Under the pieces are notes generated by a model. The model had not been told where the DNA came from, did no database searches, and saw only the letters and a list, made by a program, of their open reading frames with translations. Below are positions 1 through 64,000 of a DNA stretch of 64,000 nucleotides, piece by piece. Position 1 is the stretch's first letter. Each line of letters opens with the position of its first letter. The translations under genes were made by a program, and so were the position numbers. This DNA is from an uncultured Poribacteria bacterium (GTDB taxonomy: Bacteria > Poribacteria > WGA-4E > WGA-3G), in NCBI GenBank assembly GCA_951813545.1, contig OX638352.1, positions 4,867,966-4,931,965 of the forward strand, written 5' to 3'.

Positions 1-31
1 TGCCCTCTTATTTTCGGGTTTTACTATAAAC

Positions 32-3000
32 TTATGGCGTTTCATCAAGCGGGAAACGGAGTACACCACGACGGAGCGTCCCGACATAAAGCGTGTTATC
101 ATCAACAGTAAAGGAGATGATCGTGCTTGGAACTTCTGGCGTCATCTGTTTCCATGTGCTCGAATTCTCTGTCAATTCATACACCTGTCGTTCCGTTGCA
201 CCATATAGTGTTGTACCGTCTACCGCAAATTTCTCTATCACCAGTGGCGCGCCTTCCGCATCGGTTACTTTATGCCAACGCGTCCCATCGCTTGCATAAG
301 CGACACCTTTATCTGTTGCTACATAAACAGTTGATCCAGCGAAGACGATTGTGTTGTAGGCGGCAACAGAAAATGGGAGATCTGCGGTGACATCATTCCA
401 GGTATCCCCTTCATCAAACGATTGCATGAGGTGTCCATCTTGTTTACCAACATAGAGGGTTTTACCGGACACTGCAAGTTTGACACCGAGAGATTGAATA
501 AGATCATTCGCCTCAGCGTACTCAGCAGAATAGAGGTTAGAAAGATTAGGGGGTTCGGCTTCATCTTTCAACCCCGTGTCATACCATTCAGTCATACCGG
601 GTTTCCATCTGAAAAGCCGCTGCTCGTATTCGACATAGTAGGTATCATCACTAACAGCAAAGTCACCAAAAAACGACATCATACCGGATGATGCTGGGTC
701 TTGGAGAGCCTTATTGAGTGCTTCGTTTTTCTGTCGCTGAAAATCAATGTTATTGTTAAGTGCCTCATTTAACTGATCAGGATCGATATCCATGAGTGCC
801 CTACCTAACTGCTCAGGATCAAGTTCTTCAATTTCTTGCTTACTCTTATCAGTGACTGCTGCCAGTATGGTCTTGAGCATTGCTTCGTCAGGCGTTATCG
901 TCATCTGGACCGTATTACCTCGACCGACATGCCCAAAAGCGGGCATGTCACGAATAAACTTTATGCGACTGCCCTCGGTAGATAGTCGAAGCAGCGGTGA
1001 AGGTGAATTCATTTGATTTCCCCTCTTCGCATAGAGAACACCGTCATAAGCCTTAATAATAACACCGGCATCAATACCGCCGGGGAGCGGTGTCCACGAC
1101 TCACCACCGTCTATTGAAGTGACAAACCCATTCGTTGAATTTGCGTAGAGTTTACCGTTAATAGCGATCAATGTGTTAACGGTCGTGTCCACGAATCCTG
1201 TATTAAACTGATGCCACGATTTACCGCCGTCGGTTGTCCGCTGAATCCCGGGCGGGACACCTCTATAGAAGGTGTTCTTATCTAACATCAGCACAGGTGG
1301 GGCGATCCCGTAATCCCCGAGCTTTAAATCTAAGGAATTCCACGTCTCTCCGGTATTTATAGAGTAGAAAAGTTCTCCGTTCGCATCTACCACCATCACC
1401 CTTTCTGCTGCTGCGACTATCTTGATTTTCGAGAACATCTCCATATCGAATCCAAATCCAACTGGAAATCGACCCTTTCGGTTCCTCTGTTTCTCATTCT
1501 CTAATCTTTCCCACGGATCTATAGAATACCAAGAGTCGCCTGAATCTGTTGAACGGTAAAGCGACCACCATGCGTTATTGGTCATTCCTGATTTAGATTG
1601 CATCTCTGCATCTCTAGCTGCAGCATAAAGCCGGTGCTCTGCAACTACCAAAGCATAGATAGTCGGTTTCTCCGTGCTTACCCCTTCTGGACGAATAGAC
1701 ACTCTTTCCCACGTCCCAGCACTCAGACGATAGAGCCCGTTATTGGTGCCAGCAAATACGGTGTTTTTGACAACGGCGAGTGCGTGAATCCTCTTGGCAT
1801 CCAATCCATCTTTCAGGGATATCCATGATGAACCGCTATCTTGGGAATGATAAACTCCCTCAGTAAGCCCGAGATAAAAGCCTGCGTCGGTTATCACGAA
1901 GCCTGCCGGCACGCCTTTTGGATGGCTGCCGAGCGAGTTCCATGTGCTACCACTATCGGTAGAAGTTAATATTTCCGTGTCAGTAGCGACATAAAGCGTC
2001 TCGCTGCGCTCTACCATTTGTCCGCCACTCATCATCCAATCTTGCACGCTGCGTGAGGTTTCGGTTCCGGCGTTAACAAGTTTCCATGCGCGCCGATCGT
2101 CCGACAATTTGTAAAGACTTGTGGGTGTCCCTGCGTAAACAGCCCCACCTATTGTGGCGAAGAGAGTGTTGACTGCGGCTCCCTCAGGTCCTTTTGTTTG
2201 TATCCACTGCGGTTTCGGTGTTGAAACTTCTGTTTCGTCAACGCGTGCTGCAGCGAAGAGCCGAGCGTCCGGTTTCTGGCCGGCACCCGGGTTTTTACCG
2301 GGGGTAGCCGAACGACCTGCCTGATTCCGAATTGCGGGTTTTGCGGGTGACTCTAAGACAAAAGCTGCCTCAATAATCTCAACCGTCCGTTCCGATGTGG
2401 CGTTTAAATCGTAAGGTTTCTGGAAGCGAGAGAGGTATTGTGTACCAACACCCATCAGTAGGAAAATCAGAACCGCCGAAGCGGCAGAAAGCCCCCATGG
2501 AACCATGGGGTTATTTGCAGCAGGGGCGGTGGGGGCAATACGGGATATCTCCCGCATAATGTTTTCTGTCAATTGCGTAGGCAGTTGGAAACTGCCGAGG
2601 TTTTGTCGGATCATATTTTCTTCCTTCTTTAGACGATTTCGTGCACGGCTAAGCCTGCTTTTAACGGTATTTGGAGAGACACCGAGAAATTCGGAAATGG
2701 TTTTGATTGTCATTTCACCGAGGTAATGAAGTGTCATTACTGTCCTTTCACTCTCAGGCAGTTTTTGGAGCAGTTCCTTGACGACTTCACGACGCGTCTC
2801 ATCGGCTTCGGCTTCCTGTTTCTGTGCCACATATCGAGAGTATGACCCGTGATTTACCTCACTCATATCAGTGACCTCCAAGGATTGTTCCGGTAAGGAT
2901 TTCTTTTGGAACCAGTCAGAGCACAAGCGTGACGCGATGACATAAAGCCATCCTCCAAACAAGTTGTGATTTTTTAATGTTTCGAGTTTCTGGTATGCCC

Positions 3001-3163
3001 TGAGAAACGCGTCCTGTGTAATCTCTTGTGCGATGTGAAAATCACCAATTTTCCGCCACGCGAGGGCATGCACGCCTTTCTGATACTTGTTGACGAGAAG
3101 CGCGAACGCCTCTTGGTTGCCTTGTAGTACCTGTTGAATGAGGTGCGCATCTTTCTGTTCCAT
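32..3163 (-). CDS. ECF-type sigma-70 factor (regions 2 and 4) fused to a TM helix and a C-terminal BNR/Asp-box beta-propeller extension (paralog A)
   Basis: The N-terminus has sigma region 2 (LAWRKIGDFHIAQEITQDAFLRAY) and a region 4 HTH (ERTVMTLHYLGEMTIKTISEFLGVSPNTVKSRLSRARNRL). A hydrophobic TM segment (LSAASAVLIFLLMGVG) follows. The extracytoplasmic part carries many S-x-D-x-G-x-(T/S)-W Asp-box repeats, e.g. STDSGSTW, SQDSGSSW, TTDGGKSW, SIDGGESW and FDEGDTW. Confidence 0.75.
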   Translation of the reverse strand: MEQKDAHLIQQVLQGNQEAFALLVNKYQKGVHALAWRKIGDFHIAQEITQDAFLRAYQKLETLKNHNLFGGWLYVIASRLCSDWFQKKSLPEQSLEVTDMSEVNHGSYSRYVAQKQEAEADETRREVVKELLQKLPESERTVMTLHYLGEMTIKTISEFLGVSPNTVKSRLSRARNRLKKEENMIRQNLGSFQLPTQLTENIMREISRIAPTAPAANNPMVPWGLSAASAVLIFLLMGVGTQYLSRFQKPYDLNATSERTVEIIEAAFVLESPAKPAIRNQAGRSATPGKNPGAGQKPDARLFAAARVDETEVSTPKPQWIQTKGPEGAAVNTLFATIGGAVYAGTPTSLYKLSDDRRAWKLVNAGTETSRSVQDWMMSGGQMVERSETLYVATDTEILTSTDSGSTWNSLGSHPKGVPAGFVITDAGFYLGLTEGVYHSQDSGSSWISLKDGLDAKRIHALAVVKNTVFAGTNNGLYRLSAGTWERVSIRPEGVSTEKPTIYALVVAEHRLYAAARDAEMQSKSGMTNNAWWSLYRSTDSGDSWYSIDPWERLENEKQRNRKGRFPVGFGFDMEMFSKIKIVAAAERVMVVDANGELFYSINTGETWNSLDLKLGDYGIAPPVLMLDKNTFYRGVPPGIQRTTDGGKSWHQFNTGFVDTTVNTLIAINGKLYANSTNGFVTSIDGGESWTPLPGGIDAGVIIKAYDGVLYAKRGNQMNSPSPLLRLSTEGSRIKFIRDMPAFGHVGRGNTVQMTITPDEAMLKTILAAVTDKSKQEIEELDPEQLGRALMDIDPDQLNEALNNNIDFQRQKNEALNKALQDPASSGMMSFFGDFAVSDDTYYVEYEQRLFRWKPGMTEWYDTGLKDEAEPPNLSNLYSAEYAEANDLIQSLGVKLAVSGKTLYVGKQDGHLMQSFDEGDTWNDVTADLPFSVAAYNTIVFAGSTVYVATDKGVAYASDGTRWHKVTDAEGAPLVIEKFAVDGTTLYGATERQVYELTENSSTWKQMTPEVPSTIISFTVDDNTLYVGTLRRGVLRFPLDETP

Positions 3164-3201
3164 TGCCAGCTCCTTTGGAATCCTAACATCTTTTAATTTA
3201 A

Positions 3202-3236
3202 GTGACAGGTTTTAGATATTAAAAGGTTGCATTATT
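3202..3236 (-). promoter_or_regulatory. Conserved ECF-type promoter motif, copy A (minus strand: AATAATGCAACC-N17-TGTCAC)
   Basis: A 36-bp motif shared by six loci in the window. It has an AAC-containing -35-like element, a 17-nt spacer and a CGTC-type -10, and sits about 35 nt upstream of the paralog A start. Confidence 0.45.
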
Positions 3237-3270
3237 TAACGATATTTTCAGAAAGAGGGTTTATGCCAAT

Positions 3271-3297
3271 AAAAAAGGCGCGCTTGGCAGCGCGCCT
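3271..3297 (-). terminator. Rho-independent terminator downstream of paralog B
   Basis: Minus strand reads GGCGCGCTGCCAAGCGCGCC followed by TTTTTT, a GC-rich hairpin with a U-tract. Confidence 0.6.
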
Positions 3298-3369
3298 ACG
3301 ATAATTTAATCACGTTGACAATGACCGCTATGCATCATAGCAAATCTAAACGTAACACAATCTATCCAG

Positions 3370-6300
3370 CTATTCATCAATTGTGAAACGTAGCACACCG
3401 CTGCTGGAAGTCCCGACATAAAGCACGTTGCCATCAACATCAAACGACAAGACGGTATCTGGGATTTCAGGTGTAACTCGTTTCCACGTGTCAGAATTTT
3501 CTTTCAACTGATACGCGTATTGTCCGGATGTCCCATATACCTTCGTGCCATCTACCACAATTTTTTCAATAACAAGTGGGCTGCCTTCACTGTCAACTGC
3601 CTCATGCCATTGGGTTCCATCACTTGAATAAGCGACCCCTTTATCGGTTGCCACATAAACAGTTGCTCCCGCGAAGGCAATTGCATTGAACTTCTCCACA
3701 GGAAACGGAAGATCTGCGGTGACATCGTTCCAAGTTTCGCCCTCATCAAATGATTGAGAGAGATGTCCATCTCGTTTTCCAACGTAAACGGTTTTATTTG
3801 CAACTGCGAGTTTGAAACCCATAGAATTATGAACATCACTAAAAAGAGAAGTACCCGCCGAATAGTCAAAAGGAGTGGACATTAAAGTCGAAATAAAGTT
3901 TTCGCCTTTATCTACTAAACCGGTGTTATACCAGGCATCCGTACCGGATTTCCATCTGAAGAGTCTCTGCTTGTGTTCAACATAATATGTTCCGCCGCTG
4001 ACAGAAAAATTTCCGAACATTGATGTCATAGCGGTTCCAAGTGACTCTAAGACCATCTGATTCGCTGCTTTACTTGCCTCCTCAATATCCTTAGTATCGA
4101 GAACTTCACCGTTCTCAAGGTCTTGCTTAGCTATATTCTTGAGTGCATCGCGTGCTGCCTTATCGTTTTTTCGGTTTAACCGATCCGTGAGTTCATTATT
4201 CAGAGGATCAACCTTTTCAAGAATCTTAGGGATCCCAGGAATAGGAATAAATTTGTCACCCTCTGTAGATAAACGTAGAATCTGAGGTTTTAGGACTGCC
4301 ATACCCTTCATGTAGAGCGCATCGTCAAATTTCCGAAAAACCGATATACCTGCCATAGGCGGCGCATCAACGGTAAATGGTGTCCAAGACTCACCACCGT
4401 CAGTTGAGGTGACAAGCCCGTCCATTTCAGAGGCGTAGAGTTTACCGTTAATGGAGAATAGATCCATAACGGTAGTCCCTGCGAGTCCTGTATTAAGTTG
4501 ATGCCAGGATTCGCCTGCGTCGGTCGTGCGATAGACTCCAGTTTGGCTGCCTCTGTAGAAGGTATCTGCGTCCAACATCACAATTGGTGGCGCTATATTG
4601 TTCATTCCAGCAGACCTATCCTTTAAATCTAAGGAGGTCCATGTCTCGCCAGCATTAACTGAATAGAAAAGTTCGCGTGGATGCGCTAACATAACTTTAG
4701 CACCAGACGTGATTATTTTGAAATTTGAATAGGTAAAATCAACAGGCGTTGAATTGGCACCCTGCGGGGGAAATAGAATTGAAAGCATACCCTTCGGCTT
4801 TCTCTCATTTTCCGTCTTTTTTTTCGGATTTATAGTATACCACGTATCACCTAAATCGGTTGAGCGATAAGCTGACCACCAGTTATCGCCTGTCATTATC
4901 GCTTTGCGTTGGGTGCCGATCTCATTTGTAAATTCCCAACCCGCGGCGACATAGAGACGGTGTTCAGAGGCTGCCAAGGCGTGGACGGTCAGTTTTTGCG
5001 CGCGTTTATCTGCAGTACCCACTGACAACCGTTCCCACGCCTCAGCATTGCGACGATAGAGACCGGTATCGGTACCGACAAACACAGTGTTTTCAACGGA
5101 GACGAGTCCCCGAATCTTCTCGGCTTCTAAGTCATCTTTCAATGATACCCACGCTGTCTGACCGTCTTCAGAAAAATATATATCTTCAATAAATGCAAGG
5201 AAAAAACCCGCGTCGGTGACTGCGAAACCCCTGGGAGCACCTTTTGAATGGTCGCCGAGCGAATTCCATGTCTCTCCAGCGTCTGTGGAAGCTAATACTT
5301 CTGTATCAGTAGCAAGATAGAGCATATCACCGTGCTCCGTCATCTGTATCCCACCCGCTATCCAATCTTGGCTAGCGAGTGCGCTGGCACTTCTTGCATT
5401 AACGAGTCTCCATGTGTGCGTATCGTCGGCGAGTTTATAGAGGCTGGTGGGTGTCCCTGCGTAAATATCACCGGAAGTTGCGGTGAAGAGACTGTTAACG
5501 AGACCGCCTTCCGGTCCCTTTGTTTGTATCCACTGTGGTTTCGGTGTTGAGATTTCGGATTCGTCAATTAGTGCTGCGGCGAAGAGCCGAGCGTCGGGTC
5601 TCTGACCTGCTCCCGGGCTCTTACCCGGAGTAGCCGAACTTCCCGCCTGATTTCGTACTGCAGGTTTCGCGGGTGAATCTAAGACAAAATCTGCCTCAAT
5701 GATCTCAACCGTCCGTTCCGATGTCGCATTCAAATCGTAAGGTTTCTGGAAGCGGGAGAGGTATTGTGTGCCAACACCCATCAGTAGGAAAATCAAGACA
5801 GCTGAGGCTGCTGATAATGCCCACGGCAACATAGGTTTATTCGTAGCAGGTGCTGTGGGAACGATACGCGAGACTTCTTGCATGATGGTCTCTGTTAAGT
5901 TAGCAGGCAGTTGGAAACTGCCGAGGTTTTGTCGGATCATGTCTTCCTCCTTCTTCAAACGGTTACGCGCGCGATTGAGGCGACTCTTCACAGTATTCGG
6001 GGAGACACCGAGGAACTCACTGATGGTTTTGATTGTCATCTCGCCGAGGTAATGGAGCGTCATCACTGTGCGTTCGCTCTCAGGCAGTTTTGGAGCAGTT
6101 TCTTGACGACTTCACGACGTGCCTCATCCGCTTCCGCCGCCTGCTTTCCTGCTATGTATCGAGAATATGACACTTGATTCACCTCGCTTGCCTCGGTAAC
6201 TTCCAAGGATTGCTCCGGCGGGGGATTCTTTCGGAGCCAGTCGAGACACAAGTTTGACGCGATGACATAAAGCCAGCCACCAAACGACTCATAACTTTTC

Positions 6301-6488
6301 AAGGTTCCGAGTTTCTGATATGCTTTGAGAAACGCGTCCTGTGTAATCTCTTGTGCGATGTGGAAGTCGCCAACTTTCCGCCACGCCAGCGCGTGAACCC
6401 CTTTCTGATATTTGTTGACCAACGGCGTAAATGCGTCCTGGTCACCCTCTAATATCCGTTGAATGAGTTCGGCATCTTTCCGTTCCAT
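3370..6488 (-). pseudogene. ECF sigma / TM / Asp-box beta-propeller fusion, paralog B, frameshifted
   Basis: ORF 6063..6488 encodes sigma region 2 and ORF 3370..6066 starts at region 4 (MMTLHYLGEMTIK...), overlapping by 4 nt. Against paralog A, a T5 run (cagtttttggagcag) is T4 here (6088-6091). The 1-nt loss truncates the sigma part before region 4. Confidence 0.5.
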
Positions 6489-6530
6489 TACAAGCCCCTC
6501 CGAAATCGCCTCGCCTATCTTTTATTAAAA

Positions 6531-6566
6531 GTGACGAATTCTGGGTATTGAAAGGTTGCATTATTT
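6531..6566 (-). promoter_or_regulatory. Conserved ECF-type promoter motif, copy B
   Basis: Minus strand reads AATAATGCAACC-tttcaatacccagaatt-CGTCAC, about 40 nt upstream of the paralog B start. Confidence 0.45.
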
Positions 6567-6716
6567 TTCGGAAAGTGGAATTAGGGTCAGGAAACTGACA
6601 TTACCAGAAGCGATTAAAGGAGAGGCGAACGGGGTAACAGCAATTTTGGGAGGGTCGCAAACAATTCTGTATGTATCGGATTTGTCGTGTAAAATCGACC
6701 GTAACGTGAGTTGGAG

Positions 6717-7220
6717 TTAGAGCAATTTCTTTTGCCGCATCAGATTCAAGACGGCCGCTGTCATTGCATTGAATTGGTCAGGATTGTCCGCGAAACGGTT
6801 GGCAAGTTCAGCCTCAGGCATCCAGCGGACGGCACGTGTGCCGTCGCCTTCTGCCAGTAAGACCCCTTTAGCACGACAGCGAAAGTATACTCCCATGCCG
6901 TTGAAACCCTGCGTTGTCTGGTAGACAGCGAAGGGTTCGAGACACTCTACTGTAGACTCCATGCTTGAGTGCTTTACTGCCCGCCCTTCAATTTCCTCCA
7001 CCTCCAATCCGGTTTCTTCACGCACTTCACGACGGAGTGCCATCAGCAATGATTCGTACGCCTCCACTGTCCCGCCAGGAAATTCTAAACTTTGTCGTTG
7101 ACCGGGGCGGTCCCGCATTTGCACCACGTACTCGATGCCGTTTTTTCCTTCACGCCAAAGGATAGCACGAGCATTCACAAAGATCTGATGTGCGCGCGGA
7201 ACTTCAATTGTCATTTTCAA
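6717..7220 (-). CDS. NUDIX hydrolase
   Basis: Nudix box GGTVEAYESLLMALRREVREETGLEV matches Gx5Ex7REUxEExGU. Confidence 0.8.
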   Translation of the reverse strand: MKMTIEVPRAHQIFVNARAILWREGKNGIEYVVQMRDRPGQRQSLEFPGGTVEAYESLLMALRREVREETGLEVEEIEGRAVKHSSMESTVECLEPFAVYQTTQGFNGMGVYFRCRAKGVLLAEGDGTRAVRWMPEAELANRFADNPDQFNAMTAAVLNLMRQKKLL

Positions 7221-7582
7221 GTCTTTCTAATGTAAGAGGGTTTTGGTTAAATAACGTGAGTTTGATCATAAAAATGCCCATATAGATGTAGGTTCGGTTG
7301 AGCGGTAAAGCCACAAGCGCATTTTCACTCCACACAGCGTTCCATTCTTCAATGAACCCTTCAGGGAGATAGGTATAGCGAAACCCAACATCCCAAACGG
7401 TGTCGGTCTCAGAATGCGTTGGGTTTCACTCGGTTTTTAGTGATTTCAGATTTCCCTGTTCCGTTGAAAACGCTGTGCTGTGTGCGATTTTTAGTAGGTC
7501 TCCGTTCAACCTAACCTACGATGCTATAACCCAACCTACGATGCTATAGTTGATTGTGTTTGTTTATATGGCAATGACCGCA

Positions 7583-9013
7583 TCAAATATCAGAACGGAA
7601 GAATTTCAGAAACGCCATCGTCGTAAATGCTAACGCAAAAAAACCGAGTAAGAGGACATCCACCGCAGAGCGACGCAATGTGTCCGATAAAGAAGGCTCC
7701 GTCACGGTTGGCGGCGGTGGGATTTTGTCTGTTTCGGATTCAGAAGAATCATTCATCCGAGTCAATATCTGCATAGCCTGTGACATTGCATCGTCTGAAA
7801 CTTCGCTGAAATACGAGTCATCAAGTTGACCGTAGTACCGCTCACCCGTTTGGAAGTAGCCGTCCCTTTTCAATTTACCCGTTTGGGTTAGGTTTATAGC
7901 AATGTATGTCAGAGAGGACGTTGGCACGATCCGAGAAAGTGTCTCTCCGACATATTCTTGCCGCGCCTTCTCACGCTGATAGTCCCGGTCAATTTTGTCC
8001 GCTTGATCCTGGAACTCCTGTCGAAACTGTTCGTTAATCGGCTTTTTGAGTTTATCTATTCTTTCGTCGTCTGAGCGAATAGAGATACCTTCGCTACCTG
8101 CGAAAGTTTCTGTCATTTTTTTGAAAATTTTTTCATCCCTATCTTTCGTCAGGTTGTTGCGAAGTGCCGTTTTTTCCATATAAACCGCCTGCTGTGTCCG
8201 GGTAGGCGCAACGAGTTTAGCAACGACAAACGCGCCGCGTGGTGCGATCAGCACCGCAAATACCCAAAACGTAAAAGCGACAATCAGCGCAGTCTTGGCG
8301 TTATCCAGATAGGTTGAAATGAACACGCCTATCGCAAAAAACACAGCAATATAGAGCAACGAGATAAGCGTCAGACAAAACACGGGCAGCGCAATTTTGA
8401 GCTCACCTAACGGAAATCCCTGCCAAGTGATTAGGAGTAACCCTAACAGGAATGACACCAAAAACGGAACGACAAATACAATGTAGCCACCGATTAACTT
8501 GCTCCACAAGAACACATCTCGCGGAAGGGAGTTCGATAGATTTATCCGCAGCGTTCCTGCCTCTCGCTCCCCTGCCACAGCATCGAAAGTAAACAGAAGT
8601 GCCAGCAGACTGAAAACTGTCCCGACAATAAACAGGAAATCAAGATGTCCTAAGACATACGCAACGGATGCTTGAGAAACCCCTGCTGACCCTTGTCGGA
8701 CCCCATTACGCGTCATTCCAAGATAGGTCGGCAACGCATCCTCTAAACCGTTCGCAAACACGCTCAAAGGTGTAGGTTTAAGGAACAACTTGGAAACCTC
8801 TGTGTTCGGGTCCGACGCATTCGGTGGATTTTCTTTTGCCTCTGTCTGTTCGCGTTTAATCGACTCTTGGTAATCCACAAGGTTCTGGCTATACCTCCGA
8901 TAATTGATCGAAAGGGTGAGTGGCACAAGCAAGAGGCACATTAACAGCAGCGCGACAAACCGAACACTCAAAATGTGGTGCATAATTTCTTTCTGTATCA
9001 ATGTCATTAGCAT
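7583..9013 (-). CDS. ABC-2 family transporter permease-like membrane protein, paralog 1
   Basis: Topology is an N-terminal TM, a large loop, then a block of TMs. It has the ABC-2 permease signature AVAGEREAGTLR. A roughly 200-aa cytoplasmic extension ends in a final TM. No ATPase gene is adjacent. Confidence 0.55.
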   Translation of the reverse strand: MLMTLIQKEIMHHILSVRFVALLLMCLLLVPLTLSINYRRYSQNLVDYQESIKREQTEAKENPPNASDPNTEVSKLFLKPTPLSVFANGLEDALPTYLGMTRNGVRQGSAGVSQASVAYVLGHLDFLFIVGTVFSLLALLFTFDAVAGEREAGTLRINLSNSLPRDVFLWSKLIGGYIVFVVPFLVSFLLGLLLITWQGFPLGELKIALPVFCLTLISLLYIAVFFAIGVFISTYLDNAKTALIVAFTFWVFAVLIAPRGAFVVAKLVAPTRTQQAVYMEKTALRNNLTKDRDEKIFKKMTETFAGSEGISIRSDDERIDKLKKPINEQFRQEFQDQADKIDRDYQREKARQEYVGETLSRIVPTSSLTYIAINLTQTGKLKRDGYFQTGERYYGQLDDSYFSEVSDDAMSQAMQILTRMNDSSESETDKIPPPPTVTEPSLSDTLRRSAVDVLLLGFFALAFTTMAFLKFFRSDI

Positions 9014-9071
9014 GGTGATTTCTCCTCTGTTTTTTTGTTTAGATTTTACAATTACTTAGACATTTTAAAGA

Positions 9072-9220
9072 GGCGAGGATACAATCCTCGCCAGCAGTGA
9101 TGGAGGTTTTTACTTCTAAGGTTTCTGCTTAAAGAGGCGAGGATACAATCCTCGCCAGCAGTGATGGAGGTTTTTACTTCTAAGGTTTCTGCTTAAAGAG
9201 GCGAGGATACAATCCTCGCC
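9072..9220. repeat. Tandem repeat, 64-bp unit in about 2.9 copies, each carrying a family-1 REP hairpin (GGCGAGGATACAATCCTCGCC)
   Basis: The unit aaagaggcgaggatacaatcctcgccagcagtgatggaggtttttacttctaaggtttctgctt is repeated at 9067, 9131 and 9195. Confidence 0.85.
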
Positions 9221-9383
9221 AGCAGTGATGGAGGTTTTTACTTCTAAGGTTTTCCGCCCCTACGGGGAAACCTGGATTTTTTGTCCACGCGCTGCTATAA
9301 ACATGCTGAAGAAACACCCAACCAAATAAACCTTACAGGACTGAAGAAAGGGCTTAGGGTATACACGGTTTTTACCTAAGATC

Positions 9384-9420
9384 CGGTGCGGTTGCAAACC
9401 GCACCTACCGGACCTGGGAC
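9384..9420. repeat. Family-2 REP hairpin (CCGGTGCGGTTGCAAACCGCACCTACCGG)
   Basis: Near-identical copies at 29624-29660, 32698-32730 (variant) and 54683-54710. Confidence 0.75.
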
Positions 9421-9469
9421 CGAAGCTGTTCCTTTTCTAAAATTGACACTTATGGTGCAGTTTCCTAAC

Positions 9470-10944
9470 CGCACCATAGGTGTCAATTTAGGGATTTTCG
9501 GTAGCCTCTTTGAGTTTCCAAAAGGTTGTGTTTTTTCCAGTGCTTCTCTGGAAAGTGCCTCCATTTTCAAATGAACACCTTATGGTTTTCAAGGTTTCAC
9601 GAAGTGCTGTTTTTGAGCGATGAAAACTCAAGGTGAGGAGTCTGGCATAACCTGCGATATGCTTCGCTGTTTTGATGAAACTCTGTTGTATGTGTCGGTA
9701 TCCCGCGACTAACATGACGGCATGTTGGATCAGAAGGGCAATAAGTTTCGCATAGATTTCAGATAGCATACGATACGGTTTTTGACTTCGAGAAACATGA
9801 AGTTTTCCGATACTTTTGAAACACTTATACATCAGTTCAACCTGCCAACGGATACCGACAATGGCACAGACCTGTTTCGGTGTGAGTTGATGTTCTTCGG
9901 TATTGGTGATATAGAGGTTGTATCCAGCGAGCCGTAAGAGTGCTTTTGACGGTGTTTGGGCTTTACGTTTGGCACGGTATCGGATGGAGCGTCGGCGTTT
10001 ATTCGTTTCTGCTTCAGAAAGTTTCTCGGCGATGAGGTAAACACGGAGTTGCTTTCTTTTGCCGATCCGTAGCGTCTTACGGATGTAGGTGTTTTCTACT
10101 TCTGCTTTGAGCATCTTTCCTAAATCAATGCGTTCACCGTTTTCATCAGCGAGGTAAGAGTTGGCTTTCAAACGCGAAATCCAGTAGACGTCGTTTTCAG
10201 TGAGTTTTTCAAGTTCATCGAGCGAAAAATATGCTAAGTCTGCGAGTCGTAAACTCCGTTGTGGCAGTGGATCGGCTGCTTTTGCGGCGGTGCTGTCAGC
10301 CGTCATGCCATTAGTCAGTTGGAAGTCGTGAAACCTCCCCGTAAGGATATCAAAGCAGAGATGAAGTTTCAAAGCGGCTTTCTGCCGATGATTCTTTTTC
10401 GGTTGGCCCTTCCACGTCTCGTGGAGTTCATCGGGGAGTGTGATCCACGTGCTATCTTGAATGTAGACACCACTAAACTGCTGAAGTAAAGGCAGGGCTT
10501 CTCGCCGACCGGCAACTTCAAGCATTTCTGTAATCGCAGCGTCAAGTGTGAGTTTCAACATTTTAGCAGTTTCAGGGGTCAGACGTTGTTCAAGTGCTTG
10601 TCGGCTGACTTGTATGCCGAGCGTCGCAGCGGTTTCAGTAAGTTGCTGATAACTCGCCTCTGGGTTTTCCAACCAACCGAGGACGAGGATTTGCGCCAGC
10701 GCACTCCCGGTAAGTTTTCGCTTTCTCTTGACGAACCCTGTAGTGACAGCGACTTCATCTGCAACGGTTTCAAGGATCGTTTGCATTTTATCTGGCACTT
10801 GTTGTAAAATGGACATTGGAGATACCTCTTTTTTGTAGAAATAACCACTACTTTCTTTTCTACATTATACAAGAGGTATTTCCGATTTACACCTTTTTTC
10901 TTACAAGAAAAACATACTTATTTTCCCTAAATTGACACCTATGG
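9470..10944 (-). mobile_element. IS4-superfamily insertion sequence (~1.47 kb) with 23-bp terminal inverted repeats
   Basis: Left TIR gcaccataggtgtcaatttaggg (9470-9492) is the exact reverse complement of right TIR ccctaaattgacacctatggtgc (10922-10944). The element is flanked by a 12-bp direct repeat agtttcctaacc (9458-9469 and 10945-10956), consistent with a TSD. Confidence 0.7.
9488..10816 (-). CDS. DDE transposase, IS4 family
   Basis: 442 aa with a C-terminal R-(3)-E-(6)-K signature (GIRWQVELMYKCFK) typical of IS4-group transposases, lying between the TIRs. Confidence 0.7.
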   Translation of the reverse strand: MSILQQVPDKMQTILETVADEVAVTTGFVKRKRKLTGSALAQILVLGWLENPEASYQQLTETAATLGIQVSRQALEQRLTPETAKMLKLTLDAAITEMLEVAGRREALPLLQQFSGVYIQDSTWITLPDELHETWKGQPKKNHRQKAALKLHLCFDILTGRFHDFQLTNGMTADSTAAKAADPLPQRSLRLADLAYFSLDELEKLTENDVYWISRLKANSYLADENGERIDLGKMLKAEVENTYIRKTLRIGKRKQLRVYLIAEKLSEAETNKRRRSIRYRAKRKAQTPSKALLRLAGYNLYITNTEEHQLTPKQVCAIVGIRWQVELMYKCFKSIGKLHVSRSQKPYRMLSEIYAKLIALLIQHAVMLVAGYRHIQQSFIKTAKHIAGYARLLTLSFHRSKTALRETLKTIRCSFENGGTFQRSTGKNTTFWKLKEATENP

Positions 10945-11017
10945 TGCAGTTTCCTAACCGCACCTACCACGTCGGAATAGACATAATTCGCTGATTTTGC
11001 GTAAGTCCTGAATTGTA

Positions 11018-12448
11018 TTAAATATCGGAGCGGAAGAATTTTAGGAACGCCACCGTAGTCAATACCACTGCAAAAAAACAGAGCAATAGGAGGTCCACCA
11101 TTGATTGACGGAGCACCTCGCCTAAGGTCATAATTTCTAAAGAGGGTGGTTGTGTGATTGTAACGGTATCTTCTGCTCTCATCATTCTCATAGAGATACG
11201 ATCTACAACTTTGCTGAACCAATCCGTATCAAGCGCATCATAATAGCGATGACCCGCTTGAAAGTAATTGTCTCTTTTTGTTTTTCCGGTCTGGGTTAAA
11301 TTTGTTGTGAGATAGATGAGCGAAGATGTTGGTGTGATCCGGGAAAGCATTTCACCTACAGATTCTTGCCGCGCTTTGTCCCGTTTGTAACGTCGATCTA
11401 TTTCGTCAGCACTCTCCTTGAATTTCTGCCGAAATTCCTCCTCAACCGGTTGCACCTCTTTATCCACGTCACTGATGCCCCCAGCCATAGTGTTCGCTAT
11501 CTGTTCATCAAAGGAAGGCTGCTGACGATTTTTCCAGAATTCTTGGTATATCTTCGCTGTCTTTTCTTCAAGTTCTGCGTTGAAATTCTCACGGAGGGCA
11601 GTCTTTTCAAGATAGACACTCTGCGATGTTTGGGTCGGCGCGATGAATTTCGCTGCGAGGAACCCAACACGCGGTGTAATGAGTACGGCAAACACCCAAA
11701 TCGTAAATGCGATAATGAGTGCTGTCTTGGAATTATCTAAATAGGTAGAAATAACCGTTCCAATTGCGAAGAAAACCCCAATGTAGAGTAGCGAAACGAC
11801 AGTTAGACTCACCACCCGTGGAAAGATTTCGGACTCCCCAAGCGGAAAACCTTGCCAAACAAGCATCAGTAAACCCAATAGCAGTGATACCAAGAATGGA
11901 ACGACAAACACTAAGTAACCACCGATCAGCTTACTCCATAGGAAGAGGTCGCGCGGCAAGGAATTTGACAGGGTAATCCGAAGTGTTCCGGCTTCTCGTT
12001 CCCCAGCAACGGCATCAAAAGTAAACAGGAGTGCAAGCAAACTGAAAACAGTGCCGACAAGAAACAGAAAATCGAGATGTCCCAAAAGATAGGAAAGAGA
12101 ATCCGAAACCAAAACTGGAGCACCTTGTGTAATTCCATTGCGTGTCATTCCAAGATAACTTGGTAGGGCATCCCCTAATCCGTTCGCAAACACGCTCAGG
12201 GATGTCGGTTTGAGGAAAAGTTTGGAAACTTCCAACTCCGGCTTCAGTTCCATCTTCGGATTCATCTTTGCTTCCTCGATGTTTGCCAATTTAACGGCTT
12301 CTTGGTAATCAACAAGGTTCTGTTGATAATTTCGATAACCGATAGAAAGCGTAAGTGGAATAAGCAAAACACACATCAGCAAGAGCGCGACAAACCGGAC
12401 GCTGAGCACATGATGCATAATCTCTTTTTGAATCAATGTCATTAACAT
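11018..12448 (-). CDS. ABC-2 family transporter permease-like membrane protein, paralog 2
   Basis: About 70% identical to 7583..9013 and carries the same AVAGEREAGTLR motif. Start chosen at MLMTLIQ (ATG at 12446-12448, preceded by AGGAGA) rather than the longer ORF. Confidence 0.55.
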   Translation of the reverse strand: MLMTLIQKEIMHHVLSVRFVALLLMCVLLIPLTLSIGYRNYQQNLVDYQEAVKLANIEEAKMNPKMELKPELEVSKLFLKPTSLSVFANGLGDALPSYLGMTRNGITQGAPVLVSDSLSYLLGHLDFLFLVGTVFSLLALLFTFDAVAGEREAGTLRITLSNSLPRDLFLWSKLIGGYLVFVVPFLVSLLLGLLMLVWQGFPLGESEIFPRVVSLTVVSLLYIGVFFAIGTVISTYLDNSKTALIIAFTIWVFAVLITPRVGFLAAKFIAPTQTSQSVYLEKTALRENFNAELEEKTAKIYQEFWKNRQQPSFDEQIANTMAGGISDVDKEVQPVEEEFRQKFKESADEIDRRYKRDKARQESVGEMLSRITPTSSLIYLTTNLTQTGKTKRDNYFQAGHRYYDALDTDWFSKVVDRISMRMMRAEDTVTITQPPSLEIMTLGEVLRQSMVDLLLLCFFAVVLTTVAFLKFFRSDI

Positions 12449-12702
12449 GTCTATTTCTCCTCTGTTTTTTTCTTCCATGAACCGTTCACGCTTGTGGAAC
12501 AGTGGTTGTATATTGTAATCCAAGTTGCTACCTATAAGATTTTATAGTAGATATTAGAATTAATGAGACACTCCGAAATAGTGTAAAGGTCCGTTGGCGG
12601 TATTCATACGCACGCAGGAAACCAACAGCCTACGCTACAAATATGTTCACTTATTTATGGGTTTTACTATAGTTGTGAGGTTTACAGCGGTTTTATTACG
12701 GA

Positions 12703-12723
12703 GGCGAGGATTGTATCCTCGCC
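12703..12723. repeat. Family-1 REP hairpin (GGCGAGGATTGTATCCTCGCC)
   Basis: A member of the dispersed GGCGAGG-N4-8-CCTCGCC family. Other copies: 9072, 9136, 9200, 20907, 23628, 27782, 44866, 49135-49629, 54588 and 57910. Confidence 0.8.
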
Positions 12724-12752
12724 AACGGAGTTCGGAAAGGTGGAATAGAACA

Positions 12753-13985
12753 TCAAGGAGACATCAACACCGATAGCTGCTTAAGGATGTCCTGCCCCTC
12801 TTCCGTCTTAAGGAATTCTTCCCCAAGGTGCGATTGTAGTTGCGACTGTAGTTTTTCCTTAATCTGACCTCTCACCTGCACGGTCACTTGTTGGAGGATA
12901 TCCATACCCATTTGTGTCTCGAGAATACCCTTTCCAAATTGTGCTTCCAGCTCCGGTTTAGCTTGTTCAAGGATACTAACCTCCATGCGATTAAATATCT
13001 TAGGCAAGTGCTTGAATACCAACGTCTCAGTCGCTGCCTTAATTTCCCCTCTGACCGTTTGTGTCTTGAGAAAATTCTCTCCGTGTTGCGACCGTAAGTC
13101 ACGTAAAAAGTCAGATAAGGCAGAAAACTCTGTCTTGTTGCTATTATAGATAGTTCTTTGCGGTCCGTTTCGATAGAGTTTCCCAGTAACACTTAAGTTA
13201 AGGCGATGATGTTCACACCGAACGATGGGAGTCATATCACCTTCCTGCATCCACAGCGTTTCCTGATCCGCTTTTTTAGAAGGACGCATCTCATAGAGAT
13301 AACTACACGGCAGCGTTGGATCCGATGCATCGTCGGTGAGAACGCCGGGAGTTCCTACTGTTGGGTCTGCTGGGCAGAGGAGCACTTTCTTCTCCAAGTA
13401 TTCCGTGGAAAGTTCGGAAAGCCATTGCGGATCTGTATCTGCATTGGAAGCGCGATAGTTGTCCCGTGCCAGTTTTATCTGTCGCAAATTTTCTCTGCAT
13501 GCCGCAATCCCTTTAGAATGCTCAGCGTCCTGTGCAAGTTCATAAGGATAAGCAGCCGCCAAGAGGGATCGGTTTAGGCGAATCAACGCTTCTCCACTTT
13601 TCGGATTTTGGGCAATGCGTGTCTGCGTCTCTTCACTGAGTTCAATATCAGCGAACACTTGTGCATCATAGAGAGGACCCGCTTGAAGCAGCTGATTCAG
13701 ATCTGATAGCAGTGCCTTCTGCAGCTTCGGAGACGGATCGCTTGCGCCATCGTACCCAACTAACAGCCACTGTATATCTTCAGACAATTGCGATGCAATG
13801 AATTTCGACACCGGTGCGCGCGTGTCTTCGAGTTTCACCGCCAAACTGCCCGGATCTTTAATCGCATCCATAGTAAAGAGAAACTGATTTGTTCCTGCAT
13901 GGAGGGGCAGTTGTAGGCACATAGCCATCAGCACAGTGACGAATAGAAGTGTTATTGGCTTGGATCGTTCAATCGTTTTTAACAT
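12753..13985 (-). CDS. Secreted hypothetical protein with N-terminal signal peptide
   Basis: The N-terminus MLKTIERSKPITLLFVTVLMAMCLQLPLHAG looks like a signal peptide. No recognisable domain. It lies between sigma paralog C and permease 2. Confidence 0.45.
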   Translation of the reverse strand: MLKTIERSKPITLLFVTVLMAMCLQLPLHAGTNQFLFTMDAIKDPGSLAVKLEDTRAPVSKFIASQLSEDIQWLLVGYDGASDPSPKLQKALLSDLNQLLQAGPLYDAQVFADIELSEETQTRIAQNPKSGEALIRLNRSLLAAAYPYELAQDAEHSKGIAACRENLRQIKLARDNYRASNADTDPQWLSELSTEYLEKKVLLCPADPTVGTPGVLTDDASDPTLPCSYLYEMRPSKKADQETLWMQEGDMTPIVRCEHHRLNLSVTGKLYRNGPQRTIYNSNKTEFSALSDFLRDLRSQHGENFLKTQTVRGEIKAATETLVFKHLPKIFNRMEVSILEQAKPELEAQFGKGILETQMGMDILQQVTVQVRGQIKEKLQSQLQSHLGEEFLKTEEGQDILKQLSVLMSP

Positions 13986-14099
13986 TTTTCAAAATCTCCT
14001 TAGGGTGTTGTATATTTTAGGTTTCCTATTGGATGGCACAGACTAACAGTCTATGCTACAACCGCACAACCTAACAGGTTATGCTACAGGTTAATGACA

Positions 14100-17000
14100 T
14101 TAGTCGGCTTCATCAATTATGAAACGTAGCACGCCGTGCCCAGGTGTCCCAACATAAAGTGTGTTGCCATCAACAGTAAGAGAACTAATCTCGCTCGGAA
14201 CTTCCGGTGTGACCTGTTTTGCTATGCTTGAATTCTCTTTCAATTGATATATCTGTTGCTCAGTTGCACCGTATACCGTTGTGCCGTCCACTGCCATTTT
14301 TTCTATGACAAGCGGTGTGCCTTCCGCATCGGTTGCCGTGTACCAGCGGATCCCATCGCTTGAATACGTAACACCTTTATCGGTTGCCACGTAAAGCGTT
14401 GGTCCGGCGAAGGCGATAGCCTTGAATTGGGTGACAGAAAACGGGAGGTCTGTCGTGACATCGTTCCAAGTGTCTCCTTCATCAAACGACTGAAGGAGGT
14501 GTCCATCCCGTTTGCCAACGTAAACAGTTTTACCTGAAACTGCGATTTTGAAATCAAGGGAACCCTGATCTTCAATGCCAGCGAAAGAATGAATAGACTC
14601 CCCTTCATCTGCTAAGCCAGTATTGAACCATTCAGTCATACCGGGCTTCCACCTGAAGAGTTGCTGGTTATACTCCATATAGTAAGTACTACCGCTGACA
14701 GCGAAACTCCCGAAATATGCCTGAATCATTTTAACGAGACCTTCCTCTATAGTCTCATTAGCAACTGTGCTAAGTAGATCCATATCGAAATCTTCAGGTT
14801 TTAATCCCGGACTTTCCTCAATGTTTTCCTGAAGTTCATCTTGTACGGGTTCCGGAAGGGCGTTTTTGAATGTTTCAACGATCAGTTTTTCAAGGTCTAT
14901 CCCCTCTACACTTGGCATTTCAGGGACAGGTACTAACCCGTCATCCTCAGCAGATACGCGGAAAAGTTGCGGCAATGTCCCGTTGACACCTTTGACATAG
15001 AGAATATCGTTAAATTCCATCATACCCGTGAGAGTTTCAGGACAATGTAAAACAGGTGTCCACGATTCACCATCATCAAACGAGACCACAAGTTTTCCCC
15101 ATGTTTTTGCGTAGAGCGTATTATTGGCATAGACCAACTTGTCTACACCCGTCCTCACCAATCCAGTGTTAAACGGATGCCACGTTTTGCCTGCATCGGT
15201 CGTGCGCTGAATCCCTAATGGGCTACTACTTTTGTAAAAGGTGTTCACATCCGCTATGACAGCGGTGGGAGTGCCTCCTATAGCTGCCGCTACGACACGG
15301 GTGGAAGGACCTGCTATAGTTGCGGCACCTGGACCTAAAGATATCCATGTTTCCCCGGCATCACTTGAGTAATAACTCTCATCGCCATATACGACTAAAA
15401 GTCTTTCTTGCGCTGCCACCATTTTGACGCTGGCAGTCTTTTCCGTTTCTGAGTTGTCATCCACTTTTGGGTTGTCAGTTCCAACGGTAAAAATAAATCC
15501 ATCGCTTTCCACGGAAACTGTTTTTGGGAAATCTATCGCTTGCCACGAATCTCCGAGGTCTGTTGAACGGTAAAGCGACGGAGAGGTATTAAATACCGAC
15601 ATTGACACGGAGGTCGCAAGTTTCTTATTTTCAATCTCCTCTCCGACGGCAACATAGAGTCGGTGTTCAGCACTTGCCAATGCGAGAATATTCTCGGTTT
15701 CACCTACGGGTAATTGCTCCCAGCCTTCCGAACTGTGGCGATAAAGCCCTTTATCCGTTCCAACAAAGAGAGTATCTGCAATAGCGGCGATTGCCTGAAT
15801 TTTCCTATCGGTTAGGTTTTCGTCGGTAAGAGATGTCCACGATTTACCGGCATCCACAGAGCGGAATACGCCATCAACAAGCCCCAAGTACATTGTAATG
15901 TTGGCTTGCGCCCCAAGGGCATCATCCGTTATGATAGTGCCAATTAATTGCCCTTCTGGACGTGTTCCCAATGAATTCCATGTTCTCCCTCTATCTGCGG
16001 AAGCAAGTACTTCGGTATCGGAAAAGATATAGAGGGTATCCTCATGTTCTGTTATTTGCCACGATTCATTAATAGACATGTTCGTATTAGCGGGTATCCA
16101 TGTGCTTCTATCGTCCGTTAATCTATAGAGGTCCGCGCCAGCTCTGGCATAAACGTCGCCGTTAGATGCCATGAAGAGGTTATTGACTACTCCCCCTTCG
16201 GGGCCCTTCGCTTGTGTCCATTGGGTCTTCGGTGTTGAGACTTCTGCCGTATCGACTGGCAGTGTGGCAAAAAGCGATTCGTCGGATCTCTGACCTGCGC
16301 CTGGACTTTTGCCAGGGATAGCCGAGCTTCCTGCCTGACTCCGAACTGCTGGCTTTGCTGGAGAGTCCACAACAAAAACCGCATCAATAAGCTCAACCGT
16401 CGGTTCCGAGGTGGCACTCAGATTGTAGGGTTTTTGAAAGCGGGAGAGATACTGCGTGCCAACACCCATCATTAAGAAAATCAAGATAGCGGAGGCAGCA
16501 GAGATTGCTAAGGGTGCGACCGGTTTACTCACAGCAGGTGGAACGGGTGCTATACGTGAAACTTCCTGCATAATGTTATCCGCTAAGTTATCAGGGAGTT
16601 GGAAGCTGCCGAGGTTCTGCTGAATTACGTCTTCCTCTTTCCGCAAACGGTTGCGTGCGCGGCTGAGGCGGCTTTTGACGGTATTCTGGGAGACACCGAG
16701 GAACTCACTGATGGCTTTGATTGTCATTTCACCGAGGTAATGGAGCGTCATCACCGTCCGTTCGCTTTCCGGTAATTTCTTGAGCAGCTCCTTGACGACC
16801 TCGCGGCGCGTTTCGTCGGCTTCGGCTTCCTGTTTTTCTGCTACATATTGAGAATATGACACTTTGTCCACCTCGTTTGAATCGGCAGTATCAAGGGATT
16901 CCATGGGTATGCGGTTTTTTCGGAGCCAATCAAGGCACTCGCGGGCTACGATAACGTAAAGCCATCCGCTAAACGCGTTAGGGTCCTTCAATGTCCGTAG

Positions 17001-17177
17001 TTGCCGGTACGCCTTGAGAAACGCGTCCTGCGTAAGTTCTTGGGCGATGTGAAAATCACCGATTTTCCGCCACGCCAGCGCGTGAACCCCTTTTTGATAT
17101 TTCTTGACTAAGGGACTGAACGCTTCCTGGTTCCCTTGCAATACCTGCTGAATGAGTTGCGCATCGCTCTGTTGCAT
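14100..17177 (-). CDS. ECF sigma / TM / Asp-box beta-propeller fusion, paralog C
   Basis: Same architecture as paralog A: region 2 LAWRKIGDFHIAQELTQDAFLKAY, region 4 HTH, a TM segment, and Asp-box repeats such as SADRGRTW, SVDAGKSW, STDLGDSW, TTDAGKTW, FDDGESW and FDEGDTW. Confidence 0.75.
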   Translation of the reverse strand: MQQSDAQLIQQVLQGNQEAFSPLVKKYQKGVHALAWRKIGDFHIAQELTQDAFLKAYRQLRTLKDPNAFSGWLYVIVARECLDWLRKNRIPMESLDTADSNEVDKVSYSQYVAEKQEAEADETRREVVKELLKKLPESERTVMTLHYLGEMTIKAISEFLGVSQNTVKSRLSRARNRLRKEEDVIQQNLGSFQLPDNLADNIMQEVSRIAPVPPAVSKPVAPLAISAASAILIFLMMGVGTQYLSRFQKPYNLSATSEPTVELIDAVFVVDSPAKPAVRSQAGSSAIPGKSPGAGQRSDESLFATLPVDTAEVSTPKTQWTQAKGPEGGVVNNLFMASNGDVYARAGADLYRLTDDRSTWIPANTNMSINESWQITEHEDTLYIFSDTEVLASADRGRTWNSLGTRPEGQLIGTIITDDALGAQANITMYLGLVDGVFRSVDAGKSWTSLTDENLTDRKIQAIAAIADTLFVGTDKGLYRHSSEGWEQLPVGETENILALASAEHRLYVAVGEEIENKKLATSVSMSVFNTSPSLYRSTDLGDSWQAIDFPKTVSVESDGFIFTVGTDNPKVDDNSETEKTASVKMVAAQERLLVVYGDESYYSSDAGETWISLGPGAATIAGPSTRVVAAAIGGTPTAVIADVNTFYKSSSPLGIQRTTDAGKTWHPFNTGLVRTGVDKLVYANNTLYAKTWGKLVVSFDDGESWTPVLHCPETLTGMMEFNDILYVKGVNGTLPQLFRVSAEDDGLVPVPEMPSVEGIDLEKLIVETFKNALPEPVQDELQENIEESPGLKPEDFDMDLLSTVANETIEEGLVKMIQAYFGSFAVSGSTYYMEYNQQLFRWKPGMTEWFNTGLADEGESIHSFAGIEDQGSLDFKIAVSGKTVYVGKRDGHLLQSFDEGDTWNDVTTDLPFSVTQFKAIAFAGPTLYVATDKGVTYSSDGIRWYTATDAEGTPLVIEKMAVDGTTVYGATEQQIYQLKENSSIAKQVTPEVPSEISSLTVDGNTLYVGTPGHGVLRFIIDEAD

Positions 17178-17216
17178 TGCACGCCTCCTCTCAAATTATT
17201 ACGTCTGTTGGTTTAA

Positions 17217-17252
17217 GTGACGTAACTTAGATTTCAAAAGGTTGCATTATTT
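17217..17252 (-). promoter_or_regulatory. Conserved ECF-type promoter motif, copy C
   Basis: Minus strand reads AATAATGCAACC-ttttgaaatctaagtta-CGTCAC, 40 nt upstream of the paralog C start. Confidence 0.45.
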
Positions 17253-17339
17253 CTGAAAAAAATAAAAAATTGATTTCTGGTTGGTCTAAACAGCCGTCAG
17301 GATTATCCTATTCCACTTGCTGTTCAAGTGCCTGTGTCC

Positions 17340-17513
17340 TTAATTTTTCACGAGTTTATGGGATGTTTCAGAAGGCGCTTCCCAAGATGTATTGTCTACA
17401 TGATGCACCGGTAGTTCAGCGTTAACTCCAGTTTCAATGCTGCCGAAAGCAAGATAACCAATGCCGAAGAATAATAAAATGACAAGGAATAGATTAATCA
17501 TTAGAAAGCGCAT
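17340..17513 (-). CDS. Small membrane protein (57 aa) downstream of promoter motif copy D
   Basis: Start taken at MRFLMINLFLVILLFFGIGYLAFG, preceded by AAAGGAGAA. It has a single TM. Confidence 0.3.
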   Translation of the reverse strand: MRFLMINLFLVILLFFGIGYLAFGSIETGVNAELPVHHVDNTSWEAPSETSHKLVKN

Positions 17514-17591
17514 GGTTTTCTCCTTTAAAGTGAAAGTTCGGTTCCGTTTGTGATCAACAACTTGTCTGAAATTTAACATCCATTGATTGTA

Positions 17592-17627
17592 GTGACGTAA
17601 CTTAGATTTCAAAAGGTTGCATTATTT
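17592..17627 (-). promoter_or_regulatory. Conserved ECF-type promoter motif, copy D
   Basis: Identical core (gtgacgtaacttagatttcaaaaggttgcattatttt) to copy C. Confidence 0.4.
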
Positions 17628-17694
17628 TCAAAAAGGTGGAGAATCAACCGCTCGTGTAAACATTTTTCCGTAATCGTCACATTCATTGATTAGA

Positions 17695-17730
17695 GTGACG
17701 TAACTTAGATTTTAAAAGGTTGCATTATTT
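17695..17730 (-). promoter_or_regulatory. Conserved ECF-type promoter motif, copy E
   Basis: Tandem second copy about 100 bp upstream of copy D. Confidence 0.35.
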
Positions 17731-17741
17731 TCAAAAGGGAA

Positions 17742-17875
17742 ATAGGACTTACGCAAAATTCCATCATTTGCTTGCGGAATTGGAAGGAGAGGAAGATTGG
17801 AAGATTGAAGGAAGTCTCCATTCTTCCTCTCCTTCCATTCTTTCCTCCATCAATATCTACGTTGTGCGTAAGTCC
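17742..17875. mobile_element. MITE (~134 bp) bounded by the IS701-like TIR (ataggacttacgca ... tgcgtaagtcc)
   Basis: Inverted 13-14 bp termini match the TIR of the IS at 59994-61085. The interior is a GGAAG/CTTCC-rich palindromic low-complexity sequence. Confidence 0.45.
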
Positions 17876-17962
17876 GGAGGGAAATTAAGAGTTGTATGGA
17901 ACCCACCTATGGTTACTAAAGTTTGGACAATTTTAAGATGGGCATAGATTTCTGATGGGACA

Positions 17963-18135
17963 CCCTCTTTTGTAGCATAGGCTGTTAGCCTGTGTCCATG
18001 TATTCCTGTAGCATAGGCTGTTAGCCTGTGTCCGTGTATTCCTGTAGCATTGGAAGGTGTGAAACTCACCGAAAAATCCCTTGATAGATATAGCACGCCG
18101 CTACGATGCCCAGGCTAACAGCCTATGCTACAGAA
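17963..18135. repeat. Family-4 REP cluster: two tandem 37-bp units and an inverted copy (core CTGTAGCATAGGCTGTTAGCCTGTG)
   Basis: Related copies at 14037-14095 and 55318-55345. Confidence 0.7.
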
Positions 18136-18260
18136 GATGATTTAAAATAAAATAGGGGTGGTTTTACCACCCCTATTTAACATTTCACGGGCATTCAGGC
18201 GTGAAGCCCCCTGCTTTAGCAGTGGGAGGAAAGCCTGCTAACCCATTGTGTCAAAAAAAC

Positions 18261-18289
18261 TTGACCATTACGAAAGAATGTAGTATAAT
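18261..18289 (+). promoter_or_regulatory. Near-consensus sigma70 promoter upstream of tnpB (TTGACC-N17-TATAAT)
   Basis: ttgacc at 18261-18266 and tataat at 18284-18289 with exactly 17-nt spacing. A structured 5' UTR follows, with a hairpin at about 18305-18345. Confidence 0.5.
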
Positions 18290-18385
18290 AATCACATCAG
18301 GTTGGCAAGCATACAACGCGTAGTTTCTCAACTACGTGCTTGCCTCCCACGTTGTAGGGGATAAATGCCTGATACCTGATATACC

Positions 18386-19648
18386 ATGCATTTAACATTT
18401 AGATACCGTGTGTATCCGACGCAAACGCAGGCAACCACATTATTAGCGTGGTTTGACCACTTGTGTGAACTCCAGAACGCTGCGCGCAACAATCGCAAGT
18501 TCGCCCATGAGACAGAAGGTCGTTTCGTCACGCACAATGAGCAAGAGAAACTTTTGAAGGTTGCGCGTGAGAAGTATGACGATTTCCGTGAAGTGCCTCA
18601 AGACTTTCAAGTTTCTATCCTCAAACGCGTTGAGAAAGCCTTTGATGCGTTCCGTAGGCGTTGTAAGGAAGGTGCGGCGAAAAAAGGGTATCCTCGCTAC
18701 AAAAGGCGTGTCCGTTCTCTAACGTGGTGCTTGCGAAAGCACAAACGCAAAACAGGTGAACGTATCCGCCAAAATCCGATAATAGCAACCGATTTTAGGC
18801 ACAATCGCTTAAAAGTGCCAAAGTTAGGCGAAGTCAAAATCTACATGCACCGACCCTTACAAGGTGACCCGAAAGAAGTCACGATCGTCAAGAAAGCCAG
18901 CGGTTGGTATGCTCATATCTCTTCTGAGATACCGGATATGCCGAAAGTTGAACCGACAGATGCTATCGCAGTTGATGTCGGCGCGACCCACTACCTGACC
19001 ACCTCTGAAGGTGAAAAAGAAGACAATCCGCGTTGGTATCGTCAAGCAGAAGGTTTGCTCCGAAAACACTCTAAAGACCTTTCTCGAAAGAAAAAAGGTA
19101 GCAACCGTAGAAAGAAACAACAACACAAACTCGCTTTACACCATGAACGGACGACAAACAAACGCAAAGACTTTATCGGTAAACTCGTTTACAAACTCTA
19201 CCACCATCAGAAAAACAATGTATTAGTGGCAGAAGATTTACGCGTATCTAACATGGTAAAGAACCAACACCTCAGCAAGAGCATTTCCGATGCGTCTTGG
19301 GCAACCTTCTTTAAGTGGTGTGCTGACATAGCCGAAAGAGACGGTCTGCATTTCCACCAAGTTGACCCCAAGAACACTTCGCAAACTTGCTCCGCTTGTG
19401 GTGAGAAATCGCAAAAGAAACTCTCTTTGGCGATTCGCACCTTTGAGTGTCAGTTTTGTGGCACTTCGTTAGACAGAGACCACAACGCTGCTATAAACAT
19501 ACTTCTTAGGGCAGCTGCGGCCCTTCGTGGAGAGCGGTGGGTTTCCACCCTCTATGAAGCGAGAAACAAGAACGAAGCACAAGACGAAGGCTTGCTGAAC
19601 GCAACACAACTTTTGTTGTTTGACGCCATCACAAGCCCAAGTCTTTAG
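18386..19648 (+). CDS. tnpB: TnpB (IS605/IS1341-family OrfB) RNA-guided nuclease-like protein
   Basis: The N-terminus FRYRVYPTQTQATTLLAWFDHLCELQNAARN is typical of TnpB. It has a RuvC-like core and a C-terminal zinc finger CSACGEK...CQFCG. No tnpA is adjacent. Confidence 0.85.
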   Translation: MHLTFRYRVYPTQTQATTLLAWFDHLCELQNAARNNRKFAHETEGRFVTHNEQEKLLKVAREKYDDFREVPQDFQVSILKRVEKAFDAFRRRCKEGAAKKGYPRYKRRVRSLTWCLRKHKRKTGERIRQNPIIATDFRHNRLKVPKLGEVKIYMHRPLQGDPKEVTIVKKASGWYAHISSEIPDMPKVEPTDAIAVDVGATHYLTTSEGEKEDNPRWYRQAEGLLRKHSKDLSRKKKGSNRRKKQQHKLALHHERTTNKRKDFIGKLVYKLYHHQKNNVLVAEDLRVSNMVKNQHLSKSISDASWATFFKWCADIAERDGLHFHQVDPKNTSQTCSACGEKSQKKLSLAIRTFECQFCGTSLDRDHNAAINILLRAAAALRGERWVSTLYEARNKNEAQDEGLLNATQLLLFDAITSPSL

Positions 19649-19714
19649 GCTTGGGTAGTTGACAGAAATAGGACTTACGCATCACCGATTTTTAGGGTAG
19701 GTGATTTCATCAGG

Positions 19715-20755
19715 TTAGTTCTTTGAAACCTTGATGGCTCCCCACGTCACAGCCATCTTATCTAAAGGTTCCACCGGCAGCGAATCACCAACCCACCGAG
19801 GCGAAGTCGGCACACTATCCGACAAAACCACTAAACGCCGAACTTGCTGCGACCCAAGCGAATAGATGTAGAGACCATTATTACCAAAACCTATATCCGC
19901 AGAAAAGACAAGATATTTGCCATTCGGCGACCAATCTACTTGAAAGAACTCCCGCAAACCACGATTGGCTATTTCCAAGTGGTTTATCCCATCAGCATTC
20001 ACAATAAATATGCCTTCATGAAGGTGAGTGACCACGGGGCGAGGGTGCCTCCCATCAACATCGGCAACAAATACACCTTCATGAACAGGGGTGTAGGCTA
20101 TCTTCTTACCGTCCGGGGAGAACGCATAGAACGGGTAACGGTCTAAGAAACCCGCACGTTCAGGGAATGGCGAGTGTTTCTTCGGTTTCTCCTGTCCATT
20201 GACATTCGACTCCCAGATCTCCTGATGCCTGTCCGTTGAAGTGAGATTGTAGAACACGGATTGCGCATCTGGTGCCCAGACGAAACCTATTGGATTCTTA
20301 CCAATGGGGTGGAGTAACTTTCGCTTCCGTCGTCCATCCGGCGAAATTAGAAAGATTTCTGTGTTCACATCGCGTCCACCTCTTATCCTTTGCGGACTGC
20401 CAGCATACACAATCCAACGTCCATCTGGAGACCAAGAAATATCGACATAAGAATGGACTTGCAAGATGATGGACCGAATTCTCTTACCGGTGCGAAGGTC
20501 TCGGATATGGAGAACATTACGGCGGTCCGGGTCGCCATCGACCGCTGCCAAAAAGCGACCATCCGGCGAAGGCGTAGAAATACCTTCATCCGCAATGCGC
20601 GTAGGTGTAGGGACGGTATCATTGGGACGTATCATGTAGGTCGTGCTACGATAGGAGTAGACAATCATACCTTCTGCCCAACAGAGCAGATTCGGGCAAA
20701 CACCCGATAGAAGCATTATTACCGAAAACAGAAAAGTCAAGCGATACGTGTTCAT
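19715..20755 (-). CDS. Secreted PD40/TolB-like beta-propeller repeat protein
   Basis: Has a signal peptide (MNTYRLTFLFSVIMLLSGV) and repeated SPDG/WSPDG motifs such as FSPDGKKIAY and WSPDGRWIVY. Confidence 0.6.
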   Translation of the reverse strand: MNTYRLTFLFSVIMLLSGVCPNLLCWAEGMIVYSYRSTTYMIRPNDTVPTPTRIADEGISTPSPDGRFLAAVDGDPDRRNVLHIRDLRTGKRIRSIILQVHSYVDISWSPDGRWIVYAGSPQRIRGGRDVNTEIFLISPDGRRKRKLLHPIGKNPIGFVWAPDAQSVFYNLTSTDRHQEIWESNVNGQEKPKKHSPFPERAGFLDRYPFYAFSPDGKKIAYTPVHEGVFVADVDGRHPRPVVTHLHEGIFIVNADGINHLEIANRGLREFFQVDWSPNGKYLVFSADIGFGNNGLYIYSLGSQQVRRLVVLSDSVPTSPRWVGDSLPVEPLDKMAVTWGAIKVSKN

Positions 20756-20966
20756 TAGGAAGCCCTTATTTCAAAAATAGCTGCACGAAGAGTCAAGGTT
20801 AAGGTACACTGTTATACTTACAATTCATTATCGTGCTAACTGAAAAGCGTTTAGATTTATAGGACTTACGCAAGTTTCTGGTAAGCCTTTAGGTCCGCCC
20901 ACTGCTGGCGAGGTTTAAAACCTCGCCAGCAAAGCGGGCAGCGTAAGTTCAGACCAAATTTGGGTT

Positions 20967-21308
20967 TTAAGCGGATAGCCCTGAAACTGCAGCAGTCTCG
21001 TTGTCGAAACGTTCAAAGAGACTCACGAGTCGGCTCATAATAATCAAATTATTGATCTGTTTGCTGATATTGATGACCCCGACACGACCTTTTTTCCGCG
21101 CCACAGCTGCACGTGCTCCCATGAGCACACCAAGTCCTGTGCTGTCAACCCTATTGACGTGCGCGAAATTGATGAGGATGCGGGGTGTATCGGAAGCCTC
21201 TATCTGTGACGAGATCGCTTCCCATAATTCTGATGTTGAGGGTCCCATTATTTTTCCGTTTGGTTCCAAAATCGTGATTCCATTTTGTTGGCGTATTTTA
21301 GTGGTCAT
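20967..21308 (-). CDS. STAS-domain anti-sigma factor antagonist (SpoIIAA-like)
   Basis: 113 aa with a STAS-like pattern (ITILEPNGKIMG...INFAHVNRVDSTGLGVLMGA). Confidence 0.65.
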   Translation of the reverse strand: MTTKIRQQNGITILEPNGKIMGPSTSELWEAISSQIEASDTPRILINFAHVNRVDSTGLGVLMGARAAVARKKGRVGVINISKQINNLIIMSRLVSLFERFDNETAAVSGLSA

Positions 21309-21389
21309 GATTTATTCCTTTAAAACGAGTGGAAGTTTCGTTTGGTTTACAAGAGGTAACTTAGTGAAATTTAACATCCGTTGATTATA

Positions 21390-21425
21390 GTGACGCAACT
21401 TAGATCTCAAAAGGTTGCATTATTT
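21390..21425 (-). promoter_or_regulatory. Conserved ECF-type promoter motif, copy F, upstream of the STAS gene
   Basis: Minus strand reads AATAATGCAACC-ttttgagatctaagttg-CGTCAC, about 80 nt upstream of the STAS gene start at 21308. Confidence 0.4.
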
Positions 21426-21603
21426 TCAAAAATAGGATTGAGATCGGAAGTTTGTCGTAAAAATAGAGGGTATAATTGCAATTTTCTTTTATACTTCTTG
21501 AAATATGTGTTATAATTTGTATACAGACTTTTGGCACAGCTTACACGTCAAAACTTGCTATACAAAAGTTGGAACCACGACATGCGCAACGGGGAGGCAT
21601 AGC

Positions 21604-22425
21604 ATGGAACACCATATAACAGATGAACAGTGGGAACATTTTTCGGAAAACGGCTACGTGCGTATTGGACAAGTCGCAACGGATGCCGAACTCGAAAAAC
21701 TGCAAGAGCGGATGGATGACATCATGCTCGGCAAAGCACCCTTGGATTACGATCAAATCATGATGCAACTTGACCGGGAACCCGGCAAAAACTCGCCGGG
21801 ACCGCAATCTAAAGGGCATAAAGGGGCAACGTTGTTGTACCGGAAAATCCAGAACCTCGAACTCGATCCGGTTTTTTTAGAGTATCTCCAGAAACCGATT
21901 TTTGAAGAGGTCTGCACGAAAATCTACGGAGATGGGACTCCCGTCGCCTGCTTCCGGGCAATGTTTATGAATAAACCCGCATACGAGGGTACTCAACTCA
22001 CGTGGCATCAAGACAGGTGGAGGGATCTCGACCGCGACCCGCAGATTACGATTTATACCGCTTTAGATCCGGCAATGATTAAGAACGGCTGTGTGCATAT
22101 CATTCCGAAGTCGCATAGCAGGCTCATCAACCCTGAAAACGGCTCTGGTTTTCTAACGCAGGAACACATTGATGACATCGTCGCGAAGGCTACACCGCTC
22201 CCGATGGAGTTGAAAGCGGGAGAAGTGGTACTCCTCCATAACTGGATGCTGCACAGTTCCGGTACGAACGATACGGATATCCCGCGACGTGCGTTCAGCG
22301 TCTGCTATATGCATGGCGAGACGAAGTCGCATCATGGGCACGCCTTTACACGGGTGTTCGGCGATGGTGCGATCAGTGTCGCCGATTTATCGCAGTCTCA
22401 GCATGAAAGCCCCGTCGTTTATTAG
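21604..22425 (+). CDS. Phytanoyl-CoA dioxygenase (PhyH) family Fe(II)/2-oxoglutarate oxygenase
   Basis: Carries WHQDRW...D ... HIIPKSH ... HNWMLHSSGTN motifs. Start taken at MEHHITDEQ, preceded by GGGGAGG. Confidence 0.7.
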   Translation: MEHHITDEQWEHFSENGYVRIGQVATDAELEKLQERMDDIMLGKAPLDYDQIMMQLDREPGKNSPGPQSKGHKGATLLYRKIQNLELDPVFLEYLQKPIFEEVCTKIYGDGTPVACFRAMFMNKPAYEGTQLTWHQDRWRDLDRDPQITIYTALDPAMIKNGCVHIIPKSHSRLINPENGSGFLTQEHIDDIVAKATPLPMELKAGEVVLLHNWMLHSSGTNDTDIPRRAFSVCYMHGETKSHHGHAFTRVFGDGAISVADLSQSQHESPVVY

Positions 22426-22524
22426 GTTTCGGAGCAACCAGCAATCAGCAATCAGTAAAGCGTTCCTCGTTAAACGATAACCTCTTCTACTGACTGCTGA
22501 CAACTACTAAACAAGGAGAAAAAT

Positions 22525-23529
22525 ATGGCGAAGATTCGACTTGCCATGATTGGGTGTGGTGGGAACTCCTCAGGCCATGCCAGACGTATGAACGCAAATC
22601 CTGACGTGCAAATCGTCGGCACTTGCGATGTGAACACAGATATCGCCGAGGGTTATATTGATCGGAACTTGTCTGACCTCACTCCACGTCCCGGTGCTTA
22701 CGACGACATCGGCGCGATGCTGAAAGAAACATCACCGGATGCAGTGGTGATCTCTACACCGCACACGCTCCATTTTGAGCACGGCATGCAGGCACTTGAA
22801 GCCGGATGCCACGTGTTAATGGAAAAACCGATGGTCACATCTTCTAAAGATGCCTATACCCTCGCAGAGAAGGTTGAAGAGAGCGGATTAGTGCTCACTA
22901 TCGGCTACAATACGCCGTGCTCGCCAAACTTCTACTATACCCGAGAGGTCGTCCGAAACGGGGATCTCGGCAAGTTGGAATTGGTAATAGGCTATATTAC
23001 ACAAGGTTGGAAAGGTGGCACAACCGGAACGTGGCGGCAGGACCCGAAACTCTCCGGTGGCGGACAGGCTTATGATAGTGGCGCACACCTCCTCAACAGC
23101 CTCTGCTGGGCAGTCGAGTCAAAAGTCGCTGAGGTCTATGCCTACACGGATAATCATGACCGTGAGGTCGACATCAACTCCTCGATGAATGTCAAGTTTG
23201 AAAACGGTGTGCTCGCTGCGATGGCAGTGAGTGGGAATTGTCCAAGTCCGGGTGGCACGCACATGGCACTCGTCTTTGAGAACGGTCGGATTGAAATTGA
23301 TGGCTGGGGTGGCGGTTGGATTCGTGTTTGGAAAGGTGGCGAAGCATTAGATCCACCCCCTATCACAGATGATATGTCCGCTGGCTCACCTGATGATAAC
23401 TTCATCGATACCATCTTGGAAAGAGCCGAACCGCGGACAAACCCCATGAACGGGATTATCCAATCCGAATTGATGGATCTCATCTATGAATCCGCGGAGA
23501 CAGGAATCCCGGCGCGTCCAGAACGCTAA
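22525..23529 (+). CDS. Gfo/Idh/MocA family NAD(P)-dependent oxidoreductase
   Basis: The N-terminal Rossmann motif IRLAMIGCGGNSSGHA is typical of this family. Confidence 0.85.
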   Translation: MAKIRLAMIGCGGNSSGHARRMNANPDVQIVGTCDVNTDIAEGYIDRNLSDLTPRPGAYDDIGAMLKETSPDAVVISTPHTLHFEHGMQALEAGCHVLMEKPMVTSSKDAYTLAEKVEESGLVLTIGYNTPCSPNFYYTREVVRNGDLGKLELVIGYITQGWKGGTTGTWRQDPKLSGGGQAYDSGAHLLNSLCWAVESKVAEVYAYTDNHDREVDINSSMNVKFENGVLAAMAVSGNCPSPGGTHMALVFENGRIEIDGWGGGWIRVWKGGEALDPPPITDDMSAGSPDDNFIDTILERAEPRTNPMNGIIQSELMDLIYESAETGIPARPER

Positions 23530-23932
23530 AACGACAAGCGCGGTTTTTTAACCGTGCTTACCACACTTATGGTAAAATCTGTAAATAAGTAGACAGTTTT
23601 TCAGTAAGGGAAACCCTCACCGCCGCTGGCGAGGATTGTATCCTCGCCTTACCGTAATGTTGAAATAATTGTGAACTTTACCATAATTACTAAAGTTTGG
23701 ACAATTTTTACGCAATAAACATGCCGCCCCTACGGGGCTTAGCTGCCCGGGGGATGCCGTTTCTATAGACATACCGCCCCTACGGGGCTGCGTATCGGTG
23801 CATCAGCGTTTATTTTTCCGCGAGTTGCGTTTGTGTCTGTACCACTCAGAAAATCCGAGAATATGGTGGAAACAGAGCCTCATCTGCATAGAAACTGTCC
23901 AAACTTTAGTATAATTAAAAGGAGGAATTAAA

Positions 23933-24190
23933 ATGGAGTTTACTGTTAATTTAACAACAGAACAAATTATTGATTTTATCCAGCAGATTCCACCTGAAGA
24001 GAAAATTGCAGTACTTACTACGCTTGCCGAACAGGCGCACGCCGAACATGCCGACCAGATAAAGTATGGCGAAGCAAAGGTCCGTAAGGTATGCGCAGCG
24101 CGAGGATTAAATTGGGACGCTATGACCGAAGAGGAACGAATAGATTTTATTGACGATCTTGTTCATGAGGACAGGGAATGCAGCCGATAA
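23933..24190 (+). CDS. Small acidic hypothetical protein (85 aa)
   Basis: Strong RBS AAAGGAGGAATTAAAATG. It is flanked on both sides by paired (A/T)GCCGCCCCTACGGGGC hairpins and by an inverted 18-bp repeat. Confidence 0.4.
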   Translation: MEFTVNLTTEQIIDFIQQIPPEEKIAVLTTLAEQAHAEHADQIKYGEAKVRKVCAARGLNWDAMTEEERIDFIDDLVHEDRECSR

Positions 24191-24434
24191 AAAGGATTTG
24201 AACTGTCGAAGAAAACCGTTTAAGTGAATACAAATGCCGCCCCTACGGGGCTTGATTGTTATATTATACTTATTCTACACAGATACCGCCCCTACGGGGC
24301 TAAAGTGTTGGGTTTCACTCCAATATAGGAGTTCGAGTGAATAGAAACACTGTGGATCAAAGGATATTTCAACATCTAATACATTGCTCAACCCAACCTA
24401 CAAGGACCAGATTCCTATGTAGAACTTATTAAGG

Positions 24435-25607
24435 TTATACTTCTAACGTTGCCCCTTCAGGGCGTGGTGCTGTGGGTCGGATAGGCATTTTTTCGTAGGA
24501 ACGATACGCGAGTCCTGCCAAATGTGGTGTCTCAATTCGGATGTGTCCTTCTGCTCGCGAGTGCATAAGGGCATCGAGAACACCCGTCACGAGTAGCGTC
24601 CGTTCCACAGGATACTGTGGCTCTCCTGTCACGAACATCTCCTCAATGTTGAGACTCAAATAACTAAAATGTGCATGCGGTGGTCCGTTCTGTAAGTACA
24701 CCTCTGTGGCATACTGCGTATCTCCCGATTTTGCTGCATACGCGAAATCAGAGACGTAACCGTTCAACATCAACACTGCGGAGTGAAATCCATCGCTATG
24801 TTCCAACAGAAATGCCGTTGGATTTGGACAACCTTCGATGAACGTGCTATCGGGACGATTTTCAATTTCTGCACATGCCTTTTCAGCTAACTCAAGGGAC
24901 CACTTTCCAGATTCACCTGCCTCCCAGACCGATTCACCTTCCAAACATTGAATTGCCACAATTCCCGACTCACCTCCTTGCCGACGTTCAATCATACATT
25001 GCGATGTCTCAAGCGCATGGAAACCATAGGACTCCACACCACCATAGCCGATGCCGACAGCCGAATCCAACTCGGTATCAAGCGGATGTTCTAAAAAAGG
25101 GTTCCGCCAACCGAGCGGTAGTGAAGACCCTGCCATGAACGGCACATCAAGTGCTTTCGCGCGCTCATACATCCAGAGCGCATCAGCCCAATTGTAGGAG
25201 AGGTGTTTATCGCAGAAAACAGGCACCGACCTACCACTCGACGCGAAGACACCACAAATCTGCTCAAACATATAGCGGCGCGGATACATGTGTTGTTCAA
25301 ACTCGTTATACGGATAGTCGCCGTGCTCGCCAATCAATATCACACCATCGACAGCCAACTCATTCCCGCCAAGCGTCAATGCCTGCCGAATACTCGGATA
25401 GATAGGGACGTTGTGTTCCGCTGCCAAACCGACCCCGATGTCCCGACCGTCTACCTGATCCAGATAGATAGATACTAACTCCACACGAGGCATCTGATGT
25501 CCCGTATCTGTTGGGAAACCCTTCATGTACTTCGTAGCGATTACATCCGCATGCGAGTGCTGAAAATAGGTTGTGATGATTGCAGCAATTTTTTTCGGTG
25601 TCGCCAT
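24435..25607 (-). CDS. Hypothetical protein, no confident family assignment
   Basis: Long ORF with start taken at MATPKK (ATG at 25605-25607, preceded by GGAGAA). No recognisable motifs. Confidence 0.4.
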   Translation of the reverse strand: MATPKKIAAIITTYFQHSHADVIATKYMKGFPTDTGHQMPRVELVSIYLDQVDGRDIGVGLAAEHNVPIYPSIRQALTLGGNELAVDGVILIGEHGDYPYNEFEQHMYPRRYMFEQICGVFASSGRSVPVFCDKHLSYNWADALWMYERAKALDVPFMAGSSLPLGWRNPFLEHPLDTELDSAVGIGYGGVESYGFHALETSQCMIERRQGGESGIVAIQCLEGESVWEAGESGKWSLELAEKACAEIENRPDSTFIEGCPNPTAFLLEHSDGFHSAVLMLNGYVSDFAYAAKSGDTQYATEVYLQNGPPHAHFSYLSLNIEEMFVTGEPQYPVERTLLVTGVLDALMHSRAEGHIRIETPHLAGLAYRSYEKMPIRPTAPRPEGATLEV

Positions 25608-25696
25608 CTGATTCTCCATTTGTCCATCTACTGTGAATTCAGGTTGCGTATTTCGTTGGGTTTCACTTGCACTCAACCCAACCTACTAAGGCTGCG

Positions 25697-26572
25697 CTAT
25701 CTAACGATTTCGGTTCCGATTCCACCCTCTGTGAAGATTTCGAGCAGTAGAGAGTGTGGAATTCTACCATCAATAATATGCGTTTTGTAAACGCCGCCCA
25801 TAAGTGCCGTTGTGCAGGCATCCACTTTAGGGAGCATACCACCTGCGATGAAACCTTCGTCGATTAACTGATCCACTTCTCTCATATGAATCGTTGGCAT
25901 CAGCGATTCGGTATCCGAGAGGTCTCGGAGAATGCCGCGTGTATCGGTCAGTAGAATCAACTTCTCTGCTTGGAATGCGGATGCGATCTCACCAGCCATC
26001 GTATCGGCATTAATATTATAGGTTTGTCCCTCAACCCCGACCCCAATTGGCGCGATAACGGGGATATAATCGGCTTTGTCAAGCGTAGTGATCGACTCTG
26101 TGTTAACGCCGATAATTTTTCCCACGTATCCCAAGTCAACATCGATTTGATGCCCATCTTCACCGGTAATCTGCGTTTCTTGTTTCTCTGCGAGAATTAG
26201 GTTCGCGTCTTTTCCTGAGAGCCCAATCGCTTTTCCACCGTGTTGGTTGATACGAGACACAATCTCTTTGTTGATAAATCCAAGCACCATCTCAGCAATT
26301 TCAACTGTTTCTGCATCGGTTACACGCAGCCCTTGAACGAATTCCGGGACTTTTCCGACCTTGTCCATCCATGCGGTGATTCGTGGTCCGCCACCGTGAA
26401 CTATAATGGGTCGGATACCGACATATTTCATCAAAACGATGTCTTCCATAACGGAGTGGATAAGTGTCTCATCTTCCATTGCAGCACCGCCATATTTGAT
26501 GACAATGCGACGGTCGTAAAAGCGACGGATATAAGGTAAAGCCTCAATAAGAACTTCAGCAGTTCTGTTCAT
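25697..26572 (-). CDS. argB: Acetylglutamate kinase
   Basis: The N-terminus LIEALPYIRRFYDRRIVIKYGGAAM and GGGPRI motifs match NAGK across its full length. Confidence 0.85.
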   Translation of the reverse strand: MNRTAEVLIEALPYIRRFYDRRIVIKYGGAAMEDETLIHSVMEDIVLMKYVGIRPIIVHGGGPRITAWMDKVGKVPEFVQGLRVTDAETVEIAEMVLGFINKEIVSRINQHGGKAIGLSGKDANLILAEKQETQITGEDGHQIDVDLGYVGKIIGVNTESITTLDKADYIPVIAPIGVGVEGQTYNINADTMAGEIASAFQAEKLILLTDTRGILRDLSDTESLMPTIHMREVDQLIDEGFIAGGMLPKVDACTTALMGGVYKTHIIDGRIPHSLLLEIFTEGGIGTEIVR

Positions 26573-26701
26573 GTTTGTTCGTCTTATCCTCTATTTTTTT
26601 AATTGAAAGTGGCGTATAATAATAGACATTATAACGATTTAATTGTAAGTTTAGTTGGTCTATGGTAAAATCAGAAGAAATCCTATTTTGGAGACCCACT
26701 G

Positions 26702-27142
26702 ATGACCCGTTATGAAATACTGAAAGATAAACCGAAACGATTCTTGTCGTTGACAGGTTATACACTCGAAGAGTTTTCAGCACTTCTTGCGTCCTTTTCC
26801 AAGCGATTTCTGGCGTTCGTAGAAACACAGACGCTTGATGGCAAACACCGAAAGAAACGTCGGTATACTCTCTATAAGAACAGTTGCTTACCGTCTCACG
26901 AGGATCACTTACTTTTTATTTTGATATACCTCCGAAAAGCGATGACGCAAGATGTGCTTGGTGAACTTTTTGGGATGTCTCCACCCGTCGCTAACAAATG
27001 GATTCATAGGCTCTTGCCTGTGTTGAACTCTGCTCTGGCAGACCTTGAAGCGTTGCCATCACGGGAAGCAGTCGCTTCAACTGTTGACGCATCGCCGCAG
27101 ACTTCAACAGATCGTCAAGATTCAAGTCTCTTTTTTTCATGA
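26702..27142 (+). CDS. IS5-family transposase N-terminal (HTH) part, orfA
   Basis: KPKRFLSLTGYTLEEFSALL...FGMSPPVANKWIHRL matches the HTH_Tnp_4-like N-terminus. Confidence 0.6.
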   Translation: MTRYEILKDKPKRFLSLTGYTLEEFSALLASFSKRFLAFVETQTLDGKHRKKRRYTLYKNSCLPSHEDHLLFILIYLRKAMTQDVLGELFGMSPPVANKWIHRLLPVLNSALADLEALPSREAVASTVDASPQTSTDRQDSSLFFS

Positions 27143-27650
27143 TGGTACGGAGCGTCCGATTCAGCGTCCAAAAGACCGAGAAGCACAGCAGGCCTATTAT
27201 AGTGGTAAAAAGAAGCAACACACCCTCAAGAATAACCTGCTGATCAATGCGGATAGCAAAGTGTTGTTATTGACCCCCTCCTATGAAGGCAGGATACATG
27301 ACAAGCGCATTGCTGATATGACGGTCTATCTCCTGCCAGAGGGCAGTTGTTTGTATCAAGATTCAGGCTTTCAAGGTTTTTCGGTTCCGGGTGTGAAGAT
27401 GATTCAACCTATGAAGAAACCGAAAAGTCGAGACCTGACGGATCAAGAGAAAGCGAAGAATCGTGAGATTTCATCCATCCGCATCCGCATTGAACATGCT
27501 ATTAGGGGTATCAAAAGATACCGGATCGTCAAAGATAAGTTGCGCACCTCTAAAAAAGGGTTTGCCGATTTAGTTATGGAAACTTGTTGTGGGTTACACA
27601 ACTTTAGGTTAAACTTCAGACCTTGGGTCTATCCCGAACTTCAACATTAA
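27045..27650 (+). CDS. IS5-family transposase DDE catalytic part, orfB (frameshifted relative to orfA)
   Basis: Matches the DDE_Tnp_4-like core (YYSGKKKQHTLKNNLLINADSKVLLLTPSYEGRIHDKRI...). Confidence 0.6.
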   Translation: MKRCHHGKQSLQLLTHRRRLQQIVKIQVSFFHDGTERPIQRPKDREAQQAYYSGKKKQHTLKNNLLINADSKVLLLTPSYEGRIHDKRIADMTVYLLPEGSCLYQDSGFQGFSVPGVKMIQPMKKPKSRDLTDQEKAKNREISSIRIRIEHAIRGIKRYRIVKDKLRTSKKGFADLVMETCCGLHNFRLNFRPWVYPELQH

Positions 27651-27894
27651 ATTGTTATAATGTCTAATATATGATACGTGAAGCCTATGGGTTTGTCAAA
27701 TTAAAAGTAGTTGACGGTTGGCTGTCGGTCGTCAAGAGTCGGCGGTCGCTTAGTGGATTAGACGATTGGTTAAAGAAGATAGACGAGGTTAGAAACCTCG
27801 CCTACCAATAACAGGGGAAAAAAGTAACATAATGCAAATATCAGCACAGATTTCACATTTTCACGGGGTAGGTATCCCTTTTGAGGTATGCGAG

Positions 27895-28923
27895 ATGTCT
27901 GTGACTACCACTTCAAATGATGTTCTTGTTCGTGTTTCACTCGCAACCATCTGTGGTTCCGATCTCCACACAGTATCAGGTCGTCGCGGTGCGGAAACGC
28001 CATGTGTACTCGGACACGAAATCGTCGGTACTATTGCAGCACCAACATCTATCCGTTCCGCAACTGGAGAAGCACTACGCGAGGGCGACCGAATTACGTG
28101 GAGCCTTACAACCTCCTGTGGAACCTGTGACTACTGTATGAATCGGAGCCTCCCACAGAAATGCGAAACGATGTTCAAATACGGGCATGCCCGGAGTGAA
28201 GGTACCACCGCTTTCTCTGGAGGGTTCGCCACACATATCTTACTCCGTCCCGGGACAGCCATCTACCACCTTCCTGATGCTATGACGGACGAGGAAGCGG
28301 TCCCTATTAACTGTGCACTTGCGACTGTGGTAAACGGCTTGACAACTATCGGGACACACCCGGGTGAGACTGCTGTCATCCACGGCGCTGGTATGTTAGG
28401 AATCTATGCAACATGTTATCTGCGAGAGAAGGAATATGAGAACGTTGCAGTCGTGGATACCAATGAGAGCCGTTTGCAAACCGCTGAACGCTTCGGTGCG
28501 ACACATACTTTCAACCCGGATAAGACATCTGTTGCGGAGATTGACGCAGCACTAAAAGAAGTGACAAACGGAAGGGGTGCCGACCTTGGCGTGGAGGTTA
28601 GCGGTGCTACAATTGGGATTCCGAATCTGGTTACGTGGTTAGCGATCGGTGGAAGATGTGTAACGCTTGGCTACGTCTATCCAAACGCGGATATCTCTGT
28701 TGATGCTCACCAGCTCGTTACAAAGTGTGTGACACTCCGAGGCGTTCATAACTATCACCATACTGCTCTCGGAGCATCGCTTCGCTTTGTCGAAGAAAAT
28801 CGGACGCGCTATCCGTTTGCAGAACTCGTCGAAGAGACGTATCAATTAGCGGACATCAACACCGCATTTGAACATGCGATGCGCCAAGAGGCGGTCCGTA
28901 TCGCTATTGCGCCATTTTTATAA
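27895..28923 (+). CDS. Zinc-dependent alcohol dehydrogenase (MDR superfamily)
   Basis: Has the catalytic Zn motif CGSDLH...GHE, the structural Zn Cys cluster CGTCDYC, and a GAGMLG Rossmann motif. Confidence 0.8.
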   Translation: MSVTTTSNDVLVRVSLATICGSDLHTVSGRRGAETPCVLGHEIVGTIAAPTSIRSATGEALREGDRITWSLTTSCGTCDYCMNRSLPQKCETMFKYGHARSEGTTAFSGGFATHILLRPGTAIYHLPDAMTDEEAVPINCALATVVNGLTTIGTHPGETAVIHGAGMLGIYATCYLREKEYENVAVVDTNESRLQTAERFGATHTFNPDKTSVAEIDAALKEVTNGRGADLGVEVSGATIGIPNLVTWLAIGGRCVTLGYVYPNADISVDAHQLVTKCVTLRGVHNYHHTALGASLRFVEENRTRYPFAELVEETYQLADINTAFEHAMRQEAVRIAIAPFL

Positions 28924-29026
28924 GAGTTGGGATTTGGATTCAGTTCTCACGGAAAAGTTGTCGTCAGTCAACAATCAGTAGATGGGGTATAGATCACAAG
29001 CTAACATTTTGTGGTCCAGAAGAAAA

Positions 29027-29482
29027 TTATTCAATTAGGGAGACAGCAAGGTTATTTGGCAGGATTAATTGTTTGTCCGTTAAGAGGTAAAAACGCATTT
29101 CTTGTATCTGTATACCGCTTTGAGGTACTCTGGCTGTAAAACGCATGTTAATATAATACGCTGGGATTAAAACTTGTTTGTAGAGCGTTTCAGTAGATTT
29201 ACCGGGTATGATAGTGCGCTTTTTATTTGCGACCATCGTAGGATAATTCGCGATGGTATATTCAAAACGCCCTAAGCGAAAAGACTTGGGATCGTGCAGG
29301 ACTTCATCCAGATACGCCCCAATTATCGGATGCATATCATTTTCAAATTGGTTTTTGAAAAGCTCTTTAGCCGCTTCGAGTTGTTGAATATCACCTGCTG
29401 TGTGGACAGGTATTGTTGTTCCGGCACAACTGATGAACATCGAGAAAGTAATGCAAATAATCAAAAAAATAAAAAATCTCAT
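29027..29482 (-). CDS. Putative lipoprotein
   Basis: Start taken at MRFFIFLIICITFSMFISCAG, a lipobox-like signal, preceded by AGGAGA. Confidence 0.4.
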   Translation of the reverse strand: MRFFIFLIICITFSMFISCAGTTIPVHTAGDIQQLEAAKELFKNQFENDMHPIIGAYLDEVLHDPKSFRLGRFEYTIANYPTMVANKKRTIIPGKSTETLYKQVLIPAYYINMRFTARVPQSGIQIQEMRFYLLTDKQLILPNNLAVSLIE

Positions 29483-29789
29483 GGAGTCTCCTGCGAAAGT
29501 CGTTTTGAGATAGTATAGCACAATTACCAAAAAAGAGCATTTGTTATGTCCGTTCTTAGCAGGATCATTTAGTTTTAGATAAATCATCGGATTTTCTAAA
29601 TCTTTGGTTTTCTTTTTCAAACCCGGTGCGGTTGCAAACCGCACCTACCGGGCCCAGGGGCAAAATTGGGCTAAAAAACCGAAAACTAAATAGCCCTGCC
29701 GTTTTTAGTGTCCATCCCCAGCAATGGGTAGGGAATCTTGGATGGGAACACTCCGCTTATCAACGGACTTTCGGCATTCCCTCCTACAG

Positions 29790-32252
29790 TTATTCGTCAA
29801 TCCAACACCGTTTCCCATCGGTGCGAAGGGTAATTGCGCCGGCTTGATCGGTTCGTAATAGGATACATCCACGCGCTTGATACCGGGCAACCACATCTGG
29901 GTGTGGAAATTGAAACTGATCTCTTTGGGCGAGTGAAAAAATCGCATAACGTGGCTGAACGGCATCCAAAAACGGTGTGCTGCTTGATGTGCGGCTCCCA
30001 TGATGCGGCACCTTCAGGATTTCCGAACGAAGATCTTGCCCAGATGCGATGAGTCGAGACTCTGCCTTCTTACCGATGTCCCCCGTGAATAGAATATCTA
30101 TCTCACCATACGTAATCTTCATCACAAGTGAATCGTTGTTCGTGTCTTTATCCAATAGGTTGGTGGACGCAGCGTCGATAGGATGCAACAGGTTTAATGC
30201 GGCTGTCCGTGTGAGTTCGACCTCTCCAGCGTACGGAAACGAATAGGGAATGTCGCGTGCTCTGACAATGGCGTGTAGTCTCCGATGCGTCTGAGAATAA
30301 AGTGGCATATCCGATATACCAAGGACGCGAGCGACACTGAAGTTTTGTAAGATATATCCGAGTCCACCACCGTGGTCAATGTCGGGATGTGTCAGCACAA
30401 CCATGTCAAGTTCCCGAATACCGTGGAAGTCGAGGTAAGGCTCAATAATCCGCTTCCCTATGTCATAATCAACTCGCTTTCGTTTCCGTTCGTCGTAATA
30501 TGATCGCCGGACACCACCATCAATCAACATCGTTTGATTGTCAGGAAACCTAACGATAGCAGCGTCACCCTGTCCAACATCAAGCGTTACGACTTCCAGC
30601 AGTCTTCCTCTCTCGTGGAACGCCATATCCCAGACCCAGATTGCCACAATGGATAGTCCAATAAAGCTTGCAATCCGCCATTGACGGTAGATGTACCACA
30701 AATGTGTAATGCCCAAACAGATTGCGATGTAGAGGACAAACAGACCAAACGTCGGTGGGGTTAGCTTCATTACACCCCATGTCTGTCCAAATATACCGAT
30801 GAGCGACAGAAAGATGGAAATAATGGCGTGGTTGAGAAGTCCAAGCAGCTTTGCGAGTGGTACCCAGAGAAAGCCGACGCATACCGATGCCATGCCCACT
30901 GCAACAATAAGCGAGACAAGTCCAACTGCGAAGGGACCCACGATGATACCGAGTGGATATGCTCGGAAGAAATGGTAGGCTATCAAGGGAGCCGTCCCAA
31001 TCTGTGCAGCGAACGTCACAAGATAGGAGAGCACCAGCCATTTGAGCGTAGCGTTCCGAAATCTTGTCAGGACAGAACCACTACTATCTGAAGGCGAATC
31101 CTCTGAGTCTCCCCACCACCGACGCAAAGGTTTCTCCATTTTCGGAACGAAGTAGGCGATTGAAGCCACCGCTGCAAATGACAACTGGAATCCAACATCC
31201 CATAGTTGCTGTGGGTTCAAAAGGAGCAACACCAACGCCGCAAATGCTAACAGGTTGAAGAGGTCCGCATCCCGGTCAATGAGCACCGCACAGAGAAATA
31301 GGATTGCCATTAGCGATGCGCGAAAAACAGAGGGACGGAAACCGATCAGGCATGCATAAATTAGCACTGCCAGAATCGTCAGCAGACAAACGACCTTCTG
31401 TGGAAACCGAAAGCGTGAAAAACCGAAATAGCAGAACATCGCCACAAGTCCAACGTGTAGACCAGAGACTGCAAGTACATGGAAGGTTCCACTGGTACGG
31501 AAAAGGTCTAACGTTTCGGTGGGGACACCGCTCCGTTTACCGAGTAAGATACCTTTAAGGAGTTGGGCGTGCAATGAAGGCTCTGGAGAGGGTGTTCCTG
31601 TTTCAGTCTGTGTATAGATAACATCAATCACGCGTTCCGTGCGGATACGGAGTGCCTCTATCCATCTCAACGGCGGGAATCCACGTTGTTCACCTATCTG
31701 TAGAAGTCCCTTGGCATCAATTATCCCAACTACATCTTGTCGAGCGAGGTAGGCTCGATAATCAAACCCTCCGGGATTCCGCTTGGCTTGCGGTTGGCGC
31801 AGAACACCCGTCAGTGTCAGGTGTTTGCCGTAACGGAGCGGTACCAATTGCTGAAATCTGATAAGGAATTTCGCCGGCACTCGCTGCGACGGATCTGACA
31901 GTAGTTGAAACTCACCGACAGCGTAACAGGCATCCGACTCCTCTCCGCGGTCTGGCTGATACGCGATGGTGCCTGAAAAACCGATCGGCTCGTCATAGAA
32001 ATGTGCCGGGATTGGCGAGTGCGAGACGGCTTCTAATCTTAACATCCCACCCATGAAGACTGCGAGATGGAGCAATCCGTAACAAAGATACCGCATCCGA
32101 TTCCTTGCTACGATACTACCGATCAGACAAAGCAGCACAGAGAGCCAGAGCCACAGAAATGGAACAGATAGCCAGCTGCCAGCGATGATGCCCAATAGAT
32201 ATGGGATAAGAAAAAAGAGCGCGGGGCGCGGTCTGGGTCGCATATTACCCAC
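29790..32252 (-). CDS. comEC: ComEC/Rec2 family DNA internalisation competence protein with C-terminal metallo-beta-lactamase domain
   Basis: Polytopic membrane N-terminal part followed by an MBL-fold motif THPDIDHGGG. Confidence 0.8.
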   Translation of the reverse strand: MGNMRPRPRPALFFLIPYLLGIIAGSWLSVPFLWLWLSVLLCLIGSIVARNRMRYLCYGLLHLAVFMGGMLRLEAVSHSPIPAHFYDEPIGFSGTIAYQPDRGEESDACYAVGEFQLLSDPSQRVPAKFLIRFQQLVPLRYGKHLTLTGVLRQPQAKRNPGGFDYRAYLARQDVVGIIDAKGLLQIGEQRGFPPLRWIEALRIRTERVIDVIYTQTETGTPSPEPSLHAQLLKGILLGKRSGVPTETLDLFRTSGTFHVLAVSGLHVGLVAMFCYFGFSRFRFPQKVVCLLTILAVLIYACLIGFRPSVFRASLMAILFLCAVLIDRDADLFNLLAFAALVLLLLNPQQLWDVGFQLSFAAVASIAYFVPKMEKPLRRWWGDSEDSPSDSSGSVLTRFRNATLKWLVLSYLVTFAAQIGTAPLIAYHFFRAYPLGIIVGPFAVGLVSLIVAVGMASVCVGFLWVPLAKLLGLLNHAIISIFLSLIGIFGQTWGVMKLTPPTFGLFVLYIAICLGITHLWYIYRQWRIASFIGLSIVAIWVWDMAFHERGRLLEVVTLDVGQGDAAIVRFPDNQTMLIDGGVRRSYYDERKRKRVDYDIGKRIIEPYLDFHGIRELDMVVLTHPDIDHGGGLGYILQNFSVARVLGISDMPLYSQTHRRLHAIVRARDIPYSFPYAGEVELTRTAALNLLHPIDAASTNLLDKDTNNDSLVMKITYGEIDILFTGDIGKKAESRLIASGQDLRSEILKVPHHGSRTSSSTPFLDAVQPRYAIFSLAQRDQFQFPHPDVVARYQARGCILLRTDQAGAITLRTDGKRCWIDE

Positions 32253-32296
32253 AGCAAAAAATAGGAAAATAGATTTATGCCAAAAACATCTCTACT

Positions 32297-32465
32297 ATAT
32301 AGGACTTACGCAGACAGGCGATAAATCACGTTACTACAAACAGACATACCTTGGAAGAACGTGTGTTTCTCAAAAGCAGTCCGGTTCGTAGTCGCGCAAT
32401 TCTGCGGCGTACTCGCCCAAATGCGATGTGAATTATTGTGCCTTGCGTAAGTCCTGCTATATATA
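32297..32465. mobile_element. MITE (~169 bp) with IS701-like TIRs
   Basis: atataggacttacgca (32297-32312) and tgcgtaagtcctgctatatat (32444-32465) are inverted copies of the TIR of the IS at 59994-61085. Confidence 0.5.
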
Positions 32466-32943
32466 AGCGTTCAATTCAGGGTCCTATAGCGATCAGTGTA
32501 TGGGATCTACACCCTGAAGTGAAAGTCACAGTATCATAACTTAAAGACACAATTTTTAAGTAGAAAACGTGCATCACTTGAAAAAAATCTGAATTTTTAT
32601 CTAAAAGTTTCTACACAGATGCTGAAAAACACCCAAGCAAATAAACCCTACGGGACTAAAGAGAGTTTTTAGCAGACGTACGTTTTAGGTTTAAGTCCGG
32701 TTCGGTTAGGAAACCGCACTTACTGGATCTGGGGATTGAGGTTGTCCTTTTTTCTAAAATTGACAGTTATGGTGCGAAAACGCCTTTCACCCGGTAGGCG
32801 AGGTTAGGCACCCTTCCTAAGTAACCGGTGGGAACCCCTCCTACAAGAGAAGCGAATGCCTCTTCTATTTCGCTGATTACATTTGACGCGACTTGAGTTT
32901 CATGATACAATGCCTTTTGACATCACTCTATAGGATAATGTAA

Positions 32944-34299
32944 ATGTCAAAAGATAACATTCTCTCGCAAATGCCGATGGATCTTGGCGACAACCTAAAA
33001 CTCCGATTCGCTACATCTGAGGATATGGATGCACTCGCTGAATTCAATGCTCGCCTCCACGAAGGCGAGAACATCGGTCCAGCAGTTTTAGACCTCATGT
33101 CGGGAGAGCACCCTACCTGCAAGGCAAGTGATTTCACCGTTGTCGAAGATACCAAGACCCAGAAAATTGTGTCATCCGCGTGTCTCATCTCACAGATTTG
33201 GACATATAGTGGTATCCGTTTCAAGTTTGGGCAGCCCGAATTTGTCGCCACTGAACCCGAATACCGCAGAAGGGGTTTAGTCCGTAAACAGTTTGAAGTG
33301 ATTCATGCCCTGAGTGCTACACGCGGTGAATTGATGCAAGGCATCACGGGTATCCCATGGTATTACCGACTGTTCGGATATGAAATGGCACTCGATATGG
33401 AATCAGAACAGGTCATTGATGGGATACATATCCCGTCTTTGAAAAAAGGAGAGACCGAAACGTGTCGGCTTCGACCGCGAACGGAAGCGGATAACACCTT
33501 CATTCAAAAACTTTACGCACACGCAATCCAATCTCATGTCTTCGCATGCCCGCGCACATCAGCACTGTGGGAATATGAGTTCAATGGACGATCAGCAGGG
33601 AGCGACGCACGACATGAATGGCTACTCATCGAAGACCTGGAAGGAATGCGCCTCGGATATGTGCAACATCTTCAGTGGTGTTTTGGAGGTTTTAGCGAAT
33701 CAGGGAACCCCAGCACTAATTTTTTGGTCATGCGAATGGAGTTGAAGCAAGGGGTTGGGTATCTGCACTTGATGCCTTCACTCTTACGATCGTTATGGAA
33801 AAAGGCACAAACGACACCGGTGATGCCTGAGAATAAGAACCCAGAAGTAGTCGGTATCCAGTTCATGTTGGGACGTGAGCACCCTGTCTATCAAGTGCTC
33901 CCTAAATCCATTGTCCGTAAGGAAGCACCGTATGCATGGTACATTCGGGTGCCAAATTTGGTAGCACTCTTGCGACATATCCAGCCAGCCCTCGAAAAAC
34001 ACCTCACCGGCACGGTCGCGGAGGGTTACACTGGCGAGCTCAAACTCAGTTTCTATCGGAGTGGGGTACACCTAAAATTTCAAAAGGGTTGCATAACGGA
34101 AATCGCAGATTGGACACCGGAGGACATTGAGGATGGAGATGCCCAGTTTCCAGAACTGACCTTTTTGCAGCTGCTGTGTGGACGGTGCCGAACAGAAGAA
34201 TTAACCGCAAGTTACGCCGATTGCTGGACAAATGACACCGCAGCAGTGCTGCTCAATTGCCTATTCCCTCCATTCACAAGTGAGGTATGGCATCTTTGA
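32944..34299 (+). CDS. GNAT family N-acetyltransferase (Eis-like multidomain)
   Basis: N-terminal GNAT core with an acetyl-CoA binding motif (QPEFVATEPEYRRRGLVRKQF), plus a C-terminal extension. Confidence 0.55.
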   Translation: MSKDNILSQMPMDLGDNLKLRFATSEDMDALAEFNARLHEGENIGPAVLDLMSGEHPTCKASDFTVVEDTKTQKIVSSACLISQIWTYSGIRFKFGQPEFVATEPEYRRRGLVRKQFEVIHALSATRGELMQGITGIPWYYRLFGYEMALDMESEQVIDGIHIPSLKKGETETCRLRPRTEADNTFIQKLYAHAIQSHVFACPRTSALWEYEFNGRSAGSDARHEWLLIEDLEGMRLGYVQHLQWCFGGFSESGNPSTNFLVMRMELKQGVGYLHLMPSLLRSLWKKAQTTPVMPENKNPEVVGIQFMLGREHPVYQVLPKSIVRKEAPYAWYIRVPNLVALLRHIQPALEKHLTGTVAEGYTGELKLSFYRSGVHLKFQKGCITEIADWTPEDIEDGDAQFPELTFLQLLCGRCRTEELTASYADCWTNDTAAVLLNCLFPPFTSEVWHL

Positions 34300-34471
34300 A
34301 TTATCTGTTAGCAATCAGCAGTTGGTAGTCAGTAGGTGTAGGATAATGTGTGATGTTAATTGTCTGAATCAGGATTTACAGGATTCAAGGATTTTCAGGG
34401 TGAGAGAAACTCCCTATCAAGGAACACTTACCAATAGATGTCCACTCTGATTATAAGCCTATCTATTTAGA

Positions 34472-35050
34472 ATGACAACACAATCGCATGTCATCCTCAA
34501 CATAGCATTCCTCTCAAAGCGAGACAAACCCTTTCTTCACTGCTATGCCTTTATTGGTGCTGTCCTTCCTGACCTACCAATGTTCGTTTTCTTCGTTGTC
34601 GAAACTTTTATCCGAAAGACACCGCAGCGTGAACTCTGGGATTCCCGATACTTTACGGAGGCGTGGCAAACTTTCTTTGACCTTTTCAACGCGATCCCGC
34701 TGATTTTGATTCTTTTGGGGATTGGATATTACCTACTGAACTCCGAGAAAATCACTGTCTTCGCGTGGAGTATGCTTATCCATTGCTTCTTTGACTTTAT
34801 GACACACCACGACGATGGGCATCATCACTTTTTTCCACTCTCCGATTTTGTCTTTGAAAGCCCTATCTCGTATTGGGACGAAGATCATTATGGTAGGGTC
34901 GTCGCGCCGATAGAGCGGTTGGTTATACTTGTTGCCTCTATCTATCTGTTTCCGAGACTGAAAACCCGACTCGCTCGATGGGGTCTGGTACTCGTAAATG
35001 TGTTGTTCCTCGCCTCTTATCTTCTTCTCCTTTTTAGGCGTCGCGGTTAA
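34472..35050 (+). CDS. Membrane-bound putative metal-dependent hydrolase, His-rich
   Basis: Several TM helices and a His cluster MTHHDDGHHHFFP. The CRISPR array begins 16 nt after its stop. Confidence 0.35.
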   Translation: MTTQSHVILNIAFLSKRDKPFLHCYAFIGAVLPDLPMFVFFVVETFIRKTPQRELWDSRYFTEAWQTFFDLFNAIPLILILLGIGYYLLNSEKITVFAWSMLIHCFFDFMTHHDDGHHHFFPLSDFVFESPISYWDEDHYGRVVAPIERLVILVASIYLFPRLKTRLARWGLVLVNVLFLASYLLLLFRRRG

Positions 35051-35066
35051 AATCCCTCTCACGGTA

Positions 35067-38000
35067 GTTTCAATTCTCTACTGGTTCGATTAAAAACTAA
35101 ATAGTGGTCGGCTATCGGCAGTCGGCAAAGAAGTTTCTATTCCATACTGGTTCGATTAAAAGCAGATGCACTATGACTATTTGGAGAAGTATCGTAGTTT
35201 CTATTCTATACTGGTTCGATTAAAAGTGTAAAAACCACCTGCCGTAAGAACTGCCAATTCAACGTTTCTATTCCATACTGGTTCGATTAAAAGATCAGAA
35301 GTTAATTTCAACCAAGACGCACCGGGATAAGTTTCTATTCCATACTGGTTCGATTAAAAGGGTACCTCTTCCTTTTTGTTACTAGAGAAGATGTGGTTTC
35401 TATTCCATACTGGTTCGATTAAAAAGTCTTCATCACTCATGCCATCATAGAAATTTAATGTGCGTTTCTATTCCATACTGGTTCGATTAAAAGGTCGATC
35501 TTTTCTATGAACGACTGAATCTCCGAGCACGTTTCTATTCCATACTGGTTCGATTAAAAGGCGGTCCAAAATAATTTCCCCCACCTTACAACATTTAGAT
35601 GTTTCTATTCCATACTGGTTCGATTAAAAGTCAACCCATGCCCGATCGTATCCGTCTTGCCTCATGTTTCTATTCCATACTGGTTCGATTAAAAGAGCAA
35701 CAGACTTAACACGTCCACCGTGCATCTCGAGACCGTTTCTATTCCATACTGGTTCGATTAAAAGCTACAGGCAGTTAAGGACATGGCGGACGTAGCACGT
35801 TTCTATTCCATACTGGTTCGATTAAAAGGCGGATGTAGCCCTCTGGTGATTGCCACACACAGGAGTGTTTCTATTCCATACTGGTTCGATTAAAAGGACG
35901 TGGGAAATGTGATAAGCCTCTAAGCAAGAAGCCGGTTTCTATTCCATACTGGTTCGATTAAAAGTTCGGTTGGGAGGAGTTTATGAAAGAGAGGAAAAGA
36001 GAAGTTTCTATTCCATACTGGTTCGATTAAAAGAGAGGCACTCAAAGCGAATCCGCCTACGGAAGTCCAGTTTCTATTCCATACTGGTTCGATTAAAAGC
36101 GAAAACAAAATGGGGGCAGCTTTTATTTAATAGTTTCTATTCCATACTGGTTCGATTAAAAGTGTTCATGAACAAATGAACGTCTCTGTCTATGAACGTT
36201 TCTATTCCATACTGGTTCGATTAAAAGTGATCTTCACTGGCAGAACGGAGGTGAAAAATGACAACCTTGTTTCTATTCCATACTGGTTCGATTAAAAGAC
36301 TCGTTCCGTTTCGGTATGGCACAACGAAATTCTGGTTTCTATTCCATACTGGTTCGATTAAAAGCGCTGAGTTCAGGGTTAGGGAGGCTTTGTTTCACGT
36401 TTCTATTCCATACTGGTTCGATTAAAAGTAGAATCCAACTCCGCTTTCCAGTATCTCATCAATAATGTTTCTATTCCATACTGGTTCGATTAAAAGTATC
36501 GCTTTTGCGATCGTCTCGGAAACGGCAAAGGCAAGTTTCTATTCCATACTGGTTCGATTAAAAGGAAAACCTGCCTTTAGCGAAAGGAGTTGATGAAGAT
36601 GAGTTTCTATTCCATACTGGTTCGATTAAAAGCAACTCACCTTGCTTATCTGCTCTATCGCTAAATATGTTTCTATTCCATACTGGTTCGATTAAAAGTT
36701 AATCCTGCATTTCCGTGCCGCTGGACTCTAAAAGTTTCTATTCCATACTGGTTCGATTAAAAGGGCGGTATCACACACAGACGGATCAGGGCGATATACG
36801 TTTCTATTCCATACTGGTTCGATTAAAAGGGTCATCAGTCTCTTATCAGCACTGCCCCATCGGATACGTTTCTATTCCATACTGGTTCGATTAAAAGGAC
36901 GTAGACCTGCGTATACTGCCGATCAAACCAGAAGTTTCTATTCCATACTGGTTCGATTAAAAGTTATGACTGGTACGTTAGGCCGACCGACGACGCAGCG
37001 TTTCTATTCCATACTGGTTCGATTAAAAGGCGTCGCCGCTTTCGGCTCTTTCGATACTTTCTGACAAATGTTTCTATTCCATACTGGTTCGATTAAAAGT
37101 CGCAGGCACGGCAACCGATCCGCAGATACGTTACATGTTTCTATTCCATACTGGTTCGATTAAAAGGGACGTGTTGCCTGCGTGGAACCCGGATGAGAAT
37201 GTTTCTATTCCATACTGGTTCGATTAAAAGATTAGTAACCGCTTTCGTGTATCCAACACGATAAAGTTTCTATTCCATACTGGTTCGATTAAAAGGCTTG
37301 CCAAAGTTCGTCACGCTCATGCTTGTCTTGAATGTTTCTATTCCATACTGGTTCGATTAAAAGCGGTGCGTACAGCTGAGCACCCGTCAATTCAAACTTT
37401 TGGTTTCTATTCCATACTGGTTCGATTAAAAGCTTCCTATTCCGCCGCAACCCTCCGGTAGTTTCCTATAAGTTTCTATTCCATACTGGTTCGATTAAAA
37501 GCACTCGCTATTTCAACGATTGAACCAACGCTTGACGCAGTTTCTATTCCATACTGGTTCGATTAAAAGCGTTCACAGCACGCCACACGTCCGCCAGTTG
37601 AAAGCAGTTTCTATTCCATACTGGTTCGATTAAAAGGATGCTAAGCGTGAGTGTTCTCCTCAGCAAGAGCGTGTTTCTATTCCATACTGGTTCGATTAAA
37701 AGGGTCCCCGATCGGGGAAATGATATTGACTTGATTTCGTTTCTATTCCATACTGGTTCGATTAAAAGTAAGCGATCTGAGTGTTATAATCATTTAACTG
37801 ACACGTTTCTATTCCATACTGGTTCGATTAAAAGACGATGATAAACTGCTTGATGCATGTTTGGCACTCAAGTTTCTATTCCATACTGGTTCGATTAAAA
37901 GTGCATATCGTGCAATTGACTTCTCCCACACCTAAGTTTCTATTCCATACTGGTTCGATTAAAAGTGTGATAGGTTCGTTCACAAATGCGTATTGCGGGT

Positions 38001-41000
38001 GTTTGTTTCTATTCCATACTGGTTCGATTAAAAGAATGGCGATCTGCGTTACAGGGCTTTTTTTGTCATTCCAGTTTCTATTCCATACTGGTTCGATTAA
38101 AAGTGTAGGGAGTAATCACGAGGTTTATTTTCTATCTAAGTTTCTATTCCATACTGGTTCGATTAAAAGTATTGCAAAGATGTTCCATTTGTGAACATCT
38201 ATATGAAGTTTCTATTCCATACTGGTTCGATTAAAAGCGACTCAGAAAACAGGGTCGTAGGAGCTGGGGGGCGTTTCTATTCCATACTGGTTCGATTAAA
38301 AGATCTCGTTTCGCAGGGCTATGACGAAGACACAATCAAGTTTCTATTCCATACTGGTTCGATTAAAAGGCACGTACTTAATGCGTCCTCTGAAGCCCTT
38401 GTACTTTTTGTTTCTATTCCATACTGGTTCGATTAAAAGTCGATGCTCGTCCAATTTTGAAGCTTACCATCTCCGCAGTGTTTCTATTCCATACTGGTTC
38501 GATTAAAAGACAACACTTACTTCCAGGATGAGGACTACTACATAACGTTTCTATTCCATACTGGTTCGATTAAAAGTCAGATTGGTTCCCCTGATCATAA
38601 TGCTTATACGACCTATCTTGTTTCTATTCCATACTGGTTCGATTAAAAGTCATCACCCACAAGTTCCATCGTCTGAATCAAAGGGGTTTCTATTCCATAC
38701 TGGTTCGATTAAAAGGCCGCTTGAATCGCTGCTAAACAAGTGCCAGGAGTGTTTCTATTCCATACTGGTTCGATTAAAAGGAGGCTGTACTGGGTGCATC
38801 GCTTCGCCCATTGATCCAAACGAGTTTCTATTCCATACTGGTTCGATTAAAAGACGCGTCGTCGACAGGCTTTACATACCAATCGTAGGTTTCTATTCCA
38901 TACTGGTTCGATTAAAAGGACTGAAAGCGTAACTCTCCGACCATATTCGTAGCAGGTTTCTATTCCATACTGGTTCGATTAAAAGCAGTTCGGCTGGGAG
39001 AAATTTATGGAAGGAGTCAAAAGGCAAGTTTCTATTCCATACTGGTTCGATTAAAAGCACCAACAGTCCCACCTTCAGTCCCCCAGAGAAAGTGTTTCTA
39101 TTCCATACTGGTTCGATTAAAAGATGCAGGAGAAGGAGACAGTAAGGGATCACGTGAAGGGTTTCTATTCCATACTGGTTCGATTAAAAGTTTGGGCAAA
39201 ACGTTCAAGCATAGCATCCAGAAAAACGTTTCTATTCCATACTGGTTCGATTAAAAGTGTACAGTCTCGGTAAGGCACGTATCACACTTCCTGCGTTTCT
39301 ATTCCATACTGGTTCGATTAAAAGAACATGCCCGTCCGCTGCAGGAAGATGGTACGGAAGTTTCTATTCCATACTGGTTCGATTAAAAGTATTATTGCTT
39401 GTGTCGGTGCGTCCGACTTTTCTGTGTTTCTATTCCATACTGGTTCGATTAAAAGTCGTAACAACGTGTAGTAACTTCTGCAAAATTGCGGTTTCTATTC
39501 CATACTGGTTCGATTAAAAGGCTATTGGAGTTGCTTATTATGAAACTTGAAAAAGAGTTTCTATTCCATACTGGTTCGATTAAAAGTTAGAAAACACAAT
39601 ATCATCCTCCTCCACCAGTATGTTTCTATTCCATACTGGTTCGATTAAAAGAAACGCTCTGTCCAGTAAGTCTTTATCCACGCCCACAAGTTTCTATTCC
39701 ATACTGGTTCGATTAAAAGTGGTGTTTCTACCCCCGCTATCAACCGCCTAACGAATGTTTCTATTCCATACTGGTTCGATTAAAAGAGAAACTGCTTCTG
39801 TAACCGCTTACTAATAATGATGCGTTTCTATTCCATACTGGTTCGATTAAAAGAGGAGATGCCCAATGTGCGTTGGTGGGAAAATATGTGTTTCTATTCC
39901 ATACTGGTTCGATTAAAAGGCAAGGTGCTTGGTGCTGGTGGTGCAGGGTAAGACTGTTTCTATTCCATACTGGTTCGATTAAAAGTTATCAAGTCGAAGA
40001 AGCAATCGCTTAAACCTAAGTTTCTATTCCATACTGGTTCGATTAAAAGTCTATGAAATGATCGTCGTCGCTCAACTCGTACCGTTGTTTCTATTCCATA
40101 CTGGTTCGATTAAAAGGCGCCTCTTGCAGTTGTTGGGCTGTATCCGAGAGTTGCGTTTCTATTCCATACTGGTTCGATTAAAAGTGAACCAAGCCGTACG
40201 AACGACACAGACATTTGAATGTTTCTATTCCATACTGGTTCGATTAAAAGTTTGCCGCGTGGCATTTTCTACACACTTCGCGAGAGTTTCTATTCCATAC
40301 TGGTTCGATTAAAAGGTCTTTGAGAAACGTCAACGCGTTAGCTATCTTTGGTTTCTATTCCATACTGGTTCGATTAAAAGTCCTGCATCGAAGATTCATC
40401 GAGCGCAAGTTCCATGTTTCTATTCCATACTGGTTCGATTAAAAGGCGAATAGAGATGTGGACTGTTCGGGATTCCTTAGTGTGTTTCTATTCCATACTG
40501 GTTCGATTAAAAGTTAAGGTTGAGGCAGGTGATGTTGATGTTCAGTCCTAGTTTCTATTCCATACTGGTTCGATTAAAAGTCAAGCACTCCATTCAAAAA
40601 AACCGGCTCCTACAACAAGCGTTTCTATTCCATACTGGTTCGATTAAAAGATCCACGCCCACAAAGGAGCATAGACAATTTCCTTTTTTCTATTCCATAC
40701 TGGTTCGATTAAAAGAATTGCCAAGAGAGTATCTCAGCACCTTCAATACGTAAGTTTCTATTCCATACTGGTTCGATTAAAAGTTCCATCTCTTCAAATG
40801 AATAACCTCCGTGGAAGTTTCTATTCCATACTGGTTCGATTAAAAGGCGCGTCCTTCACGGGCGCGTCAAATCCTGCAAGGTGCTGTTTCTATTCCATAC
40901 TGGTTCGATTAAAAGTTGCCAAACCAGACAATCAGCATGTACTGACCCAAGAATTGTTTCTATTCCATACTGGTTCGATTAAAAGTCCTGTTCCCGATCG

Positions 41001-44000
41001 TGGCAATGATATTGATCTGATCTGTTTCTATTCCATACTGGTTCGATTAAAAGTTGATAGTCATGGGTTACCTGTTGACGTTGCTAAGTTTCTATTCCAT
41101 ACTGGTTCGATTAAAAGGTACCCATTTTCCGTCTTACCGTTAGCAACGTCAACGTTTCTATTCCATACTGGTTCGATTAAAAGCGCACAACTGATGCAGT
41201 TCCGCCCCCCCCAGGAATGTTTCTATTCCATACTGGTTCGATTAAAAGAAAGATCTGAATTAAACTGCTATCTTCACATTCTGTCGTGTTTCTATTCCAT
41301 ACTGGTTCGATTAAAAGCATGTCAGGCGGTGCCATGATGCACATTAACTTCAAGATCAGGGTTTCTATTCCATACTGGTTCGATTAAAAGTCATCGAACC
41401 CATCCACGACATCGACGAACGCCGCGTTTCTATTCCATACTGGTTCGATTAAAAGGGGTATCGTCCGGCATAGCGCTCACAGGCGTAGAGGGTTTCTATT
41501 CCATACTGGTTCGATTAAAAGATCAATAAAATTTTCTTCAAAGGTGCTGTGCAGTGTTTCTATTCCATACTGGTTCGATTAAAAGTCCCTTCTATTAAGG
41601 TATCCACAAGTTCATTCTGGTTTCTATTCCATACTGGTTCGATTAAAAGCCTGACAGCCACAATTATCGCAGACGTTGACAGCGTGGTTTCTATTCCATA
41701 CTGGTTCGATTAAAAGCCGATGGCAAGGGAATAAACCCCCTTGCCACAACAAAGTTTCTATTCCATACTGGTTCGATTAAAAGTAACTTCGGATCGTCTT
41801 CATCATCAAAGTCTTGTTGAGTTTCTATTCCATACTGGTTCGATTAAAAGGCGAAACGAGATCAGCATACGCGTTCGACGCGCCCCAGTTTCTATTCCAT
41901 ACTGGTTCGATTAAAAGGAGGTTATCCAAAGTTACTACGACCGTAACGAAAAAGGTTTCTATTCCATACTGGTTCGATTAAAAGGCAGGCATCAAGCGAA
42001 ACTTACGGAGGTTATCACAGTTTCTATTCCATACTGGTTCGATTAAAAGTTATTCGGTGCGTCATAAAGCACGCGACCATTTGCAAGTTTCTATTCCATA
42101 CTGGTTCGATTAAAAGGTCTTACCAAACGGATGCCTCTGGGACAGATGAAGGTTTCTATTCCATACTGGTTCGATTAAAAGTTTATCGGGGGGAATTACC
42201 CAGAGGGCTATGGCGGCGTTTCTATTCCATACTGGTTCGATTAAAAGAACAGGGCGGAGTCCTCTTGGGGATTGTTGGTCACGTTTCTATTCCATACTGG
42301 TTCGATTAAAAGGCGGGAACATCAGAAACGGTATGAGGAAATCCGTATAGGTTTCTATTCCATACTGGTTCGATTAAAAGACGCGCCGAGAGAGACGCAC
42401 TGTACACACTTCGCAGTGGTTTCTATTCCATACTGGTTCGATTAAAAGATTAACACCTAAATCACTTTGAAACGTTTGACGTGGTTTCTATTCCATACTG
42501 GTTCGATTAAAAGGAGACATTCATACCGATGTCGATACCGATCTCTTGGGTTTCTATTCCATACTGGTTCGATTAAAAGCGGATACGGGCGGTGCTCTTA
42601 GAACTGTATATCTCGTGTTTCTATTCCATACTGGTTCGATTAAAAGGGGTTTCCTGACGCATAGTAATCCATTTTTTGATCTACGTTTCTATTCCATACT
42701 GGTTCGATTAAAAGAAAATTCAGAGTGTTACACCAAAGGGACACCTTTTCGAGTTTCTATTCCATACTGGTTCGATTAAAAGGTCAGGAAAGAAGATGAC
42801 GCAGGAGGGTTAAACGTTTCTATTCCATACTGGTTCGATTAAAAGTTCCCCGCACTGCCAAGATAAAGAAGAGCAATTTCATAGTTTCTATTCCATACTG
42901 GTTCGATTAAAAGCTGGTCAAAACTAGGCTCCCAACAACAACCAGTTAAGTTTCTATTCCATACTGGTTCGATTAAAAGTCACAAACTGAGCAGTGCCGA
43001 CAACCCACCTTGACATGTTTCTATTCCATACTGGTTCGATTAAAAGTCAAGGTCGTGGAAGGCAGGATAATCGTTTTCAAGATGTTTCTATTCCATACTG
43101 GTTCGATTAAAAGGGTACTTTCGAGAACCCTAATGCGACTTTTGATAGTCAAGTTTCTATTCCATACTGGTTCGATTAAAAGCGCACGCACGCCTGCAAC
43201 AGTCTCTCCGACTGTAATGTTTCTATTCCATACTGGTTCGATTAAAAGATAAACTTCTCCCAGCCAAACTGGGATGTCAACATACGATCATGTTTCTATT
43301 CCATACTGGTTCGATTAAAAGCTCCGCTTTCGGCCTTTGCGATAGCGTCTCCGAGATTGTTTCTATTCCATACTGGTTCGATTAAAAGATATGCTCCTCG
43401 CACGGTTCAGGCTGGGTGGCTTAGGTTTCTATTCCATACTGGTTCGATTAAAAGGACATAGCTACAAATATAGGAGGTATCAGCAGTGGGTGTTTCTATT
43501 CCATACTGGTTCGATTAAAAGTGAAATGATACAGGCATGGGCTTCTGGAGAGATGACAAGTTTCTATTCCATACTGGTTCGATTAAAAGACGTTTAGACG
43601 ACCGTTTACGATGATGCTTGCGAACGTTTCTATTCCATACTGGTTCGATTAAAAGTCCAGATATGGCAGTTGACACCGAGATTCACAGAATTGTTTCTAT
43701 TCCATACTGGTTCGATTAAAAGGTATGAGGAAATCCGTATAGCGGAAGCGACGTTGGAAGGTTTCTATTCCATACTGGTTCGATTAAAAGTATACAGCCA
43801 GCGGTACGGTAGAAGTTCAATATAGTGTTTCTATTCCATACTGGTTCGATTAAAAGCTTACACGTATCGACCGGCAGTGATACTCGATCTGATGTTTCTA
43901 TTCCATACTGGTTCGATTAAAAGAATATCTATGTCCTGCTCACTGACAGAAACATCCTGGTTTCTATTCCATACTGGTTCGATTAAAAGCCAAGAAATTA

Positions 44001-44322
44001 TACCAGCCACCCGTATCGGTCCAAGTTTCTATTCCATACTGGTTCGATTAAAAGCGAACTCAACTTACCGACAGCCGAATCGACATCATCAAGTTTCTAT
44101 TCCATACTGGTTCGATTAAAAGAGCGCACTTGGCGCGATGTGGTATCCCGATACATAAGAGTTTCTATTCCATACTGGTTCGATTAAAAGCACTCGAATC
44201 AATGCCCAAGCATCGCTTGATTTGACGTTTCTATTCCATACTGGTTCGATTAAAAGGTAAGTTGTAACAGCCTTGTTAGAACGTTTCGGAATGTTTCTAT
44301 TCCATACTGGTTCGATTAAAAG
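35067..44322 (-). CRISPR. CRISPR array with 139 copies of a 30-bp repeat (GTTTCTATTCCATACTGGTTCGATTAAAAG on the plus strand) and 138 spacers of about 34-42 nt
   Basis: Repeat starts were counted manually. The terminal repeat at 35067-35096 is degenerate (gtttcaattctctactggttcgattaaaaa). The leader-proximal perfect repeat at 44293-44322 abuts the cas2-side leader. Transcription is inferred on the minus strand, where the repeat reads CTTTTAATCGAACCAGTATGGAATAGAAAC and ends in GAAAC. Confidence 0.95.
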
Positions 44323-44579
44323 GCTCTACGAAAACCATGTATATATCATACAGAACTCCTGTGGGGCGTGTCAAGTCAATTTTACTTACTGCATGTTCTA
44401 AGACCAATTTGCTGTCGATCTTCGGTAGTGTAAATTCTCTGGGAGGTTGACGGCTCTTTACAAAGCGCGGGTTCGGACACTCATTTGACGAGAAATGACG
44501 GATGTGGTTACCTTTCAAAACCCTGATATAAGCGCGGTCGACAGCGGATTTTAGGTTTAAATTTCAGTACAAGTTACAC
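44323..44579 (-). promoter_or_regulatory. CRISPR leader
   Basis: A 257-bp non-coding segment between the cas2 stop and the first perfect repeat. The degenerate repeat at the opposite end of the array supports this as the leader side. Confidence 0.55.
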
Positions 44580-44843
44580 CTAAAGCAAGTTTGTTGCCGG
44601 GTTTTTATCTACACCCATAACCTCTTTATTCATCCAGCGGACATCGCGTAACTGGTAGATGATAATGGAGTCCTTTTCGGGATCAGTGAGTGCTGCTAAC
44701 CCAGATTTGACTCGTGCCAACTGCGCTTTGGTTAACTGTCCTTCAAAAACCGAATTTTGAATCCAATTGAGGTGTTGACGGAGATATTTGCATACCTTTG
44801 CGACACGTTCAACTTGAATGTCGTAAACGAGAATAATATACAT
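44580..44843 (-). CDS. cas2: Cas2
   Basis: MYIILVYDIQVERVAKV... matches the Cas2 N-terminus. The longer ORF's N-terminal extension is encoded by a family-1 REP hairpin (44866-44886), so the start is placed at the internal Met. Confidence 0.8.
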   Translation of the reverse strand: MYIILVYDIQVERVAKVCKYLRQHLNWIQNSVFEGQLTKAQLARVKSGLAALTDPEKDSIIIYQLRDVRWMNKEVMGVDKNPATNLL

Positions 44844-44933
44844 CGGAGACAATTCCTTGATAAGAGGCGAGGTTGGAAACCTCGCCAGCGAATACACGAG
44901 ATTAAGCGTGGCATCGCGATCATGAGATAACGC

Positions 44934-45947
44934 CTACCACCACGGACGTAATGCCTGATAGGTTTCCATTTCGACGAGATGCTTGATGAGTTTATAGCAC
45001 TCCAAACGAATCAACCGCTGATATGAGACGTGCCGTTTCAATTTGCGATGCGAAACGGTTTGCTTCATTTGTTCATCAAACGCGGCGATAAACAGTTTGC
45101 GTCCTTGTTCATTGAGGGAACACGCGCCGACGTTCGTCTCAAAGTGCTTTGACTCGTTGAGCTGCCGCCGATTGAACAATCGGAAGATAATCCTGTCAAC
45201 AATGAGAGGTTTGAAAATTTCAGCGAGGTCAAGACTGAGCGAGAAACGTCTGGCACCCGGTTCATGGAGAAAACTGATTGTGGGGTTGAGCTGCGTCCGA
45301 TAAATTTCAGTTAAACATGCTGCATATATCAACGAATTGCCAAAAGAGATGGCAGCGTTAATCGGGTTGTCCGGTGGACGGCGCACCCGCTTTTCAAAAG
45401 GTACTTTTAATTCCAAAATCGTATTGAATGCGGTGTAATATGTGTCTCGGATCGTGCCTTCATACCCCATCAACTCATTTGTGTTTTTTGCTGAAGGACT
45501 TTCCGCAAGGAGCTTTTCAATCGGTTCAATTTGGGCATTGCAATCCTTGCCTCGATTCGTGTGATACCGTAAAATTCGCAACATGTTGAAGACAGCGGAG
45601 GCGACAAACTCCTGTGCAAGAACCATCCGCTTGGTAGATTTTTCGTAGTGTTGTACCTGTTTGACAAGCAGGGAACCGGAATTGAGGTATTCTCGGGGAT
45701 AGTAACTCCCGGAATAGTAGCCGTAATAGTTAAACACATGAAAGGCGATATGTTTTTGTGCGAGAAAGTTGAGAAGCTTGGTATTGAGGTCGAGTTCCCC
45801 GTAGAAATAGAGTGCGTCGATGTCCTCAACGGGGATTGGGACCCGTGACGTATCTTCTCGTTCCAAATAAAGGGTATTGTCTTTTCGGCGCAGTCTGCCG
45901 GGTTGGGTGATGTAGTAGTTACGTGACATAATTGGTTTTCCTCCCAT
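44934..45947 (-). CDS. cas1: Cas1 integrase
   Basis: 337 aa with a typical Cas1 N-terminus (YYITQPGRLRRKDNTLYLE) and a conserved C-terminal region. Confidence 0.9.
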   Translation of the reverse strand: MGGKPIMSRNYYITQPGRLRRKDNTLYLEREDTSRVPIPVEDIDALYFYGELDLNTKLLNFLAQKHIAFHVFNYYGYYSGSYYPREYLNSGSLLVKQVQHYEKSTKRMVLAQEFVASAVFNMLRILRYHTNRGKDCNAQIEPIEKLLAESPSAKNTNELMGYEGTIRDTYYTAFNTILELKVPFEKRVRRPPDNPINAAISFGNSLIYAACLTEIYRTQLNPTISFLHEPGARRFSLSLDLAEIFKPLIVDRIIFRLFNRRQLNESKHFETNVGACSLNEQGRKLFIAAFDEQMKQTVSHRKLKRHVSYQRLIRLECYKLIKHLVEMETYQALRPWW

Positions 45948-45984
45948 GCTTGGCTTACGGCACGGCGGCGTGTGCCTGCTACCT

Positions 45985-46494
45985 TTAACTCCAGCAGAGT
46001 TCCTGATAACTACAGGATTTACAGATTTTCATATAGTCGGCGTGCGGTGGTGTCGGCAGTGCTGCAATCTCGCTTACTTTTTCAATAGCGGTTTCCACCT
46101 CTCGTTCCGTTTCGGGTGTGAGTTCAACCTCCGTGGTTCGGTGTTGACGTGGATAGTTGATAACGCCTTTCCGGTTAGATATTCCTTTCTGTTTGAGCAG
46201 ATAGAGGTAATAACAGAGTTGCATGATGTGTGCGGTTTCCATCGCGGGACCAGATTTGATGTCGTGGAGGATGCCTTGTTTGTCAACGAAGTCAATCCGG
46301 ATGAGGTCGTCGATGTTCCATTCTCTCCGTTTTTCGCGAGTGTAACTTTCGTCGTGGAGGAGTTGTCCGAGGTCAACATATTCGGAGGTATGCTCCATTT
46401 CGAGGTGGTTTCGGTAGAACCAGAGTTTGCGCGTGCAGATGTAGAGATAGTTTATGGCTGTGCCTGTGATGTTGGTGTGGTCTGGGTTTTGCAT
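45985..46494 (-). CDS. cas4: Cas4 (RecB-like nuclease with C-terminal Fe-S Cys cluster)
   Basis: The N-terminus YICTRKLWF and the C-terminal Cys pair CKSCSYQELC are characteristic. Confidence 0.8.
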   Translation of the reverse strand: MQNPDHTNITGTAINYLYICTRKLWFYRNHLEMEHTSEYVDLGQLLHDESYTREKRREWNIDDLIRIDFVDKQGILHDIKSGPAMETAHIMQLCYYLYLLKQKGISNRKGVINYPRQHRTTEVELTPETEREVETAIEKVSEIAALPTPPHADYMKICKSCSYQELCWS

Positions 46495-46520
46495 TTGTGG
46501 GTATCTCCATTTTGAATAGG

Positions 46521-48857
46521 TTATAAGAGGTTTGGGTTAGGTTCATCCAATTGCAAACCGAGTGTCTCATCATAGCAAACGTTTATGAACCGCTGAGGAT
46601 TGGAGTCATCTTTATTGAGTAAGTTTTCACGGCATAGTTTCGCGAATTGATAATCACGGATTTGGGCAACATAAGCCATTGCTTCATAATATTCTTTTTC
46701 ATCAATATGTGCTAAATAAATATCTTTGAACTTAATTGGAACGACTTCAAAGCTTTTAAATAGATTTTCAAATTCATCGCGCCCGGATTTGTCCTCAATG
46801 AAGGGAAAGATGCTTTCCACATGCTGTTCAAACATCCGTTTTGCATCCTCAAACTTTGCTCGTTCATCTTCATTGTAGTCATCACCATAAATTTCATCAA
46901 TAAGACCTTGGATTTTGGATTCGGACAGGACATCATTAACTTGAGCGAACGCGTTTTTGGTGCGTTCGACCCTTTCAGTACTATAGATGAAACTGTCGCT
47001 TTTACCACCCTGATTGCATATATGAACATCACAGATACCTTTTTTACCTTTCCGGTTGATTCGACCAAAGCGTTGGATGAGCGCGTCTATAGGTGCGGGT
47101 TCTGTAAAGAGACAATCAAAATCAATGTCAAGCGAAACCTCAACTGCTTGCGTGCCTACAAGGAAATCAGCGTTTTTAAGTTCCTTTTCAATCCGTTGTC
47201 GGTCTTTGAGAATAAATCGGCTGTGAAGAAGTTTAGCTTTGTCCTCTTTGACTGCACCCCGCAATGTTTTAAATACTTCCTGTGCCTGATTAACGGTATT
47301 ACAGACAACCATGACACGCTCTTCTTCGTTTAGCTTATCCTCTATTTGCGGAATGGCATCGTGGATATTTCCATCAAATAACTGGACCCGGTGCCGAGTG
47401 AAATTTTTGTCTCGTTCTTCTGGTGCCATTTCAATCTGTGCAATCTGTGCAAGTTGCCCAAGTGCGTCGTTAATCATCTGTTTAAGAAACTTTGGCATTG
47501 TAGCAGTCATAATGCAGAATTTTGCATCGTAATCTTCACGGAGTTTCTTTATCATTGTCAAAATAAGTGCTGTGGTGTGTGGGTCATAGGCGTGGATTTC
47601 GTCAAAAATAAAGAGTCCTTGCGACATCTCTGACATCTGCATCTCAAAGCCGCGTATACCGAAAAATGCTTTTAGCAATTGAAAGGGGGTTAGCACCTTG
47701 TAAGGACGACAGATTTTATTAGTTAGGTCTCTTTCAACTTTCGCGTGTTTTTTCGCTTGTTCCTGCACAATTAGTTTTTTAGCAGATTCAGGTTCATGTC
47801 CTTCAGCAATGAGGGTTTGATATTTGGTTTGATACTTCTCATCAATATCTTGCCGTTTGTATTCCCTATCAGCGAATTGCCGATAAATGAAGTAGGCAGC
47901 TTTACCATGCAATACACCTATTTTTTCTTTAGTAACCAATTTTTTGAGGCGTTTATACATAGCGTTGATACTCGCTGTGTAAGGTAACACGTAAAAGACG
48001 CGATTTCCCAATGTCTTGCATTGATTTTTATCGGACCAGAGGAGTGCGGCTTCGGTTTTGCCGGAACCTGTCGGTGCTGAGAGCATGAGTTGCCCAATTG
48101 TTTCACCAGAGGCTTCTTGAAAGGATTCCCATTTGTCAAACTGTTTGATCTGTTCTACAAGACACGCTTCAAGGTTATCAAGTGCAGTTTGAACCTCATT
48201 TTTGCTGGCAGAAGCAGAAGCGAGATGGTCACAGGCAATCATACACCCGCGCATAAGCATGCCGTAGGTGCCATGTAAAGGCGTTAATTCTCTGTCCTCT
48301 TTGCTGTTCAGGTAAGGTCTCAGAAATTCTCGGTAACCCCCAATGAGTTGATCTGTTGACTTAACAGGTGTCCAAAAGCATTCTGCTGTAGGACACCACT
48401 GCGGTACTTGTTCCTGAATTTCCATCAAAGCGTCCCAATTTGGCGTAAGTTCTGCAATATGCTTTTGCCATTCTTGGTAGTCATATTCGTTCTCTTGTCC
48501 ACACGAATACTTCTCTACCAGTGTCTCAATATCCTTGTGATGTGTTAAAATTGCGAGTGCAATTGCCTGTTTTGCTGATTGTGAGGTTTGAAGGTTAACA
48601 ACAAATCCTGTCGATAGGATCTCATGACGATAGTTCCATCGCTTCCCATCGGTGAGCTGCTTTTGAAAACCTGTTGCTGCCTTTCCGAAATCGTGAAGCG
48701 CAACAGCGTAGAAAAGGTGTTCAAAGAAATCGGGTACTTTGGCAACCTCGGTTAAAAACGGCATCCGCTCTCGGAGGCTATTGTATACAGCAAGGCAATT
48801 CTTTGTATGTTCAAGAAGCGTTTCCGGTGGATCGCTTTTCGCAAACAATATTGACAT
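46521..48857 (-). CDS. cas3: Cas3 (HD nuclease fused to SF2 helicase)
   Basis: HD domain (ALHDFGKA...ILTHHKD), Walker A (SAPTGSGKTEAAL) and DEAH-like (FIFDEIHAYD) motifs. Confidence 0.9.
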   Translation of the reverse strand: MSILFAKSDPPETLLEHTKNCLAVYNSLRERMPFLTEVAKVPDFFEHLFYAVALHDFGKAATGFQKQLTDGKRWNYRHEILSTGFVVNLQTSQSAKQAIALAILTHHKDIETLVEKYSCGQENEYDYQEWQKHIAELTPNWDALMEIQEQVPQWCPTAECFWTPVKSTDQLIGGYREFLRPYLNSKEDRELTPLHGTYGMLMRGCMIACDHLASASASKNEVQTALDNLEACLVEQIKQFDKWESFQEASGETIGQLMLSAPTGSGKTEAALLWSDKNQCKTLGNRVFYVLPYTASINAMYKRLKKLVTKEKIGVLHGKAAYFIYRQFADREYKRQDIDEKYQTKYQTLIAEGHEPESAKKLIVQEQAKKHAKVERDLTNKICRPYKVLTPFQLLKAFFGIRGFEMQMSEMSQGLFIFDEIHAYDPHTTALILTMIKKLREDYDAKFCIMTATMPKFLKQMINDALGQLAQIAQIEMAPEERDKNFTRHRVQLFDGNIHDAIPQIEDKLNEEERVMVVCNTVNQAQEVFKTLRGAVKEDKAKLLHSRFILKDRQRIEKELKNADFLVGTQAVEVSLDIDFDCLFTEPAPIDALIQRFGRINRKGKKGICDVHICNQGGKSDSFIYSTERVERTKNAFAQVNDVLSESKIQGLIDEIYGDDYNEDERAKFEDAKRMFEQHVESIFPFIEDKSGRDEFENLFKSFEVVPIKFKDIYLAHIDEKEYYEAMAYVAQIRDYQFAKLCRENLLNKDDSNPQRFINVCYDETLGLQLDEPNPNLL

Positions 48858-48917
48858 AGATTTTTTCTCCGTAGGGGCGTGGTCCCCACATCCGATTTTG
48901 TTTCGTTTAAATGTTCC

Positions 48918-49544
48918 TTACCATCTCGAAGGGTTGTCAGGATGCAATTGATCTAATTCCCATTTCATCGGATTATCCTGAATATATTGGCGAAGTCGTT
49001 GTAAATCTGGTTCGTCTCGGATGATATGATCGTGATAATTTCTTTGCCAAACACGCGTTCTGGGTGTATTGTAGTGTTGGTTAATATGCTTGGTGGATTG
49101 ATATTTGAAATAGGCTATGATTTTGCCTAACGAGGGCGAGGGGACCTCGCCCCTACGATTATTTTCTGGTTCGTCTGACGCAGGCGAGGGGACCTCGCCC
49201 CTACGAGTGTTGGGATCTTCTGGTGGGCGTGGGGACCTCGCCCCTACGAGTGGTTGTGGATCCCTCGTCTCTGCGATGCCCCATGAAATAATTCCGTGAA
49301 AATGATTAGGCATGATGACAGAATCGCCCAATTCAACGGAGGGAAAATGTTGTGGAATATGTTTCCAACATTCAACGACAATTTGGCCTATTGCATTCAA
49401 TCGCATTTTCCCATCTGTTATTGTCCCCAATAAACATTTTCGGTGTTGTACACAGATGGTCACGAAATATGCACCGGGTTGGCTGTAATCATAATTACGC
49501 AAACGCATGGCGCGGCGTTGAGGAAGATTGGATTTGGAGTTCAT
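48918..49544 (-). CDS. REP-associated tyrosine transposase (RAYT, IS200/Y1 HUH superfamily) carrying in-frame REP insertions
   Basis: The N-terminus RLRNYDYSQPGAYFVTICVQ, the HuH motif NHFHGII, and the C-terminal WQRNYHDHIIRDEPDLQRLRQYIQDNPMKWE (catalytic Tyr) are RAYT hallmarks. Three copies of the hairpin GGCGAGGGGACCTCGCCCCTACG, at 49135-49153, 49183-49201 and 49228-49245, lie in-frame between the HuH and Tyr motifs and encode RRGEVPSP-type segments. Confidence 0.75.
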   Translation of the reverse strand: MNSKSNLPQRRAMRLRNYDYSQPGAYFVTICVQHRKCLLGTITDGKMRLNAIGQIVVECWKHIPQHFPSVELGDSVIMPNHFHGIISWGIAETRDPQPLVGARSPRPPEDPNTRRGEVPSPASDEPENNRRGEVPSPSLGKIIAYFKYQSTKHINQHYNTPRTRVWQRNYHDHIIRDEPDLQRLRQYIQDNPMKWELDQLHPDNPSRW

Positions 49545-49562
49545 AAGGAAACCCCCTCAGCG

Positions 49563-49624
49563 GGCGAGGAAACCTCGCCCCTACGATATTTTACGGTTGA
49601 ATTGGACGAGGGGACCTCGCCCCT
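49563..49624. repeat. Two family-1 REP hairpins immediately upstream of the RAYT gene
   Basis: ggcgaggaaacctcgcccctacg (49563-49585) and gacgaggggacctcgcccctacg (49607-49629). Confidence 0.8.
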
Positions 49625-49632
49625 ACGATGTG

Positions 49633-50367
49633 TTATGGTGAGATGCTGGGGAGTTGCATCTGTTTTCCGTCCACATCAGGAACTTGATAGTTTTTGTCAA
49701 CGGGTTTCCTCTTTTGCTCATTTGGAACGGTAAACTCCCCAGGAATACGTTCGTGTAGATACACACCCCAATCCATTTCTGGGTCGTGCAAAACATCACC
49801 ACGGTATTCAATTTTTTCTGTTATCAGACAATATGCACGCGTGCCGCAAGGACGACGCGGGATTTCTGCTGTGAAATGGGTTGGAAGTGCCTGAACCTGT
49901 CCATATAATTGTGCGTCAGGAAACGGAAGCAGCGTATCTTGATAGGTTGTTTCTGATACGTTTTCGAGTTGAATTTCCTTTATAGATTCTACGGTTGCTA
50001 GATCGGAGGACCGCCCTAAGAGTAACGGATAACACGGGCGTTCAAACGCTTCTTTTAACCACATATCAGGCGTATAGAGATAGAGTTCGGGTTGGACAAG
50101 AAATTCGCGTTTGTTGACGTTTGACTTGGCATCCAATTTTCCTGCAAACTCATAGAGGGTTTCTAAATCAACGGCTTTGCCGTTACTCTTGAAAACAAAT
50201 CCGATTGTGGCATCATGTGGCGTAACCCAATCCCCCTTTGCAGCAGAAAGAAGACCATAGATTGCTGATAGTGGAGGCAAAGGGAGTGTCGGTTGGAATC
50301 CACTAATGAATAGCGGATTCCGAAACGACGCGACCCAACCGGTGATGTGCACCCGAATCACTTTCAT
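49633..50367 (-). CDS. cas5: Cas5 (type I)
   Basis: The N-terminus MKVIRVHITGWVASFRNP matches Cas5. It overlaps the cas7 stop by 4 nt. Confidence 0.7.
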   Translation of the reverse strand: MKVIRVHITGWVASFRNPLFISGFQPTLPLPPLSAIYGLLSAAKGDWVTPHDATIGFVFKSNGKAVDLETLYEFAGKLDAKSNVNKREFLVQPELYLYTPDMWLKEAFERPCYPLLLGRSSDLATVESIKEIQLENVSETTYQDTLLPFPDAQLYGQVQALPTHFTAEIPRRPCGTRAYCLITEKIEYRGDVLHDPEMDWGVYLHERIPGEFTVPNEQKRKPVDKNYQVPDVDGKQMQLPSISP

Positions 50368-51398
50368 GGTGAGTCTCCGATATGAATTTCTAACTTTTGT
50401 GATAGTTGAGCGATCACTTTATTTGGCGAATCGTAAACGATTTCGCACGGTAGATTTGTGTCCTCTCCTAACCCACACAGAGCTCCTTCTAACTCATCCA
50501 TGAACCCGTTTCGTCTGCCGATGTAAATTGCATCACAAAACCGGTCAGCGTAGTCGTCAATAACTTGTCGCAGTGCGAGTAGACTCAGTTTCCCTACACC
50601 GTTTTCTTCAACGATGAGATTCATGAAAGGATGATTGCCGCCGTCAAGGACTGAAAGAATAATAAGTTTCGGGGTGACATCGGTGAGGTGTGATGTTAAC
50701 TTTGCCCCACCACTGAGAATAGGCAGTACTTCAAGCGTCTGTTGGCAACGTCTGAGCCGAGTTTCTTTTGGTAGTACCCACGGTGATTTCTCATCTGCCT
50801 GTGAGCCACCAGCATCTTGAATCTTGGGAACATAACTCTCGGCTATGTTCAGATAACCCGTTTTATTGATGTGAGAAAACGCTCCAACAGCCGCAAGGTC
50901 AAGAGAAAAAATGCCCTGTAGAACACATGAATAAAACTGATGTTCATAAGGCACAGGGTCGCCTTTTTTTTGACGTGCCATCACGCCAAAATCGTTCGTT
51001 GGGGTTTGCGGTTCAATAGAGATAAGCGGTGAGCATTTGAGCGGTGACAAGCGGGTTACCGTCAAGTTAACCTTTTTCTTCCCTTGCATTTCGCTTTGTG
51101 CGCGCATATAACCAAAGACGTCGTCATCGTCATAAGTCACAGGGTCTGCGGCAGTAAAGGCGATTTTTTTCTCGCGTTCTATAGGTGAATTTTTCCAGTC
51201 GTCAAATTCCTGTTCAAGCGTTGTTCGCCACCAATTTCGCCATGCCTGTCCGGAAACATACGGATAGGCATCTCGTCTTTTCTGAAGTTTTTTGACGGTA
51301 ACGATATTCTCTGTGGCTTGAGATGCTTCTGTTCCAGCATTGTTTAGCGCAGAATAGGGCGCGTCAATTAGGGTTAGTCCAATAAGGTGCTTAGACAT
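50364..51398 (-). CDS. cas7: Cas7 (type I-B-like backbone subunit)
   Basis: The N-terminus LTLIDAPYSALNNAGTE...YPYVSGQAWRNWWR is typical of the Cas7 Csh2/Cst2 group. Confidence 0.75.
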   Translation of the reverse strand: MSKHLIGLTLIDAPYSALNNAGTEASQATENIVTVKKLQKRRDAYPYVSGQAWRNWWRTTLEQEFDDWKNSPIEREKKIAFTAADPVTYDDDDVFGYMRAQSEMQGKKKVNLTVTRLSPLKCSPLISIEPQTPTNDFGVMARQKKGDPVPYEHQFYSCVLQGIFSLDLAAVGAFSHINKTGYLNIAESYVPKIQDAGGSQADEKSPWVLPKETRLRRCQQTLEVLPILSGGAKLTSHLTDVTPKLIILSVLDGGNHPFMNLIVEENGVGKLSLLALRQVIDDYADRFCDAIYIGRRNGFMDELEGALCGLGEDTNLPCEIVYDSPNKVIAQLSQKLEIHIGDSP

Positions 51399-51412
51399 GA
51401 TTAGTCCTCCTT

Positions 51413-52816
51413 TTATGATGCATCATCTGCATCTGATGTATTCTCTTCTTCGTATTCTACATAACCGTGTTCTTGTAACCAACTGTGGAGTTGTTCGTAA
51501 ATCCGAAATAGCAGTAGGTCGCGTGTCTCTCGCCACGGCGTAAGGTTGAGGTTATCGCTCGCGGGGAAAAGATATTCCATGTAATCATCAATTGAAAATA
51601 AGGGTTCCGGTGCACCTTGTTGAATCCTTTCACGGATGACATAGCGTAAAATATTTCTACATTCACCGTAACTTTTTGCCCGCTCTAATTGCTTAAGCCG
51701 CTTATCATCTTTAGATTCCTGGATGCACTCAGAAATTAGATTTCCGACCTGCTTAATTTTTTCAACTCGTGTTTGCTCCATAGTTCTAACCTCCTGTAGA
51801 TAGAGGGAAAATAGTTCCCAGTTGCTGCGTGTTTTCCGCGCGAGTTTATCAATGAAAAATCCACGTATTGATTTATCCTCTAACAGATTATTATAGACTA
51901 AATTTGTCGATTTTTGATAAATCTCGGTTGGGTTTGTCTTATCCGAATCAATATTTTGAAACCCTTTTTTTGTTTGTCTCCTATAACCACTTCTGACAAT
52001 TAGATACCAGTTTTTGGCATACTGTGCCCGATGTGCATAGCGCAGAAAATTAAAGACCCTTGCTGGCAAGTGATACAGGTCTAATTCAGCTTTCCTATTA
52101 TCATTGGAAAAACTGTAAACCTGCATCGTAATATTCCCATCTGATCGTGCTTTTTCATACTCGATCATTTTCCTTACCATATAGAAAAGAGCATTTTGAG
52201 CTTTTGATTCCTTTGGATCAAAAAATCCCGTAAATTCGTTTCGGGACCCGCGACTAATAACATCTTCAATACAAGTTCTCGTCCAGTAACTTATGGCTTT
52301 CCAAGAATTTGAGTGTAAAGCTAAAAACTTTCCTCCACTACGAACAAATCCTAACGGTGCCAATTGGATAGCAAGCGCACATGCAGCACAATAACCAACG
52401 CCCTCTGCGAATAAAGGGAAGAAATTTCGTAGACTTCCAGAACCCGTGAGTGGAACTTCTGTCTTCTTAAGATGAAAATCCGCACTTCGCCTACCACATC
52501 CCATGCAATCGCCAGTATCACCCAGATCGGTAACTTTACAAAGTTGATGGAACCATTCTGATTTAAGTTCTTCATTAAGGCTCTGTATGCCTTTTTGGAT
52601 TTTGCTATGCTGGGTTAAGGTGCTGTTTGGAAAAATAAATCGGATTTGAGTGCGGTATTCGGACTCACAATAAAGCGGTACAACCTGCTGAACGACTTCT
52701 TGTAAATCTTCGACTGTAATTTCATTTGGCTGCGGGTGCCCCCCTAGCCATTCACAAATCGCACATACTCCGGCATCAACAAATGGATTGCCCATTAGTT
52801 TCTCATATATTGGCAT
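51413..52816 (-). CDS. cas8b: Putative Cas8b-like large subunit (divergent)
   Basis: 467 aa, in the large-subunit position between cas6 and cas7. It has a Cys-rich segment (CMGCGRR...CAACALA). Similarity is weak; assignment is by position. Confidence 0.45.
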   Translation of the reverse strand: MPIYEKLMGNPFVDAGVCAICEWLGGHPQPNEITVEDLQEVVQQVVPLYCESEYRTQIRFIFPNSTLTQHSKIQKGIQSLNEELKSEWFHQLCKVTDLGDTGDCMGCGRRSADFHLKKTEVPLTGSGSLRNFFPLFAEGVGYCAACALAIQLAPLGFVRSGGKFLALHSNSWKAISYWTRTCIEDVISRGSRNEFTGFFDPKESKAQNALFYMVRKMIEYEKARSDGNITMQVYSFSNDNRKAELDLYHLPARVFNFLRYAHRAQYAKNWYLIVRSGYRRQTKKGFQNIDSDKTNPTEIYQKSTNLVYNNLLEDKSIRGFFIDKLARKTRSNWELFSLYLQEVRTMEQTRVEKIKQVGNLISECIQESKDDKRLKQLERAKSYGECRNILRYVIRERIQQGAPEPLFSIDDYMEYLFPASDNLNLTPWRETRDLLLFRIYEQLHSWLQEHGYVEYEEENTSDADDAS

Positions 52817-52986
52817 AGCATTTATCTCCTTTCAAAACTACTATAAATATATTATATCCTGTTTACTAAATTAAGTAAAGTTAAAATTTATTTAGGTTTC
52901 TGCCGCGCCGAAACGAGGCGGATTTTGAGTTTTCACCGCTCTACCTAACCTACGGTTATACCTCATTTTTTATTCTTCAACTCATG

Positions 52987-53385
52987 TTAATTGAGCATTA
53001 CTTCCTTCCAAGCAGTTTTACCGAAGGGGACTGCGAATTCGGTTATTATCACATTCTCATCAAAGCCATGTTTTAATTCATCTTCAAGTTTCAATCCGAA
53101 TTGTGCGTCAGGCATTCGCCATTCAATCGATCGCGGGTGTAGATCATTATAGATCTCTACAACATGGATTGGATGTTTCTTTCTTAAATATGCCGTGTAT
53201 ACAAAAGCTTGCGTTTGATGATCTATGAACAAGTACGGTATTAGATATGCCACTCCAAGTTTGGTGAGGTAGTTGGGAACCTCGTTAGTTCTATTTGCGA
53301 CAGTACAAACAAAACCGAAAAGATTGCATTGATTCCATGCAGCAATATATTCTTTGGAAGCCTTCATAATTTCCTCCAAGTCCAT
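52987..53385 (-). CDS. Hypothetical 132-aa protein, possibly NTF2/SnoaL-like fold, inserted in the cas operon
   Basis: The N-terminus MKASKEYIAAWNQCNLFGF resembles SnoaL/NTF2-like starts. It is embedded in an AT-rich segment between cas6 and cas8. Confidence 0.35.
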   Translation of the reverse strand: MDLEEIMKASKEYIAAWNQCNLFGFVCTVANRTNEVPNYLTKLGVAYLIPYLFIDHQTQAFVYTAYLRKKHPIHVVEIYNDLHPRSIEWRMPDAQFGLKLEDELKHGFDENVIITEFAVPFGKTAWKEVMLN

Positions 53386-53590
53386 TCAGTAAAAATTCGG
53401 TCTGCATCCCATAGCAGGTTACTATATAACACTCTAATCTTAATTATACGCGAAACAACTTTATTTGTCAAATATAATTCCATTTTTTTTTAATTTAGTA
53501 TAACTTAACATAACAAAGGATTTTTTAATTATACGCGAAACAACTTTATTTGTCAAATTTCTTGATTAATTCAAAGGGTACTCCAATTCC

Positions 53591-53674
53591 AAATTGGTTC
53601 GATTAAAGATAAACAAAAAAGCGCGTTAGTATCACATAACAAAACAAGTTTCTATTCCATACTGGTTCGATTAG
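53591..53674 (-). CRISPR. Orphan mini-array: one truncated and one near-complete copy of the CRISPR repeat with a 39-nt spacer
   Basis: aaattggttcgattaaag (53591-53608) and gtttctattccatactggttcgattag (53648-53674) match the array repeat. They lie in AT-rich, leader-like sequence downstream of cas6. Confidence 0.6.
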
Positions 53675-53787
53675 ATTATTGATTTCACGTTATATTAGAC
53701 GTTTCACATTTAAAATGGTTTACAGAAACTTTTAAAATATGTGTGTGTGGTCCTCAGCCATACATAAACCCACCCTCATAGTAGGTC

Positions 53788-54540
53788 TTAGACTTCTGCC
53801 ATCCCGAAACCGGCACTGTTTTTGTCGCCGAAACCACACTCGTAGCCGGTTTGGATTAATGCGGGACTTCCAGAGACACGGAATGGACACATCATTCCCT
53901 TTATCTTGATTCCTTTGTAGTCCACCAGACGAGTGACGCGTCCCTGTCGTCTGTCAATGTAGTCTTTATCAAAGGCGAAGGTCAGGGTATCGTCGTGGGG
54001 GACGCGAGCGTGGATTGCTTCGTGTTTGCGGATTAGGTTTTGGCGGATGAGTTCGGAGAGTACTGGATCGTCGGGTAGGCAGTAGTGCATTGCTTGCTTG
54101 CCGTCTCGCTCGCGCTTAGTGGACATTACAATCGGGGAGAGACATCGGAAATGCATTTCTGATTGGAAACGGGGGATACGCGGTATTGTGACATCCGTAA
54201 TTGGCAACCGACGCTGCCCAATGGATAACCGTCCCTCGGTTAAGAGTGTATTGGCGAAATGGGAGAGAAAGCGTTCTACTGGCGAGGAGACGTACCATGT
54301 TAAAGTTGAACGGAAATGGATTTTGTCACCGGTGATGCGTCTGCGTTCTGCCATTAATTGGGAGAAGGTGAAGAGTTTGAAACGTTTCTCGGCAGCGCGG
54401 TAGCCTTCCTCATGTAGAAAAGAGGCATACTCAGGGTCGGATTCGGCGAGGAAACGATAGATGACACCGGCGAGCAGGTGGTTGTAGTTAATGGGTAGGG
54501 TGAGTCCGTTCCCGACATCGGCAACGATTTTGATGCGCAT
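53788..54540 (-). CDS. cas6: Cas6 endoribonuclease
   Basis: 250 aa with a C-terminal glycine-rich loop GFGDKNSAGFGMAEV typical of Cas6. Confidence 0.75.
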   Translation of the reverse strand: MRIKIVADVGNGLTLPINYNHLLAGVIYRFLAESDPEYASFLHEEGYRAAEKRFKLFTFSQLMAERRRITGDKIHFRSTLTWYVSSPVERFLSHFANTLLTEGRLSIGQRRLPITDVTIPRIPRFQSEMHFRCLSPIVMSTKRERDGKQAMHYCLPDDPVLSELIRQNLIRKHEAIHARVPHDDTLTFAFDKDYIDRRQGRVTRLVDYKGIKIKGMMCPFRVSGSPALIQTGYECGFGDKNSAGFGMAEV

Positions 54541-54587
54541 TGGGTTATCTCCGTCAAGGCTATTATTATTGAGACGCTGAGGGATCG

Positions 54588-54715
54588 GGCGAGGTTAGAA
54601 ACCTCGCCAGCAGGGCGGTGGATGTATCCTCTCATTTTTCAGGCGAGCTTTGGGTTTCACTACGTTCAACCCAACCTACGATGCCATCCGATGCGGTTGG
54701 GAAACCGCACCTACC
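54588..54715. repeat. BIME-like cluster of three different REP-family hairpins upstream of cas6
   Basis: Family 1 ggcgaggttagaaacctcgcc (54588-54608); family 5 ttgggtttcactacgttcaacccaacctacgatgcc (about 54643-54680); family 2 gatgcggttgggaaaccgcacctacc (about 54683-54710). Confidence 0.6.
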
Positions 54716-54736
54716 GTGATTGTAAGGATGAAAAAT

Positions 54737-55243
54737 TTATATCCCCATGCGGAGGGCAACGGCGGCGAGTAGGATCAGTAGTGAAACAACACCCATCAGA
54801 CTGGACACTATTGACATCTGGGAACGGAGTGGTTTCACCTCCGGCGGAAGTTCTTCAAGTGTGGGATCTAAAGTCTCAATTGCTGCTGCCAATCGCGGTG
54901 CGAAAAGCATACTGTGCAATGCCGTGAGGATAACCAGCAGAAAGAAAAGTCCGATTTTGATTATGAATGTTCGCATAAACGCATTGGGAATTGGGGCGAG
55001 AGAGGTGAGATCCAAGGCATAGAAAATATTGCCGATACCCGTGAAGAACAGCACACCGATACAGCCCCACACAACAGGTTCAAACCGTTTCCCTATCTGC
55101 ATCAAGAGTTGGATGCGTTGGACAGGCGGTAGGTTCTGTCTGAAATAAGGAACAATCACCATCGCCAAAATGAGGTTACCACCGACCCATACAACAGCGG
55201 CAATAACGTGTAGCCAAAGAACTAAGAGCCAGAATATTTCCAT
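54737..55243 (-). CDS. Polytopic membrane protein (CopD/DUF-like)
   Basis: 168 aa with four or five TM helices and a motif WLHVIAAVVWVGGN. Confidence 0.4.
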   Translation of the reverse strand: MEIFWLLVLWLHVIAAVVWVGGNLILAMVIVPYFRQNLPPVQRIQLLMQIGKRFEPVVWGCIGVLFFTGIGNIFYALDLTSLAPIPNAFMRTFIIKIGLFFLLVILTALHSMLFAPRLAAAIETLDPTLEELPPEVKPLRSQMSIVSSLMGVVSLLILLAAVALRMGI

Positions 55244-55432
55244 TTTTATTATTCCTTTTAATAGTTGTCAGTTAAAGAGGGGTTTGACCTAATCAGAGAC
55301 CTCAATCATTCGTTTGCACAGCCTAACAGGCTATGCTACAGTTCCTTTTAAAGTTGTCAGTTGTCAGTTATCAGTTGTCAGTTAAAGAGGGGTTTGATCT
55401 AATCAGAGATCTCAATCATTCAGGAGGACAAT

Positions 55433-57193
55433 CTACGTGGCGTGAGCGTCTTGGTGGTTTTCAATATCGTTGATAACACCGTCCACGCGGGTGATTAGAT
55501 TATTCCGTTCGTCTGAACTGAGTGGTACAGGTGCGAAACGGTGGTAATCACACTTCGTGAGGAGATCGACAAGTTCCTCAATAATAGGTTCGGAGACCTG
55601 TGCGTGAGTACACATTTCGCGTGCCGTGTCAATATTGCGTTCTGAGAGTGCGAAAGTATCTTCAAGGTACTGGTAAAGCGTTTGCGCGAGTGCATTGGCG
55701 AAGGTCGTTCCGGTGTCTGTCGTGTCGCTACGTGCGAGTGCCGCGAGGGCATCGTGCGCCTGTGAAACCGGTGTTACCTGCTCTCCTTCGGCAGGCTGCG
55801 TTTTTTGGTTTCTTGGTCCACTACTGTCAGGCGCGCGTGTTCCCGCGGAGTTGTTTATCCGTGCCTTTGTAGGCATCACAAATCCGGTGCGATACCAGAG
55901 ATACCCACCGACCGCCAATATAACGAGTAGAACTGCGAATAGGATTAACCAGCGAATCCATGGTGAACCGTCCGTATCGTCAAGAGTATCGTTCGGGTTC
56001 GGACGCACGGAGATCGGGATAGGGGTTGTCTCCGTCGTCGCATATACCGCACGGCTTGGATCGAAGTAGCCATACTTAATCGCTGGGATCCGCAAGGCAC
56101 CTGTTCGAGCAGGGGTCAGGACGTACGCGTAACCCCGATTTGTTAACGTAGAATCTGCCACGAGATTGGGTCCGCTCACCATGACCCCGGCGATTGTTGG
56201 CAGTTTGGGTGGTGTGACCGTCTGGATGTTGCCGTGTCCAGAGATACGGACAGTGAACGTTAGCGGGTGTCCAACTTCAATCCAACCACGCTCAATTTCA
56301 GCAGAAATTTGATATTCACCGATAGCACCGTTGAAGTGAGGAGGTCTGCCTGTTTCGGGAATCGGTTGCACCGTCAGTGTCAAAGGTTTGGTTTTTAAGG
56401 TTTTGCGTCCTTGCGGGAGTGGTAGTAGAAGTTCAGCAGGTGCGAGAACGATCTGTCCGGCTTTCTTCGGATATAACTTATGTGTGTATTCCTCGACCCA
56501 AAATGTTCGCCCACGAATTTGCTGTGTGTATGTCGGCACCTTTTGAAGTGTCTCAACGAAGAAATCACGGAATGTCGGGAGGCGCGGAGTTGGGGATTCA
56601 CGAGTTGGAAGAACTGTGGTGTAGAGGTGTCGGAAGGTATACGTAAAGGGTGCATTCAGGTAGGGCTGTGACGTGTTGACCTCTGCTTCAACTTGGTGGA
56701 TAGCGTTGGTTGAAACATCTATGTATGTGTCAGCACCGCTCACCCGGATCGAACCCGGATTTGCAAAATAGGCGTTACCTTGGTAGGCAAAACGGATGTC
56801 GGACAGGGCAAAATCCCCCACTGCTTGCGGAATCAATTCATAAACCCATGCCATGGAAACAGCAATCTTGTCTGATTCCAATCGCGGTGTAGTTTCTGAA
56901 TGCAGTGGCACTGCGAGGAACGCAGGTAGGAAGTTGAACTGCGGTGCCTCAATATGTTTGATGAAGGTTTTTCCCGAAATCGTGAGGTCCAACCTTGCCT
57001 TCTCCCCGAATTGGATGTGGCGAGGACTTATGATGGCAGCGACATTAATCTCTTGGCTTTGTGCCTGTGTTGTAAGAAGGATGAAAACGATGCCGACGAA
57101 AAAGATTGGAAGACTCTTGGTTGGAAGAGTGGAAGAGTGGAAGAGTGGGTACCCATCCTTCCATCCCCTTCTTCCCTTCTTCCATCCTTCCAT
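55433..57193 (-). CDS. batD: BatD-like protein (aerotolerance operon family)
   Basis: A signal/TM N-terminus, a large extracytoplasmic domain, a C-terminal TM (WIRWLILFAVLLVILAVGGYLWY) and a cytoplasmic tail, as in BatD. Start placed at M47 of the ORF. Confidence 0.5.
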   Translation of the reverse strand: MEGWKKGRRGWKDGYPLFHSSTLPTKSLPIFFVGIVFILLTTQAQSQEINVAAIISPRHIQFGEKARLDLTISGKTFIKHIEAPQFNFLPAFLAVPLHSETTPRLESDKIAVSMAWVYELIPQAVGDFALSDIRFAYQGNAYFANPGSIRVSGADTYIDVSTNAIHQVEAEVNTSQPYLNAPFTYTFRHLYTTVLPTRESPTPRLPTFRDFFVETLQKVPTYTQQIRGRTFWVEEYTHKLYPKKAGQIVLAPAELLLPLPQGRKTLKTKPLTLTVQPIPETGRPPHFNGAIGEYQISAEIERGWIEVGHPLTFTVRISGHGNIQTVTPPKLPTIAGVMVSGPNLVADSTLTNRGYAYVLTPARTGALRIPAIKYGYFDPSRAVYATTETTPIPISVRPNPNDTLDDTDGSPWIRWLILFAVLLVILAVGGYLWYRTGFVMPTKARINNSAGTRAPDSSGPRNQKTQPAEGEQVTPVSQAHDALAALARSDTTDTGTTFANALAQTLYQYLEDTFALSERNIDTAREMCTHAQVSEPIIEELVDLLTKCDYHRFAPVPLSSDERNNLITRVDGVINDIENHQDAHAT

Positions 57194-57212
57194 CTTTCCA
57201 TCCTTCTGAAGT

Positions 57213-57845
57213 TTACCAATCCCTTGCCCGTCGATATCCACTTTTTCGCTGTTCCTGTAGTAATTTTTGCCGTAACCTATTTTCATTCTCACTAAAACGT
57301 TCCAAGAGTTGAAGTGCTTCGGCTTTGCCAATGTCGTTGGGTTCTGTTTTCGGTGGAGCGTCCTTGTTCGCCTGCTGTTGCTGTGCGAGATCTTGCTGCT
57401 GTTTCATCAGTTGAAGTGCTAATGCGAGGTTGTGTTGGGCATCGACATCTTGAGGGTCTAAGCGGAGTGCGTGTTTGTAAGACTCAATTGCACCGGCAAG
57501 ATCGCCTGCTTTAAATTGGGCGTTTCCCAAGTTGTAATAGATATAAGCCTGATGTGGAACGTTCTTGGTTTGCCCGGTGTGCTTTAGCAGCGACACCTGA
57601 AATGCTCGCGCAGCCTCTCTAAATTTCCCCTGTCTGTATAGGACAGTGCCGAAGTTATAGTGTGCGGTCGGACTTTCAGGTTTGTCAAGCGTTGCTTGTT
57701 GAAAGGCAACCCGTGCTTCGTCATAGTTCTGACGTGCGTACGCCTCGTTCCCAGCTTTCATAGTCCGCGTCCAACCCCCCACCCATCCGACGAGCACAAA
57801 GACGAAAATAGGTATGAATGAGCAACGGAGTATTCTGTTCCACAT
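57213..57845 (-). CDS. TPR-repeat protein (BatC/BatE-like)
   Basis: An N-terminal TM followed by TPR repeats (AHYNFGTVLYRQGKFREAARAF, IYYNLGNAQFKAGDLAGAIESYKHALRLDP). Confidence 0.6.
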   Translation of the reverse strand: MWNRILRCSFIPIFVFVLVGWVGGWTRTMKAGNEAYARQNYDEARVAFQQATLDKPESPTAHYNFGTVLYRQGKFREAARAFQVSLLKHTGQTKNVPHQAYIYYNLGNAQFKAGDLAGAIESYKHALRLDPQDVDAQHNLALALQLMKQQQDLAQQQQANKDAPPKTEPNDIGKAEALQLLERFSENENRLRQKLLQEQRKSGYRRARDW

Positions 57846-58046
57846 ATCTTTATTATATCAGATGCTTTTGTGGTTTGCAAACAATTATGGCAGGCGATTT
57901 ATGTGGAAGGGCGAGGATACAATCCTCGCCAGCGAAAACGGAAGGGTGATGCAAAAAGTATGGCGAATTGCTGTACACGGTGGTACGACAATTCGCCATG
58001 GCGAGGTGTCCTTAGAACAAACGCCTATAAAAATAATAAAGTGTTA

Positions 58047-58877
58047 TTATTTCTGTTTAAGGTCCGCCCAAGTTGTTGCCAATTTTCCAGTGGGTTCAAC
58101 AGCAGTCAGGGGCAGAATTTCATCGAAGAAACTGTCCTTATCAGTTGCGGCATCTGGATAGATTGTAACAGCGTCGTTCGTTGCATCGTCAAAGTGAAGG
58201 TTGAAATATGCGGAACCGCCGGATTCACCACACCGGTAAAGAAGGACGTTCGCGCCTTTTTGTAAATCGACTTCGACGTTGTGAAGAATCGTTCGTGCGG
58301 CACCTGTCCACCTTGTATTGTTATACCATTTTTCGCCATTAAGCCAAATTTGGGCGTGATCGTCGTGTGCGGGCGACATTACAGCTTTCATATCACTCGG
58401 CGAATCGATAACGATAATAGCATAGGTATCAAGATTATCAACGGGTCCGCCTCTGTTCATATTATCTCCATCAGCAGGATCAATTTCAAAGACTGTCCAT
58501 GCACGAGTGCCGCCGTGGTCATCGCCCCATTCCATATCAATGTCCTGTGTCATAAGCAAACCTTCCATCGTTGAAAGTGAGGACTGCGTCAGTTTACCGC
58601 CGCTCCCTTCGTCAATGAAGTCCATCGGACCGGAAACTTGGAAGGTTCCATTGTTTTCGTAGTTGCCGTCGGGTCCGTACCACTTCGTAATCCACGTTTC
58701 TACGTCACTGTGATCTTCTCTGAGGCTGTCATCGTTGGGGTCTGGATCTTCTAAGAGTTGGTCTTCAGCCAAGGGACCCCCTTGGATTAGGTCAGCCGCA
58801 AACACATGGTGTGAGCCACTGATAACGAGCGTGAACATAATCCCAATTGCGAGTGCTAACGTATAAAATCTTTTCAT
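58047..58877 (-). CDS. Secreted hypothetical protein, paralog 1
   Basis: Signal peptide MKRFYTLALAIGIMFTLVISGSHHVFA. About 70% identical to the 59170..59992 gene. Confidence 0.5.
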   Translation of the reverse strand: MKRFYTLALAIGIMFTLVISGSHHVFAADLIQGGPLAEDQLLEDPDPNDDSLREDHSDVETWITKWYGPDGNYENNGTFQVSGPMDFIDEGSGGKLTQSSLSTMEGLLMTQDIDMEWGDDHGGTRAWTVFEIDPADGDNMNRGGPVDNLDTYAIIVIDSPSDMKAVMSPAHDDHAQIWLNGEKWYNNTRWTGAARTILHNVEVDLQKGANVLLYRCGESGGSAYFNLHFDDATNDAVTIYPDAATDKDSFFDEILPLTAVEPTGKLATTWADLKQK

Positions 58878-59169
58878 TTTATATCCAATATCCTTTTTTA
58901 GAGATTAAAAACTAAAGTCATCAGGACGCGTTATAGGCGACCTAATTTTCTTTATCAACAGATTATATAACGTTGAAACAGCGTTCAACATTACAAATTA
59001 TTATAACATCTTAACAGAAGTTTGTCAAGGGACTATTAGTTACATATTTGCAAACTGGACGGGAGTTGGGTTTCTCTGCGTTCAACCCAACCTACAATTC
59101 CGTTCGGTCCCCCTCCCAACATCAGAAAAAGCCCCTGTCTGAAAAGGCTGGACAAGGGCTTTCGTTTAA

Positions 59170-59992
59170 CTAACGGTTCCGTTTAATATCTGCCCAGAGC
59201 GTTGTCAATTTTCCAGTCGGATCAACGGATAAAACCCCAGCAACTTCACTGAAGAAGCTTTTCTGGTCTTTCGACTTGTCTGGATAAATTTTGCAGGCTT
59301 TGTGGGTGGCATCATCAAAGTGGAGGTTTATATACGCGGAACCGCCGGATTCACCAACTCGGTAGAGGACAACATTGGCACCTTTTTGTAAATCGACTTC
59401 GACGTTGTGAAGAATCGTTCGTGCGGCACCCGTCCACCTGGAGTTGTTGTACCATTTTTCGCCGTTAATCCAAATTTGGGCGTGGTCATCATGTGCTGGA
59501 GACATGATGGCTTTCCTCGCTGCGGGTGCATTAATAACGATAATACCGTAGGTATCAATGTTATCCACGGGTCCGCCTCGGTTCATATTGTCTCCGTCTG
59601 CCGGATCAAGCTCAAAGACTGTCCACTCTCGTGTACCGCCGTTAGCCTTCTTCCATTCCATATCAACGGTTTGTGTCAGCTGCAAACCGGCGACTGTTGA
59701 GAGCTTGGTTTCCGTGAGTTTACTACTTGTGCCCTCATCAATAAGGTCTCTCCGAGAAGAAACCTGAAAGCTGCCGTTGTTTTCGTAGTTGCCATCGGGC
59801 CCATACCACTTGGTAATCCAAGTGTCAACATCACTGTGATCTTCTCTAAGGTTGTCCCCGTTGGGGTTTGGATCCTTTAGGAGATCACCTTCCGCCAAAG
59901 GTCCATCATCGATATCGTTTGCCTGCGCGAATGCGAGGTGCGAGATGCTTACAACGAGTGCGAAAATAATCGCTGTCGCAAGCGTAAATTGA
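59170..59992 (-). pseudogene. Secreted hypothetical protein, paralog 2, split after codon 6 by an IS701-like insertion
   Basis: The body reads ...FTLATAIIFALVVSISHLAFAQA... without an in-frame ATG. The missing 5' end, ATGAAAAGATTTTATCAA (MKRFYQ), lies on the far side of the IS at 61086-61103 (minus strand). A 5-bp direct repeat TTGAT flanks the IS. Confidence 0.6.
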
Positions 59993-59993
59993 T

Positions 59994-61085
59994 TAGGACT
60001 TACGCATCATTGATTTTTATCATAGGAGATTTGAGTTGTTGACAGAGATATTCAGAAAGCCATCCGTGTTTGACTTGATAAAGTGTTTTACCTGTTTGAT
60101 AAGCGTTGCGCATTAGGTGAACCCAAACCAGAAAAGCAGCGGCAATGTGATTCCGAACGATACGCGCCAGACGACATTGGCAATTCTCCAAACCTGTCAA
60201 CTGTTTGGCTTCGCGGTGAAGTTGTTCAATCTTCCAGCGCACGTCGCACACCTGTCGCACGACGGACACATCGGATTGACTCAAGTCATTGGTTATGACA
60301 GAATCCGTGCGTTGAGAAGACGCCACCCGGAAAACTTTCACCTTATGATCTCTGGGAAACCTATGAAGTTTTACGCGTTTGCCTGATTTTTCTTCTGCCT
60401 CTGTCCAGTGTAAAGAATCAATGCGTTGATAGGGTTTCTTAGCATCAGAATCATCAACAAGACGATTACATTTCAACGGGACATAATACGTCTTATCAAG
60501 ATTTTCAATGTAAAGGAGCAGAGATTTACTCGCATACCAAGCATCCATCAGCACCGTTGAAAAAGCGAGGTCGCGCGAGTATACACAGACCGAAAGCATA
60601 TCTCGGACATGATCCAACTTCGATTTACCATCGCCTGCTTTATCGTAGATACGGTAATCAATCAACCAATACCGGTCTAACTTCGGATTCACATAGACGC
60701 ACGTAACAATAGCAATACCGTTGATGATACCGCCAGCATTGCCGGAATAGTGTCTCCGGGCGAGGGCGATCTTCTTCGCATAGCGTTTATCAATGACGGT
60801 ATCATCAAAGATAAGGTAGCCATCGGGAGCCAACACCACGTCATTTTTGACGTGTTCCCAAAGCAGACGCGGGGTCAGACGGTCCCCTGCGAGATAACGG
60901 TTGATCTGATCATGACTGAAACTTTCACAATGTTCTGCGAAATGCGTCAGCGTATAGTTGATTGGCGTGCTAAGTAGATATTGACAATAGTCAAGACGTG
61001 TTGGTCTAAGCATATTGAGATGCCTCCTCGTAGAGCATATTACCCCGTCTACGAGGTTATGTCAAACATTATTGCGTAAGTCCTA
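59994..61085 (-). mobile_element. IS701-like (IS4-superfamily) insertion sequence (~1.09 kb) with 13-bp TIRs TAGGACTTACGCA
   Basis: Left TIR taggacttacgca (59994-60006) and right TIR tgcgtaagtccta (61073-61085). The transposase stop codon lies inside the left TIR. Flanked by a 5-bp TSD ttgat. Confidence 0.65.
60000..61013 (-). CDS. DDE transposase (IS701/IS4-like)
   Basis: 337 aa with a C-terminal R-(3)-E-(6)-K motif (DVRWKIEQLHREAKQ). Confidence 0.65.
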   Translation of the reverse strand: MLRPTRLDYCQYLLSTPINYTLTHFAEHCESFSHDQINRYLAGDRLTPRLLWEHVKNDVVLAPDGYLIFDDTVIDKRYAKKIALARRHYSGNAGGIINGIAIVTCVYVNPKLDRYWLIDYRIYDKAGDGKSKLDHVRDMLSVCVYSRDLAFSTVLMDAWYASKSLLLYIENLDKTYYVPLKCNRLVDDSDAKKPYQRIDSLHWTEAEEKSGKRVKLHRFPRDHKVKVFRVASSQRTDSVITNDLSQSDVSVVRQVCDVRWKIEQLHREAKQLTGLENCQCRLARIVRNHIAAAFLVWVHLMRNAYQTGKTLYQVKHGWLSEYLCQQLKSPMIKINDA

Positions 61086-61254
61086 TTGATAAAATCTTTT
61101 CATTTTCTTTCCTTCTTTACAGATAAATAGTTAAGATCACTGGGTTAAATTACAACATAACCCAGATTCTTTTACAGGGTATGCAACGTTGAAACATTCC
61201 AACGTTACGATTAATCACCATAACATTTATACCAAAATTTTTCAAGAAAAAAAG

Positions 61255-63084
61255 TCAGGACAAGGAGGATGACGGATATGCATCTAAAGCGGTTTGCCAT
61301 TTGGTCAGTTGTGCGACGCGTTGTGCTGCATCTGTGGGGATTTCAAGTGGTCTACCACGAGTATCAATAACCAATCCAACGACACCCCCCATCGCCTCTG
61401 CTTCAACCATGTTTCCGGTCCCTGCACCGACATCAAATCGTCGTGAGGGTTGGAGTTTCACGGAGGCTTTTTCACCCAATGGAAGCGGATACAGCCGGAG
61501 TTCACCGTAACGGACATCTTCCCCAATGGGTGGCTTGCCATCAGTGCTAATTTCAACGGAGAGGCACGCCTCACCCGCCTTTCCAATGCCAACCGGTGCA
61601 ATAGCAGTCCCTAAATGGATGAGACAATCCCGTTCAAAGACCTGCGTCGCGGCTTCAGGGTTCACCTGCGCAAGCACACCGAGTTGTGGCATCATAAAGA
61701 TGCTATCAACAGCCAGATGGGTTATACCTTCGGGCTGAAAAGCGTCCATCATCATGAGCATCGCTTGCTGACGGCGGGGTGCGTGCGACAACACACCACC
61801 ACTTCCGACGAGCATATCTAAGGAGAGCATATTAACGAGGGTTTGTCCGCTTTCCGACTGATCAAAGGCTTCAGAGATAGTCCGTTGCTGCTGGACACCC
61901 CGTAATTCAACGGCGAGTTGTTTGTGCTGCTCAAAAGCGAGTCGGAGTGCCTCACGCGCGATTGCCTGCTCAAGTATCAACTCTTGTAGAGTCTGTGGAA
62001 TTGTCGTTGGACGAATCATCTTGTTTTTGATTCGATTGCGGAGATCACCCTCTTCAATGTCAAACGGTACCCAACGGAGAACGTTTTCTAAGCCTGTCTC
62101 AGCGAGGACATTAGAGACGCTATAACTCATGCCGAGGTTCGCACTGACAGTGCGGTTGAAGATCGGTTCCGCCTCCCGGTTTTTAAAAACGGAGAACACA
62201 TCGGTCGTCGCACCCCCGATGTCAACCCCGACGACCTCAATATCCTGCTGCTCAGAGACGGTCTGAATGATTTCGCCGACTGCACCCGGGGTTGGCATAA
62301 TAGGCGCATCTGTCCAGTCAATGAGTTTTTTGTAGCCGGGCGCGTGTGCCATCACGTGCTCAAGGAATTGTTCCTGAATCTTGTGGCGCGTTGGCATCAG
62401 ATTTTCACGCTCCAAAACGGGGCGGAGGTTGTCCACCATTTCCAGTGACATCACATCCTGCAAGCGTTCTTTGATCGATTCGCGTGCGTCTATGTTCCCG
62501 GCATAAATAAGCGGGAGTTCGTAAGCAATGCCCAACCGAGGCCTCGGACGTGCAGCGGCAATAATTTCAGCCAATTCAACGACGTGCGAGGTTGTGCCGC
62601 CATCAATACCACCGGAAAGGAGTAACATATCAGGACGGAGGTGTCGGATACGCTCGATTTTCTCGTGCGGGAGGCGTTTATCGTTAGATGCGATAACATC
62701 CATAACAATCGCCCCTGCCCCTAATGCTGCACGCTCCGCGCTTTCTCCTGTCAGATTGCGGACAACCCCCGCGACCATCATCTGGAGTCCACCGCCGGCA
62801 CTGCTGGTTGAGATATAGATGTCAACCCCTTCGTCTCCGCGCTGCGGCTTGAGGATAACACCCTCATCAAGGAGTTTGCGTCCAGCAAGTTCCTCAACTT
62901 CGGTGATAGCGTTGATAACACCCGCCGTTACGTCCTCAACGGGTGCTTCAACGGTAGTAGGTGCTTCGCCACGCACGATGAGTTGATATTCATCGCCGCG
63001 TTTTTCAATTAGGATTGCTTTCGTCGTTGTGCTGCCACAATCTGTAGCAAGAATCGAGCGGATGTCCCCCGCTGGTTTGTTCAT
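61255..63084 (-). CDS. GlmL/MutL-like (glutamate-mutase accessory family) ATPase-fold protein
   Basis: The N-terminus ILATDCGSTTTKAIL is an actin-like ATPase motif typical of GlmL-family proteins. A second DIGGATTDV motif lies mid-protein. Confidence 0.4.
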   Translation of the reverse strand: MNKPAGDIRSILATDCGSTTTKAILIEKRGDEYQLIVRGEAPTTVEAPVEDVTAGVINAITEVEELAGRKLLDEGVILKPQRGDEGVDIYISTSSAGGGLQMMVAGVVRNLTGESAERAALGAGAIVMDVIASNDKRLPHEKIERIRHLRPDMLLLSGGIDGGTTSHVVELAEIIAAARPRPRLGIAYELPLIYAGNIDARESIKERLQDVMSLEMVDNLRPVLERENLMPTRHKIQEQFLEHVMAHAPGYKKLIDWTDAPIMPTPGAVGEIIQTVSEQQDIEVVGVDIGGATTDVFSVFKNREAEPIFNRTVSANLGMSYSVSNVLAETGLENVLRWVPFDIEEGDLRNRIKNKMIRPTTIPQTLQELILEQAIAREALRLAFEQHKQLAVELRGVQQQRTISEAFDQSESGQTLVNMLSLDMLVGSGGVLSHAPRRQQAMLMMMDAFQPEGITHLAVDSIFMMPQLGVLAQVNPEAATQVFERDCLIHLGTAIAPVGIGKAGEACLSVEISTDGKPPIGEDVRYGELRLYPLPLGEKASVKLQPSRRFDVGAGTGNMVEAEAMGGVVGLVIDTRGRPLEIPTDAAQRVAQLTKWQTALDAYPSSSLS

Positions 63085-63167
63085 AAACTGCGTCTCCAGA
63101 TTTCAGATTTTACACGTATTAATCAGAGCATTTTGGTCTGTCGCGATTCGGAGATCGCTCCTACCAG

Positions 63168-63959
63168 TTAATAACCCAATTGCCGTAGATATTCTCGGTT
63201 TACTGACATACGTTCGAGATCCGAACGCGACTCGATCTGTCCGGGACACGCCGTAACCCACCGGTCATAATTGAGTTCTTCCAAAGTCGACATGATACCG
63301 GGGAAGTCCATGACAGTGCCAGCACCGACATCCACCCAATCCACGTCGTATGTACTATCATCTCCACCTGTGTATCCTGAATAATCCTGAAGGTGGACGT
63401 AGACGAGAACATCACTATAACGGCGAATTGATTCAATAGGATCATAGCCCCAGAGTGCGGAATGCGACACATCTATACACAATTTGCACTTACGGAGCAG
63501 ACTCATATATTTCGCCCAGTCATCAATGGAATCGACCGTCGTGTTCGTGTGAATATGGTAACAGACCTCCAAGCCGTACTGTGCGGCGTACTCTGCCCAC
63601 TCTTCGGACACGTCAGCGAGAGCAGCGAGGTCGGCGTTATTGACAGGACGATCCTGCGGTTTTCCCGCCCCCATGAACATGAAACAGTCGGCTTCAACTT
63701 CAGCGGCGAAGTCTATCCGACGTTTATTCAGTTCCATCTGCTCGGTGTTTTTGTCGATTGGCAGCCCGCGTGCTGTGACGGCAGCGACAGGCAGATCCGC
63801 ATTGTTGCACATCTGTCGGATGTGTTGTGGTGTGCCGACCCAATCCAAGGATTGACGCATCTCCCAGCCGTCCCATCCTGCGTCCTTCAATTGTGTCAAC
63901 AACTCCTCAAAATCAGGTGTCTGCCAACGTAAAGTACTATATCCAAATTTGAAACCCAT
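63168..63959 (-). CDS. Sugar phosphate isomerase/epimerase (xylose isomerase-like TIM barrel)
   Basis: 263 aa with a TIM-barrel pattern (GFKFGYSTLRW...GWDGWEM...HLQD). Confidence 0.65.
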   Translation of the reverse strand: MGFKFGYSTLRWQTPDFEELLTQLKDAGWDGWEMRQSLDWVGTPQHIRQMCNNADLPVAAVTARGLPIDKNTEQMELNKRRIDFAAEVEADCFMFMGAGKPQDRPVNNADLAALADVSEEWAEYAAQYGLEVCYHIHTNTTVDSIDDWAKYMSLLRKCKLCIDVSHSALWGYDPIESIRRYSDVLVYVHLQDYSGYTGGDDSTYDVDWVDVGAGTVMDFPGIMSTLEELNYDRWVTACPGQIESRSDLERMSVNREYLRQLGY

Positions 63960-64000
63960 GCTGTTTCCTCCTATTTTGGCTATTGGCTGTCGGCTGTCGG

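Follow-up and report, generated by a model that had tools for sequence, protein, structure and literature searches.

The overlapping and near-duplicate spacers in the CRISPR array of the window (the whole stretch of 64,000 nucleotides of Poribacteria DNA that was analyzed) are best explained by independent, PAM-guided acquisitions from a few recurrent invaders, made by the adjoining type I-B module. We assign this reading a probability of roughly 85%. That the same or related invaders had been sampled repeatedly was already suggested in an earlier note on this DNA, and could now be demonstrated directly, because protospacers were located in Rep elements and in a phage (for spacers 69/84, 14/59/123 and 49/102).

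In the mechanism that we propose, Cas1-Cas2-Cas4 would cut each protospacer beside a 5'-CCN PAM. Nearby CCN sites, whether they share a strand or lie on the two strands in facing orientation, would give rise to overlapping spacers, and one CCN site in diverged relatives would give rise to near-duplicates. The main invader would be a diverse group of circular 4.2-4.5-kb Rep elements, and the second one a 65-69-kb sponge phage. Overlaps would be inevitable, since the element is so small and was sampled so often.

Array orientation and cas genes

The array has 139 repeats of 30 nt (plus-strand repeat GTTTCTATTCCATACTGGTTCGATTAAAAG), which separate spacers of 33-43 nt (Table 1). The spacer count of the earlier note, 138, was reproduced. 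That note had taken the plus strand as the spacer sense, but several observations support transcription on the minus strand instead. Degenerate repeats are confined to the left end of the array (35067, with four mismatches, as well as 35197 and 35396, with one mismatch each), and this side is too tight for a leader, with the stop codon of an ORF (34472-35050) adjoining the array. A conserved leader with a predicted promoter (-35 TTGACA at 44374-44369, -10 TATGAT at 44350-44345) follows cas2. An alignment with seven Poribacteria leaders shows conservation of TTGAC, of the -10 region and of a GTCxACCxCC...TxGACxGCA block. Of 46 related Poribacteria loci, about 40 share this layout of array and cas genes. 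Position 35067 therefore marks the trailer end, spacer 138 is the newest, and of spacers 109 and 130 the latter was acquired later.

Judged from its genes, the locus is a complete CRISPR-Cas system of type I-B, with the full predicted gene set for adaptation and interference. It encodes a Cas8b subunit, a backbone of Cas7, Cas5 and Cas6, a Cas3 with HD and helicase parts, and Cas1b, Cas2 and Cas4. NCBIfam curated cut-offs were exceeded by all matches in the operon except that of the transposase-like ORF. Leader-proximal spacers have perfect or near-perfect matches to contemporary elements.

Table 1. Coordinates (window numbering) of the array, selected spacers, leader and predicted cas genes.
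Feature	Position	Strand	Remarks
CRISPR array	35067-44322	-	139 repeats and 138 spacers; true-sense repeat CTTTTAATCGAACCAGTATGGAATAGAAAC
Spacer 14	35965-36003	-	FGWE group; invariant Rep motif SQFGWxxFME
Spacer 29	36964-36999	-	YDWYVRPTDDA; homologous to spacer 57, opposite strand
Spacer 40	37703-37738	-	encodes VPDRGNDIDLI; homologous to 89
Spacer 49	38303-38339	-	phage contig L054 10452-10488, 37/37; CCT PAM
Spacer 57	38854-38888	-	homologous to spacer 29
Spacer 59	38986-39027	-	FGWE group; PAM-proximal end as in spacer 14, other variant
Spacer 69	39652-39689	-	rep gene of small circular element, LWAWIKTYWTER; 14-nt overlap with 84
Spacer 73	39920-39955	-	partner of spacer 87
Spacer 84	40651-40685	-	Rep KEIVYAPLWAW; CCT PAM
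Spacer 87	40847-40885	-	perfect 10-nt end overlap with spacer 73; derived PAM CCA
Spacer 89	40986-41023	-	encodes VPDRGNDIDLI; homologous to 40
Spacers 90 and 91	41054-41087, 41118-41153	-	neighbors; 14-nt opposite-strand overlap at PAM-proximal ends
Spacer 102	41851-41887	-	phage contig L054 10427-10463, 35/37; CCG PAM
Spacer 109	42313-42350	-	older of pair 109/130; its 5'-CCG PAM sits within spacer 130
Spacer 121	43114-43152	-	overlaps spacer 90, 10/11 nt
Spacer 123	43249-43291	-	FGWE group, opposite strand; 21/23 identical to 59
Spacer 130	43723-43760	-	newer of pair 109/130; exact 20-nt overlap with 109
Spacers 133, 134, 135	43924-44092	-	consecutive, recent; all match coding strand of 4,266-bp element
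Spacer 138	44257-44292	-	newest; Rep N-terminus IPKRSNKAVTTY; CCT PAM
Leader	44323-44579	-	sigma-70-like promoter (predicted) pointing into array
Predicted type I-B cas operon	44580-54540	-	NCBIfam profile matches
cas2	44580-44897	-	NCBIfam, above cut-off
cas1b	44934-45947	-	TIGR03641, 459 bits (cut-off 304)
cas4	45985-46494	-	NCBIfam, above cut-off
cas3	46521-48857	-	778 aa; TIGR01596 (HD) 87.6 bits, TIGR01587 (helicase) 271.5 bits
REP-associated tyrosine-transposase-like ORF	48918-49544	-	62 bits, below cut-off of 80
cas5b	49633-50367	-	TIGR01895, 145 bits, above cut-off
cas7/Cst2	50364-51398	-	TIGR02585, 207 bits, above cut-off
cas8b1/Cst1	51413-52816	-	TIGR01908, 131.4 bits (cut-off 19.4)
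ORF132	52987-53385	-	in cas operon
cas6	53788-54540	-	TIGR01877, 144 bits, above cut-off

Overlaps, near-duplicates and their targets

The last 20 nt of spacer 109 are identical to the first 20 nt of spacer 130, on the same strand and with an offset of 18 nt (merged plus-strand sequence GCGGGAACATCAGAAACGGTATGAGGAAATCCGTATAGCGGAAGCGACGTTGGAAG). This agrees with the earlier note in every detail, including the quoted sequences and the statement that the 20-mer is not repeat-derived, as the shared part lies wholly inside the spacers. The 20-mer had no target in an IMG/VR pattern scan or a JGI metagenome scan, and a degenerate pattern for the 109/130 peptide gave nothing in the JGI metagenome scan. 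Sequence overlap, together with the analogy to the verified pairs described below, points to an origin of 109 and 130 from the same molecule, probably one further invader that is absent from the databases.

Beyond the overlap of the earlier note, four more perfect ones were found. On the same strand, spacers 69 and 84 share 14 nt, and on opposite strands, spacers 49 and 102 share 12 nt; the other two pairs, 90/91 and 87/73, are given in Table 1. Spacers 90 and 91, with CCG and CCT as PAMs, assemble with spacer 121 into an 84-nt contig, which includes the imperfect 121/90 overlap. Two pairs had previously been put at about 80% identity. The value is correct for 40/89 (28/35 positions), but not for 14/59, which are 72% identical (28/39). 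The encoded peptides, PDRGNDIDL in 40/89 and FGWE(E/K)FM in both 14 and 59, were as described earlier. All six differences between 40 and 89 in the common 33-nt reading frame are synonymous, as expected of homologous genes that have diverged, rather than of drift within the array. Further homologous pairs are 59/123, 29/57, 30/124, 62/83 and 54/56.

The earlier note had proposed to look for targets by spacer searches in phage, plasmid and metagenome collections and in the genome itself. At the nucleotide level, such searches were negative: the 138 spacers gave nothing at E<=1 against INPHARED phages and PLSDB plasmids, and IMG/VR pattern scans were empty for degenerate FGWE, PDRGNDIDL, YDWYV and REHQKRYEEIRIAEA patterns as well as for the protospacer of spacer 49. 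Self-targeting was not seen either, as the window contained no self-target (longest match beyond the array 15 nt) and related Poribacteria loci totaling about 0.85 Mb (arrays excluded) contained no spacer match beyond chance. Peptide queries, obtained by merging overlapping spacers and translating them, succeeded against proteins where the nucleotide searches had failed. For 40/89, 30/124, 121/90/91 and 87/73, no protospacers were found in the collections searched.

The peptide search identified a Rep protein with both KEIVYAPLWDWIKTYWRER (spacers 69 and 84) and SQFGWEKFMEEVKKK (spacers 14, 59 and 123). Its gene is present on 4,266-bp circular contigs in four independent assemblies, with circularity indicated by terminal repeats that equal the assembler k-mer (141, 55, 30 or 99 nt). 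Genomes of the element family measure about 4.1-4.5 kb, and all nine members of the Rep family are on contigs of 2.4-4.6 kb. Rep matches Pfam PF23343 (REP_ORF2-G2P) with 33.2 bits, above the cut-off of 27.8. Invariant residues in the nine members include H157-A158-H159 (HUH-type), Y204-A205-x-K207-Y208 (YAxKY) and the FGWxxFM residues F225, G226, W227, F230 and M231. With such a Rep protein and a small circular genome, the element would be classed, from sequence features, as a rolling-circle (HUH-type) Rep replicon. Its ORF75, ORF261, ORF336 and ORF253 had no match in Pfam, PHROG or PDB, and nothing meaningful emerged when ORF336 and ORF261 were compared with PDB by profile search. GC contents are 45.0% for the element, 45.6% for the phage and 45.7% for the host.

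Thirteen spacers have nucleotide-level matches in the 4,266-bp element (spacer 134 over 35/35 positions), and 19 of the 138 match the element family at the peptide threshold, for which the null rate is 1/2955 and the overall rate in other arrays 0.7%. With weaker matches, the total rises to about 27 spacers; spacers 29, 57, 31, 108, 51 and 56 were assigned on 11-14-residue peptide similarity near the null maximum (for 29 and 57, the resemblance is to DDW(I/L)I(R/K)xxDD, a motif in ORF261/ORF322 of the element, and is borderline). The element family thus takes up about 14-20% of the array. Its spacers range from old ones (10, 14) to the newest (133-135, 138), and those between positions 10 and 138 have 0-9 mismatches to the reference variant, with more for 14 and 59. 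The family is also targeted in a few other Poribacteria species, by 16% of the spacers in L044 and 10% in L012. Comparison with 46 related Poribacteria arrays revealed no common spacers, and the sole link was between spacer 14 and L012_018, from another Poribacteria species, which also has a spacer at the FGW site. The ~4.3-kb Rep elements may be an undescribed family long associated with one Poribacteria lineage, perhaps a major, overlooked class of ssDNA phages or plasmids in sponge symbionts, although we rate the chances of this as slightly below even. If they are such a new family, the array would provide both the host link and a record of diversification.

The second target is a sponge phage of 65-69 kb, found through a protein with NAYADLVSQGYDEDTI (spacers 102 and 49). 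It is represented by contigs of 68,970 bp (ena:ERZ23493661 JAHN19-1_SAMN10953160_METAG-scaffold_1) and 64,597 bp (ERZ27241716 k141_92718). Six spacers match it with 0-2 mismatches within the 21 kb read. The protospacers of 49 and 102, one on each strand of the phage, are offset by 25 nt and share the 12-nt overlap.

The PAM is 5'-CCN. Its consistency at the protospacers was a point raised in the earlier note: CCN was present 5' of 6/6 phage and 9/13 element protospacers, and in 5/5 flanks derived from overlaps (spacers 69, 90, 91, 109 and 87). In related Poribacteria arrays, 9 of 12 overlap-derived flanks were CCN. CCN is a known PAM of type I-B systems (PMC8406132, PMC8482600).

Origin of the overlaps

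Two explanations that do not involve repeated acquisition were considered and rejected. Shuffled spacers do share exact words of 11-14 nt (longest common substrings in 20 shuffles), so that short shared stretches could be due to chance, or else to repeat or low-complexity artefacts. However, the 20-nt match appeared in no shuffle, and five perfect end-to-end overlaps of at least 10 nt (20, 14, 14, 12 and 10 nt) compare with 0.025 per shuffle. Moreover, the common stretches do not extend beyond the spacers and two overlaps were verified in real genomes, which leaves this explanation a negligible probability. Near-duplicates could also result from duplication of repeat-spacer units within the array, followed by mutation. 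Related Poribacteria arrays hold 31 same-strand spacer pairs (at least 30 nt, at least 90% identical, within single arrays), and duplication or re-acquisition of identical spacers must therefore occur in the lineage. For the pairs examined in the window, this origin is nevertheless very improbable, because their ends are shifted (offsets of 18, 24 and 3 nt), 90/91, 49/102, 59/123 and 29/57 are on opposite strands, the 40/89 differences are solely synonymous, and merged spacers occur as uninterrupted stretches in actual genomes of the phage and the element.

The earlier note had interpreted the pattern as primed adaptation. If priming were the main cause, partly matching older spacers would recruit Cascade and Cas3, the fragments would feed Cas1-Cas2-Cas4, and new spacers would come in bursts from one molecule, near the priming site. 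We consider this almost an even bet, but not quite. Type I-B priming is documented in Haloarcula hispanica (PMC4066796), and older diverged spacers that could act as primers are present in the array. Element-family spacers form 7 adjacent pairs (2.5 expected, p=0.004), the extended set forms 10 (5.1 expected, p=0.011), and for element plus phage the same-target adjacency has p=0.0015, with runs at 133-135 and 138, 118-123, 82-85 and 51-62. Adjacency would also be expected, however, from several naive acquisitions in one epidemic. Among the family spacers, the latest eight are without exception coding-strand, but the overall ratio of about 16:8 (coding:template) is not significant, and the circle of the element is too small to show a distance gradient. 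On the phage, a stretch of 1.3 kb holds 4 of 6 protospacers, and the overlapping pairs number one versus 0.04 expected, but the apparent clustering is inflated, since the region was chosen for holding 49/102. Based on random sampling alone, one would expect 2-4.5 overlapping pairs for about 19-27 spacers on 4.27 kb, and the count for the element is within about two-fold of this. Priming is thus plausible in view of the same-target adjacency (p ~0.002-0.01), but not required, as the overlaps on the 4.3-kb genome are near the chance level. The opposite possibility, naive acquisition with hot spots and subsequent selection, without any priming, we regard as tenable but rather less than evenly likely. 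High-copy rolling-circle replicons would then supply free DNA ends or single-stranded intermediates to Cas1-Cas2-Cas4, and spacers against conserved, essential Rep motifs would persist because escape is costly. Naive spacers of the Clostridioides difficile type I-B system are indeed unevenly distributed and come from plasmid ori/oriT and expected free-end sites (PMC8406132). In our array, the 1.1-kb rep gene is the target of nine spacers, and three of these are on the invariant FGW motif that L012_018 targets as well, although this Rep preference is inflated by a detection bias for diverged spacers towards conserved motifs. The near-random overlap count is in line with naive uptake, which by itself leaves the same-target adjacency unexplained. 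Independent PAM-guided acquisition from recurrent invaders remains our preferred reading, with acquisitions that appear to have come in bursts and in which priming by older spacers with partial matches probably had a part.

Comparison with known systems

The phenomenon itself is ordinary, textbook CRISPR biology and changes no concept; the targets are newly identified here. For an uncultured phylum of sponge symbionts, the gains are the array direction, the 5'-CCN PAM and two identified invaders. The element resembles small ssDNA phages and plasmids (Reps of PF23343 and Rep_1, PF01446) in its HUH motif and small circular genome, but differs from them in that no recognizable capsid, coat, morphogenesis or mobilization gene was found on it (Pfam, PHROG, PDB). 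Matches of Poribacteria spacers to sponge phage contigs have been reported from the same ecosystem, and apparently from the same sample series, judging by contig names (JAHN19-1, SAMN109531xx), in a screen restricted to viral contigs of at least 5 kb (Jahn et al., 2021, PMC8245591). The 4.3-kb elements would be outside this screen because of its cut-off.

In the type I-B system of C. difficile, the protospacers chosen during adaptation have a 5'-CCN that agrees with the PAM for interference (PMC8406132). Subtype and PAM are the same as in our case, and its uptake from plasmids is uneven, with hot spots around the origins of replication and transfer. Here, in contrast, the system belongs to an uncultured sponge symbiont and is known from sequence, as a single 138-spacer array beside a Cas8b1/Cst1-type operon. 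Primed adaptation in the type I-B system of H. hispanica was reportedly described by Li et al. in 2014 (NAR 42:2483). The subtype is again the same, and several spacers per invader are acquired there once a partly matching spacer exists. The PAM of the H. hispanica system is TTC, whereas in the window it is CCN and priming is suggested by adjacency in the array and local clustering.

Type I-B locus and overlapping spacers

The cas genes on the array's right-hand side (cas2, cas1b, cas4, cas3 with HD and helicase, cas5b, cas7/Cst2, cas8b1/Cst1 and cas6) all lie on the minus strand and exceed NCBIfam cut-offs; the locus is a complete type I-B system. The array is transcribed on the minus strand, because degenerate repeats are confined to its left end, an unrelated ORF ends in a stop codon 16 nt before that end, and the 257-nt gap between cas2 and the array carries a TTGACA/TATGAT promoter directed into the array as well as sequence blocks that are conserved across seven other genomes. 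With spacers numbered from left to right along the plus strand, spacer 138 (44257) is therefore the most recent, and 130 was acquired after 109. The window Cas1 is 85-91% identical to Cas1 of 46 Candidatus Poribacteria MAG loci (sponge symbionts), in about 40 of which an array of this kind follows cas1-cas2. These related arrays added 2,818 spacers for comparison; among them and the window array, almost no spacers were common to different species.

Several other features were seen. An ORF between cas3 and cas5b, in the orientation of the cas operon, resembles a REP-associated tyrosine transposase (62 bits, under the 80-bit cut-off). A GGCGAGG...CCTCGCC hairpin directly upstream of cas2 is resembled by a tandem repeat with the inverted repeat GAGGCGAGGATACAATCCTCGCC; a shorter repeat is also present (Table).

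Coordinates of array, spacer, target and neighbouring features (window positions unless a phage or related locus is named; listed overlaps are perfect and end-to-end)
Feature	Position	Strand	Detail
CRISPR array	35067-44322		30-nt repeat in 139 copies; 138 spacers, each 33-43 nt long
Isolated extra repeat copy	53648
Spacer overlap 109/130	42313-42350/43723-43760		20 nt
Spacer overlap 69/84			14 nt
Spacer overlap 90/91			14 nt; opposite strands, neighbours in array
Spacer overlap 49/102			12 nt; opposite strands
Spacer overlap 87/73			10 nt
Spacer 102 site on phage	10427-10463	+
Spacer 49 site on phage	10452-10488	-
Gene order of element			Rep, ORF of ~260-320 aa, ORF of ~330-540 aa, ORF of ~250-290 aa, small ORFs
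Spurious ORF P0002	40798-41337
Degenerate mini-array	53677-53495	-	between cas6 and cas8b1
Mini-array repeat copy 1	53677-53648	-	3 mismatches
Mini-array pseudo-spacer	53647-53611	-	37 nt
Mini-array repeat copy 2	53610-53581	-	weaker, about 22/30
Site matched by pseudo-spacer	53516-53495		CCT directly before
Promoter block, two copies	~53556-53528, 53470-53442	-	~32 nt
ORF132	53385-52987
Transposase-like ORF	48918-49544	-	208 aa
Hairpin upstream of cas2	near 44868-44888
Perfect tandem repeat	9065-9252		64 nt, 2.9 copies
Shorter repeat	17971-18050		36 nt, 2.2 copies
L009 site of its own spacer 8	L009 11478-11510		33/33
L002 site of an L027 spacer	L002 20537-20565		28/29

The number of repeats bears out the 138 spacers counted in the earlier note, and the sequences it gives for pair 109/130 are correct: spacer 130 opens with the 20 nt that close spacer 109. 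The longest word common to shuffled spacers was 11-14 nt (20 shuffles). Perfect end-to-end overlaps of at least 10 nt numbered five, versus 0.025 per shuffle (200 shuffles); only 109/130 had been noted before. Spacer 121 overlaps 90 in 10/11 nt, so that together with 90/91 the three form an 84-nt contig.

Two further pairs had been described as about 80% identical, which holds for 40/89 (28/35) but not for 14/59 (28/39, 72%). Additional homologous pairs are 59/123, 14/123, 29/57 and 30/124; pairs 62/83 and 54/56 were borderline by nucleotides and were backed later by mapping onto targets. The near-duplicates are separate acquisitions from diverged relatives, since the six differences within the shared frame of 40/89 are all synonymous, 29/57 and 59/123 each pair spacers from opposite strands, 14 and 59 have the PAM-proximal end in common, and the FGW site is invariant within the Rep family. 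Overlapping or duplicate pairs are unevenly distributed over similar-sized Poribacteria arrays (8 in L010, 7 in L031, 5 each in L012 and L030, none in L001, L005 and L020). In the related arrays, 31 same-strand pairs within an array were at least 90% identical over at least 30 nt.

Targets of the spacers

Nucleotide searches identified no protospacer in isolated phages, plasmids, IMG/VR or JGI metagenomes, and the proposed check for self-targeting gave no match within the window. Overlapping spacers were then merged into stretches of 56-84 nt, open frames were translated, and the concatenated peptides were searched against a large protein collection. Three proteins were returned: P0001, a 362-aa replication protein with KEIVYAPLWDWIKTYWRER (spacers 69+84) and SQFGWEKFMEEVKKK (spacers 14/59/123); P0003, with NAYADLVSQGYDEDTI (spacers 102+49); and P0002, a spurious ORF through the window's own array.

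P0001 is encoded on 4.0-4.4-kb contigs from five sponge-sample assemblies. In four of the five, terminal repeats equal the assembler k-mer and gene orders are rotated, and the element is therefore a circle of 4,266 bp. Its Rep exceeds the PF23343 cut-off, matches phrog_942, and is the only recognisable gene product: the other four ORFs have no Pfam or PHROGs match, and ORF336 and ORF261, used as family profiles, found nothing meaningful in the PDB. The nine members of the Rep family all reside on 2.4-4.6-kb contigs, several also circular, with HAH, YAxKY and FGWxxFM invariant; the FGW site is also the source of a spacer in a different Poribacteria species.

Against the 4,266-bp variant, 13 spacers of the window align with between 0 and 9 mismatches, spacer 134 in 35/35 positions. 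By a peptide threshold whose null rate is 1 in 2,955, 19 of the 138 match the element family, a number that rises to about 27 with weaker, mutually consistent matches. Other Poribacteria arrays reach 0.7% overall, two further species, L044 (16%) and L012 (10%), also being enriched. The family contigs (L049-L053, L056-L065) are circular, 4.1-4.5 kb long and conserved in gene order, and come from sponge and other marine samples (names with JAHN19-1, TARA, several SRR runs, GCA_900163725.1). The GC content of element, phage and host is about 45-46% throughout.

P0003 is encoded on contigs of 65 kb and 69 kb that also carry a portal gene. Within the 21 kb of phage examined, spacers 42, 44, 49, 71, 102 and 103 match with 0-2 mismatches. 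Sites 102 and 49 have exactly the geometry predicted from their overlap, and end-to-end overlap can thus validly be read as one target. For 109/130, 121/90/91, 87/73, 40/89 and 30/124 no target was found in the collections searched; these groups imply one or more additional, densely sampled invaders absent from those collections. Among related loci, spacer 8 of L009 has a match in the leader region of its own locus, immediately upstream of the array, and an L027 spacer has one in a non-array part of L002; either self-targeting or a mobile element in common could account for these matches.

PAM consistency, likewise proposed for checking, was assessed in the three bases 5' of the protospacer in the true (minus-strand) orientation. 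CCN, a known type I-B PAM (PMC8406132, PMC8482600), was found at 6/6 phage and 9/13 element protospacers, the four exceptions including the two most diverged matches. Read from overlap partners, it also flanks spacers 69, 90, 91, 109 and 87, as well as 9/12 overlap-derived flanks in related arrays. The CCG before spacer 109 is contained in spacer 130, and the 18-nt offset of the pair is thus most simply the spacing of two CCN sites on one strand, CCN being read for 109 only.

Repeated acquisition, probable bursts and possible priming

The earlier note's main interpretation, repeated acquisition from the same or related invaders, is supported, resting on real protospacers on the element family and the phage. 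Its further suggestion of priming has to be weighed against chance. Based on random placement on 4,266 bp, one would expect 2.2 pairs overlapping by at least 10 nt for 19 spacers, 3.6 for 24 and about 4.5 for 27. In homologous coordinates, roughly eight same-site or overlapping pairs were observed, within about two-fold of expectation and a count inflated because diverged spacers are assignable only where the target is conserved. The overlap count for the small element is thus near chance and can be explained with no priming.

Three findings suggest acquisition in bursts. Element-family spacers are adjacent in 7 pairs versus 2.5 expected (p=0.004), or 10 versus 5.1 when the set is extended (p=0.011); with element and phage counted together, adjacency of same-target spacers gives p=0.0015. 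The element is also the target of four among the six newest spacers. On the phage, 4/6 protospacers fall within 1.3 kb, with one overlapping pair versus 0.04 expected in a region chosen for holding 49/102. The strand ratio (about 16 coding to 8 template) was not significant. Priming is known in type I-B systems (PMC4066796), as are hot spots of naive uptake near plasmid origins (PMC8406132). Priming is unproven; that it contributes to the spacer pattern is given slightly less than an even chance.

Comparison with known systems

All array findings fit known type I-B biology. New, and particular to this lineage, are both invaders, the PAM, the direction of the array and how heavily small Rep elements weigh in it. 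Earlier CRISPR-based host assignment of sponge phages considered only contigs of at least 5 kb (PMC8245591), and small Rep elements would therefore have been missed. The element family and a putatively regulatory mini-array are more interesting leads than the overlap finding itself.

Over its first 22 nt, the pseudo-spacer of this mini-array agrees with its site at all but positions 6, 12 and 15 (19/22). A perfect promoter (TTGACA-17-TATAAT) lies before the site, which is 8 nt past the promoter's -10 box. The block with this consensus sigma-70 promoter, TTGACAaataaagttgtttcgcgTATAAT, occurs in two identical copies about 85 nt apart, upstream of ORF132 and cas8b1, and the target follows the first copy only. 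The arrangement recurs in seven related Poribacteria loci, with pseudo-spacers that differ and that each fit a CCN-flanked site of their own located 100-250 nt downstream (14-18 matches in 18 scored positions, versus 9-11 for ordinary spacers). This covariation of pseudo-spacer and target site points to a putative Cascade-guided repressor RNA, likened to the CreTA or CreR-type regulators (PMC9458426; bioRxiv 10.1101/2023.03.10.532045).

Follow-up and report, generated by a model that had tools for sequence, protein, structure and literature searches.

A type I-B CRISPR-Cas locus of a Poribacteria-like sponge symbiont with a putative Cascade-repressed orf132 module and a RAYT/REP element

We analyzed a 64,000-nucleotide stretch of DNA (the window) in which a Poribacteria-like sponge symbiont encodes a type I-B CRISPR-Cas locus (Cas8b1/Cst1 type) that is complete and appears to be intact. 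The cas operon likely harbors two lineage-typical passengers: a predicted Cascade-repressed module with the gene orf132 between cas6 and cas8, and a RAYT/REP element between cas5 and cas3. Judged by its sequence, the cas6-cas8 insert is a putative module of the CreTA/CrePA/CRISIS type with a new cargo. Both orf132 and the RAYT-like gene are accessory in the evolutionary sense, as some relatives do without either.

Results

The cas operon and its two non-cas segments

All ten open reading frames of the preliminary description are present on the minus strand, in the order cas6, orf132, cas8b1, cas7, cas5, RAYT-like gene, cas3, cas4, cas1 and cas2, followed by the leader and the array (Table 1). 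That description had assigned the operon to type I-B with the canonical gene order, and both HMM assignments and ORF order bear this out: Cas8b1, Cas7/Cst2, Cas5b and Cas1b score above the curated cutoffs, and the locus combines a Cas8b large subunit, the order cas6-cas8-cas7-cas5-cas3, and a cas4-cas1-cas2 module with adjoining array, all hallmarks of the subtype. The Cas8 call, for which a comparison with Cas8b profiles had been proposed, is secure, with a TIGR01908 (Cas8b1/Cst1) score far above the cutoff, and the split of the operon by two non-cas segments is likewise confirmed. The array repeats, a pattern for which the number expected by chance is 0, become degenerate at the trailer (low-coordinate) end. 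Two features had gone unseen before: a mini-CRISPR at the head of the cas6-cas8 insert, and REP palindromes around and inside the RAYT-like gene.

Table 1. Coordinates of the features of the locus, as positions in the window.
Feature	Position	Strand	Details
cas6	53788-54540	-	TIGR01877, 144 bits
Degenerate mini-CRISPR, creA-like	53580-53677	-	outside the array, in the cas6-orf132 spacer
psiR1	53677-53648	-	27/30 repeat match (3 mismatches); 3' 26 nt identical
psiS	53647-53610	-	38 nt between psiR1 and psiR2
psiR2	53609-53580	-	22/30 repeat match; 5' part intact, 3' end degenerate
Promoter P1	53528-53556	-	TTGACA-N17-TATAAT, 12/12 sigma-70 consensus
Predicted target of Cascade/crRNA-like RNA	53479-53519	-	PAM CCT 53519-53517; protospacer from 53516
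Promoter P2	53443-53471	-	TTGACA-N17-TATAAT, 12/12 sigma-70 consensus
orf132	52987-53385	-	between cas6 and cas8b1; no known family match
Possible cas6 3'-end remnant	52892-52915	-	cgtttcggcgcggcagaaacctaa; weak: 14/17 identities, E = 0.08
Native cas8 promoter-like site	52851-52879	-	TTTACT-N17-TATAAT, 10/12
cas8b1/cst1	51413-52816	-	TIGR01908, 131 bits (cutoff 19.4); Pfam Cas_CXXC_CXXC
cas7/cst2	50364-51398	-	TIGR02585, 207 bits
cas5b	49633-50367	-	TIGR01895, 145 bits
Cascade gene block (cas5b, cas7, cas8b1)	49633-52816	-
Two direct REP-A copies	49563-49623	-	between cas5 and RAYT; GTAG-tagged hairpin GGCGAGG-TCC-CCTCGCC
RAYT-like Y1 (HUH) transposase gene	48918-49544	-	208 aa; between cas5 and cas3
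Three REP-A copies in frame in the RAYT ORF	49135-49153, 49183-49201, 49226-49244
Inverted degenerate REP-A copy	48871-48892	-	downstream of RAYT; gtggggaccacgcccctac
cas3, helicase with fused HD nuclease	46521-48857	-	TIGR01587 and TIGR01596 on one ORF
cas4	45985-46494	-	profile match
cas1b	44934-45947	-	TIGR03641, 459 bits
cas2	44580-44897	-	profile match
Adaptation gene block (cas2, cas1b, cas4)	44580-46494	-
Leader	44323-44579	-	between cas2 and array
Leader promoter-like site	44374-44345	-	TTGACA-N18-TATGAT, 11/12
CRISPR array	35133-44322	-	138 repeats CTTTTAATCGAACCAGTATGGAATAGAAAC (transcribed sense), 137 spacers of 33-43 nt

A mini-CRISPR spacer matches the promoter of its own insert

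Within the mini-CRISPR, psiR1 keeps the 8-nt part of the 5' handle intact and psiR2 retains the part of the 3' handle, like characterized creA genes. Further into the insert lie P1 and P2, the sole 12/12 sigma-70 matches in 10.5 kb; P2, 85 nt downstream of P1, repeats the P1 sequence exactly. The intervening psiS matches a site whose PAM starts 8 nt past the P1 -10 box. Positions 1-22 of this target are identical to psiS except 6, 12 and 15, and the site reaches 18/20 pairing positions, with the runner-up among 6621 CCN-flanked sites of the 64-kb window at 12/20. No psiS target lies behind P2, and the closest relative, L039, keeps both the P1/P2 duplication and the targetless P2.

The same relation was found in all nine loci tested, namely the window and eight related loci that each have their own psiS/target pair. 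The top psiS site was always the promoter directly downstream (scores 16-19, runners-up 11-14), the PAM was CCT or CCA in every case, and psiS and target co-vary from locus to locus. Over the nine loci, mismatches occupy 21 of 27 sites at positions 6, 12 and 18 and only 6 of 135 elsewhere (Fisher p = 5e-16). Since these are the positions flipped out by Cascade, the periodicity is, at the sequence level, a signature of Cascade pairing. The CCT/CCA PAM is consistent with YYD, the motif that measurements gave for a type I-B system with Cas8b1; no protospacers that could confirm it independently were found for the array spacers.

orf132 and the control of cas8

Translation of orf132 probably starts at the second ATG (53367), which is preceded by a GGAGG Shine-Dalgarno sequence and gives 126 aa. 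The family is rare, with only 22 clusters among 1.84 billion representative proteins. In all contexts examined (the window, L010, L031, L032, L037/38 and L039/40) its members are flanked by cas6 and cas8, and dN/dS is 0.14-0.35. The predicted fold is an OB fold that resembles SSB and RPA, a likeness at the fold level only, as Foldseek gave no match at E <= 0.001. No toxin or defense family matched in Pfam, NCBIfam, PADLOC or PHROGs. We also considered whether orf132 is CreP, the KilAC-domain toxin, and rejected this given the lack of a Pfam KilAC match and the predicted OB barrel. The possible remnant of the cas6 3' end in the insert is clear in L010.

We propose that the mini-CRISPR is transcribed, with read-through from cas6 as the likely source; no sigma-70-like site was found between cas6 and psiR1, and a promoter of the mini-array was not found. 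Cas6 would cut this transcript into a crRNA-like RNA with the intact 8-nt 5' handle, and Cascade loaded with this RNA may pair over ~22 nt with the CCT-flanked site that begins at about +2 after P1, a match seen in the sequence that would imply binding. For CreA and crRNA-like RNAs it is established that pairing this short binds without recruiting Cas3, and by analogy the short psiS pairing should do likewise. Cascade bound at P1 would block transcription of orf132 and probably also damp read-through into cas8-cas7-cas5. If Cascade disappeared, were titrated by surplus crRNAs or met an anti-CRISPR inhibitor, P1 would fire and induce orf132, whose product may safeguard the CRISPR system by arresting growth or aborting infection. 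A strong toxin behind the unrepressed consensus promoter P2 should not be tolerated, which argues against strong toxicity of orf132; this objection would fall only if P2 were blocked too by the Cascade that sits 8 bp upstream of its -35 box.

Alternatively, the mini-array might serve CreR-type autoregulation only, letting Cascade repress a strong promoter that feeds cas8-cas7-cas5(-cas3), with orf132 as a harmless co-regulated accessory such as an ssDNA-binding interference helper. This is a credible account that we nevertheless regard as unlikely. Three loci (L004, L012 and L015) have the same mini-array and targeted promoter directly upstream of cas8 and no orf132, and therefore cas autoregulation could be the primary role. 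The lack of a predicted terminator between orf132 and cas8, the tolerance of an untargeted P2 in the window and L039, and the likeness of the OB fold to SSB and RPA also fit, as does H. hispanica, where CreA represses cas8 as well as creT. However, a separate native cas8 promoter is kept downstream of orf132, corresponding in alignment to the one that insert-free relatives have in their 79-bp cas6-cas8 gap, and orf132, with its own Shine-Dalgarno sequence, always stands immediately behind the targeted promoter, the only promoter in 4/6 orf132 loci. Moreover, most related I-B loci have no member of the orf132 family, which interference can therefore do without.

A RAYT-like gene with its own REPs at the cas5/cas3 junction

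The second segment encodes a RAYT-like protein whose HUH motif (HFH, in MPNHFHGII) and Tyr motif (WQRNYHDHIIRD) are both conserved in 14 aligned RAYT homologues. It scores 25.1 bits against Pfam Y1_Tnp (34.1 with the insert removed; cutoff 23) and, below the cutoff of 80, 62.1 bits against NCBIfam NF047646 (75.6 with the REP-derived loop removed). The three in-frame REP-A copies encode VGARSPRP and RRGEVPSP between the HUH and Tyr motifs. As RNA, the upstream REP-A pair is predicted to fold at -36 kcal/mol (z = -3.0). Its layout, in which a direct pair precedes the gene and a single inverted copy follows it, is shared by 17 loci. The 64-kb window has one RAYT copy, with REP-A confined to its region; exact copies of the REP-A 22-mer occur widely across metagenomes, for the most part with neither RAYT nor cas genes nearby.

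Of 30 Poribacteria species loci, 12 have a RAYT homologue at the cas5/cas3 junction, as do 6/6 further look-ups (57-84% identity), and the gene is co-oriented with the operon in all 18 of these other loci. A dN/dS of 0.22 indicates purifying selection. The gene is truncated or missing in some close relatives; in the closest one, L039, it ends after the HUH motif, and hence RAYT is probably dispensable for CRISPR function. L010 and L012 carry a second, unrelated RAYT family (NF047646, 197 bits) at the same junction, some loci have a REP footprint left though the RAYT is gone, and the junctions of L015, L018 and L027 are empty of any REP footprint. Silent-site divergence is lower for RAYT than for any of the eight cas genes around it, a hint that RAYT arrived later or was exchanged. 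The searchable literature yielded no report of a RAYT that occupies one fixed junction of the cas operon in many species.

We interpret the RAYT with its own GTAG-type REP hairpins as a selfish or domesticated element that would strongly prefer the cas5/cas3 junction and be transcribed together with the operon. A joint reading, which strikes us as rather improbable, has RAYT working with the CRISPR system instead of being a passenger, and orf132 founding a new OB-fold class of Cascade-repressed effectors. The lineage of an HUH ssDNA endonuclease, together with its hairpins, would then home to and stay at the cas5/cas3 junction of Poribacteria I-B loci, where the hairpins could possibly set the Cascade:Cas3 expression ratio or the nuclease could act on CRISPR-related ssDNA. 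The 18 intact, co-oriented copies under selection, the second RAYT family, the leftover REPs and the low silent-site divergence are compatible with such a partner.

The preliminary description had regarded both segments as foreign insertions that could each bring a promoter or terminator and thereby uncouple the expression of the interference and adaptation genes. Two unrelated recent insertions, passively dividing the operon into three blocks that are each expressed on their own, would account for the relatives that lack either segment, including the empty junctions above, for the strong promoters within the cas6-cas8 insert, for the stable REP hairpins upstream of RAYT, and for its lower silent-site divergence. 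Yet we now consider this distinctly improbable, since each element turns up again, at its own junction, in many relatives at the species level, every RAYT is co-oriented with the operon, the coding strand of neither insert has a predicted terminator-like site, and the psiS/promoter match wires the cas6-cas8 insert to Cascade. What stands of the earlier proposal is that the segments are accessory and that promoters (P1 and P2) came with the first; neither segment is private to this genome, neither has a predicted terminator, and homologous loci, which that description itself had named as grounds for refutation, spoke against it, with orf132 relatives at cas6/cas8 in all contexts examined and RAYT at cas5/cas3 in 18 others. 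Rather than uncoupling expression, the orf132 segment appears to tie it to Cascade through the mini-CRISPR spacer.

Finally, that the mini-array is no more than debris from decay of or recombination in the array, with the downstream similarity a functionless local duplication, is disfavored and highly improbable: the region does contain a local duplication (P1/P2) and cas6 3' remnants left by rearrangements, but duplication predicts evenly spread mismatches, not the observed clustering, psiS differs among the nine loci and in each fits the promoter of its own locus with a CCN PAM, and the repeats retain their handle parts.

Discussion

The putative Cascade-repressed orf132 module resembles several known systems without coinciding with any. 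CreTA of Haloarcula hispanica, in which Cascade represses a toxin RNA by means of an antitoxin RNA that resembles a CRISPR, is likewise of subtype I-B and sits in the cas6-cas8 intergenic region, with a degenerate two-repeat mini-CRISPR and PAM-proximal partial pairing of the spacer with the promoter of the adjacent gene. Here, in contrast, the host is a bacterium with sigma-70 promoters, and the cargo is a protein gene (126-159 aa) co-directional with cas8, whereas that of CreTA is a small tRNA-sequestering RNA divergent from cas8. The H. hispanica match covers ~11 nt, and the ~22-nt match here is longer. CrePA of the Acinetobacter baylyi type I-F system also has a mini-CRISPR within the cas operon, a psiS that matches ~19 nt beside the PAM, and a small protein cargo found almost only at one cas junction. 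That junction is cas3-csy1, however, and the cargo is a CRISPR-repressed protein toxin with a KilAC domain, to which orf132, with its predicted OB fold, shows no relation in sequence or fold.

In the CRISIS (CRISPR-supervised immune systems) of type I-C, non-cas genes interrupt the cas operon, their promoter can pair in part with a solitary repeat unit, and mismatches are favored at positions 6 and 12, as here. CRISIS cargoes lie between cas3 and cas5c and have recognizable defense domains, of which orf132 has none, and the CRISIS target is 37-46 nt upstream of the transcription start, whereas the target here is predicted to begin at about +2 of P1. CreR and other degenerate regulatory mini-arrays, whose targets are the promoters of cas genes or of cargo, are over-represented close to cas6 in I-B loci (Liu et al. 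2023; Shmakov et al. 2023). The arrangements of L004, L012 and L015 resemble plain CreR; the window differs by a protein cargo between the regulated promoter and cas8, and by the separate cas8 promoter that it retains.

The second passenger shares with RAYT/REP (REPIN) systems the Y1 HUH protein with its Tyr motif, flanking GTAG-tagged REP hairpins in inverted orientation, and purifying selection; the available sequence has one copy. It departs from them in its score under the NCBIfam RAYT cutoff, in having its own REPs in frame within the ORF, and in occupying the same junction of a cas operon in many species.

The kind of module proposed here for the cas6-cas8 insert is already known, and the novelty lies in its cargo, orf132. 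The module would be one more instance of a safeguard circuit that has been described only recently, in which a promoter is apparently shut off by the CRISPR complex via a mini-CRISPR. If the joint reading were true, orf132 would be the founding member of an OB-fold class of Cascade-repressed effectors.

A type I-B locus at a conserved chromosomal position

The ORF list and profile searches bore out the gene order and coordinates that the preliminary description had given for the cas operon. Subtype-specific models for Cas8b1, Cst2, Cas5b and Cas1b scored far over their curated cutoffs, which makes the assignment to type I-B secure, and all cas ORFs in the window are full length by comparison with homologues. 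All 30 related loci retrieved with Cas8 belong to MAGs of sponge symbionts, Candidatus Poribacteria. The same CopD-like and BatD-like genes adjoin the locus in many of these 30, so it is chromosomal and its position is conserved. With 137 unique spacers, the array is very large; it contains no duplicates and no self-targets within the window. Searching the whole array against 50,697 phage records (INPHARED), and three leader-proximal spacers against IMG/VR, gave no protospacer match, and an Rfam search of 44000-55500 matched nothing.

Features of the cas locus in the window (plain positions) and related elements in compared loci (positions preceded by a locus handle, L001-L042)
Feature	Position	Strand	Basis or remark
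CRISPR array	35133-44322		138 repeats
Leader	between cas2 and array		257 nt
cas4, cas1b, cas2	after cas3	minus	ORF list and profile searches
cas3 with fused HD domain	46521-48857	minus	ORF list and profile searches
Y1/RAYT-like gene	48918-49544	minus	ORF list and profile searches
cas5b	49633-50367	minus	ORF list and profile searches
cas7/cst2	50364-51398	minus	ORF list and profile searches
cas8b1/cst1	51413-52816	minus	ORF list and profile searches
cas6 3' remnant	52892-52915		weak evidence
REP-B-like copy	52925-52953		single, degenerate, GTAG-type, just after orf132
orf132	52987-53385	minus	ORF list; no family match
P2	53471-53443	minus	TTGACA-N17-TATAAT, identical to P1
P1	53556-53528	minus	TTGACA-N17-TATAAT, 12/12
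Mini-CRISPR (psiR1-psiS-psiR2)	53580-53677	minus	degenerate repeat-spacer-repeat
psiR1	53677-53648	minus	sequence reading
cas6	53788-54540	minus	ORF list and profile searches
REP-C-like copy	~63164		single, degenerate, GTAG-type, far upstream
cas6 3' remnants	L010 9846-9923; L014 ~9885-9930; L042 ~1493-1540		clear in L010
Second accessory family	L001 9380-9770; L004 8950-9385; L031 5107-5556; L032 5165-5539; L037 4181-4609		directly after cas6
Segment behind targeted promoter	L004 9876-10000		before cas8 promoter
Seven-unit degenerate array	L030 9269-9783		between cas6 and truncated cas8
MITE-like element	L031 5780-5895; L032 5780-5895		~120 nt; related element at L030 ~9040-9165
Tandem REP-A runs	L001 13164-13575; L023 13164-13570; L034 5690-6549; L036 5722-6152		flanking RAYT

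A mini-CRISPR matches the promoter of orf132

The 400-nt gap between cas6 and orf132, the non-cas gene preceding cas8, contains a near-perfect CRISPR repeat (psiR1) that differs from the consensus at three positions, all in its 5' end. It is directly followed by a 38-nt spacer-like sequence, psiS, and then by a second repeat, psiR2, which matches at 22 of 30 positions, with its 5' two-thirds kept and its 3' end degenerate. psiR1 retains the portion giving the 8-nt 5' handle and psiR2 the portion giving the 3' handle, a layout equal to the anatomy described for known creA genes. Derivation of the mini-array from the main leader was rejected, as the upstream sequences are dissimilar.

Upstream of orf132 are two sigma-70-type promoters, P1 and P2; no other site in the 10.5 kb scanned reaches 12/12. 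Eight nucleotides past the P1 -10 box lies a CCT, followed by TTGTTATGTTAAGTTATACTAA, which equals psiS positions 1-22 except at 6, 12 and 15. When every CCN-flanked site on both strands of the 64-kb window was scored, ignoring positions 6, 12, 18 and 24, the site behind P1 emerged as a lone outlier (18/20 against psiS), the runner-up among 6621 such sites reaching 12/20. The earlier proposal that both inserts bring promoters thus holds for the cas6-cas8 insert and fails for the RAYT segment, which has just a 10/12 site inside its ORF; the terminators proposed alongside found no support, none being predicted in either insert.

Guide and target co-vary across nine loci

The same arrangement of mini-array and promoter was found in eight other loci (L004, L010, L012, L015, L031, L032, L037 and L039). 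In each of them, the best CCN-flanked match of the locus's own psiS is the site just behind the promoter immediately downstream of the mini-array, with top scores of 16-19/20 and runners-up at 11-14. psiS itself varies among loci (e.g., TTGTT..., ATGTA..., TAATA...), and the targets vary along with it. The target PAM is CCT or CCA in 9/9 loci, which falls within the YYD motif determined in Thermotoga maritima for its Cas8b1-type I-B system.

Mismatches between psiS and target over positions 1-18 of the nine loci occupy 21 of 27 cells at positions 6, 12 and 18, compared with 6 of 135 elsewhere (Fisher p = 5e-16; p = 1e-13 without the near-duplicate L032). The mismatch rate at these flipped positions, ~78%, is the value expected of unconstrained sites, and the paired positions are almost invariant. 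Judged from the sequences, this periodicity is the structural signature of Cascade-guide pairing; a pattern of the same kind has been reported for the solitary repeat units of CRISIS. The periodicity makes both a simple local duplication and a decaying array relic very unlikely as the origin of the psiS-promoter match.

Two further arrangements were observed in related loci. The degenerate array of L030 is strongly eroded, contains two repeated spacers and differs from the two-repeat mini-arrays. In L031 and L032, a MITE-like element with terminal inverted repeats caggacttacgc...gcgtaagtct is situated between psiR2 and the targeted promoter.

orf132 defines a small, strictly cas-associated family

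Close homologues of orf132 number only 8 among 5.8 billion clustered proteins, and a profile search recovered only 22 clusters among 1.84 billion representatives. In every visible context (window, L010, L031, L032, L037/38, L039/40), the gene lies in a I-B locus, flanked by cas6 and cas8 and preceded by a mini-array and a targeted promoter; among these are loci with a different Cas8 of ~573 aa that lacks a Pfam match. The family is under purifying selection (dN/dS = 0.14-0.35) and matched nothing in Pfam, NCBIfam, PADLOC or PHROGs. Translation likely starts at the second ATG, at 53367, which is preceded by GGAGG and gives a protein of 126 aa, in agreement with the length of homologue P0001. 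Structure prediction reached a pLDDT of 88 with distant relatives from the representative search, compared with 35 from 9 sequences. Invariant residues include R32, Y79, W89 and R90, which may correspond to the residue types with which OB folds, the fold predicted for orf132, bind single-stranded nucleic acid. The recurrence of both inserted elements at the same junctions in relatives, which the preliminary description itself had named as telling against its view of two foreign insertions, weakens that view.

Other material also occupies this region. A second accessory family, directly after cas6 in five loci, consists of 124-149-aa proteins in which a coiled coil accompanies a signal-like segment at the N-terminus and a TM segment at the C-terminus; it carries its own TTGACA promoter, gave only weak coiled-coil-type matches in PADLOC/PHROGs and belongs to no Pfam family. 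L012 has a fragment of this gene upstream of its mini-array. L010 has a ~137-aa ORF with a DTGA motif between cas6 and the mini-array. The window, L010, L014 and L042 have an insert in the cas6-cas8 gap, and in these loci the native cas8 promoter is immediately preceded by a remnant of the cas6 3' end, weak in the window; in L005, L024 and L029, cas6 copies are partial or duplicated. These observations point to the cas6 3' end as the entry site of inserts, which would bring that end along or duplicate it.

A proposed Cascade-controlled circuit

Sequence anatomy, conservation, co-variation and pairing periodicity are the parts of the following model established here; the remainder is drawn from established work or from our own inference. 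The RNAs of CreTA, CrePA, CRISIS and CreR are cut by a Cas6-type nuclease and then loaded into Cascade, which binds partially matching PAM-flanked DNA without Cas3 cleavage and represses the promoter; the promoter is freed again if Cascade is deleted, if crRNAs titrate it or if anti-CRISPR proteins inhibit it. Since the promoter scan found no promoter-like site between cas6 and psiR1, the mini-array would be transcribed through read-through from cas6. The resulting crRNA-like RNA is predicted to span about 68 nt, 53655-53588, and to comprise an 8-nt 5' handle (AUAGAAAC), the 38-nt psiS and a 22-nt 3' handle, and Cascade at 53516-53479 would block P1 at its start site, which is predicted at about 53521, that of P2 being predicted at about 53436. 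orf132 would then be the payload, acting as a growth-arresting or abortive-infection effector or as an addiction toxin. It had been suggested that the inserts may uncouple interference-complex from adaptation-module expression; the main functional consequence predicted here is the opposite, namely that the interference complex would control the cas6-cas8 insert.

No terminator is predicted after orf132, so P1 and P2 transcripts should also enter cas8-cas7-cas5, and this read-through would give CreR-like feedback. Because L004, L012 and L015 have the mini-array and promoter directly upstream of cas8, without orf132, autoregulation may have preceded orf132, which may be cargo brought under it. 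In L004, the targeted promoter drives ~100 nt with a Shine-Dalgarno sequence and an 8-codon ORF (MDFSVMLA). This stretch could be cargo, in the form of a CreT-like small RNA or a mini-ORF, and not simply part of cas autoregulation.

P2 is conserved in the window and L039 and has no psiS target behind it; its -35 box would begin 8 bp downstream of the predicted Cascade footprint. Cascade bound that close may suffice to hinder RNA polymerase, or else basal orf132 expression is tolerated, and the latter would favour the rival reading of orf132 as an accessory factor.

A RAYT-like gene recurs at the cas5-cas3 junction

The Y1 (HUH) transposase-like gene encodes 208 aa with an HUH motif (HFH) and the Tyr motif WQRNYHDHIIRD. 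The protein passes the Pfam Y1_Tnp cutoff and just misses that of the NCBIfam RAYT model (62 bits, or 75.6 bits without the REP loop; cutoff 80), and it had no match in PADLOC or PHROGs. Surrounding the gene are copies of REP-A, a GTAG-tagged hairpin GTAGGGGCGAGG-TCC-CCTCGCC: two direct copies upstream (RNA fold -36 kcal/mol, z = -3) and one inverted, degenerate copy downstream. Three more lie in frame within the ORF, between the catalytic motifs, and encode VGARSPRP and RRGEVPSP; in homologues, this loop contains about one to five such copies, and the reading frame is kept in all.

Homologues with 57-84% identity occur between cas5 and cas3, co-oriented with the operon, in 12 of 30 Poribacteria loci, and the placement is the same for 6/6 further RAYT proteins chosen solely for lying on long contigs. 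The gene is under purifying selection (dN/dS = 0.22). The junction takes other states as well: in the closest relative, L039 (Cas8 86% identical), RAYT is cut off just past the HUH motif; L010 and L012 have another RAYT, a bona fide one at 197 bits, and REPs that also differ; L016 and L020 have a third REP type and no gene; L004 and L025 have REP-A remnants; L026 keeps only CGTAGG; and L015, L018 and L027 are clean and short. From these states, including the truncation in L039, we conclude that, as far as sequence comparison goes, the RAYT gene is dispensable for the CRISPR system.

Long tandem REP-A runs flank RAYT in four loci, with up to 15 copies upstream (27-28 nt period) or ~10 inverted copies downstream; the 207-aa ORF that gene callers place across the run in L034 is probably spurious. 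The single REP-B-like and REP-C-like copies in the window indicate that several REP families coexist in this genome. One MAG, Plut_88880, appears to carry two I-B loci of this type (L002 and L010), one with the window-type RAYT family (RAYT-A) and the other with a second family (RAYT-B) plus the mini-array and orf132 module. REP-A is not confined to cas loci: at least 120 metagenome contigs, sampled across many habitats, contain its exact 22-mer, and among 80 fetched contigs, five had a distant RAYT and essentially none had cas genes.

RAYT distances track those of the adjacent cas5 and cas3 (Mantel r = 0.37 and 0.46, p <= 0.002), with no Mantel correlation to cas7 or cas8. Across the same 11 loci, the median pS of RAYT (48918-49544) was 0.43, or 0.40 without the REP loop, compared with 0.60-0.70 for the eight cas genes (44580-52816). 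RAYT silent-site divergence is unexpectedly below that of all eight despite the constant junction, so strict co-divergence with the operon is unsupported, and the alleles therefore look younger than their surroundings. The low pS points to homing or exchange at the junction, gene conversion, or silent-site constraint.

Significance

Mini-arrays near cas6 of I-B systems, with cargo genes under their control, are already known as a class, and CrePA and CRISIS provide protein cargoes in I-F and I-C systems. New here are the cargo family, the bacterial I-B/Poribacteria setting and the strength of the comparative signal; in the literature searched, whose coverage is incomplete, we found no paper that connects Poribacteria to mini-arrays, nor any that connects RAYTs to cas operons. 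Cascade-repressed modules (CreTA, CrePA, CRISIS, CreR) illustrate the ways in which CRISPR systems enforce their own maintenance and react to anti-CRISPRs. The cargo proteins known so far are few, and those described come from I-F/I-C systems of cultivable bacteria. The locus extends this set to a bacterial I-B system of uncultivated sponge symbionts, and contributes a new, tiny and strictly cas-associated protein family as well as unusually clean comparative evidence for guide-target pairing, in the form of co-variation and the 6/12/18 mismatch periodicity. The promoter/guide pair could be repurposed as a switch of the CRISPRi type. As the RAYT illustrates, a domesticated transposase of a supposedly sedentary kind can be bound to a single defence-operon junction throughout a phylum, and orf132 offers the testable hypothesis of a putative OB-fold effector that would be induced upon Cascade failure.

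Follow-up and report, generated by a model that had tools for sequence, protein, structure and literature searches.

The cas5-cas3 gap of a CRISPR type I-B operon in an uncultured Poribacteria bacterium contains a REP-associated transposase gene (RAYT, or TnpAREP) together with its repeats, and the arrangement is best explained as a REPtron, that is, a domesticated HUH/Y1 single-stranded DNA endonuclease with cognate GTAG REPs, which probably became lodged and frozen at this site and has been co-inherited with the operon. The window analysed here is a stretch of 64,000 nt from contig OX638352.1 (assembly GCA_951813545.1), in which the gene order is cas6-cas8b1-cas7-cas5b-RAYT-cas3-cas4-cas1-cas2, all on the minus strand (Table 1). 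The co-inheritance reading rests on two properties of the module, namely its occurrence in the same slot of related I-B operons and a divergence that parallels that of the cas genes. The conserved cas5-cas3 residence, the co-divergence with cas and the near-restriction of the REPs to this operon are apparently unreported; REPs within the ORF are themselves already published and are not new.

Table 1. Coordinates of the RAYT gene, its neighbours and the associated REP hairpins (positions in the 64,000-nt window).
Feature	Position	Strand	Remarks
cas3 (HD nuclease and helicase), downstream neighbour of RAYT	46521..48857	-	Pfam Cas3_HD, DEAD and Cas3-like_C_2
Downstream REP remnant (GTAGGGGCGTGGTCCCCAC...)	48870..48892	+	between RAYT stop and cas3 start; inverted relative to the gene; 1 mismatch
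RAYT / TnpAREP CDS, 208 aa, TnpA_Y1 subclass 2.4 type	48918..49544	-	intact ORF and translation; family matches
Catalytic tyrosine motif YIQDNP, residues 187-192	48969..48986	-	Y187 and N191 invariant in a 35-sequence alignment
Hypervariable loop, residues 87-138, after the HuH strand	49131..49286	-	three REP units with spacers
In-ORF REP copy 3	49134..49157	-	frame 1, RRGEVPSP; 8-bp stem, 3-nt loop; dG -9.9 kcal/mol, z -3.2
In-ORF REP copy 2 (GTAGGGGCGAGGTCCCCTCGCC)	49183..49205	-	frame 1, RRGEVPSP; dG -8.1 kcal/mol
In-ORF REP copy 1 (GTAGGGGCGAGGTCCCCACGCC)	49225..49248	-	frame 0, VGARSPRP; DNA hairpin dG -6.7 kcal/mol
HuH motif NHFH, residues 80-83	49296..49307	-	N80, H81 and H83 invariant in a 35-sequence alignment
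Upstream REP, proximal (GTAGGGGCGAGGTTTCCTCGCC)	49563..49585	-	19 nt before the ATG, gene-oriented; dG -9.9 kcal/mol, z -4.0
Upstream REP, distal (GTAGGGGCGAGGTCCCCTCGTC)	49605..49627	-	just past the cas5 stop; dG -6.4 kcal/mol
cas5b, upstream neighbour of RAYT	49633..50367	-	TIGR01895, 145 bits

The identification of the gene as an HUH Y1 transposase of the RAYT class, and its placement between cas5 and cas3 in the orientation of the cas genes, agree with the earlier note on this DNA. The class assignment draws on subclass-specific motifs, on a match to Pfam PF01797 (Y1_Tnp; 25.1 bits, cut-off 23) that extends over profile positions 61-121, the C-terminal half only, and on a match to NCBIfam NF047646 (REP_Tyr_transpos) that falls into two stretches with the loop between them and, at 62 bits, stays under the cut-off of 80. 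A profile of the family also matches E. coli TnpAREP (PDB 4ER8, E=7.8e-4) over both the HuH and the Y motifs, aligning YIQDNP with YIYINP, whereas a PDB search with the single sequence returned only noise. The HuH, W (W166-Q167) and Y motifs are invariant in the 35-sequence alignment, with D at the fourth Y-motif residue in the window and N in the orthologues L001, L003 and L162; an AlphaFold2 model derived from this shallow alignment (mean pLDDT 43.7) is too poor for use. Since a REP-coded loop lowers HMM scores, RAYT genes of this kind are easily misannotated as fragments, and the sub-threshold and half-length matches of the window copy illustrate this consequence for annotation. No tnpB partner adjoins the gene, the RAYT matched none of the PADLOC models, an Rfam search of the window gave no matches, and a promoter and terminator scan around the RAYT found nothing beyond shuffled expectation.

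The REP element, C-GTAG-GGGCGAGG-TCC-CCTCGCCC, combines a GTAG foot with a GC-rich 8-bp stem (dG -9.9 kcal/mol, z -3.2 to -4.0). Six copies of the GTAG-footed element GTAGGGGCGAGG-TCC-CCTCGCC were detected in the window, compared with 0.02-0.07 motif matches expected by chance, and all of them lie within 48870-49627; none occurs in the remaining 63 kb. The earlier note had counted at least 10 dispersed copies, a figure that does not hold: nine other GGCGAGG...CCTCGCC hairpins in the window represent a different family, as indicated by their 7-nt loop, their AGC tail and the missing GTAG/CCTACG foot. It had rightly located two copies directly upstream of the gene and three in-frame copies between the HuH motif and the catalytic tyrosine, and its description of the latter as RRGEVPSP-like is accurate for two of them, but the third is read in another frame as VGARSPRP. 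The sixth copy, degenerate and inverted, had been overlooked; its hairpin has decayed (dG -2.9, z 0.2), and the corresponding gap in relatives harbors 1-4 intact inverted copies. In-ORF copy 3 directly precedes the conserved SLGKIIAYFKYQSTK helix.

Comparison with relatives indicates that the loop following the HuH strand is a permissive site for REP-coded sequence. Among 119 close homologues, the loop varies from 15 to 162 aa (median 48) and carries 0-11 REP-coded units, always at the same site, with 1-11 units present in 116 of them. The reading frame is kept across a loop of 24-228 nt in all 166 relatives compared, and an internal stop was found in only four. Across 10 loci, REP polarity is uniform within each compartment (upstream 23/23 +, in-ORF 37/37 +, downstream 17/17 -), and the in-ORF units are distributed over frame 1 (n=23) and frame 0 (n=14) with none in frame 2, thus occupying the two frames that lack a TAG stop. 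Their periods are multiples of three (39, 42, 48, 54 or 81 nt) or otherwise involve compensated frame shifts (43/46 nt with a frame switch); the periods of upstream arrays are 41-43 nt. These observations back the suggestion of the earlier note that the linker tolerates REP-encoded peptide. Its further suggestion that the REP family is currently active is only weakly addressed and gains no backing, as near-identical strains (99-100%) from six samples show an unchanged unit number; among relatives this number changes fast. Its description of the combination as unusual overstates the novelty, because in-frame REPs between HuH and Y have already been described as characteristic of TnpA_Y1 subclass 2.4 (Quentin, Siguier, Chandler and Fichant 2018, BMC Genomics 19:475, PMC6006769). 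That publication, which treats the in-ORF REPs as REP insertions, also speaks against regarding RRGEVPSP/VGARSPRP as a native low-complexity linker whose resemblance to the adjacent hairpins is coincidental, an interpretation that is highly improbable and was rejected: even though some linker, if only a short one, is present here in all close homologues and the conserved LGKI helix always follows immediately on the last unit, the in-ORF units match the gene-flanking non-coding copies at 22/22 nt of DNA, one and the same DNA unit is translated in two frames, the unit number ranges from 0 to 11 among sequences more than 57% identical, and the loop of the cyanobacterial cas-embedded clade, 26 aa long, contains no such units.

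The association with the operon is both positional and evolutionary. The cas5-RAYT-cas3 slot is held in 10 of the 10 other distinct Poribacteria-type I-B operons examined (L001-L003, L162-L165, L172, L173 and the deletion remnant L174), giving 11 distinct I-B operons with the window, and Cas8b diverges to about 50% identity across the operons that keep it. In L174, only the C-terminal half of the RAYT is left, joined to an upstream REP, with all cas genes present. At least 30 of the 120 RAYT homologues listed are encoded on a contig that also carries a Cas5 homologue from a list of 120. Pairwise amino acid distances of the RAYT correlate with those of cas5, cas3, cas6, cas4 and cas1 (r 0.61-0.67), and their mean of 0.18 equals that of Cas7 and Cas4. 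A census of nine loci placed 104 of 106 REP copies inside the cas operon, of which 37 are in-ORF copies, 35 flank the gene at no more than 260 nt and 32 occupy other cas gaps (86 kb). The two outside it came from 106 kb, and together with the empty 63 kb of the window they contrast with a high copy number dispersed through the genome. A metagenome scan for relatives yielded no poribacterial loci (best match 51% identical) and served as out-group context. In the literature searched, no paper was found that ties RAYT/TnpAREP to cas3 or CRISPR.

The RAYT is intact and under purifying selection. Its core dN/dS of 0.12-0.34 implies that it is not decaying, contrary to one possibility raised in the earlier note, and its invariant catalytic motifs and an amino acid divergence equal to that of Cas1, Cas4 and Cas7 agree with this. 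The related proposal of a decaying pseudogene overrun by REPs, or of a recently inserted active IS200/IS605-type element, could appeal to the partial Pfam and sub-cut-off NCBIfam matches, the degenerate downstream REP of the window and the true truncation in L174; it is nevertheless very unlikely, given the intact ORF with its invariant HuH, W and Y motifs, the dN/dS values, a divergence correlated with cas and the constant unit number in near-identical strains. IS200/IS605 membership in particular was rejected, as the Y motif is YIxxNP, ending in NP, instead of the Y...Q of IS200 transposases, a single site is conserved in 10 distinct operons and the tnpB partner is missing. With regard to synonymous change, Nei-Gojobori dS had suggested a rate 2-4 times slower for the RAYT than for the cas genes; counting four-fold sites (~40 per pair) shrank this gap to 0.38 versus 0.49-0.58 for the flanking cas genes, a minor unexplained point, although the lower RAYT value runs counter to a frozen REPtron.

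Based on these patterns, a plausible course of events can be outlined for the frozen REPtron. An ancestor of the I-B operon lineage may have acquired the REPtron once, and the operon would have carried it since then by vertical descent, possibly supplemented by transfer of the operon as a whole. The RAYT may work mainly in cis, copying or reshuffling REPs at and within its own gene as well as into the neighbouring cas gaps. Arrangements of in-ORF REPs that break the frame would be purged by selection, leaving a REP-coded peptide that is a tolerated and probably disordered passenger. The direct REP copies would at the same time render the RAYT gene prone to deletion, as the L174 allele suggests, so that a gene carrying its own target sites may pay a cost, in that such copies can delete half of it. 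This scheme requires no role in CRISPR immunity.

A second cas-embedded clade is found in filamentous cyanobacteria, where related RAYT genes adjoin cas3 in 10 type I-D operons. Their REP is nearly the same (GTAGGGGCGAGGTCTCCTCGCCC), and more REPs are located in another cas gap; inverted REP pairs occur only upstream of these copies, the Poribacterial copies being directly repeated in tandem to either side of the gene. A common origin of the I-B and I-D clades was rejected, since their exclusive monophyly was recovered in only 2 of 200 bootstraps and cyanobacterial RAYTs from non-cas, housekeeping contexts fall between them. Consistent residence in cas loci is seen in two clades, one with 11 distinct I-B operons (the window and the remnant L174 included) and one with 10 I-D loci; cas genes are absent from the surroundings of about 145 further subclass 2.4 loci that were surveyed. 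The occurrence of two such clades among closely related RAYTs exceeds what one frozen accident would lead one to expect, and the existence of the I-D clade beside cas3 constitutes a counter-point to the frozen REPtron. Long retention, purifying selection comparable to that on Cas proteins and REPs confined to the operon would likewise be compatible with a role linked to the operon.

The principal alternative, which we regard as possible yet unlikely, is that type I CRISPR-Cas has recruited the RAYT and its REPs as a functional accessory. In one version, REPs between cas5, RAYT, cas3, cas4, cas1 and cas2 would determine how stable the mRNAs of Cascade, cas3 and the adaptation module are relative to one another, or their read-through, with the RAYT being kept to maintain the REPs; in the other, the HUH nuclease would process the single-stranded DNA made by Cas3. 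The retention of the slot through the divergence of Cas8b, constraint on the RAYT similar to that on Cas proteins, the 104 operon-confined REPs and the independent cas3-adjacent clade with a near-identical REP are all compatible with such a role, as is the known action of REPs inside operons as mRNA stabilisers and attenuators (reviewed in PMC3733652). These points are offset by the non-sister relationship of the two clades, with housekeeping-context RAYTs between them, by the many subclass 2.4 loci without cas neighbours, by the loss of the N-terminal half of the RAYT from L174 while all its cas genes remain, by an in-frame stop in one cyanobacterial I-D copy and by the lack of a PADLOC match. 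Moreover, cas loci are known sinks for insertions. In its broadest form, that this RAYT clade and its REPs have become a module dedicated to type I CRISPR-Cas and local to its operons, serving I-B systems in Poribacteria and I-D systems in filamentous cyanobacteria by tuning Cascade, cas3 and adaptation or by handling Cas3-derived single-stranded DNA, with selection keeping the RAYT for that role, the proposal is doubtful.

To our knowledge, the host function of RAYTs, which are single-copy, vertically inherited and under selection, has been an open question since their description in 2010-2011. If true, a dedicated CRISPR module would be the first concrete host function of a domesticated RAYT. 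The system is in any case tractable, as one well-understood operon with measurable output (crRNA, interference and spacer uptake) houses the RAYT along with almost all of its REPs. Natural variants are at hand, with in-ORF units numbering from 1 to 11 and one allele in which a deletion runs from REP to REP, and the cyanobacterial type I-D operons provide a parallel case.

Among known systems, the window RAYT most closely resembles TnpA_Y1 subclass 2.4 (PMC6006769), which equals RAYT group 4 of Bertels et al. 2017 (PMC5581495). The subclass is characterized by the key motifs NH[IFV]H, WQ and YIxNNP, a median length of 194 aa and a loop of variable length between the HuH strand (beta3) and alphaC, peripheral to the active site (PMC6006769), and the flanking repeat of group 4 has a low replicon-wide abundance of about 14 occurrences (PMC5581495). 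The window protein shares the NHFH, WQ and YIQDNP motifs, a length of 208 aa close to that median, a loop at residues 87-138 with REPs in frame between the HuH strand and alphaC, canonical GT[AG]G REPs that have a GGG stem foot and lie within 1 kb on either side of the gene, and low REP abundance. It differs in the D at the fourth Y-motif position, where several orthologues have N, and in its host phylum, Poribacteria. In PMC6006769 and PMC5581495, no mention was found of a conserved residence in a cas operon or of REPs confined to one. The REPtron of E. coli (TnpAREP/YafM, 4ER8, with flanking REP/BIME; Ton-Hoang 2012, PMC3333891; Messing 2012, PMC3479197) is likewise a single-copy HUH/Y1 nuclease with inverted GTAG-footed REPs on both sides, but its enzyme belongs to subclass 2.2 (DHLH, WE, YIHYNP), its ORF lacks REPs, and its REPs are long and bulged with hundreds of dispersed copies.

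The REPIN-RAYT system of Pseudomonas (Bertels and Rainey 2011, PMC3116915) similarly couples a vertically inherited, single-copy RAYT with cognate repeats. Its repeats, however, are inverted REP doublets spread genome-wide, whereas those of the window family are arrayed as direct tandem copies around and within the gene, with very few outside a single operon; the REPIN, in which an inverted doublet acts as one mobile unit, was accordingly rejected as a description of the Poribacterial copies. Intragenic REPs in host genes (Di Nocera et al. 2013, PMC3733652) are comparable in being GTAG REPs that are in frame and tolerated in loops, although they reside in unrelated genes such as recB and not in the cognate transposase gene. 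Finally, Tn7-like CAST, casposons and TnpB/IscB also link a transposase-family gene to cas genes, but they use DDE/TnsB, Cas1 or RuvC-type proteins with demonstrated functional coupling; the window protein, in contrast, is an HUH/Y1 enzyme encoded between the Cascade genes and cas3, and its link to CRISPR-Cas is so far one of gene position.

The RAYT at the cas5-cas3 junction is a 208-aa HUH Y1 protein encoded on the same strand as its neighbours within a complete type I-B cas operon, and family matches and the operon map support the identity and placement proposed in the earlier note. Pfam Y1_Tnp matches the C-terminal half of the ORF only (25.1 bits, cut-off 23), NCBIfam REP_Tyr_transpos covers two stretches at 62 bits without reaching its cut-off of 80, and a family profile retrieves E. 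coli TnpAREP (PDB 4ER8, E=7.8e-4), aligned across the HuH strand and the YIxxNP tyrosine motif. TnpA_Y1 subclass 2.4 (Quentin et al. 2018, PMC6006769), equivalent to RAYT group 4 of Bertels et al. 2017, is characterized by NH[IFV]H, WQ and YIxNNP motifs, a median of 194 aa and REPs inserted in frame in a variable loop between the HuH strand and helix alphaC (PMC6006769). The window protein carries NHFH, WQ and YIQDNP, and alignment relative to the HuH and Tyr motifs places its REP inserts at exactly the published site. The Poribacterial RAYT clade is a new member of subclass 2.4.

Coordinates of the operon and of other features in the window and in related loci (L-numbers)
Feature	Locus	Position	Strand
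cas6	window	53788-54540	-
Conserved ORF between cas6 and cas8b1	window	52987-53385	-
Same ORF family	L163; L172; L173; L166	5789-6175; 2954-3340; 2858-3205; 1-381	
cas8b1	window	51413-52816	-
cas7	window	50364-51398	-
cas5b	window	49633-50367	-
RAYT	window	48918-49544	-
cas3	window	46521-48857	-
cas4	window	45985-46494	-
cas1	window	44934-45947	-
cas2	window	44580-44897	-
CRISPR array, very large, ~140 repeats of GTTTCTATTCCATACTGGTTCGATTAAAAG, directly after cas2	window	35067-44334	
Orphan mini-array and promoter-like sequence beside it	window	53578-53677/53440-53553	
(CT)GGCGAGG-N7-CCTCGCC(AGC)	window	9072-9092, 9136-9156, 9200-9220, 12703, 20907, 23628, 44866, 54588, 57910	
CCGCCCCTACGGGGC / ATRCCGCCCCTACGGGGCT family	window	9255, 23725, 23775, 24238, 24287	
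85-aa ORF	window	23933-24190	
Three paralogous genes	window	32-3163, 3370-6066, 14100-17177 (-)	
~50-nt repeat, further copies	window	17578, 17681, 21376	
Compared stretch downstream of RAYT	L166 / window	about 4450-4560 / 48860-48920	
RAYT remnant	L174	6730-7129	
Second type I effector module	L163	13239-20729	
tnpB insertion and duplicated cas6	L164	3999-5228	
Direct duplication of Uma2 5' end	L009	9750-9833 and 10565-10648	

On the gene strand the cognate REP reads C-GTAG-GGGCGAGG-TCC-CCTCGCCC, a canonical element with GTAG at the foot of an 8-bp GC stem and a 3-nt loop, whose hairpin as single-stranded DNA has a dG of about -9.9 kcal/mol (z -3.2 to -4.0). The window holds six copies, all within 48870-49627: two upstream of the ATG and three within the ORF, all five in gene orientation, and a degenerate, inverted sixth downstream. 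The at least 10 dispersed copies counted earlier had mixed in two other elements, and the RRGEVPSP translation holds for two of the three in-ORF copies, the third being read one frame over as VGARSPRP.

Both of these elements are distinct from the cognate REP. The nine GGCGAGG-N7-CCTCGCC-AGC hairpins (DNA dG -10.3 kcal/mol, z -6.9) form a denser second family that shares the REP's 7-bp stem, yet its loop measures 7 nt and the GTAG foot is missing; three copies are arranged as a 64-nt tandem array, another sits in the cas1-cas2 gap and a further one upstream of cas6, and no cognate transposase was found for the family. The five copies of CCGCCCCTACGGGGC belong to a separate family (CCGCCCCTACGGGGC / ATRCCGCCCCTACGGGGCT) with a GCCCC-GTA-GGGGC hairpin that includes GTAG, and two direct pairs of ATRCCGCCCCTACGGGGCT flank a small ORF.

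The order cas5-REPs-RAYT-inverted REPs-cas3 is found in every Poribacterial locus retrieved: L001-L003, L162-L165 (RAYT identity down to 58%), L172 and L173, and the window's own strain in six samples; the closest RAYT homologues are annotated Candidatus Poribacteria. L172 and L173 were picked through Cas5 and are therefore unbiased for the RAYT. Comparison of orthologous cas loci shows the same slot throughout, with a remnant in L174, the fourth Cas5-selected operon. In this natural deletion allele an upstream REP and the last in-ORF REP are directly fused; the N-terminal half, including the HuH motif, has been lost, while the C-terminal half (LGKIMAYFKYQ...PSRW*), two inverted downstream REPs and all cas genes are still there. 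Among RAYT-bearing loci, identity is only 50-56% for Cas8b and 69% for Cas3, L163, L172 and L165 differ in chromosomal flanks, and cas3 is split in L165. Even so, the distances between RAYTs are correlated with the distances of cas5, cas3, cas6, cas4 and cas1 (r 0.61-0.67), and among the matches listed 30 of 120 RAYT homologues lie on a contig that also carries one of 120 Cas5 homologues.

Several loci show further rearrangements. Cas5 and the 208-aa RAYT of the L166 strain are identical to those of the window and divergence starts exactly at the downstream REP, with two intact inverted REPs and a more divergent cas3 start in L166, which points to the REPs as a putative recombination breakpoint. 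In L163 a second type I effector module (cas8-like, cas7, cas5, cas3) separates the RAYT-bearing module from cas4-cas1, and its cas5-cas3 junction has no RAYT. In L164 a tnpB (OrfB_IS605) has inserted and cas6 is duplicated, upstream of cas8b.

The RAYT gene is not decaying: decay, one of the possibilities raised in the earlier note, is contradicted by a core dN/dS of 0.12-0.34 (eight orthologues), catalytic residues invariant in the alignment of homologues, and a mean amino-acid divergence of 0.18, equal to that of Cas7 and Cas4 and close to that of Cas1 (0.15). Despite this equal amino-acid divergence, mean four-fold-site divergence is lower in the RAYT (0.38) than in every flanking cas gene (0.49-0.58), as compared between the window and L001-L003, L162-L165, L172 and L173 at about 40 sites for each pair; this may reflect constraint on synonymous sites, gene conversion or noise from the small sample.

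Across 119 close homologues the loop spans 15-162 aa and contains 0-11 REP-coded units (mode 2), with perfect tandem arrays in some, such as the 14-aa or 18-aa periods of homologues P0002 and P0097. The reading frame is kept across the loop in 166/166 relatives from many phyla, only four having an internal stop. The 37 in-ORF REPs of 10 Poribacterial loci are all in gene orientation, in frame 1 (n=23) or frame 0 (n=14) and never in the TAG-containing frame 2; the flanking REPs of these loci are direct upstream (23/23) and inverted downstream (17/17). Because the inverted orientation, read directly from sequence, is stop-free in all frames, stop avoidance fails to explain this bias; duplication of the direct upstream copies to nearby sites can account for it, with the proviso that the copies did not arise independently. 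Within the ORF, array periods are 39, 42, 48, 54 and 81 nt and in the non-coding upstream region 41-43 nt.

A census of nine distinct loci (195 kb in total) yielded 106 REPs: 37 in the RAYT ORF, 35 within 260 nt of it, 32 in other cas intergenic gaps (cas3-cas4, cas4-cas1, cas1-cas2, cas5-RAYT; 86 kb searched), with up to nine in tandem in one gap of L172, and two outside the operon (106 kb searched). The REP population in these loci is local; group 4 flanking repeats are likewise of low abundance (Bertels et al., PMC5581495).

Elsewhere in the operon, the conserved ORF between cas6 and cas8b1 belongs to a family of 115-132 aa without a match in Pfam, NCBIfam or PADLOC. The orphan mini-array, between cas6 and the Cascade genes, consists of a single spacer and two CRISPR repeats, of which one is good and the other degenerate, beside a duplicated promoter-like 34-nt sequence (TTGACA-17-TATAAT). 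It may be likened to the repeat-like regulatory elements that, according to a 2023 bioRxiv study, reportedly act in cas autoregulation. Farther away, two of three paralogous genes (1025 and 1043 aa) code for fusions of an ECF sigma factor with a BNR/sortilin-type beta-propeller region, and the third (898 aa) is assigned solely by 65-85% DNA identity to them; a conserved repeat of ~50 nt precedes each.

The nearest RAYT relatives outside Poribacteria are cyanobacterial, and ten of them (L006, L007, L009-L014, L019, L038) reside in type I-D operons ordered cas3 helicase - REP pair - RAYT - Uma2 - cas10d - csc2 - csc1 - cas6 - cas4 - cas1, with additional REPs in another cas gap. Each of the two cas-embedded clades is supported at 200/200 in a neighbour-joining tree of 163 cores, and the two are not exclusive sisters (2/200); between them lie cyanobacterial RAYTs from ordinary housekeeping contexts. 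About 145 other subclass 2.4 loci surveyed contain no cas genes. The L010 RAYT has an in-frame stop. In L009 the inserted REP pair and RAYT lie between two direct copies (84 nt, 95% identical) of the Uma2 5' end, and short Uma2 fragments lie upstream of the RAYT in L007, L011 and L013.

The best-supported account is that a REPtron (RAYT plus its REPs) would have entered the cas5-cas3 gap of an ancestral operon lineage once and been carried along with the operon ever since, the RAYT acting mainly on REPs close to its own gene. Such a history would explain why the flanks are polarised, why REPs stand in tandem arrays and have seeded neighbouring cas gaps, why only in-frame copies survive in a tolerant loop, and how the deletion between REPs arose. 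The main alternative is that the RAYT-REP module would now serve the operon, by tuning transcripts through the REPs or by processing single-stranded DNA, a reading favoured by its long retention, Cas-like constraint, operon-confined REPs and the parallel I-D case; it appears rather unlikely, given that the two cas-embedded clades are not sisters and that the L174 deletion allele looks viable.

No report of a conserved, operon-confined cas residence of a RAYT was found in the literature searched. In-frame REPs inside the ORF, part of the combination that the earlier note had considered unusual, are a known trait of subclass 2.4 (PMC6006769). The cyanobacterial I-D REP, GTAGGGGCGAGGTCTCCTCGCCC, is nearly the same as the Poribacterial one, and the loop of the I-D RAYTs, conserved at 26 aa, contains no REPs.

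Follow-up and report, generated by a model that had tools for sequence, protein, structure and literature searches.

In this work, we found a CRISPR-like mini-array in the 970-bp gap between cas6 and cas8b of a minus-strand type I-B operon, located in the 64-kb stretch of DNA analyzed here (hereafter the window). The spacer-like guide of this mini-array (PsiS) matches a site that is flanked by a PAM and covers the predicted transcription start region of a nearby consensus promoter (P1), and its anatomy, complementarity pattern, PAM, conservation, and covariation with the target were traced across 14 loci. As judged from the sequence, the mini-array (53580-53677, minus strand) is very probably a crRNA-like regulatory RNA gene of the CreA/CreR/"SRU" class, with Cascade repressing P1. 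The type of circuit is already known; the gene under its presumed control, which encodes a small protein referred to below as the cargo, is new.

The cas6-cas8b gap and its host locus

The assignment of the locus to type I-B is based on matches to NCBIfam models TIGR01908, TIGR02585, TIGR01895, TIGR01877, and TIGR01587. The genes for Cas6, Cas8b, Cas7 (Cst2), Cas5t, Cas3, Cas4, Cas1, and Cas2 and an array are present, with Cas4, Cas1, and Cas2 assigned by ORF size, gene order, and annotated homologous loci. The array is read on the minus strand, like the cas genes, because its left end carries the degenerate terminal repeat. The gap is AT-rich, as a first-pass annotation of this DNA had pointed out (GC content 0.27-0.39 over 52800-53700 vs. 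0.43-0.53 on either side), and contains two repeat-like sequences around PsiS, a perfect 34-bp duplication, and an ORF of 126 or 132 aa (Table 1). The same annotation had placed a mini-array and a non-Cas cargo gene in this gap, and both are present.

Table 1. Features of the cas6-cas8b gap and of the associated CRISPR array, in window coordinates.
Feature	Position	Strand	Description
Cognate CRISPR array	35066..44322	-	At least 138 repeats; repeat in transcript orientation CTTTTAATCGAACCAGTATGGAATAGAAAC
Array leader	44323-44579		Adjoins cas2
cas8b (Cas8b1/Cst1)	51413..52816	-	NCBIfam TIGR01908, E=4e-38; first Cascade gene downstream
Promoter-like site before cas8b	52851..52879	-	TTTACT-17-TATAAT; no PsiS target
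Putative decayed cas6 3' end with stop codon	52892..52914	-	GTTTCGGCGCGGCAGAAACCTAA; aligns to the last 23 nt of cas6
Cargo ORF	52987..53385	-	132 aa; likely 126 aa from the ATG at 53367
P2	53443..53471	-	Identical to P1, 12/12 consensus; in the downstream copy of the duplication
PsiS target (protospacer)	53479..53516	-	Paired part 53495-53516, TTGTTATGTTAAGTTATACTAA
PAM	53517..53519	-	CCT; 8 nt past the P1 -10 box
P1	53528..53556	-	Sigma-70, 12/12 consensus; in the upstream copy (on the minus strand) of the 34-bp duplication
PsiR-down, downstream repeat-like sequence	53580..53609	-	TCTTTAATCGAACCAATTTGGAATTGGAGT; 22/30 identical to the array repeat
PsiS, spacer-like guide	53610..53647	-	TTGTTTTGTTATGTGATACTAACGCGCTTTTTTGTTTA; 38 nt
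PsiR-up, upstream repeat-like sequence	53648..53677	-	AATCTAATCGAACCAGTATGGAATAGAAAC; 27/30 identical to the array repeat
Conserved block TAAACC-N17-TCTAAT	53694..53722	-	About 17 nt before PsiR-up; CGTCTWA part common to loci
cas6	53788..54540	-	Pfam Cas6 N- and C-terminal domains; NCBIfam TIGR01877, E=1e-41

Both repeat-like sequences align to the array repeat, for which matches with three or fewer mismatches are expected 0.00 times by chance, and they lie 9 kb away from the array. The differences of PsiR-up from the array repeat are confined to its first 4 nt and the last 8 nt are identical, which provides a fully preserved 8-nt 5' handle (ATAGAAAC, 8/8). PsiR-down largely retains its first 22 nt and is degenerate in the last 8 nt (4/8), which Cas6 would remove, leaving the remainder to form the 3' part of a crRNA-like RNA. 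This asymmetry of an intact handle upstream and a degenerate 3' end downstream recurs in other loci. Moreover, the repeat cores of the mini-arrays follow the repeat of the local array, as seen in locus L002 (array and mini-array, CGCACCAGTTTGG) and in the window (CGAACCAGTATGG). The repeat copies had been recognized in the first-pass annotation and are real; its span (53591-53674) was slightly narrow, and the spacer is one nucleotide shorter than the 39 nt that it gave. Its plus-strand reading of repeat and spacer was rejected: the terminal degenerate repeat is at the far left, the leader adjoins cas2, and only the minus-strand reading yields an intact 5' handle. Folding predictions left the repeats essentially unstructured, and a search against Rfam matched no family.

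A conserved block upstream of the first repeat-like sequence is found with the same internal spacing before the mini-array in 9 of the 14 loci. It is a candidate promoter of the crRNA-like gene and has no strong match to the sigma-70 consensus.

The direct duplication, previously described as 33 bp long, is real and extends to 34 bp with 100% identity (53440-53473 and 53525-53558). Its two copies are perfect sigma-70 promoters (TTGACA-17-TATAAT), designated P1 and P2. P2 begins 7 bp beyond the PAM-distal end of the protospacer and is not followed by a target of its own. The cas8b gene of the window has a separate promoter-like site (Table 1), and untargeted promoters also precede cas8 in L004, L014, and L016. 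Terminator prediction and folding revealed no strong or convincing terminator between the ORF and cas8 (52817-52995), and none was found between P1 and P2. Downstream of the ORF, a short segment is probably a decayed remnant of the cas6 3' end. The alignment is by itself not significant; a similarly weak remnant is present in L010, and an unambiguous one of 175 bp was found in L016 (score 89 vs. null 18).

Complementarity between guide and promoter and its conservation

The first-pass annotation had proposed checking whether the orphan spacer matches any sequence, and it does so within its own locus. Immediately after P1 and next to a CCT PAM, PsiS matches its target at positions 1-5, 7-11, 13-14, and 16-22, such that 18 of the 19 positions in nt 1-22 that are not multiples of six are paired. 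Positions 6 and 12 are among the mismatches, and the 16 PAM-distal positions contain just 2 matches. By comparison with this score of 18/19, the 137 real spacers of the array and 2000 shuffles both reached at most 15, and the best real spacer match next to a CCW PAM scored 13. The target is the best seed match in the entire 64-kb window, in which no PsiS target was found at P2, at the cas8 promoter, or elsewhere.

For comparison, we examined 14 loci, namely, the window, 11 other loci with a homolog of the ORF, and two further loci that have the mini-array only or lie on a truncated contig. The 11 loci share the layout of mini-array, strong promoter, YCN PAM, and target, and the two further loci have the same order. 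The PAMs observed outside the window (CCT, CCA, CCG, TCT, and TCA) conform to YCN, which is the experimentally defined PAM of the Clostridioides difficile type I-B system (PMC8406132). A search of the whole array against a phage collection, intended to derive the PAM from real protospacers, gave no match.

Among 12 loci, matches were found in 11-12 at positions 1-5, in 2 at position 6, in 9-12 at positions 7-11, in 1 at position 12, in 11 at positions 13-17, in 4 at position 18, and in 0-4 at positions 23-28. PsiS and its target covary at positions 1, 5, 11, and 13-17. The PsiS seed (T/A)TGT(T/G)TTGTT is kept in most related loci, unlike true spacers, and the seed in L016 is entirely different. 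There are also individual deviations: pairing past position 11 requires a 1-nt shift in L010, and L009 has a mismatch at PsiS position 1 next to a TCA PAM. The two-promoter layout is also present in L003 and L004. Ten other ORF-bearing loci have a single promoter, and in these the target is followed directly by the Shine-Dalgarno sequence and start of the protein gene.

A DNA-pattern scan of GTDB genomes returned one named genome, a Ca. Poribacteria MAG, and the corresponding metagenome scan returned one more locus. No relative was confirmed in a protein-pattern scan of GTDB genomes.

The cargo gene, its proposed control, and competing readings

The ORF reported by the first-pass annotation as a small protein without similarity to Cas proteins is real and has no Cas match. 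Translation likely begins at the second ATG (53367), because this codon is preceded by a Shine-Dalgarno sequence (GGAGG) and agrees with the database protein P0001 (126 aa), which is 99% identical to the cargo. The family is tiny, with proteins of 126-159 aa, and every locus with readable surroundings is a type I-B cas locus in which the gene lies behind a PsiS target. The relatives thus sit next to cas genes, as had been suggested for checking, and no housekeeping homologs were found elsewhere. The ORF had no significant sequence match in Pfam, NCBIfam, PHROGs, PADLOC, or PDB, and so none to the known or candidate defense families of PADLOC, and no Pfam domain was found in 19 family members. 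For the structure, a model based on an alignment of nine sequences was unusable (pLDDT 35), and one based on 19 sequences reached a pLDDT of 88. The latter has matches to OB folds only, none of them significant in Foldseek searches against PDB and viral models. The predicted protein thus looks like an OB-fold-like beta-barrel, and the NTF2/SnoaL-like fold suggested earlier was borne out neither by Pfam nor by this model.

From the sequence, we infer a circuit of RNA transcription and processing, Cascade binding, and repression. The mini-array would be transcribed in the direction of the cas operon, and Cas6 would cut the transcript into a guide with an 8-nt 5' handle (AUAGAAAC), the 38-nt PsiS, and a repeat-derived 3' end, such that the predicted crRNA-like RNA begins with AUAGAAAC-UUGUUUUGUU. 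Once loaded into type I-B Cascade, this guide would direct the complex to the PAM past the P1 -10 box and pair with approximately 22 nt over the transcription start, the mismatched positions 6 and 12 being those that Cascade does not read. Because the 16 PAM-distal nucleotides are unpaired, the complex should stay in place as a repressor without licensing cleavage by Cas3. The gated P1 would drive the gene of the small OB-fold-like protein, which is known only in this context, and in the absence of a strong terminator it probably also gives read-through into cas8-cas7-cas5. P1 would become active whenever Cascade is in short supply, is occupied by many competing crRNAs, or is inhibited by an anti-CRISPR, and in the window the untargeted P2 would add basal expression.

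What the cargo does is a separate question. That it is an "emergency" toxin or defense effector repressed by Cascade, analogous to CreP or the CRISIS genes, has in our assessment almost an even chance; it would fit the exclusive association of the gene with the target and the consensus promoters. We tentatively extend this idea to a possible new family of Cascade-repressed effectors, the type I-B bacterial counterpart of CreP/CRISIS, in which a burst of expression upon Cascade loss or anti-CRISPR block would lead to arrest of the cell or the phage, with coating of ssDNA or RNA as a plausible mechanism, and in which the tandem promoter duplication would have produced a basal-plus-inducible defense gene in this lineage. 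A benign, co-regulated accessory function is somewhat unlikely, and some other role altogether is slightly less likely still. Since P2 is untargeted and its predicted start is approximately 82 bp away from the PAM, constitutive expression of the ORF is possible in the window and in L004, which weakens the reading as a lethal toxin.

Among the alternatives to cargo control, the one that survives best is pure autoregulation of the CreR type, in which the guide sets the level of Cascade through read-through from P1 and P2 into cas8-cas7-cas5-cas3, with the ORF as either a harmless passenger or a genuine Cas accessory under shared regulation. This is unlikely, and it has some evidence in its favor: CreR and CreA have been shown to regulate the cas8 promoter in type I-B systems, the mini-array and target of L009 (Poribacteria) are located right at the cas8 promoter without any ORF, the window has no strong predicted terminator before cas8, and the untargeted P2 implies that expression of the ORF is tolerated. 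However, a separate strong cas8 promoter without a PsiS target is present in every ORF-bearing locus examined, and because cas8 has this promoter of its own, autoregulation of Cascade in the window would depend on read-through. The ORF is followed by a hairpin and then a T-rich tract in L014 and by GC-rich REP-like hairpins in L004. Furthermore, the ORF was always accompanied by the mini-array and target, as if it depended on them.

Control of the cargo gene is also preferred over a classical CreTA arrangement, in which P1 would drive the synthesis of a small toxic RNA, or of a mini-peptide, from the P1-P2 interval, for example from a 16-codon ORF (MLSYTKLKKNGIIFDK), and P2 would separately drive the 132-aa ORF. 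The position in the cas6-cas8 gap is that of haloarchaeal creTA, and this short ORF with an ATG start does lie inside the target region. Nevertheless, such an arrangement is very unlikely, as L004 has no ATG in the equivalent segment, the P1-P2 interval lacks a terminator, and in the ten single-promoter loci it is the protein gene that starts right after the target. The conserved regulated gene is the protein-coding ORF, and the 16-codon ORF is not conserved.

The first-pass annotation itself favored a vestigial second leader with a mini-array, or an anti-CRISPR or accessory cassette. In a reading of this kind, such a cassette would have arrived on a mobile element, and the repeat-spacer unit would regulate nothing. 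The AT richness, a region rearranged as the cas6 remnant indicates, and an ORF without known family would all fit, yet we consider this highly improbable. The conservation of the mini-array in 14 loci speaks against a vestigial state, and decay cannot explain the covariation of spacer and target, the mismatches at positions 6, 12, and 18, or the YCN PAM. The flanks of the mini-array have no similarity to the array leader, and the 34-bp duplication is the promoter pair. As for an anti-CRISPR, the ORF family occurs in chromosomal cas loci only, where context is readable, and behind a Cascade target; neither a significant viral structural match nor, in a scan of viral contigs, the mini-array pattern was found; and an Acr repressed by the Cascade of its own host from within the same operon would make little sense. 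Least credible of all is an ordinary one-spacer array for immunity against a mobile element, which would share the two repeats and the normal spacer length, but not a "spacer" seed conserved between loci with ORF proteins just 42-70% identical, nor a best match that is a partial, PAM-adjacent self-target 90 bp away, of a kind that the true spacers of the 137-spacer array do not have.

Significance and comparison with known systems

The locus represents a probable and unusually clean natural case of CRISPR effectors acting as transcription repressors, with covariation of guide and target in fourteen diverged loci and mismatches exactly where Cascade does not read. From this pattern, both the PAM (YCN) and the seed rules can be predicted for a bacterial type I-B system not studied before, and the locus points to a rare, unannotated protein family that is seemingly under Cascade control only. 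If the cargo is toxic or defensive, the CreP/CRISIS concept would be extended to type I-B with a new fold, and the protein could be used as a sensor of type I-B anti-CRISPRs or as a kill-switch part. If it is neither, the family would represent a new Cas-associated accessory protein.

In an archaeal type I-B system, creTA is located in the cas6-cas8 gap, where a single Cascade-CreA complex keeps both flanking promoters repressed (Li et al., 2021, Science; Cheng et al., 2021, NAR, PMC8501985; 10.1101/2023.03.10.532045). The window and CreTA/CreA of Haloarcula hispanica have in common the subtype, the intergenic position, two degenerate repeats around a pseudo-spacer, PAM-proximal partial complementarity to a very strong promoter, and a pair of promoters, between which one Cascade-guide complex is placed in H. 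hispanica. The differences are that the promoters are divergent and have BRE/TATA elements in H. hispanica, whereas the window has tandem bacterial sigma-70 promoters; that the regulated product is a protein (126-159 aa in the family) rather than a small RNA that sequesters tRNA; and that cas8 in the window is preceded by an untargeted promoter of its own.

CrePA of Acinetobacter (type I-F) is the protein-toxin version, in which CreP has a KilAC domain (10.1101/2024.01.05.574328). Both systems combine a crRNA-like RNA with a Cascade-gated promoter before a small protein gene within the cas operon, and in both, members of the protein family hardly ever occur outside this intergenic position. 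They differ in subtype (I-B vs. I-F), in PAM (YCN vs. CC), and in the additional untargeted promoter of the window; the cargo, unlike CreP, lacks KilAC and all other Pfam domains, and its model resembles an OB fold.

In CRISIS, defense genes are under the supervision of crlRNAs that mismatch their targets at positions 6 and 12 (10.1101/2024.12.27.630466). As in the window, these are non-cas genes within a type I cas operon, with the crlRNA target at the promoter and mismatches concentrated at the PAM-distal end as well as at positions 6 and 12, and basal expression is tolerated in CRISIS. However, the CRISIS systems described are mostly of type I-C, and in them the SRU follows the cargo and the target lies over the promoter core, whereas in the window the mini-array comes before the cargo, the target lies over the transcription start, and the cargo falls outside the defense families in PADLOC. 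More generally, mini-arrays are known to regulate cargo genes, and repeat-like sequences are enriched around cas6 in type I-B systems (Shmakov et al., 10.1101/2023.03.03.530964).

The window differs from CreR in that the cargo gene and a second, untargeted cas8 promoter lie between the targeted promoter and cas8. On the other hand, L009, with its mini-array on the cas8 promoter, has the CreR layout, and autoregulation of this kind could also arise in the window by read-through.

Mini-array in the cas6-cas8b gap of the type I-B locus

The window carries a full type I-B CRISPR-Cas locus on the minus strand, in which cas8b is followed by cas7/Cst2, cas5t, an inserted IS200-like Y1 transposase gene, cas3, cas4, cas1, and cas2. 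The array (repeat in RNA sense, CTTTTAATCGAACCAGTATGGAATAGAAAC) is very large, and its spacers had no match in the GenBank phage collection. The left end of the array, with repeats that carry one mismatch and a degenerate last repeat, shows that it is read from the minus strand, as are the cas genes. The REP-like palindrome GGCGAGGGGACCTCGCCCCTACGA flanks the Y1 transposase gene, and its motif CCTCGCCNNTACGA also occurs in the related loci L001, L003/L004, and L007.

All elements that the first-pass annotation had listed in the cas6-cas8b gap were found there, and GC in this gap falls to 0.27-0.39. Two repeat-like sequences, PsiR-up and PsiR-down, enclose the spacer-like PsiS (TTGTTTTGTTATGTGATACTAA). 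PsiR-up departs from the array repeat at three positions, all among its first 4 nt, and keeps the final 8 nt (ATAGAAAC) unchanged; PsiR-down mostly retains the first 22 nt and is degenerate in the last 8 nt. This asymmetry is expected if what counts is the mature guide alone, which comprises the 5' handle, the spacer, and the 5' portion of the following repeat. Folding indicated essentially no structure in the repeats, and an Rfam search of the region matched no family. In nine loci (the window, L001, L002, L004, L010, L012, L013, L014, and L016), a conserved block, TAAACC-N16/17-CGTCTWA, precedes the first repeat-like sequence by ~11-45 nt. It may serve as promoter of the crRNA-like gene or represent a strongly degenerate third repeat. 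The mini-array is presumably transcribed, with this block as candidate promoter and read-through from cas6 as another possible source. The mini-array flanks do not resemble the array leader, so the earlier label of a second leader was dropped.

Other repeats were seen in the window. A 54-nt direct repeat and a heptamer tandem are intergenic, upstream of a CopD-like gene adjoining cas6. Two adjacent ORFs share a 300-nt stretch and are thus tandem paralogs. A perfect 64-bp tandem repeat contains the palindrome GGCGAGGATACAATCCTCGCC, of the REP-like type found around Y1 transposase.

Features of the locus, its mini-array, and related loci (window coordinates unless a locus is named)
Feature	Coordinates	Strand	Remarks
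cas6	53788-54540	-	first gene of the I-B locus
Conserved block	53694-53722	-	
PsiR-up	53677 to 53648	-	27/30 identical to array repeat
PsiS	53647 to 53610	-	38 nt
PsiR-down	53609 to 53580	-	22/30 identical to array repeat
P1	53556 to 53528	-	TTGACA-17-TATAAT, perfect
16-codon ORF	53461-53511	-	
P2	53471 to 53443	-	TTGACA-17-TATAAT, perfect
Cargo ORF	52987-53385	-	start most likely second ATG, behind GGAGG
cas6 remnant	52892-52914		
cas8b/Cst1	51413-52816	-	970-bp gap to cas6
Y1 transposase gene	48918-49544	-	RAYT-like, 208 aa, between cas5 and cas3
REP-like palindrome	49122-49254, 49550-49633		five copies
Array leader	44323-44579	-	after cas2
CRISPR array	35066-44322	-	at least 138 repeats of 30 nt, spacers 33-43 nt
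54-nt direct repeat	55258-55311, 55368-55421		93% identical
Heptamer tandem	55352-55383		AGTTGTC x4.6
Tandem paralogs	58047-58877, 59170-59898	-	276 and 242 aa, 77% identity over 300 nt
64-bp tandem repeat	9065-9252		2.9 copies, 100% identical
Tandem promoters, L004	594-622, 681-709		one mismatch
cas6 remnant, L010	6416-6440		
Decayed cas6 3' end, L016	1598-1770		175 bp
Near-self-complementary PsiS	L005 7647-7679, L007 5491-5523, L008 801-833		
Near-self-complementary PsiS	L009 ~4409-4441	reverse	
Second non-cas gene	L001 7107-7556, L002 7165-7539, L005 7181-7609		
Second non-cas gene	L007 4977-5405, L008 307-714		
Second non-cas gene	L009 4515-4889	-	
I-B/III-A junction, L012	4560-4960		

Guide-target match and its conservation

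When PsiS was scanned against the entire 64-kb window, the best seed match (TTGTTATGTTAAGTTATACTAA) was found on the same strand at a distance of 90 bp, beginning 11 nt past the -10 box of promoter P1 and directly preceded by CCT. Matches fall at positions 1-5, 7-11, 13-14, and 16-22 and mismatches at 6, 12, and 15; past position 22 the match is lost. Type I Cascade flips out every sixth position, leaving each unread. With these positions ignored, PsiS scores 18/19 against the target, compared with a maximum of 15 for the 137 genuine spacers of the array against the same region (13 if a CCW PAM is required) and of 15 for 2,000 PsiS shuffles.

The same arrangement was found around homologs of the cargo ORF, the gene downstream of both promoters, which is rare (eight homologs in a set of 5.8 billion proteins and 22 cluster representatives in one of 1.84 billion). 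Every homolog with readable surroundings is in a type I-B locus, mostly between cas6 and cas8b, the exceptions being L014 (upstream of cas6) and L012 (flanked by a type III-A module and cas8b); in L013 and L016 the module is on short contigs. The order common to these loci is PsiR, PsiS, PsiR, a consensus or near-consensus promoter, YCN, the partial PsiS match, a Shine-Dalgarno sequence, and the ORF start. The DNA pattern revealed a mini-array and target in two more loci, namely L009 (a Candidatus Poribacteria MAG), where the target lies directly on the cas8 promoter and the cargo ORF is absent, and L015, whose contig breaks off within the target.

Over 12 loci, per-position guide-target identity is 11-12/12 at positions 1-5, 9-12/12 at 7-11, and 11/12 at 13-17, dropping to 2/12, 1/12, and 4/12 at positions 6, 12, and 18 and to background (0-4/12) at 23-28. 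Changes in PsiS between loci are mirrored in the target at positions 1, 5, 11, and 13-17, and the wholly different seed of L016 (GTATTGTGTTG) is matched by its own target. Mini-array repeat cores track the repeat of the local array, L002 being an example. The PAMs (CCT, CCA, CCG, TCT, and TCA) jointly correspond to YCN, which is also the PAM established by experiment for type I-B in C. difficile (PMC8406132).

From these patterns, we infer that the six-nucleotide periodicity and covariation cannot be produced by simple duplication or by decay of an orphan array, which removes the "vestigial" reading; selection for Cascade binding can produce them. Together with the YCN PAM, they lead us to read the mini-array as a putative crRNA-like regulatory RNA gene.

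Several loci have further features. In the clade of L005, L007, L008, and L009, PsiS is nearly self-complementary (ATGTTTTGTTTACTAAATAAAACAACAT) and could form a guide hairpin hiding its own seed; the window PsiS lacks this property. In six loci, the stretch from cas6 to the mini-array contains another conserved non-cas gene (124-149 aa), which the window lacks; its product, translated by eye, shows a signal-like segment at the N terminus, heptad-like repeats, and a hydrophobic segment at the C terminus. In L012, the I-B module directly abuts the type III-A (csm) module, and the mini-array has extra degenerate repeat fragments upstream and its own perfect TTGACA-18-TATAAT promoter.

Promoters and product of the cargo ORF

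The perfect 34-bp duplication in the gap constitutes two perfect sigma-70 promoters, P1 and P2. The promoter is duplicated in the window and L003/L004, and the second copy has no target downstream; since ~82 bp separate the P2 start from the upstream PAM, P2 would be occluded partly at best. Within a genome, the tandem copies resemble each other (34/34 in the window) more closely than copies from different genomes do, which indicates concerted evolution or independent duplication. A 16-codon ORF (MLSYTKLKKNGIIFDK) between P1 and P2, with its start inside the PsiS target, is not conserved in L004.

Initiation at the second ATG would give a cargo protein of 126 aa, the length of the database entry P0001, to which it is 99% identical. 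Searches against Pfam, NCBIfam, PADLOC, and PDB sequences gave no match, and those against PHROG only insignificant ones. An AlphaFold model from a 19-sequence alignment was confident (pLDDT 87.9, pTM 0.81); Foldseek returned nothing significant, and its weak top matches were OB folds. With moderate confidence, the predicted fold is OB-like, and the NTF2/SnoaL fold proposed earlier is unsupported.

We tentatively regard the cargo as a candidate Cascade-repressed toxin or defence effector, a role about which we are slightly more doubtful than confident. Three points favour it: the cargo is never seen without a mini-array and target, yet L009 has a mini-array without cargo; its promoters match the consensus and its Shine-Dalgarno sequence is strong; and the cargo-bearing loci keep a separate, untargeted strong cas8 promoter. 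The untargeted P2 (window, L003/L004) argues against a lethal toxin, and a basal-plus-inducible defence or accessory gene fits the two-promoter layout better than a strict toxin. The cargo appears to be an uncharacterised, context-restricted, OB-fold-like protein under the putative control of a crRNA-like regulator, and is the part of the locus that merits experimental follow-up.

History of the region and known crRNA-like regulators

Downstream of the cargo ORF, the 3' end of cas6 recurs in L016 as a clear, decayed copy (score 89 vs. 18 for the null), and in the window and L010 remnants of 23-24 nt align to the final nucleotides of cas6 and cover its stop codon. Together with the order in L014 (mini-array, ORF, cas6, cas8), these remnants suggest that cas6 at first followed the module and was later copied or moved to its upstream side. 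This history differs from the simple insertion by repeat-mediated recombination proposed in the first-pass annotation, whose mini-array and non-Cas cargo gene stand, and whose "vestigial," "leader," "anti-CRISPR," and "NTF2" do not.

In the proposed mechanism, Cas6 would process the mini-array RNA, the product would load into I-B Cascade, and the guide-loaded complex would park on the P1 start site, where the partial pairing (~22 nt) should spare the target from Cas3 cleavage. No strong terminator was found between the cargo ORF and cas8, so read-through into cas8 is plausible and some degree of CreR-like feedback on Cascade is possible.

Sequence comparison, which gives unusually strong support, places the mini-array as a probable new member among the known crRNA-like regulators. 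Cascade parking has been demonstrated experimentally for CreA and CreR, and likewise for CrePA (Acinetobacter I-F, 10.1101/2024.01.05.574328), cargo-regulating mini-arrays (10.1101/2023.03.03.530964), and CRISIS defence genes (10.1101/2024.12.27.630466), in which mismatches at positions 6 and 12 were noted, as in the window. The creTA module of the Haloarcula hispanica I-B system occupies the same cas6-cas8 gap as the window mini-array, and there one complex represses two promoters, one on each side of the target.
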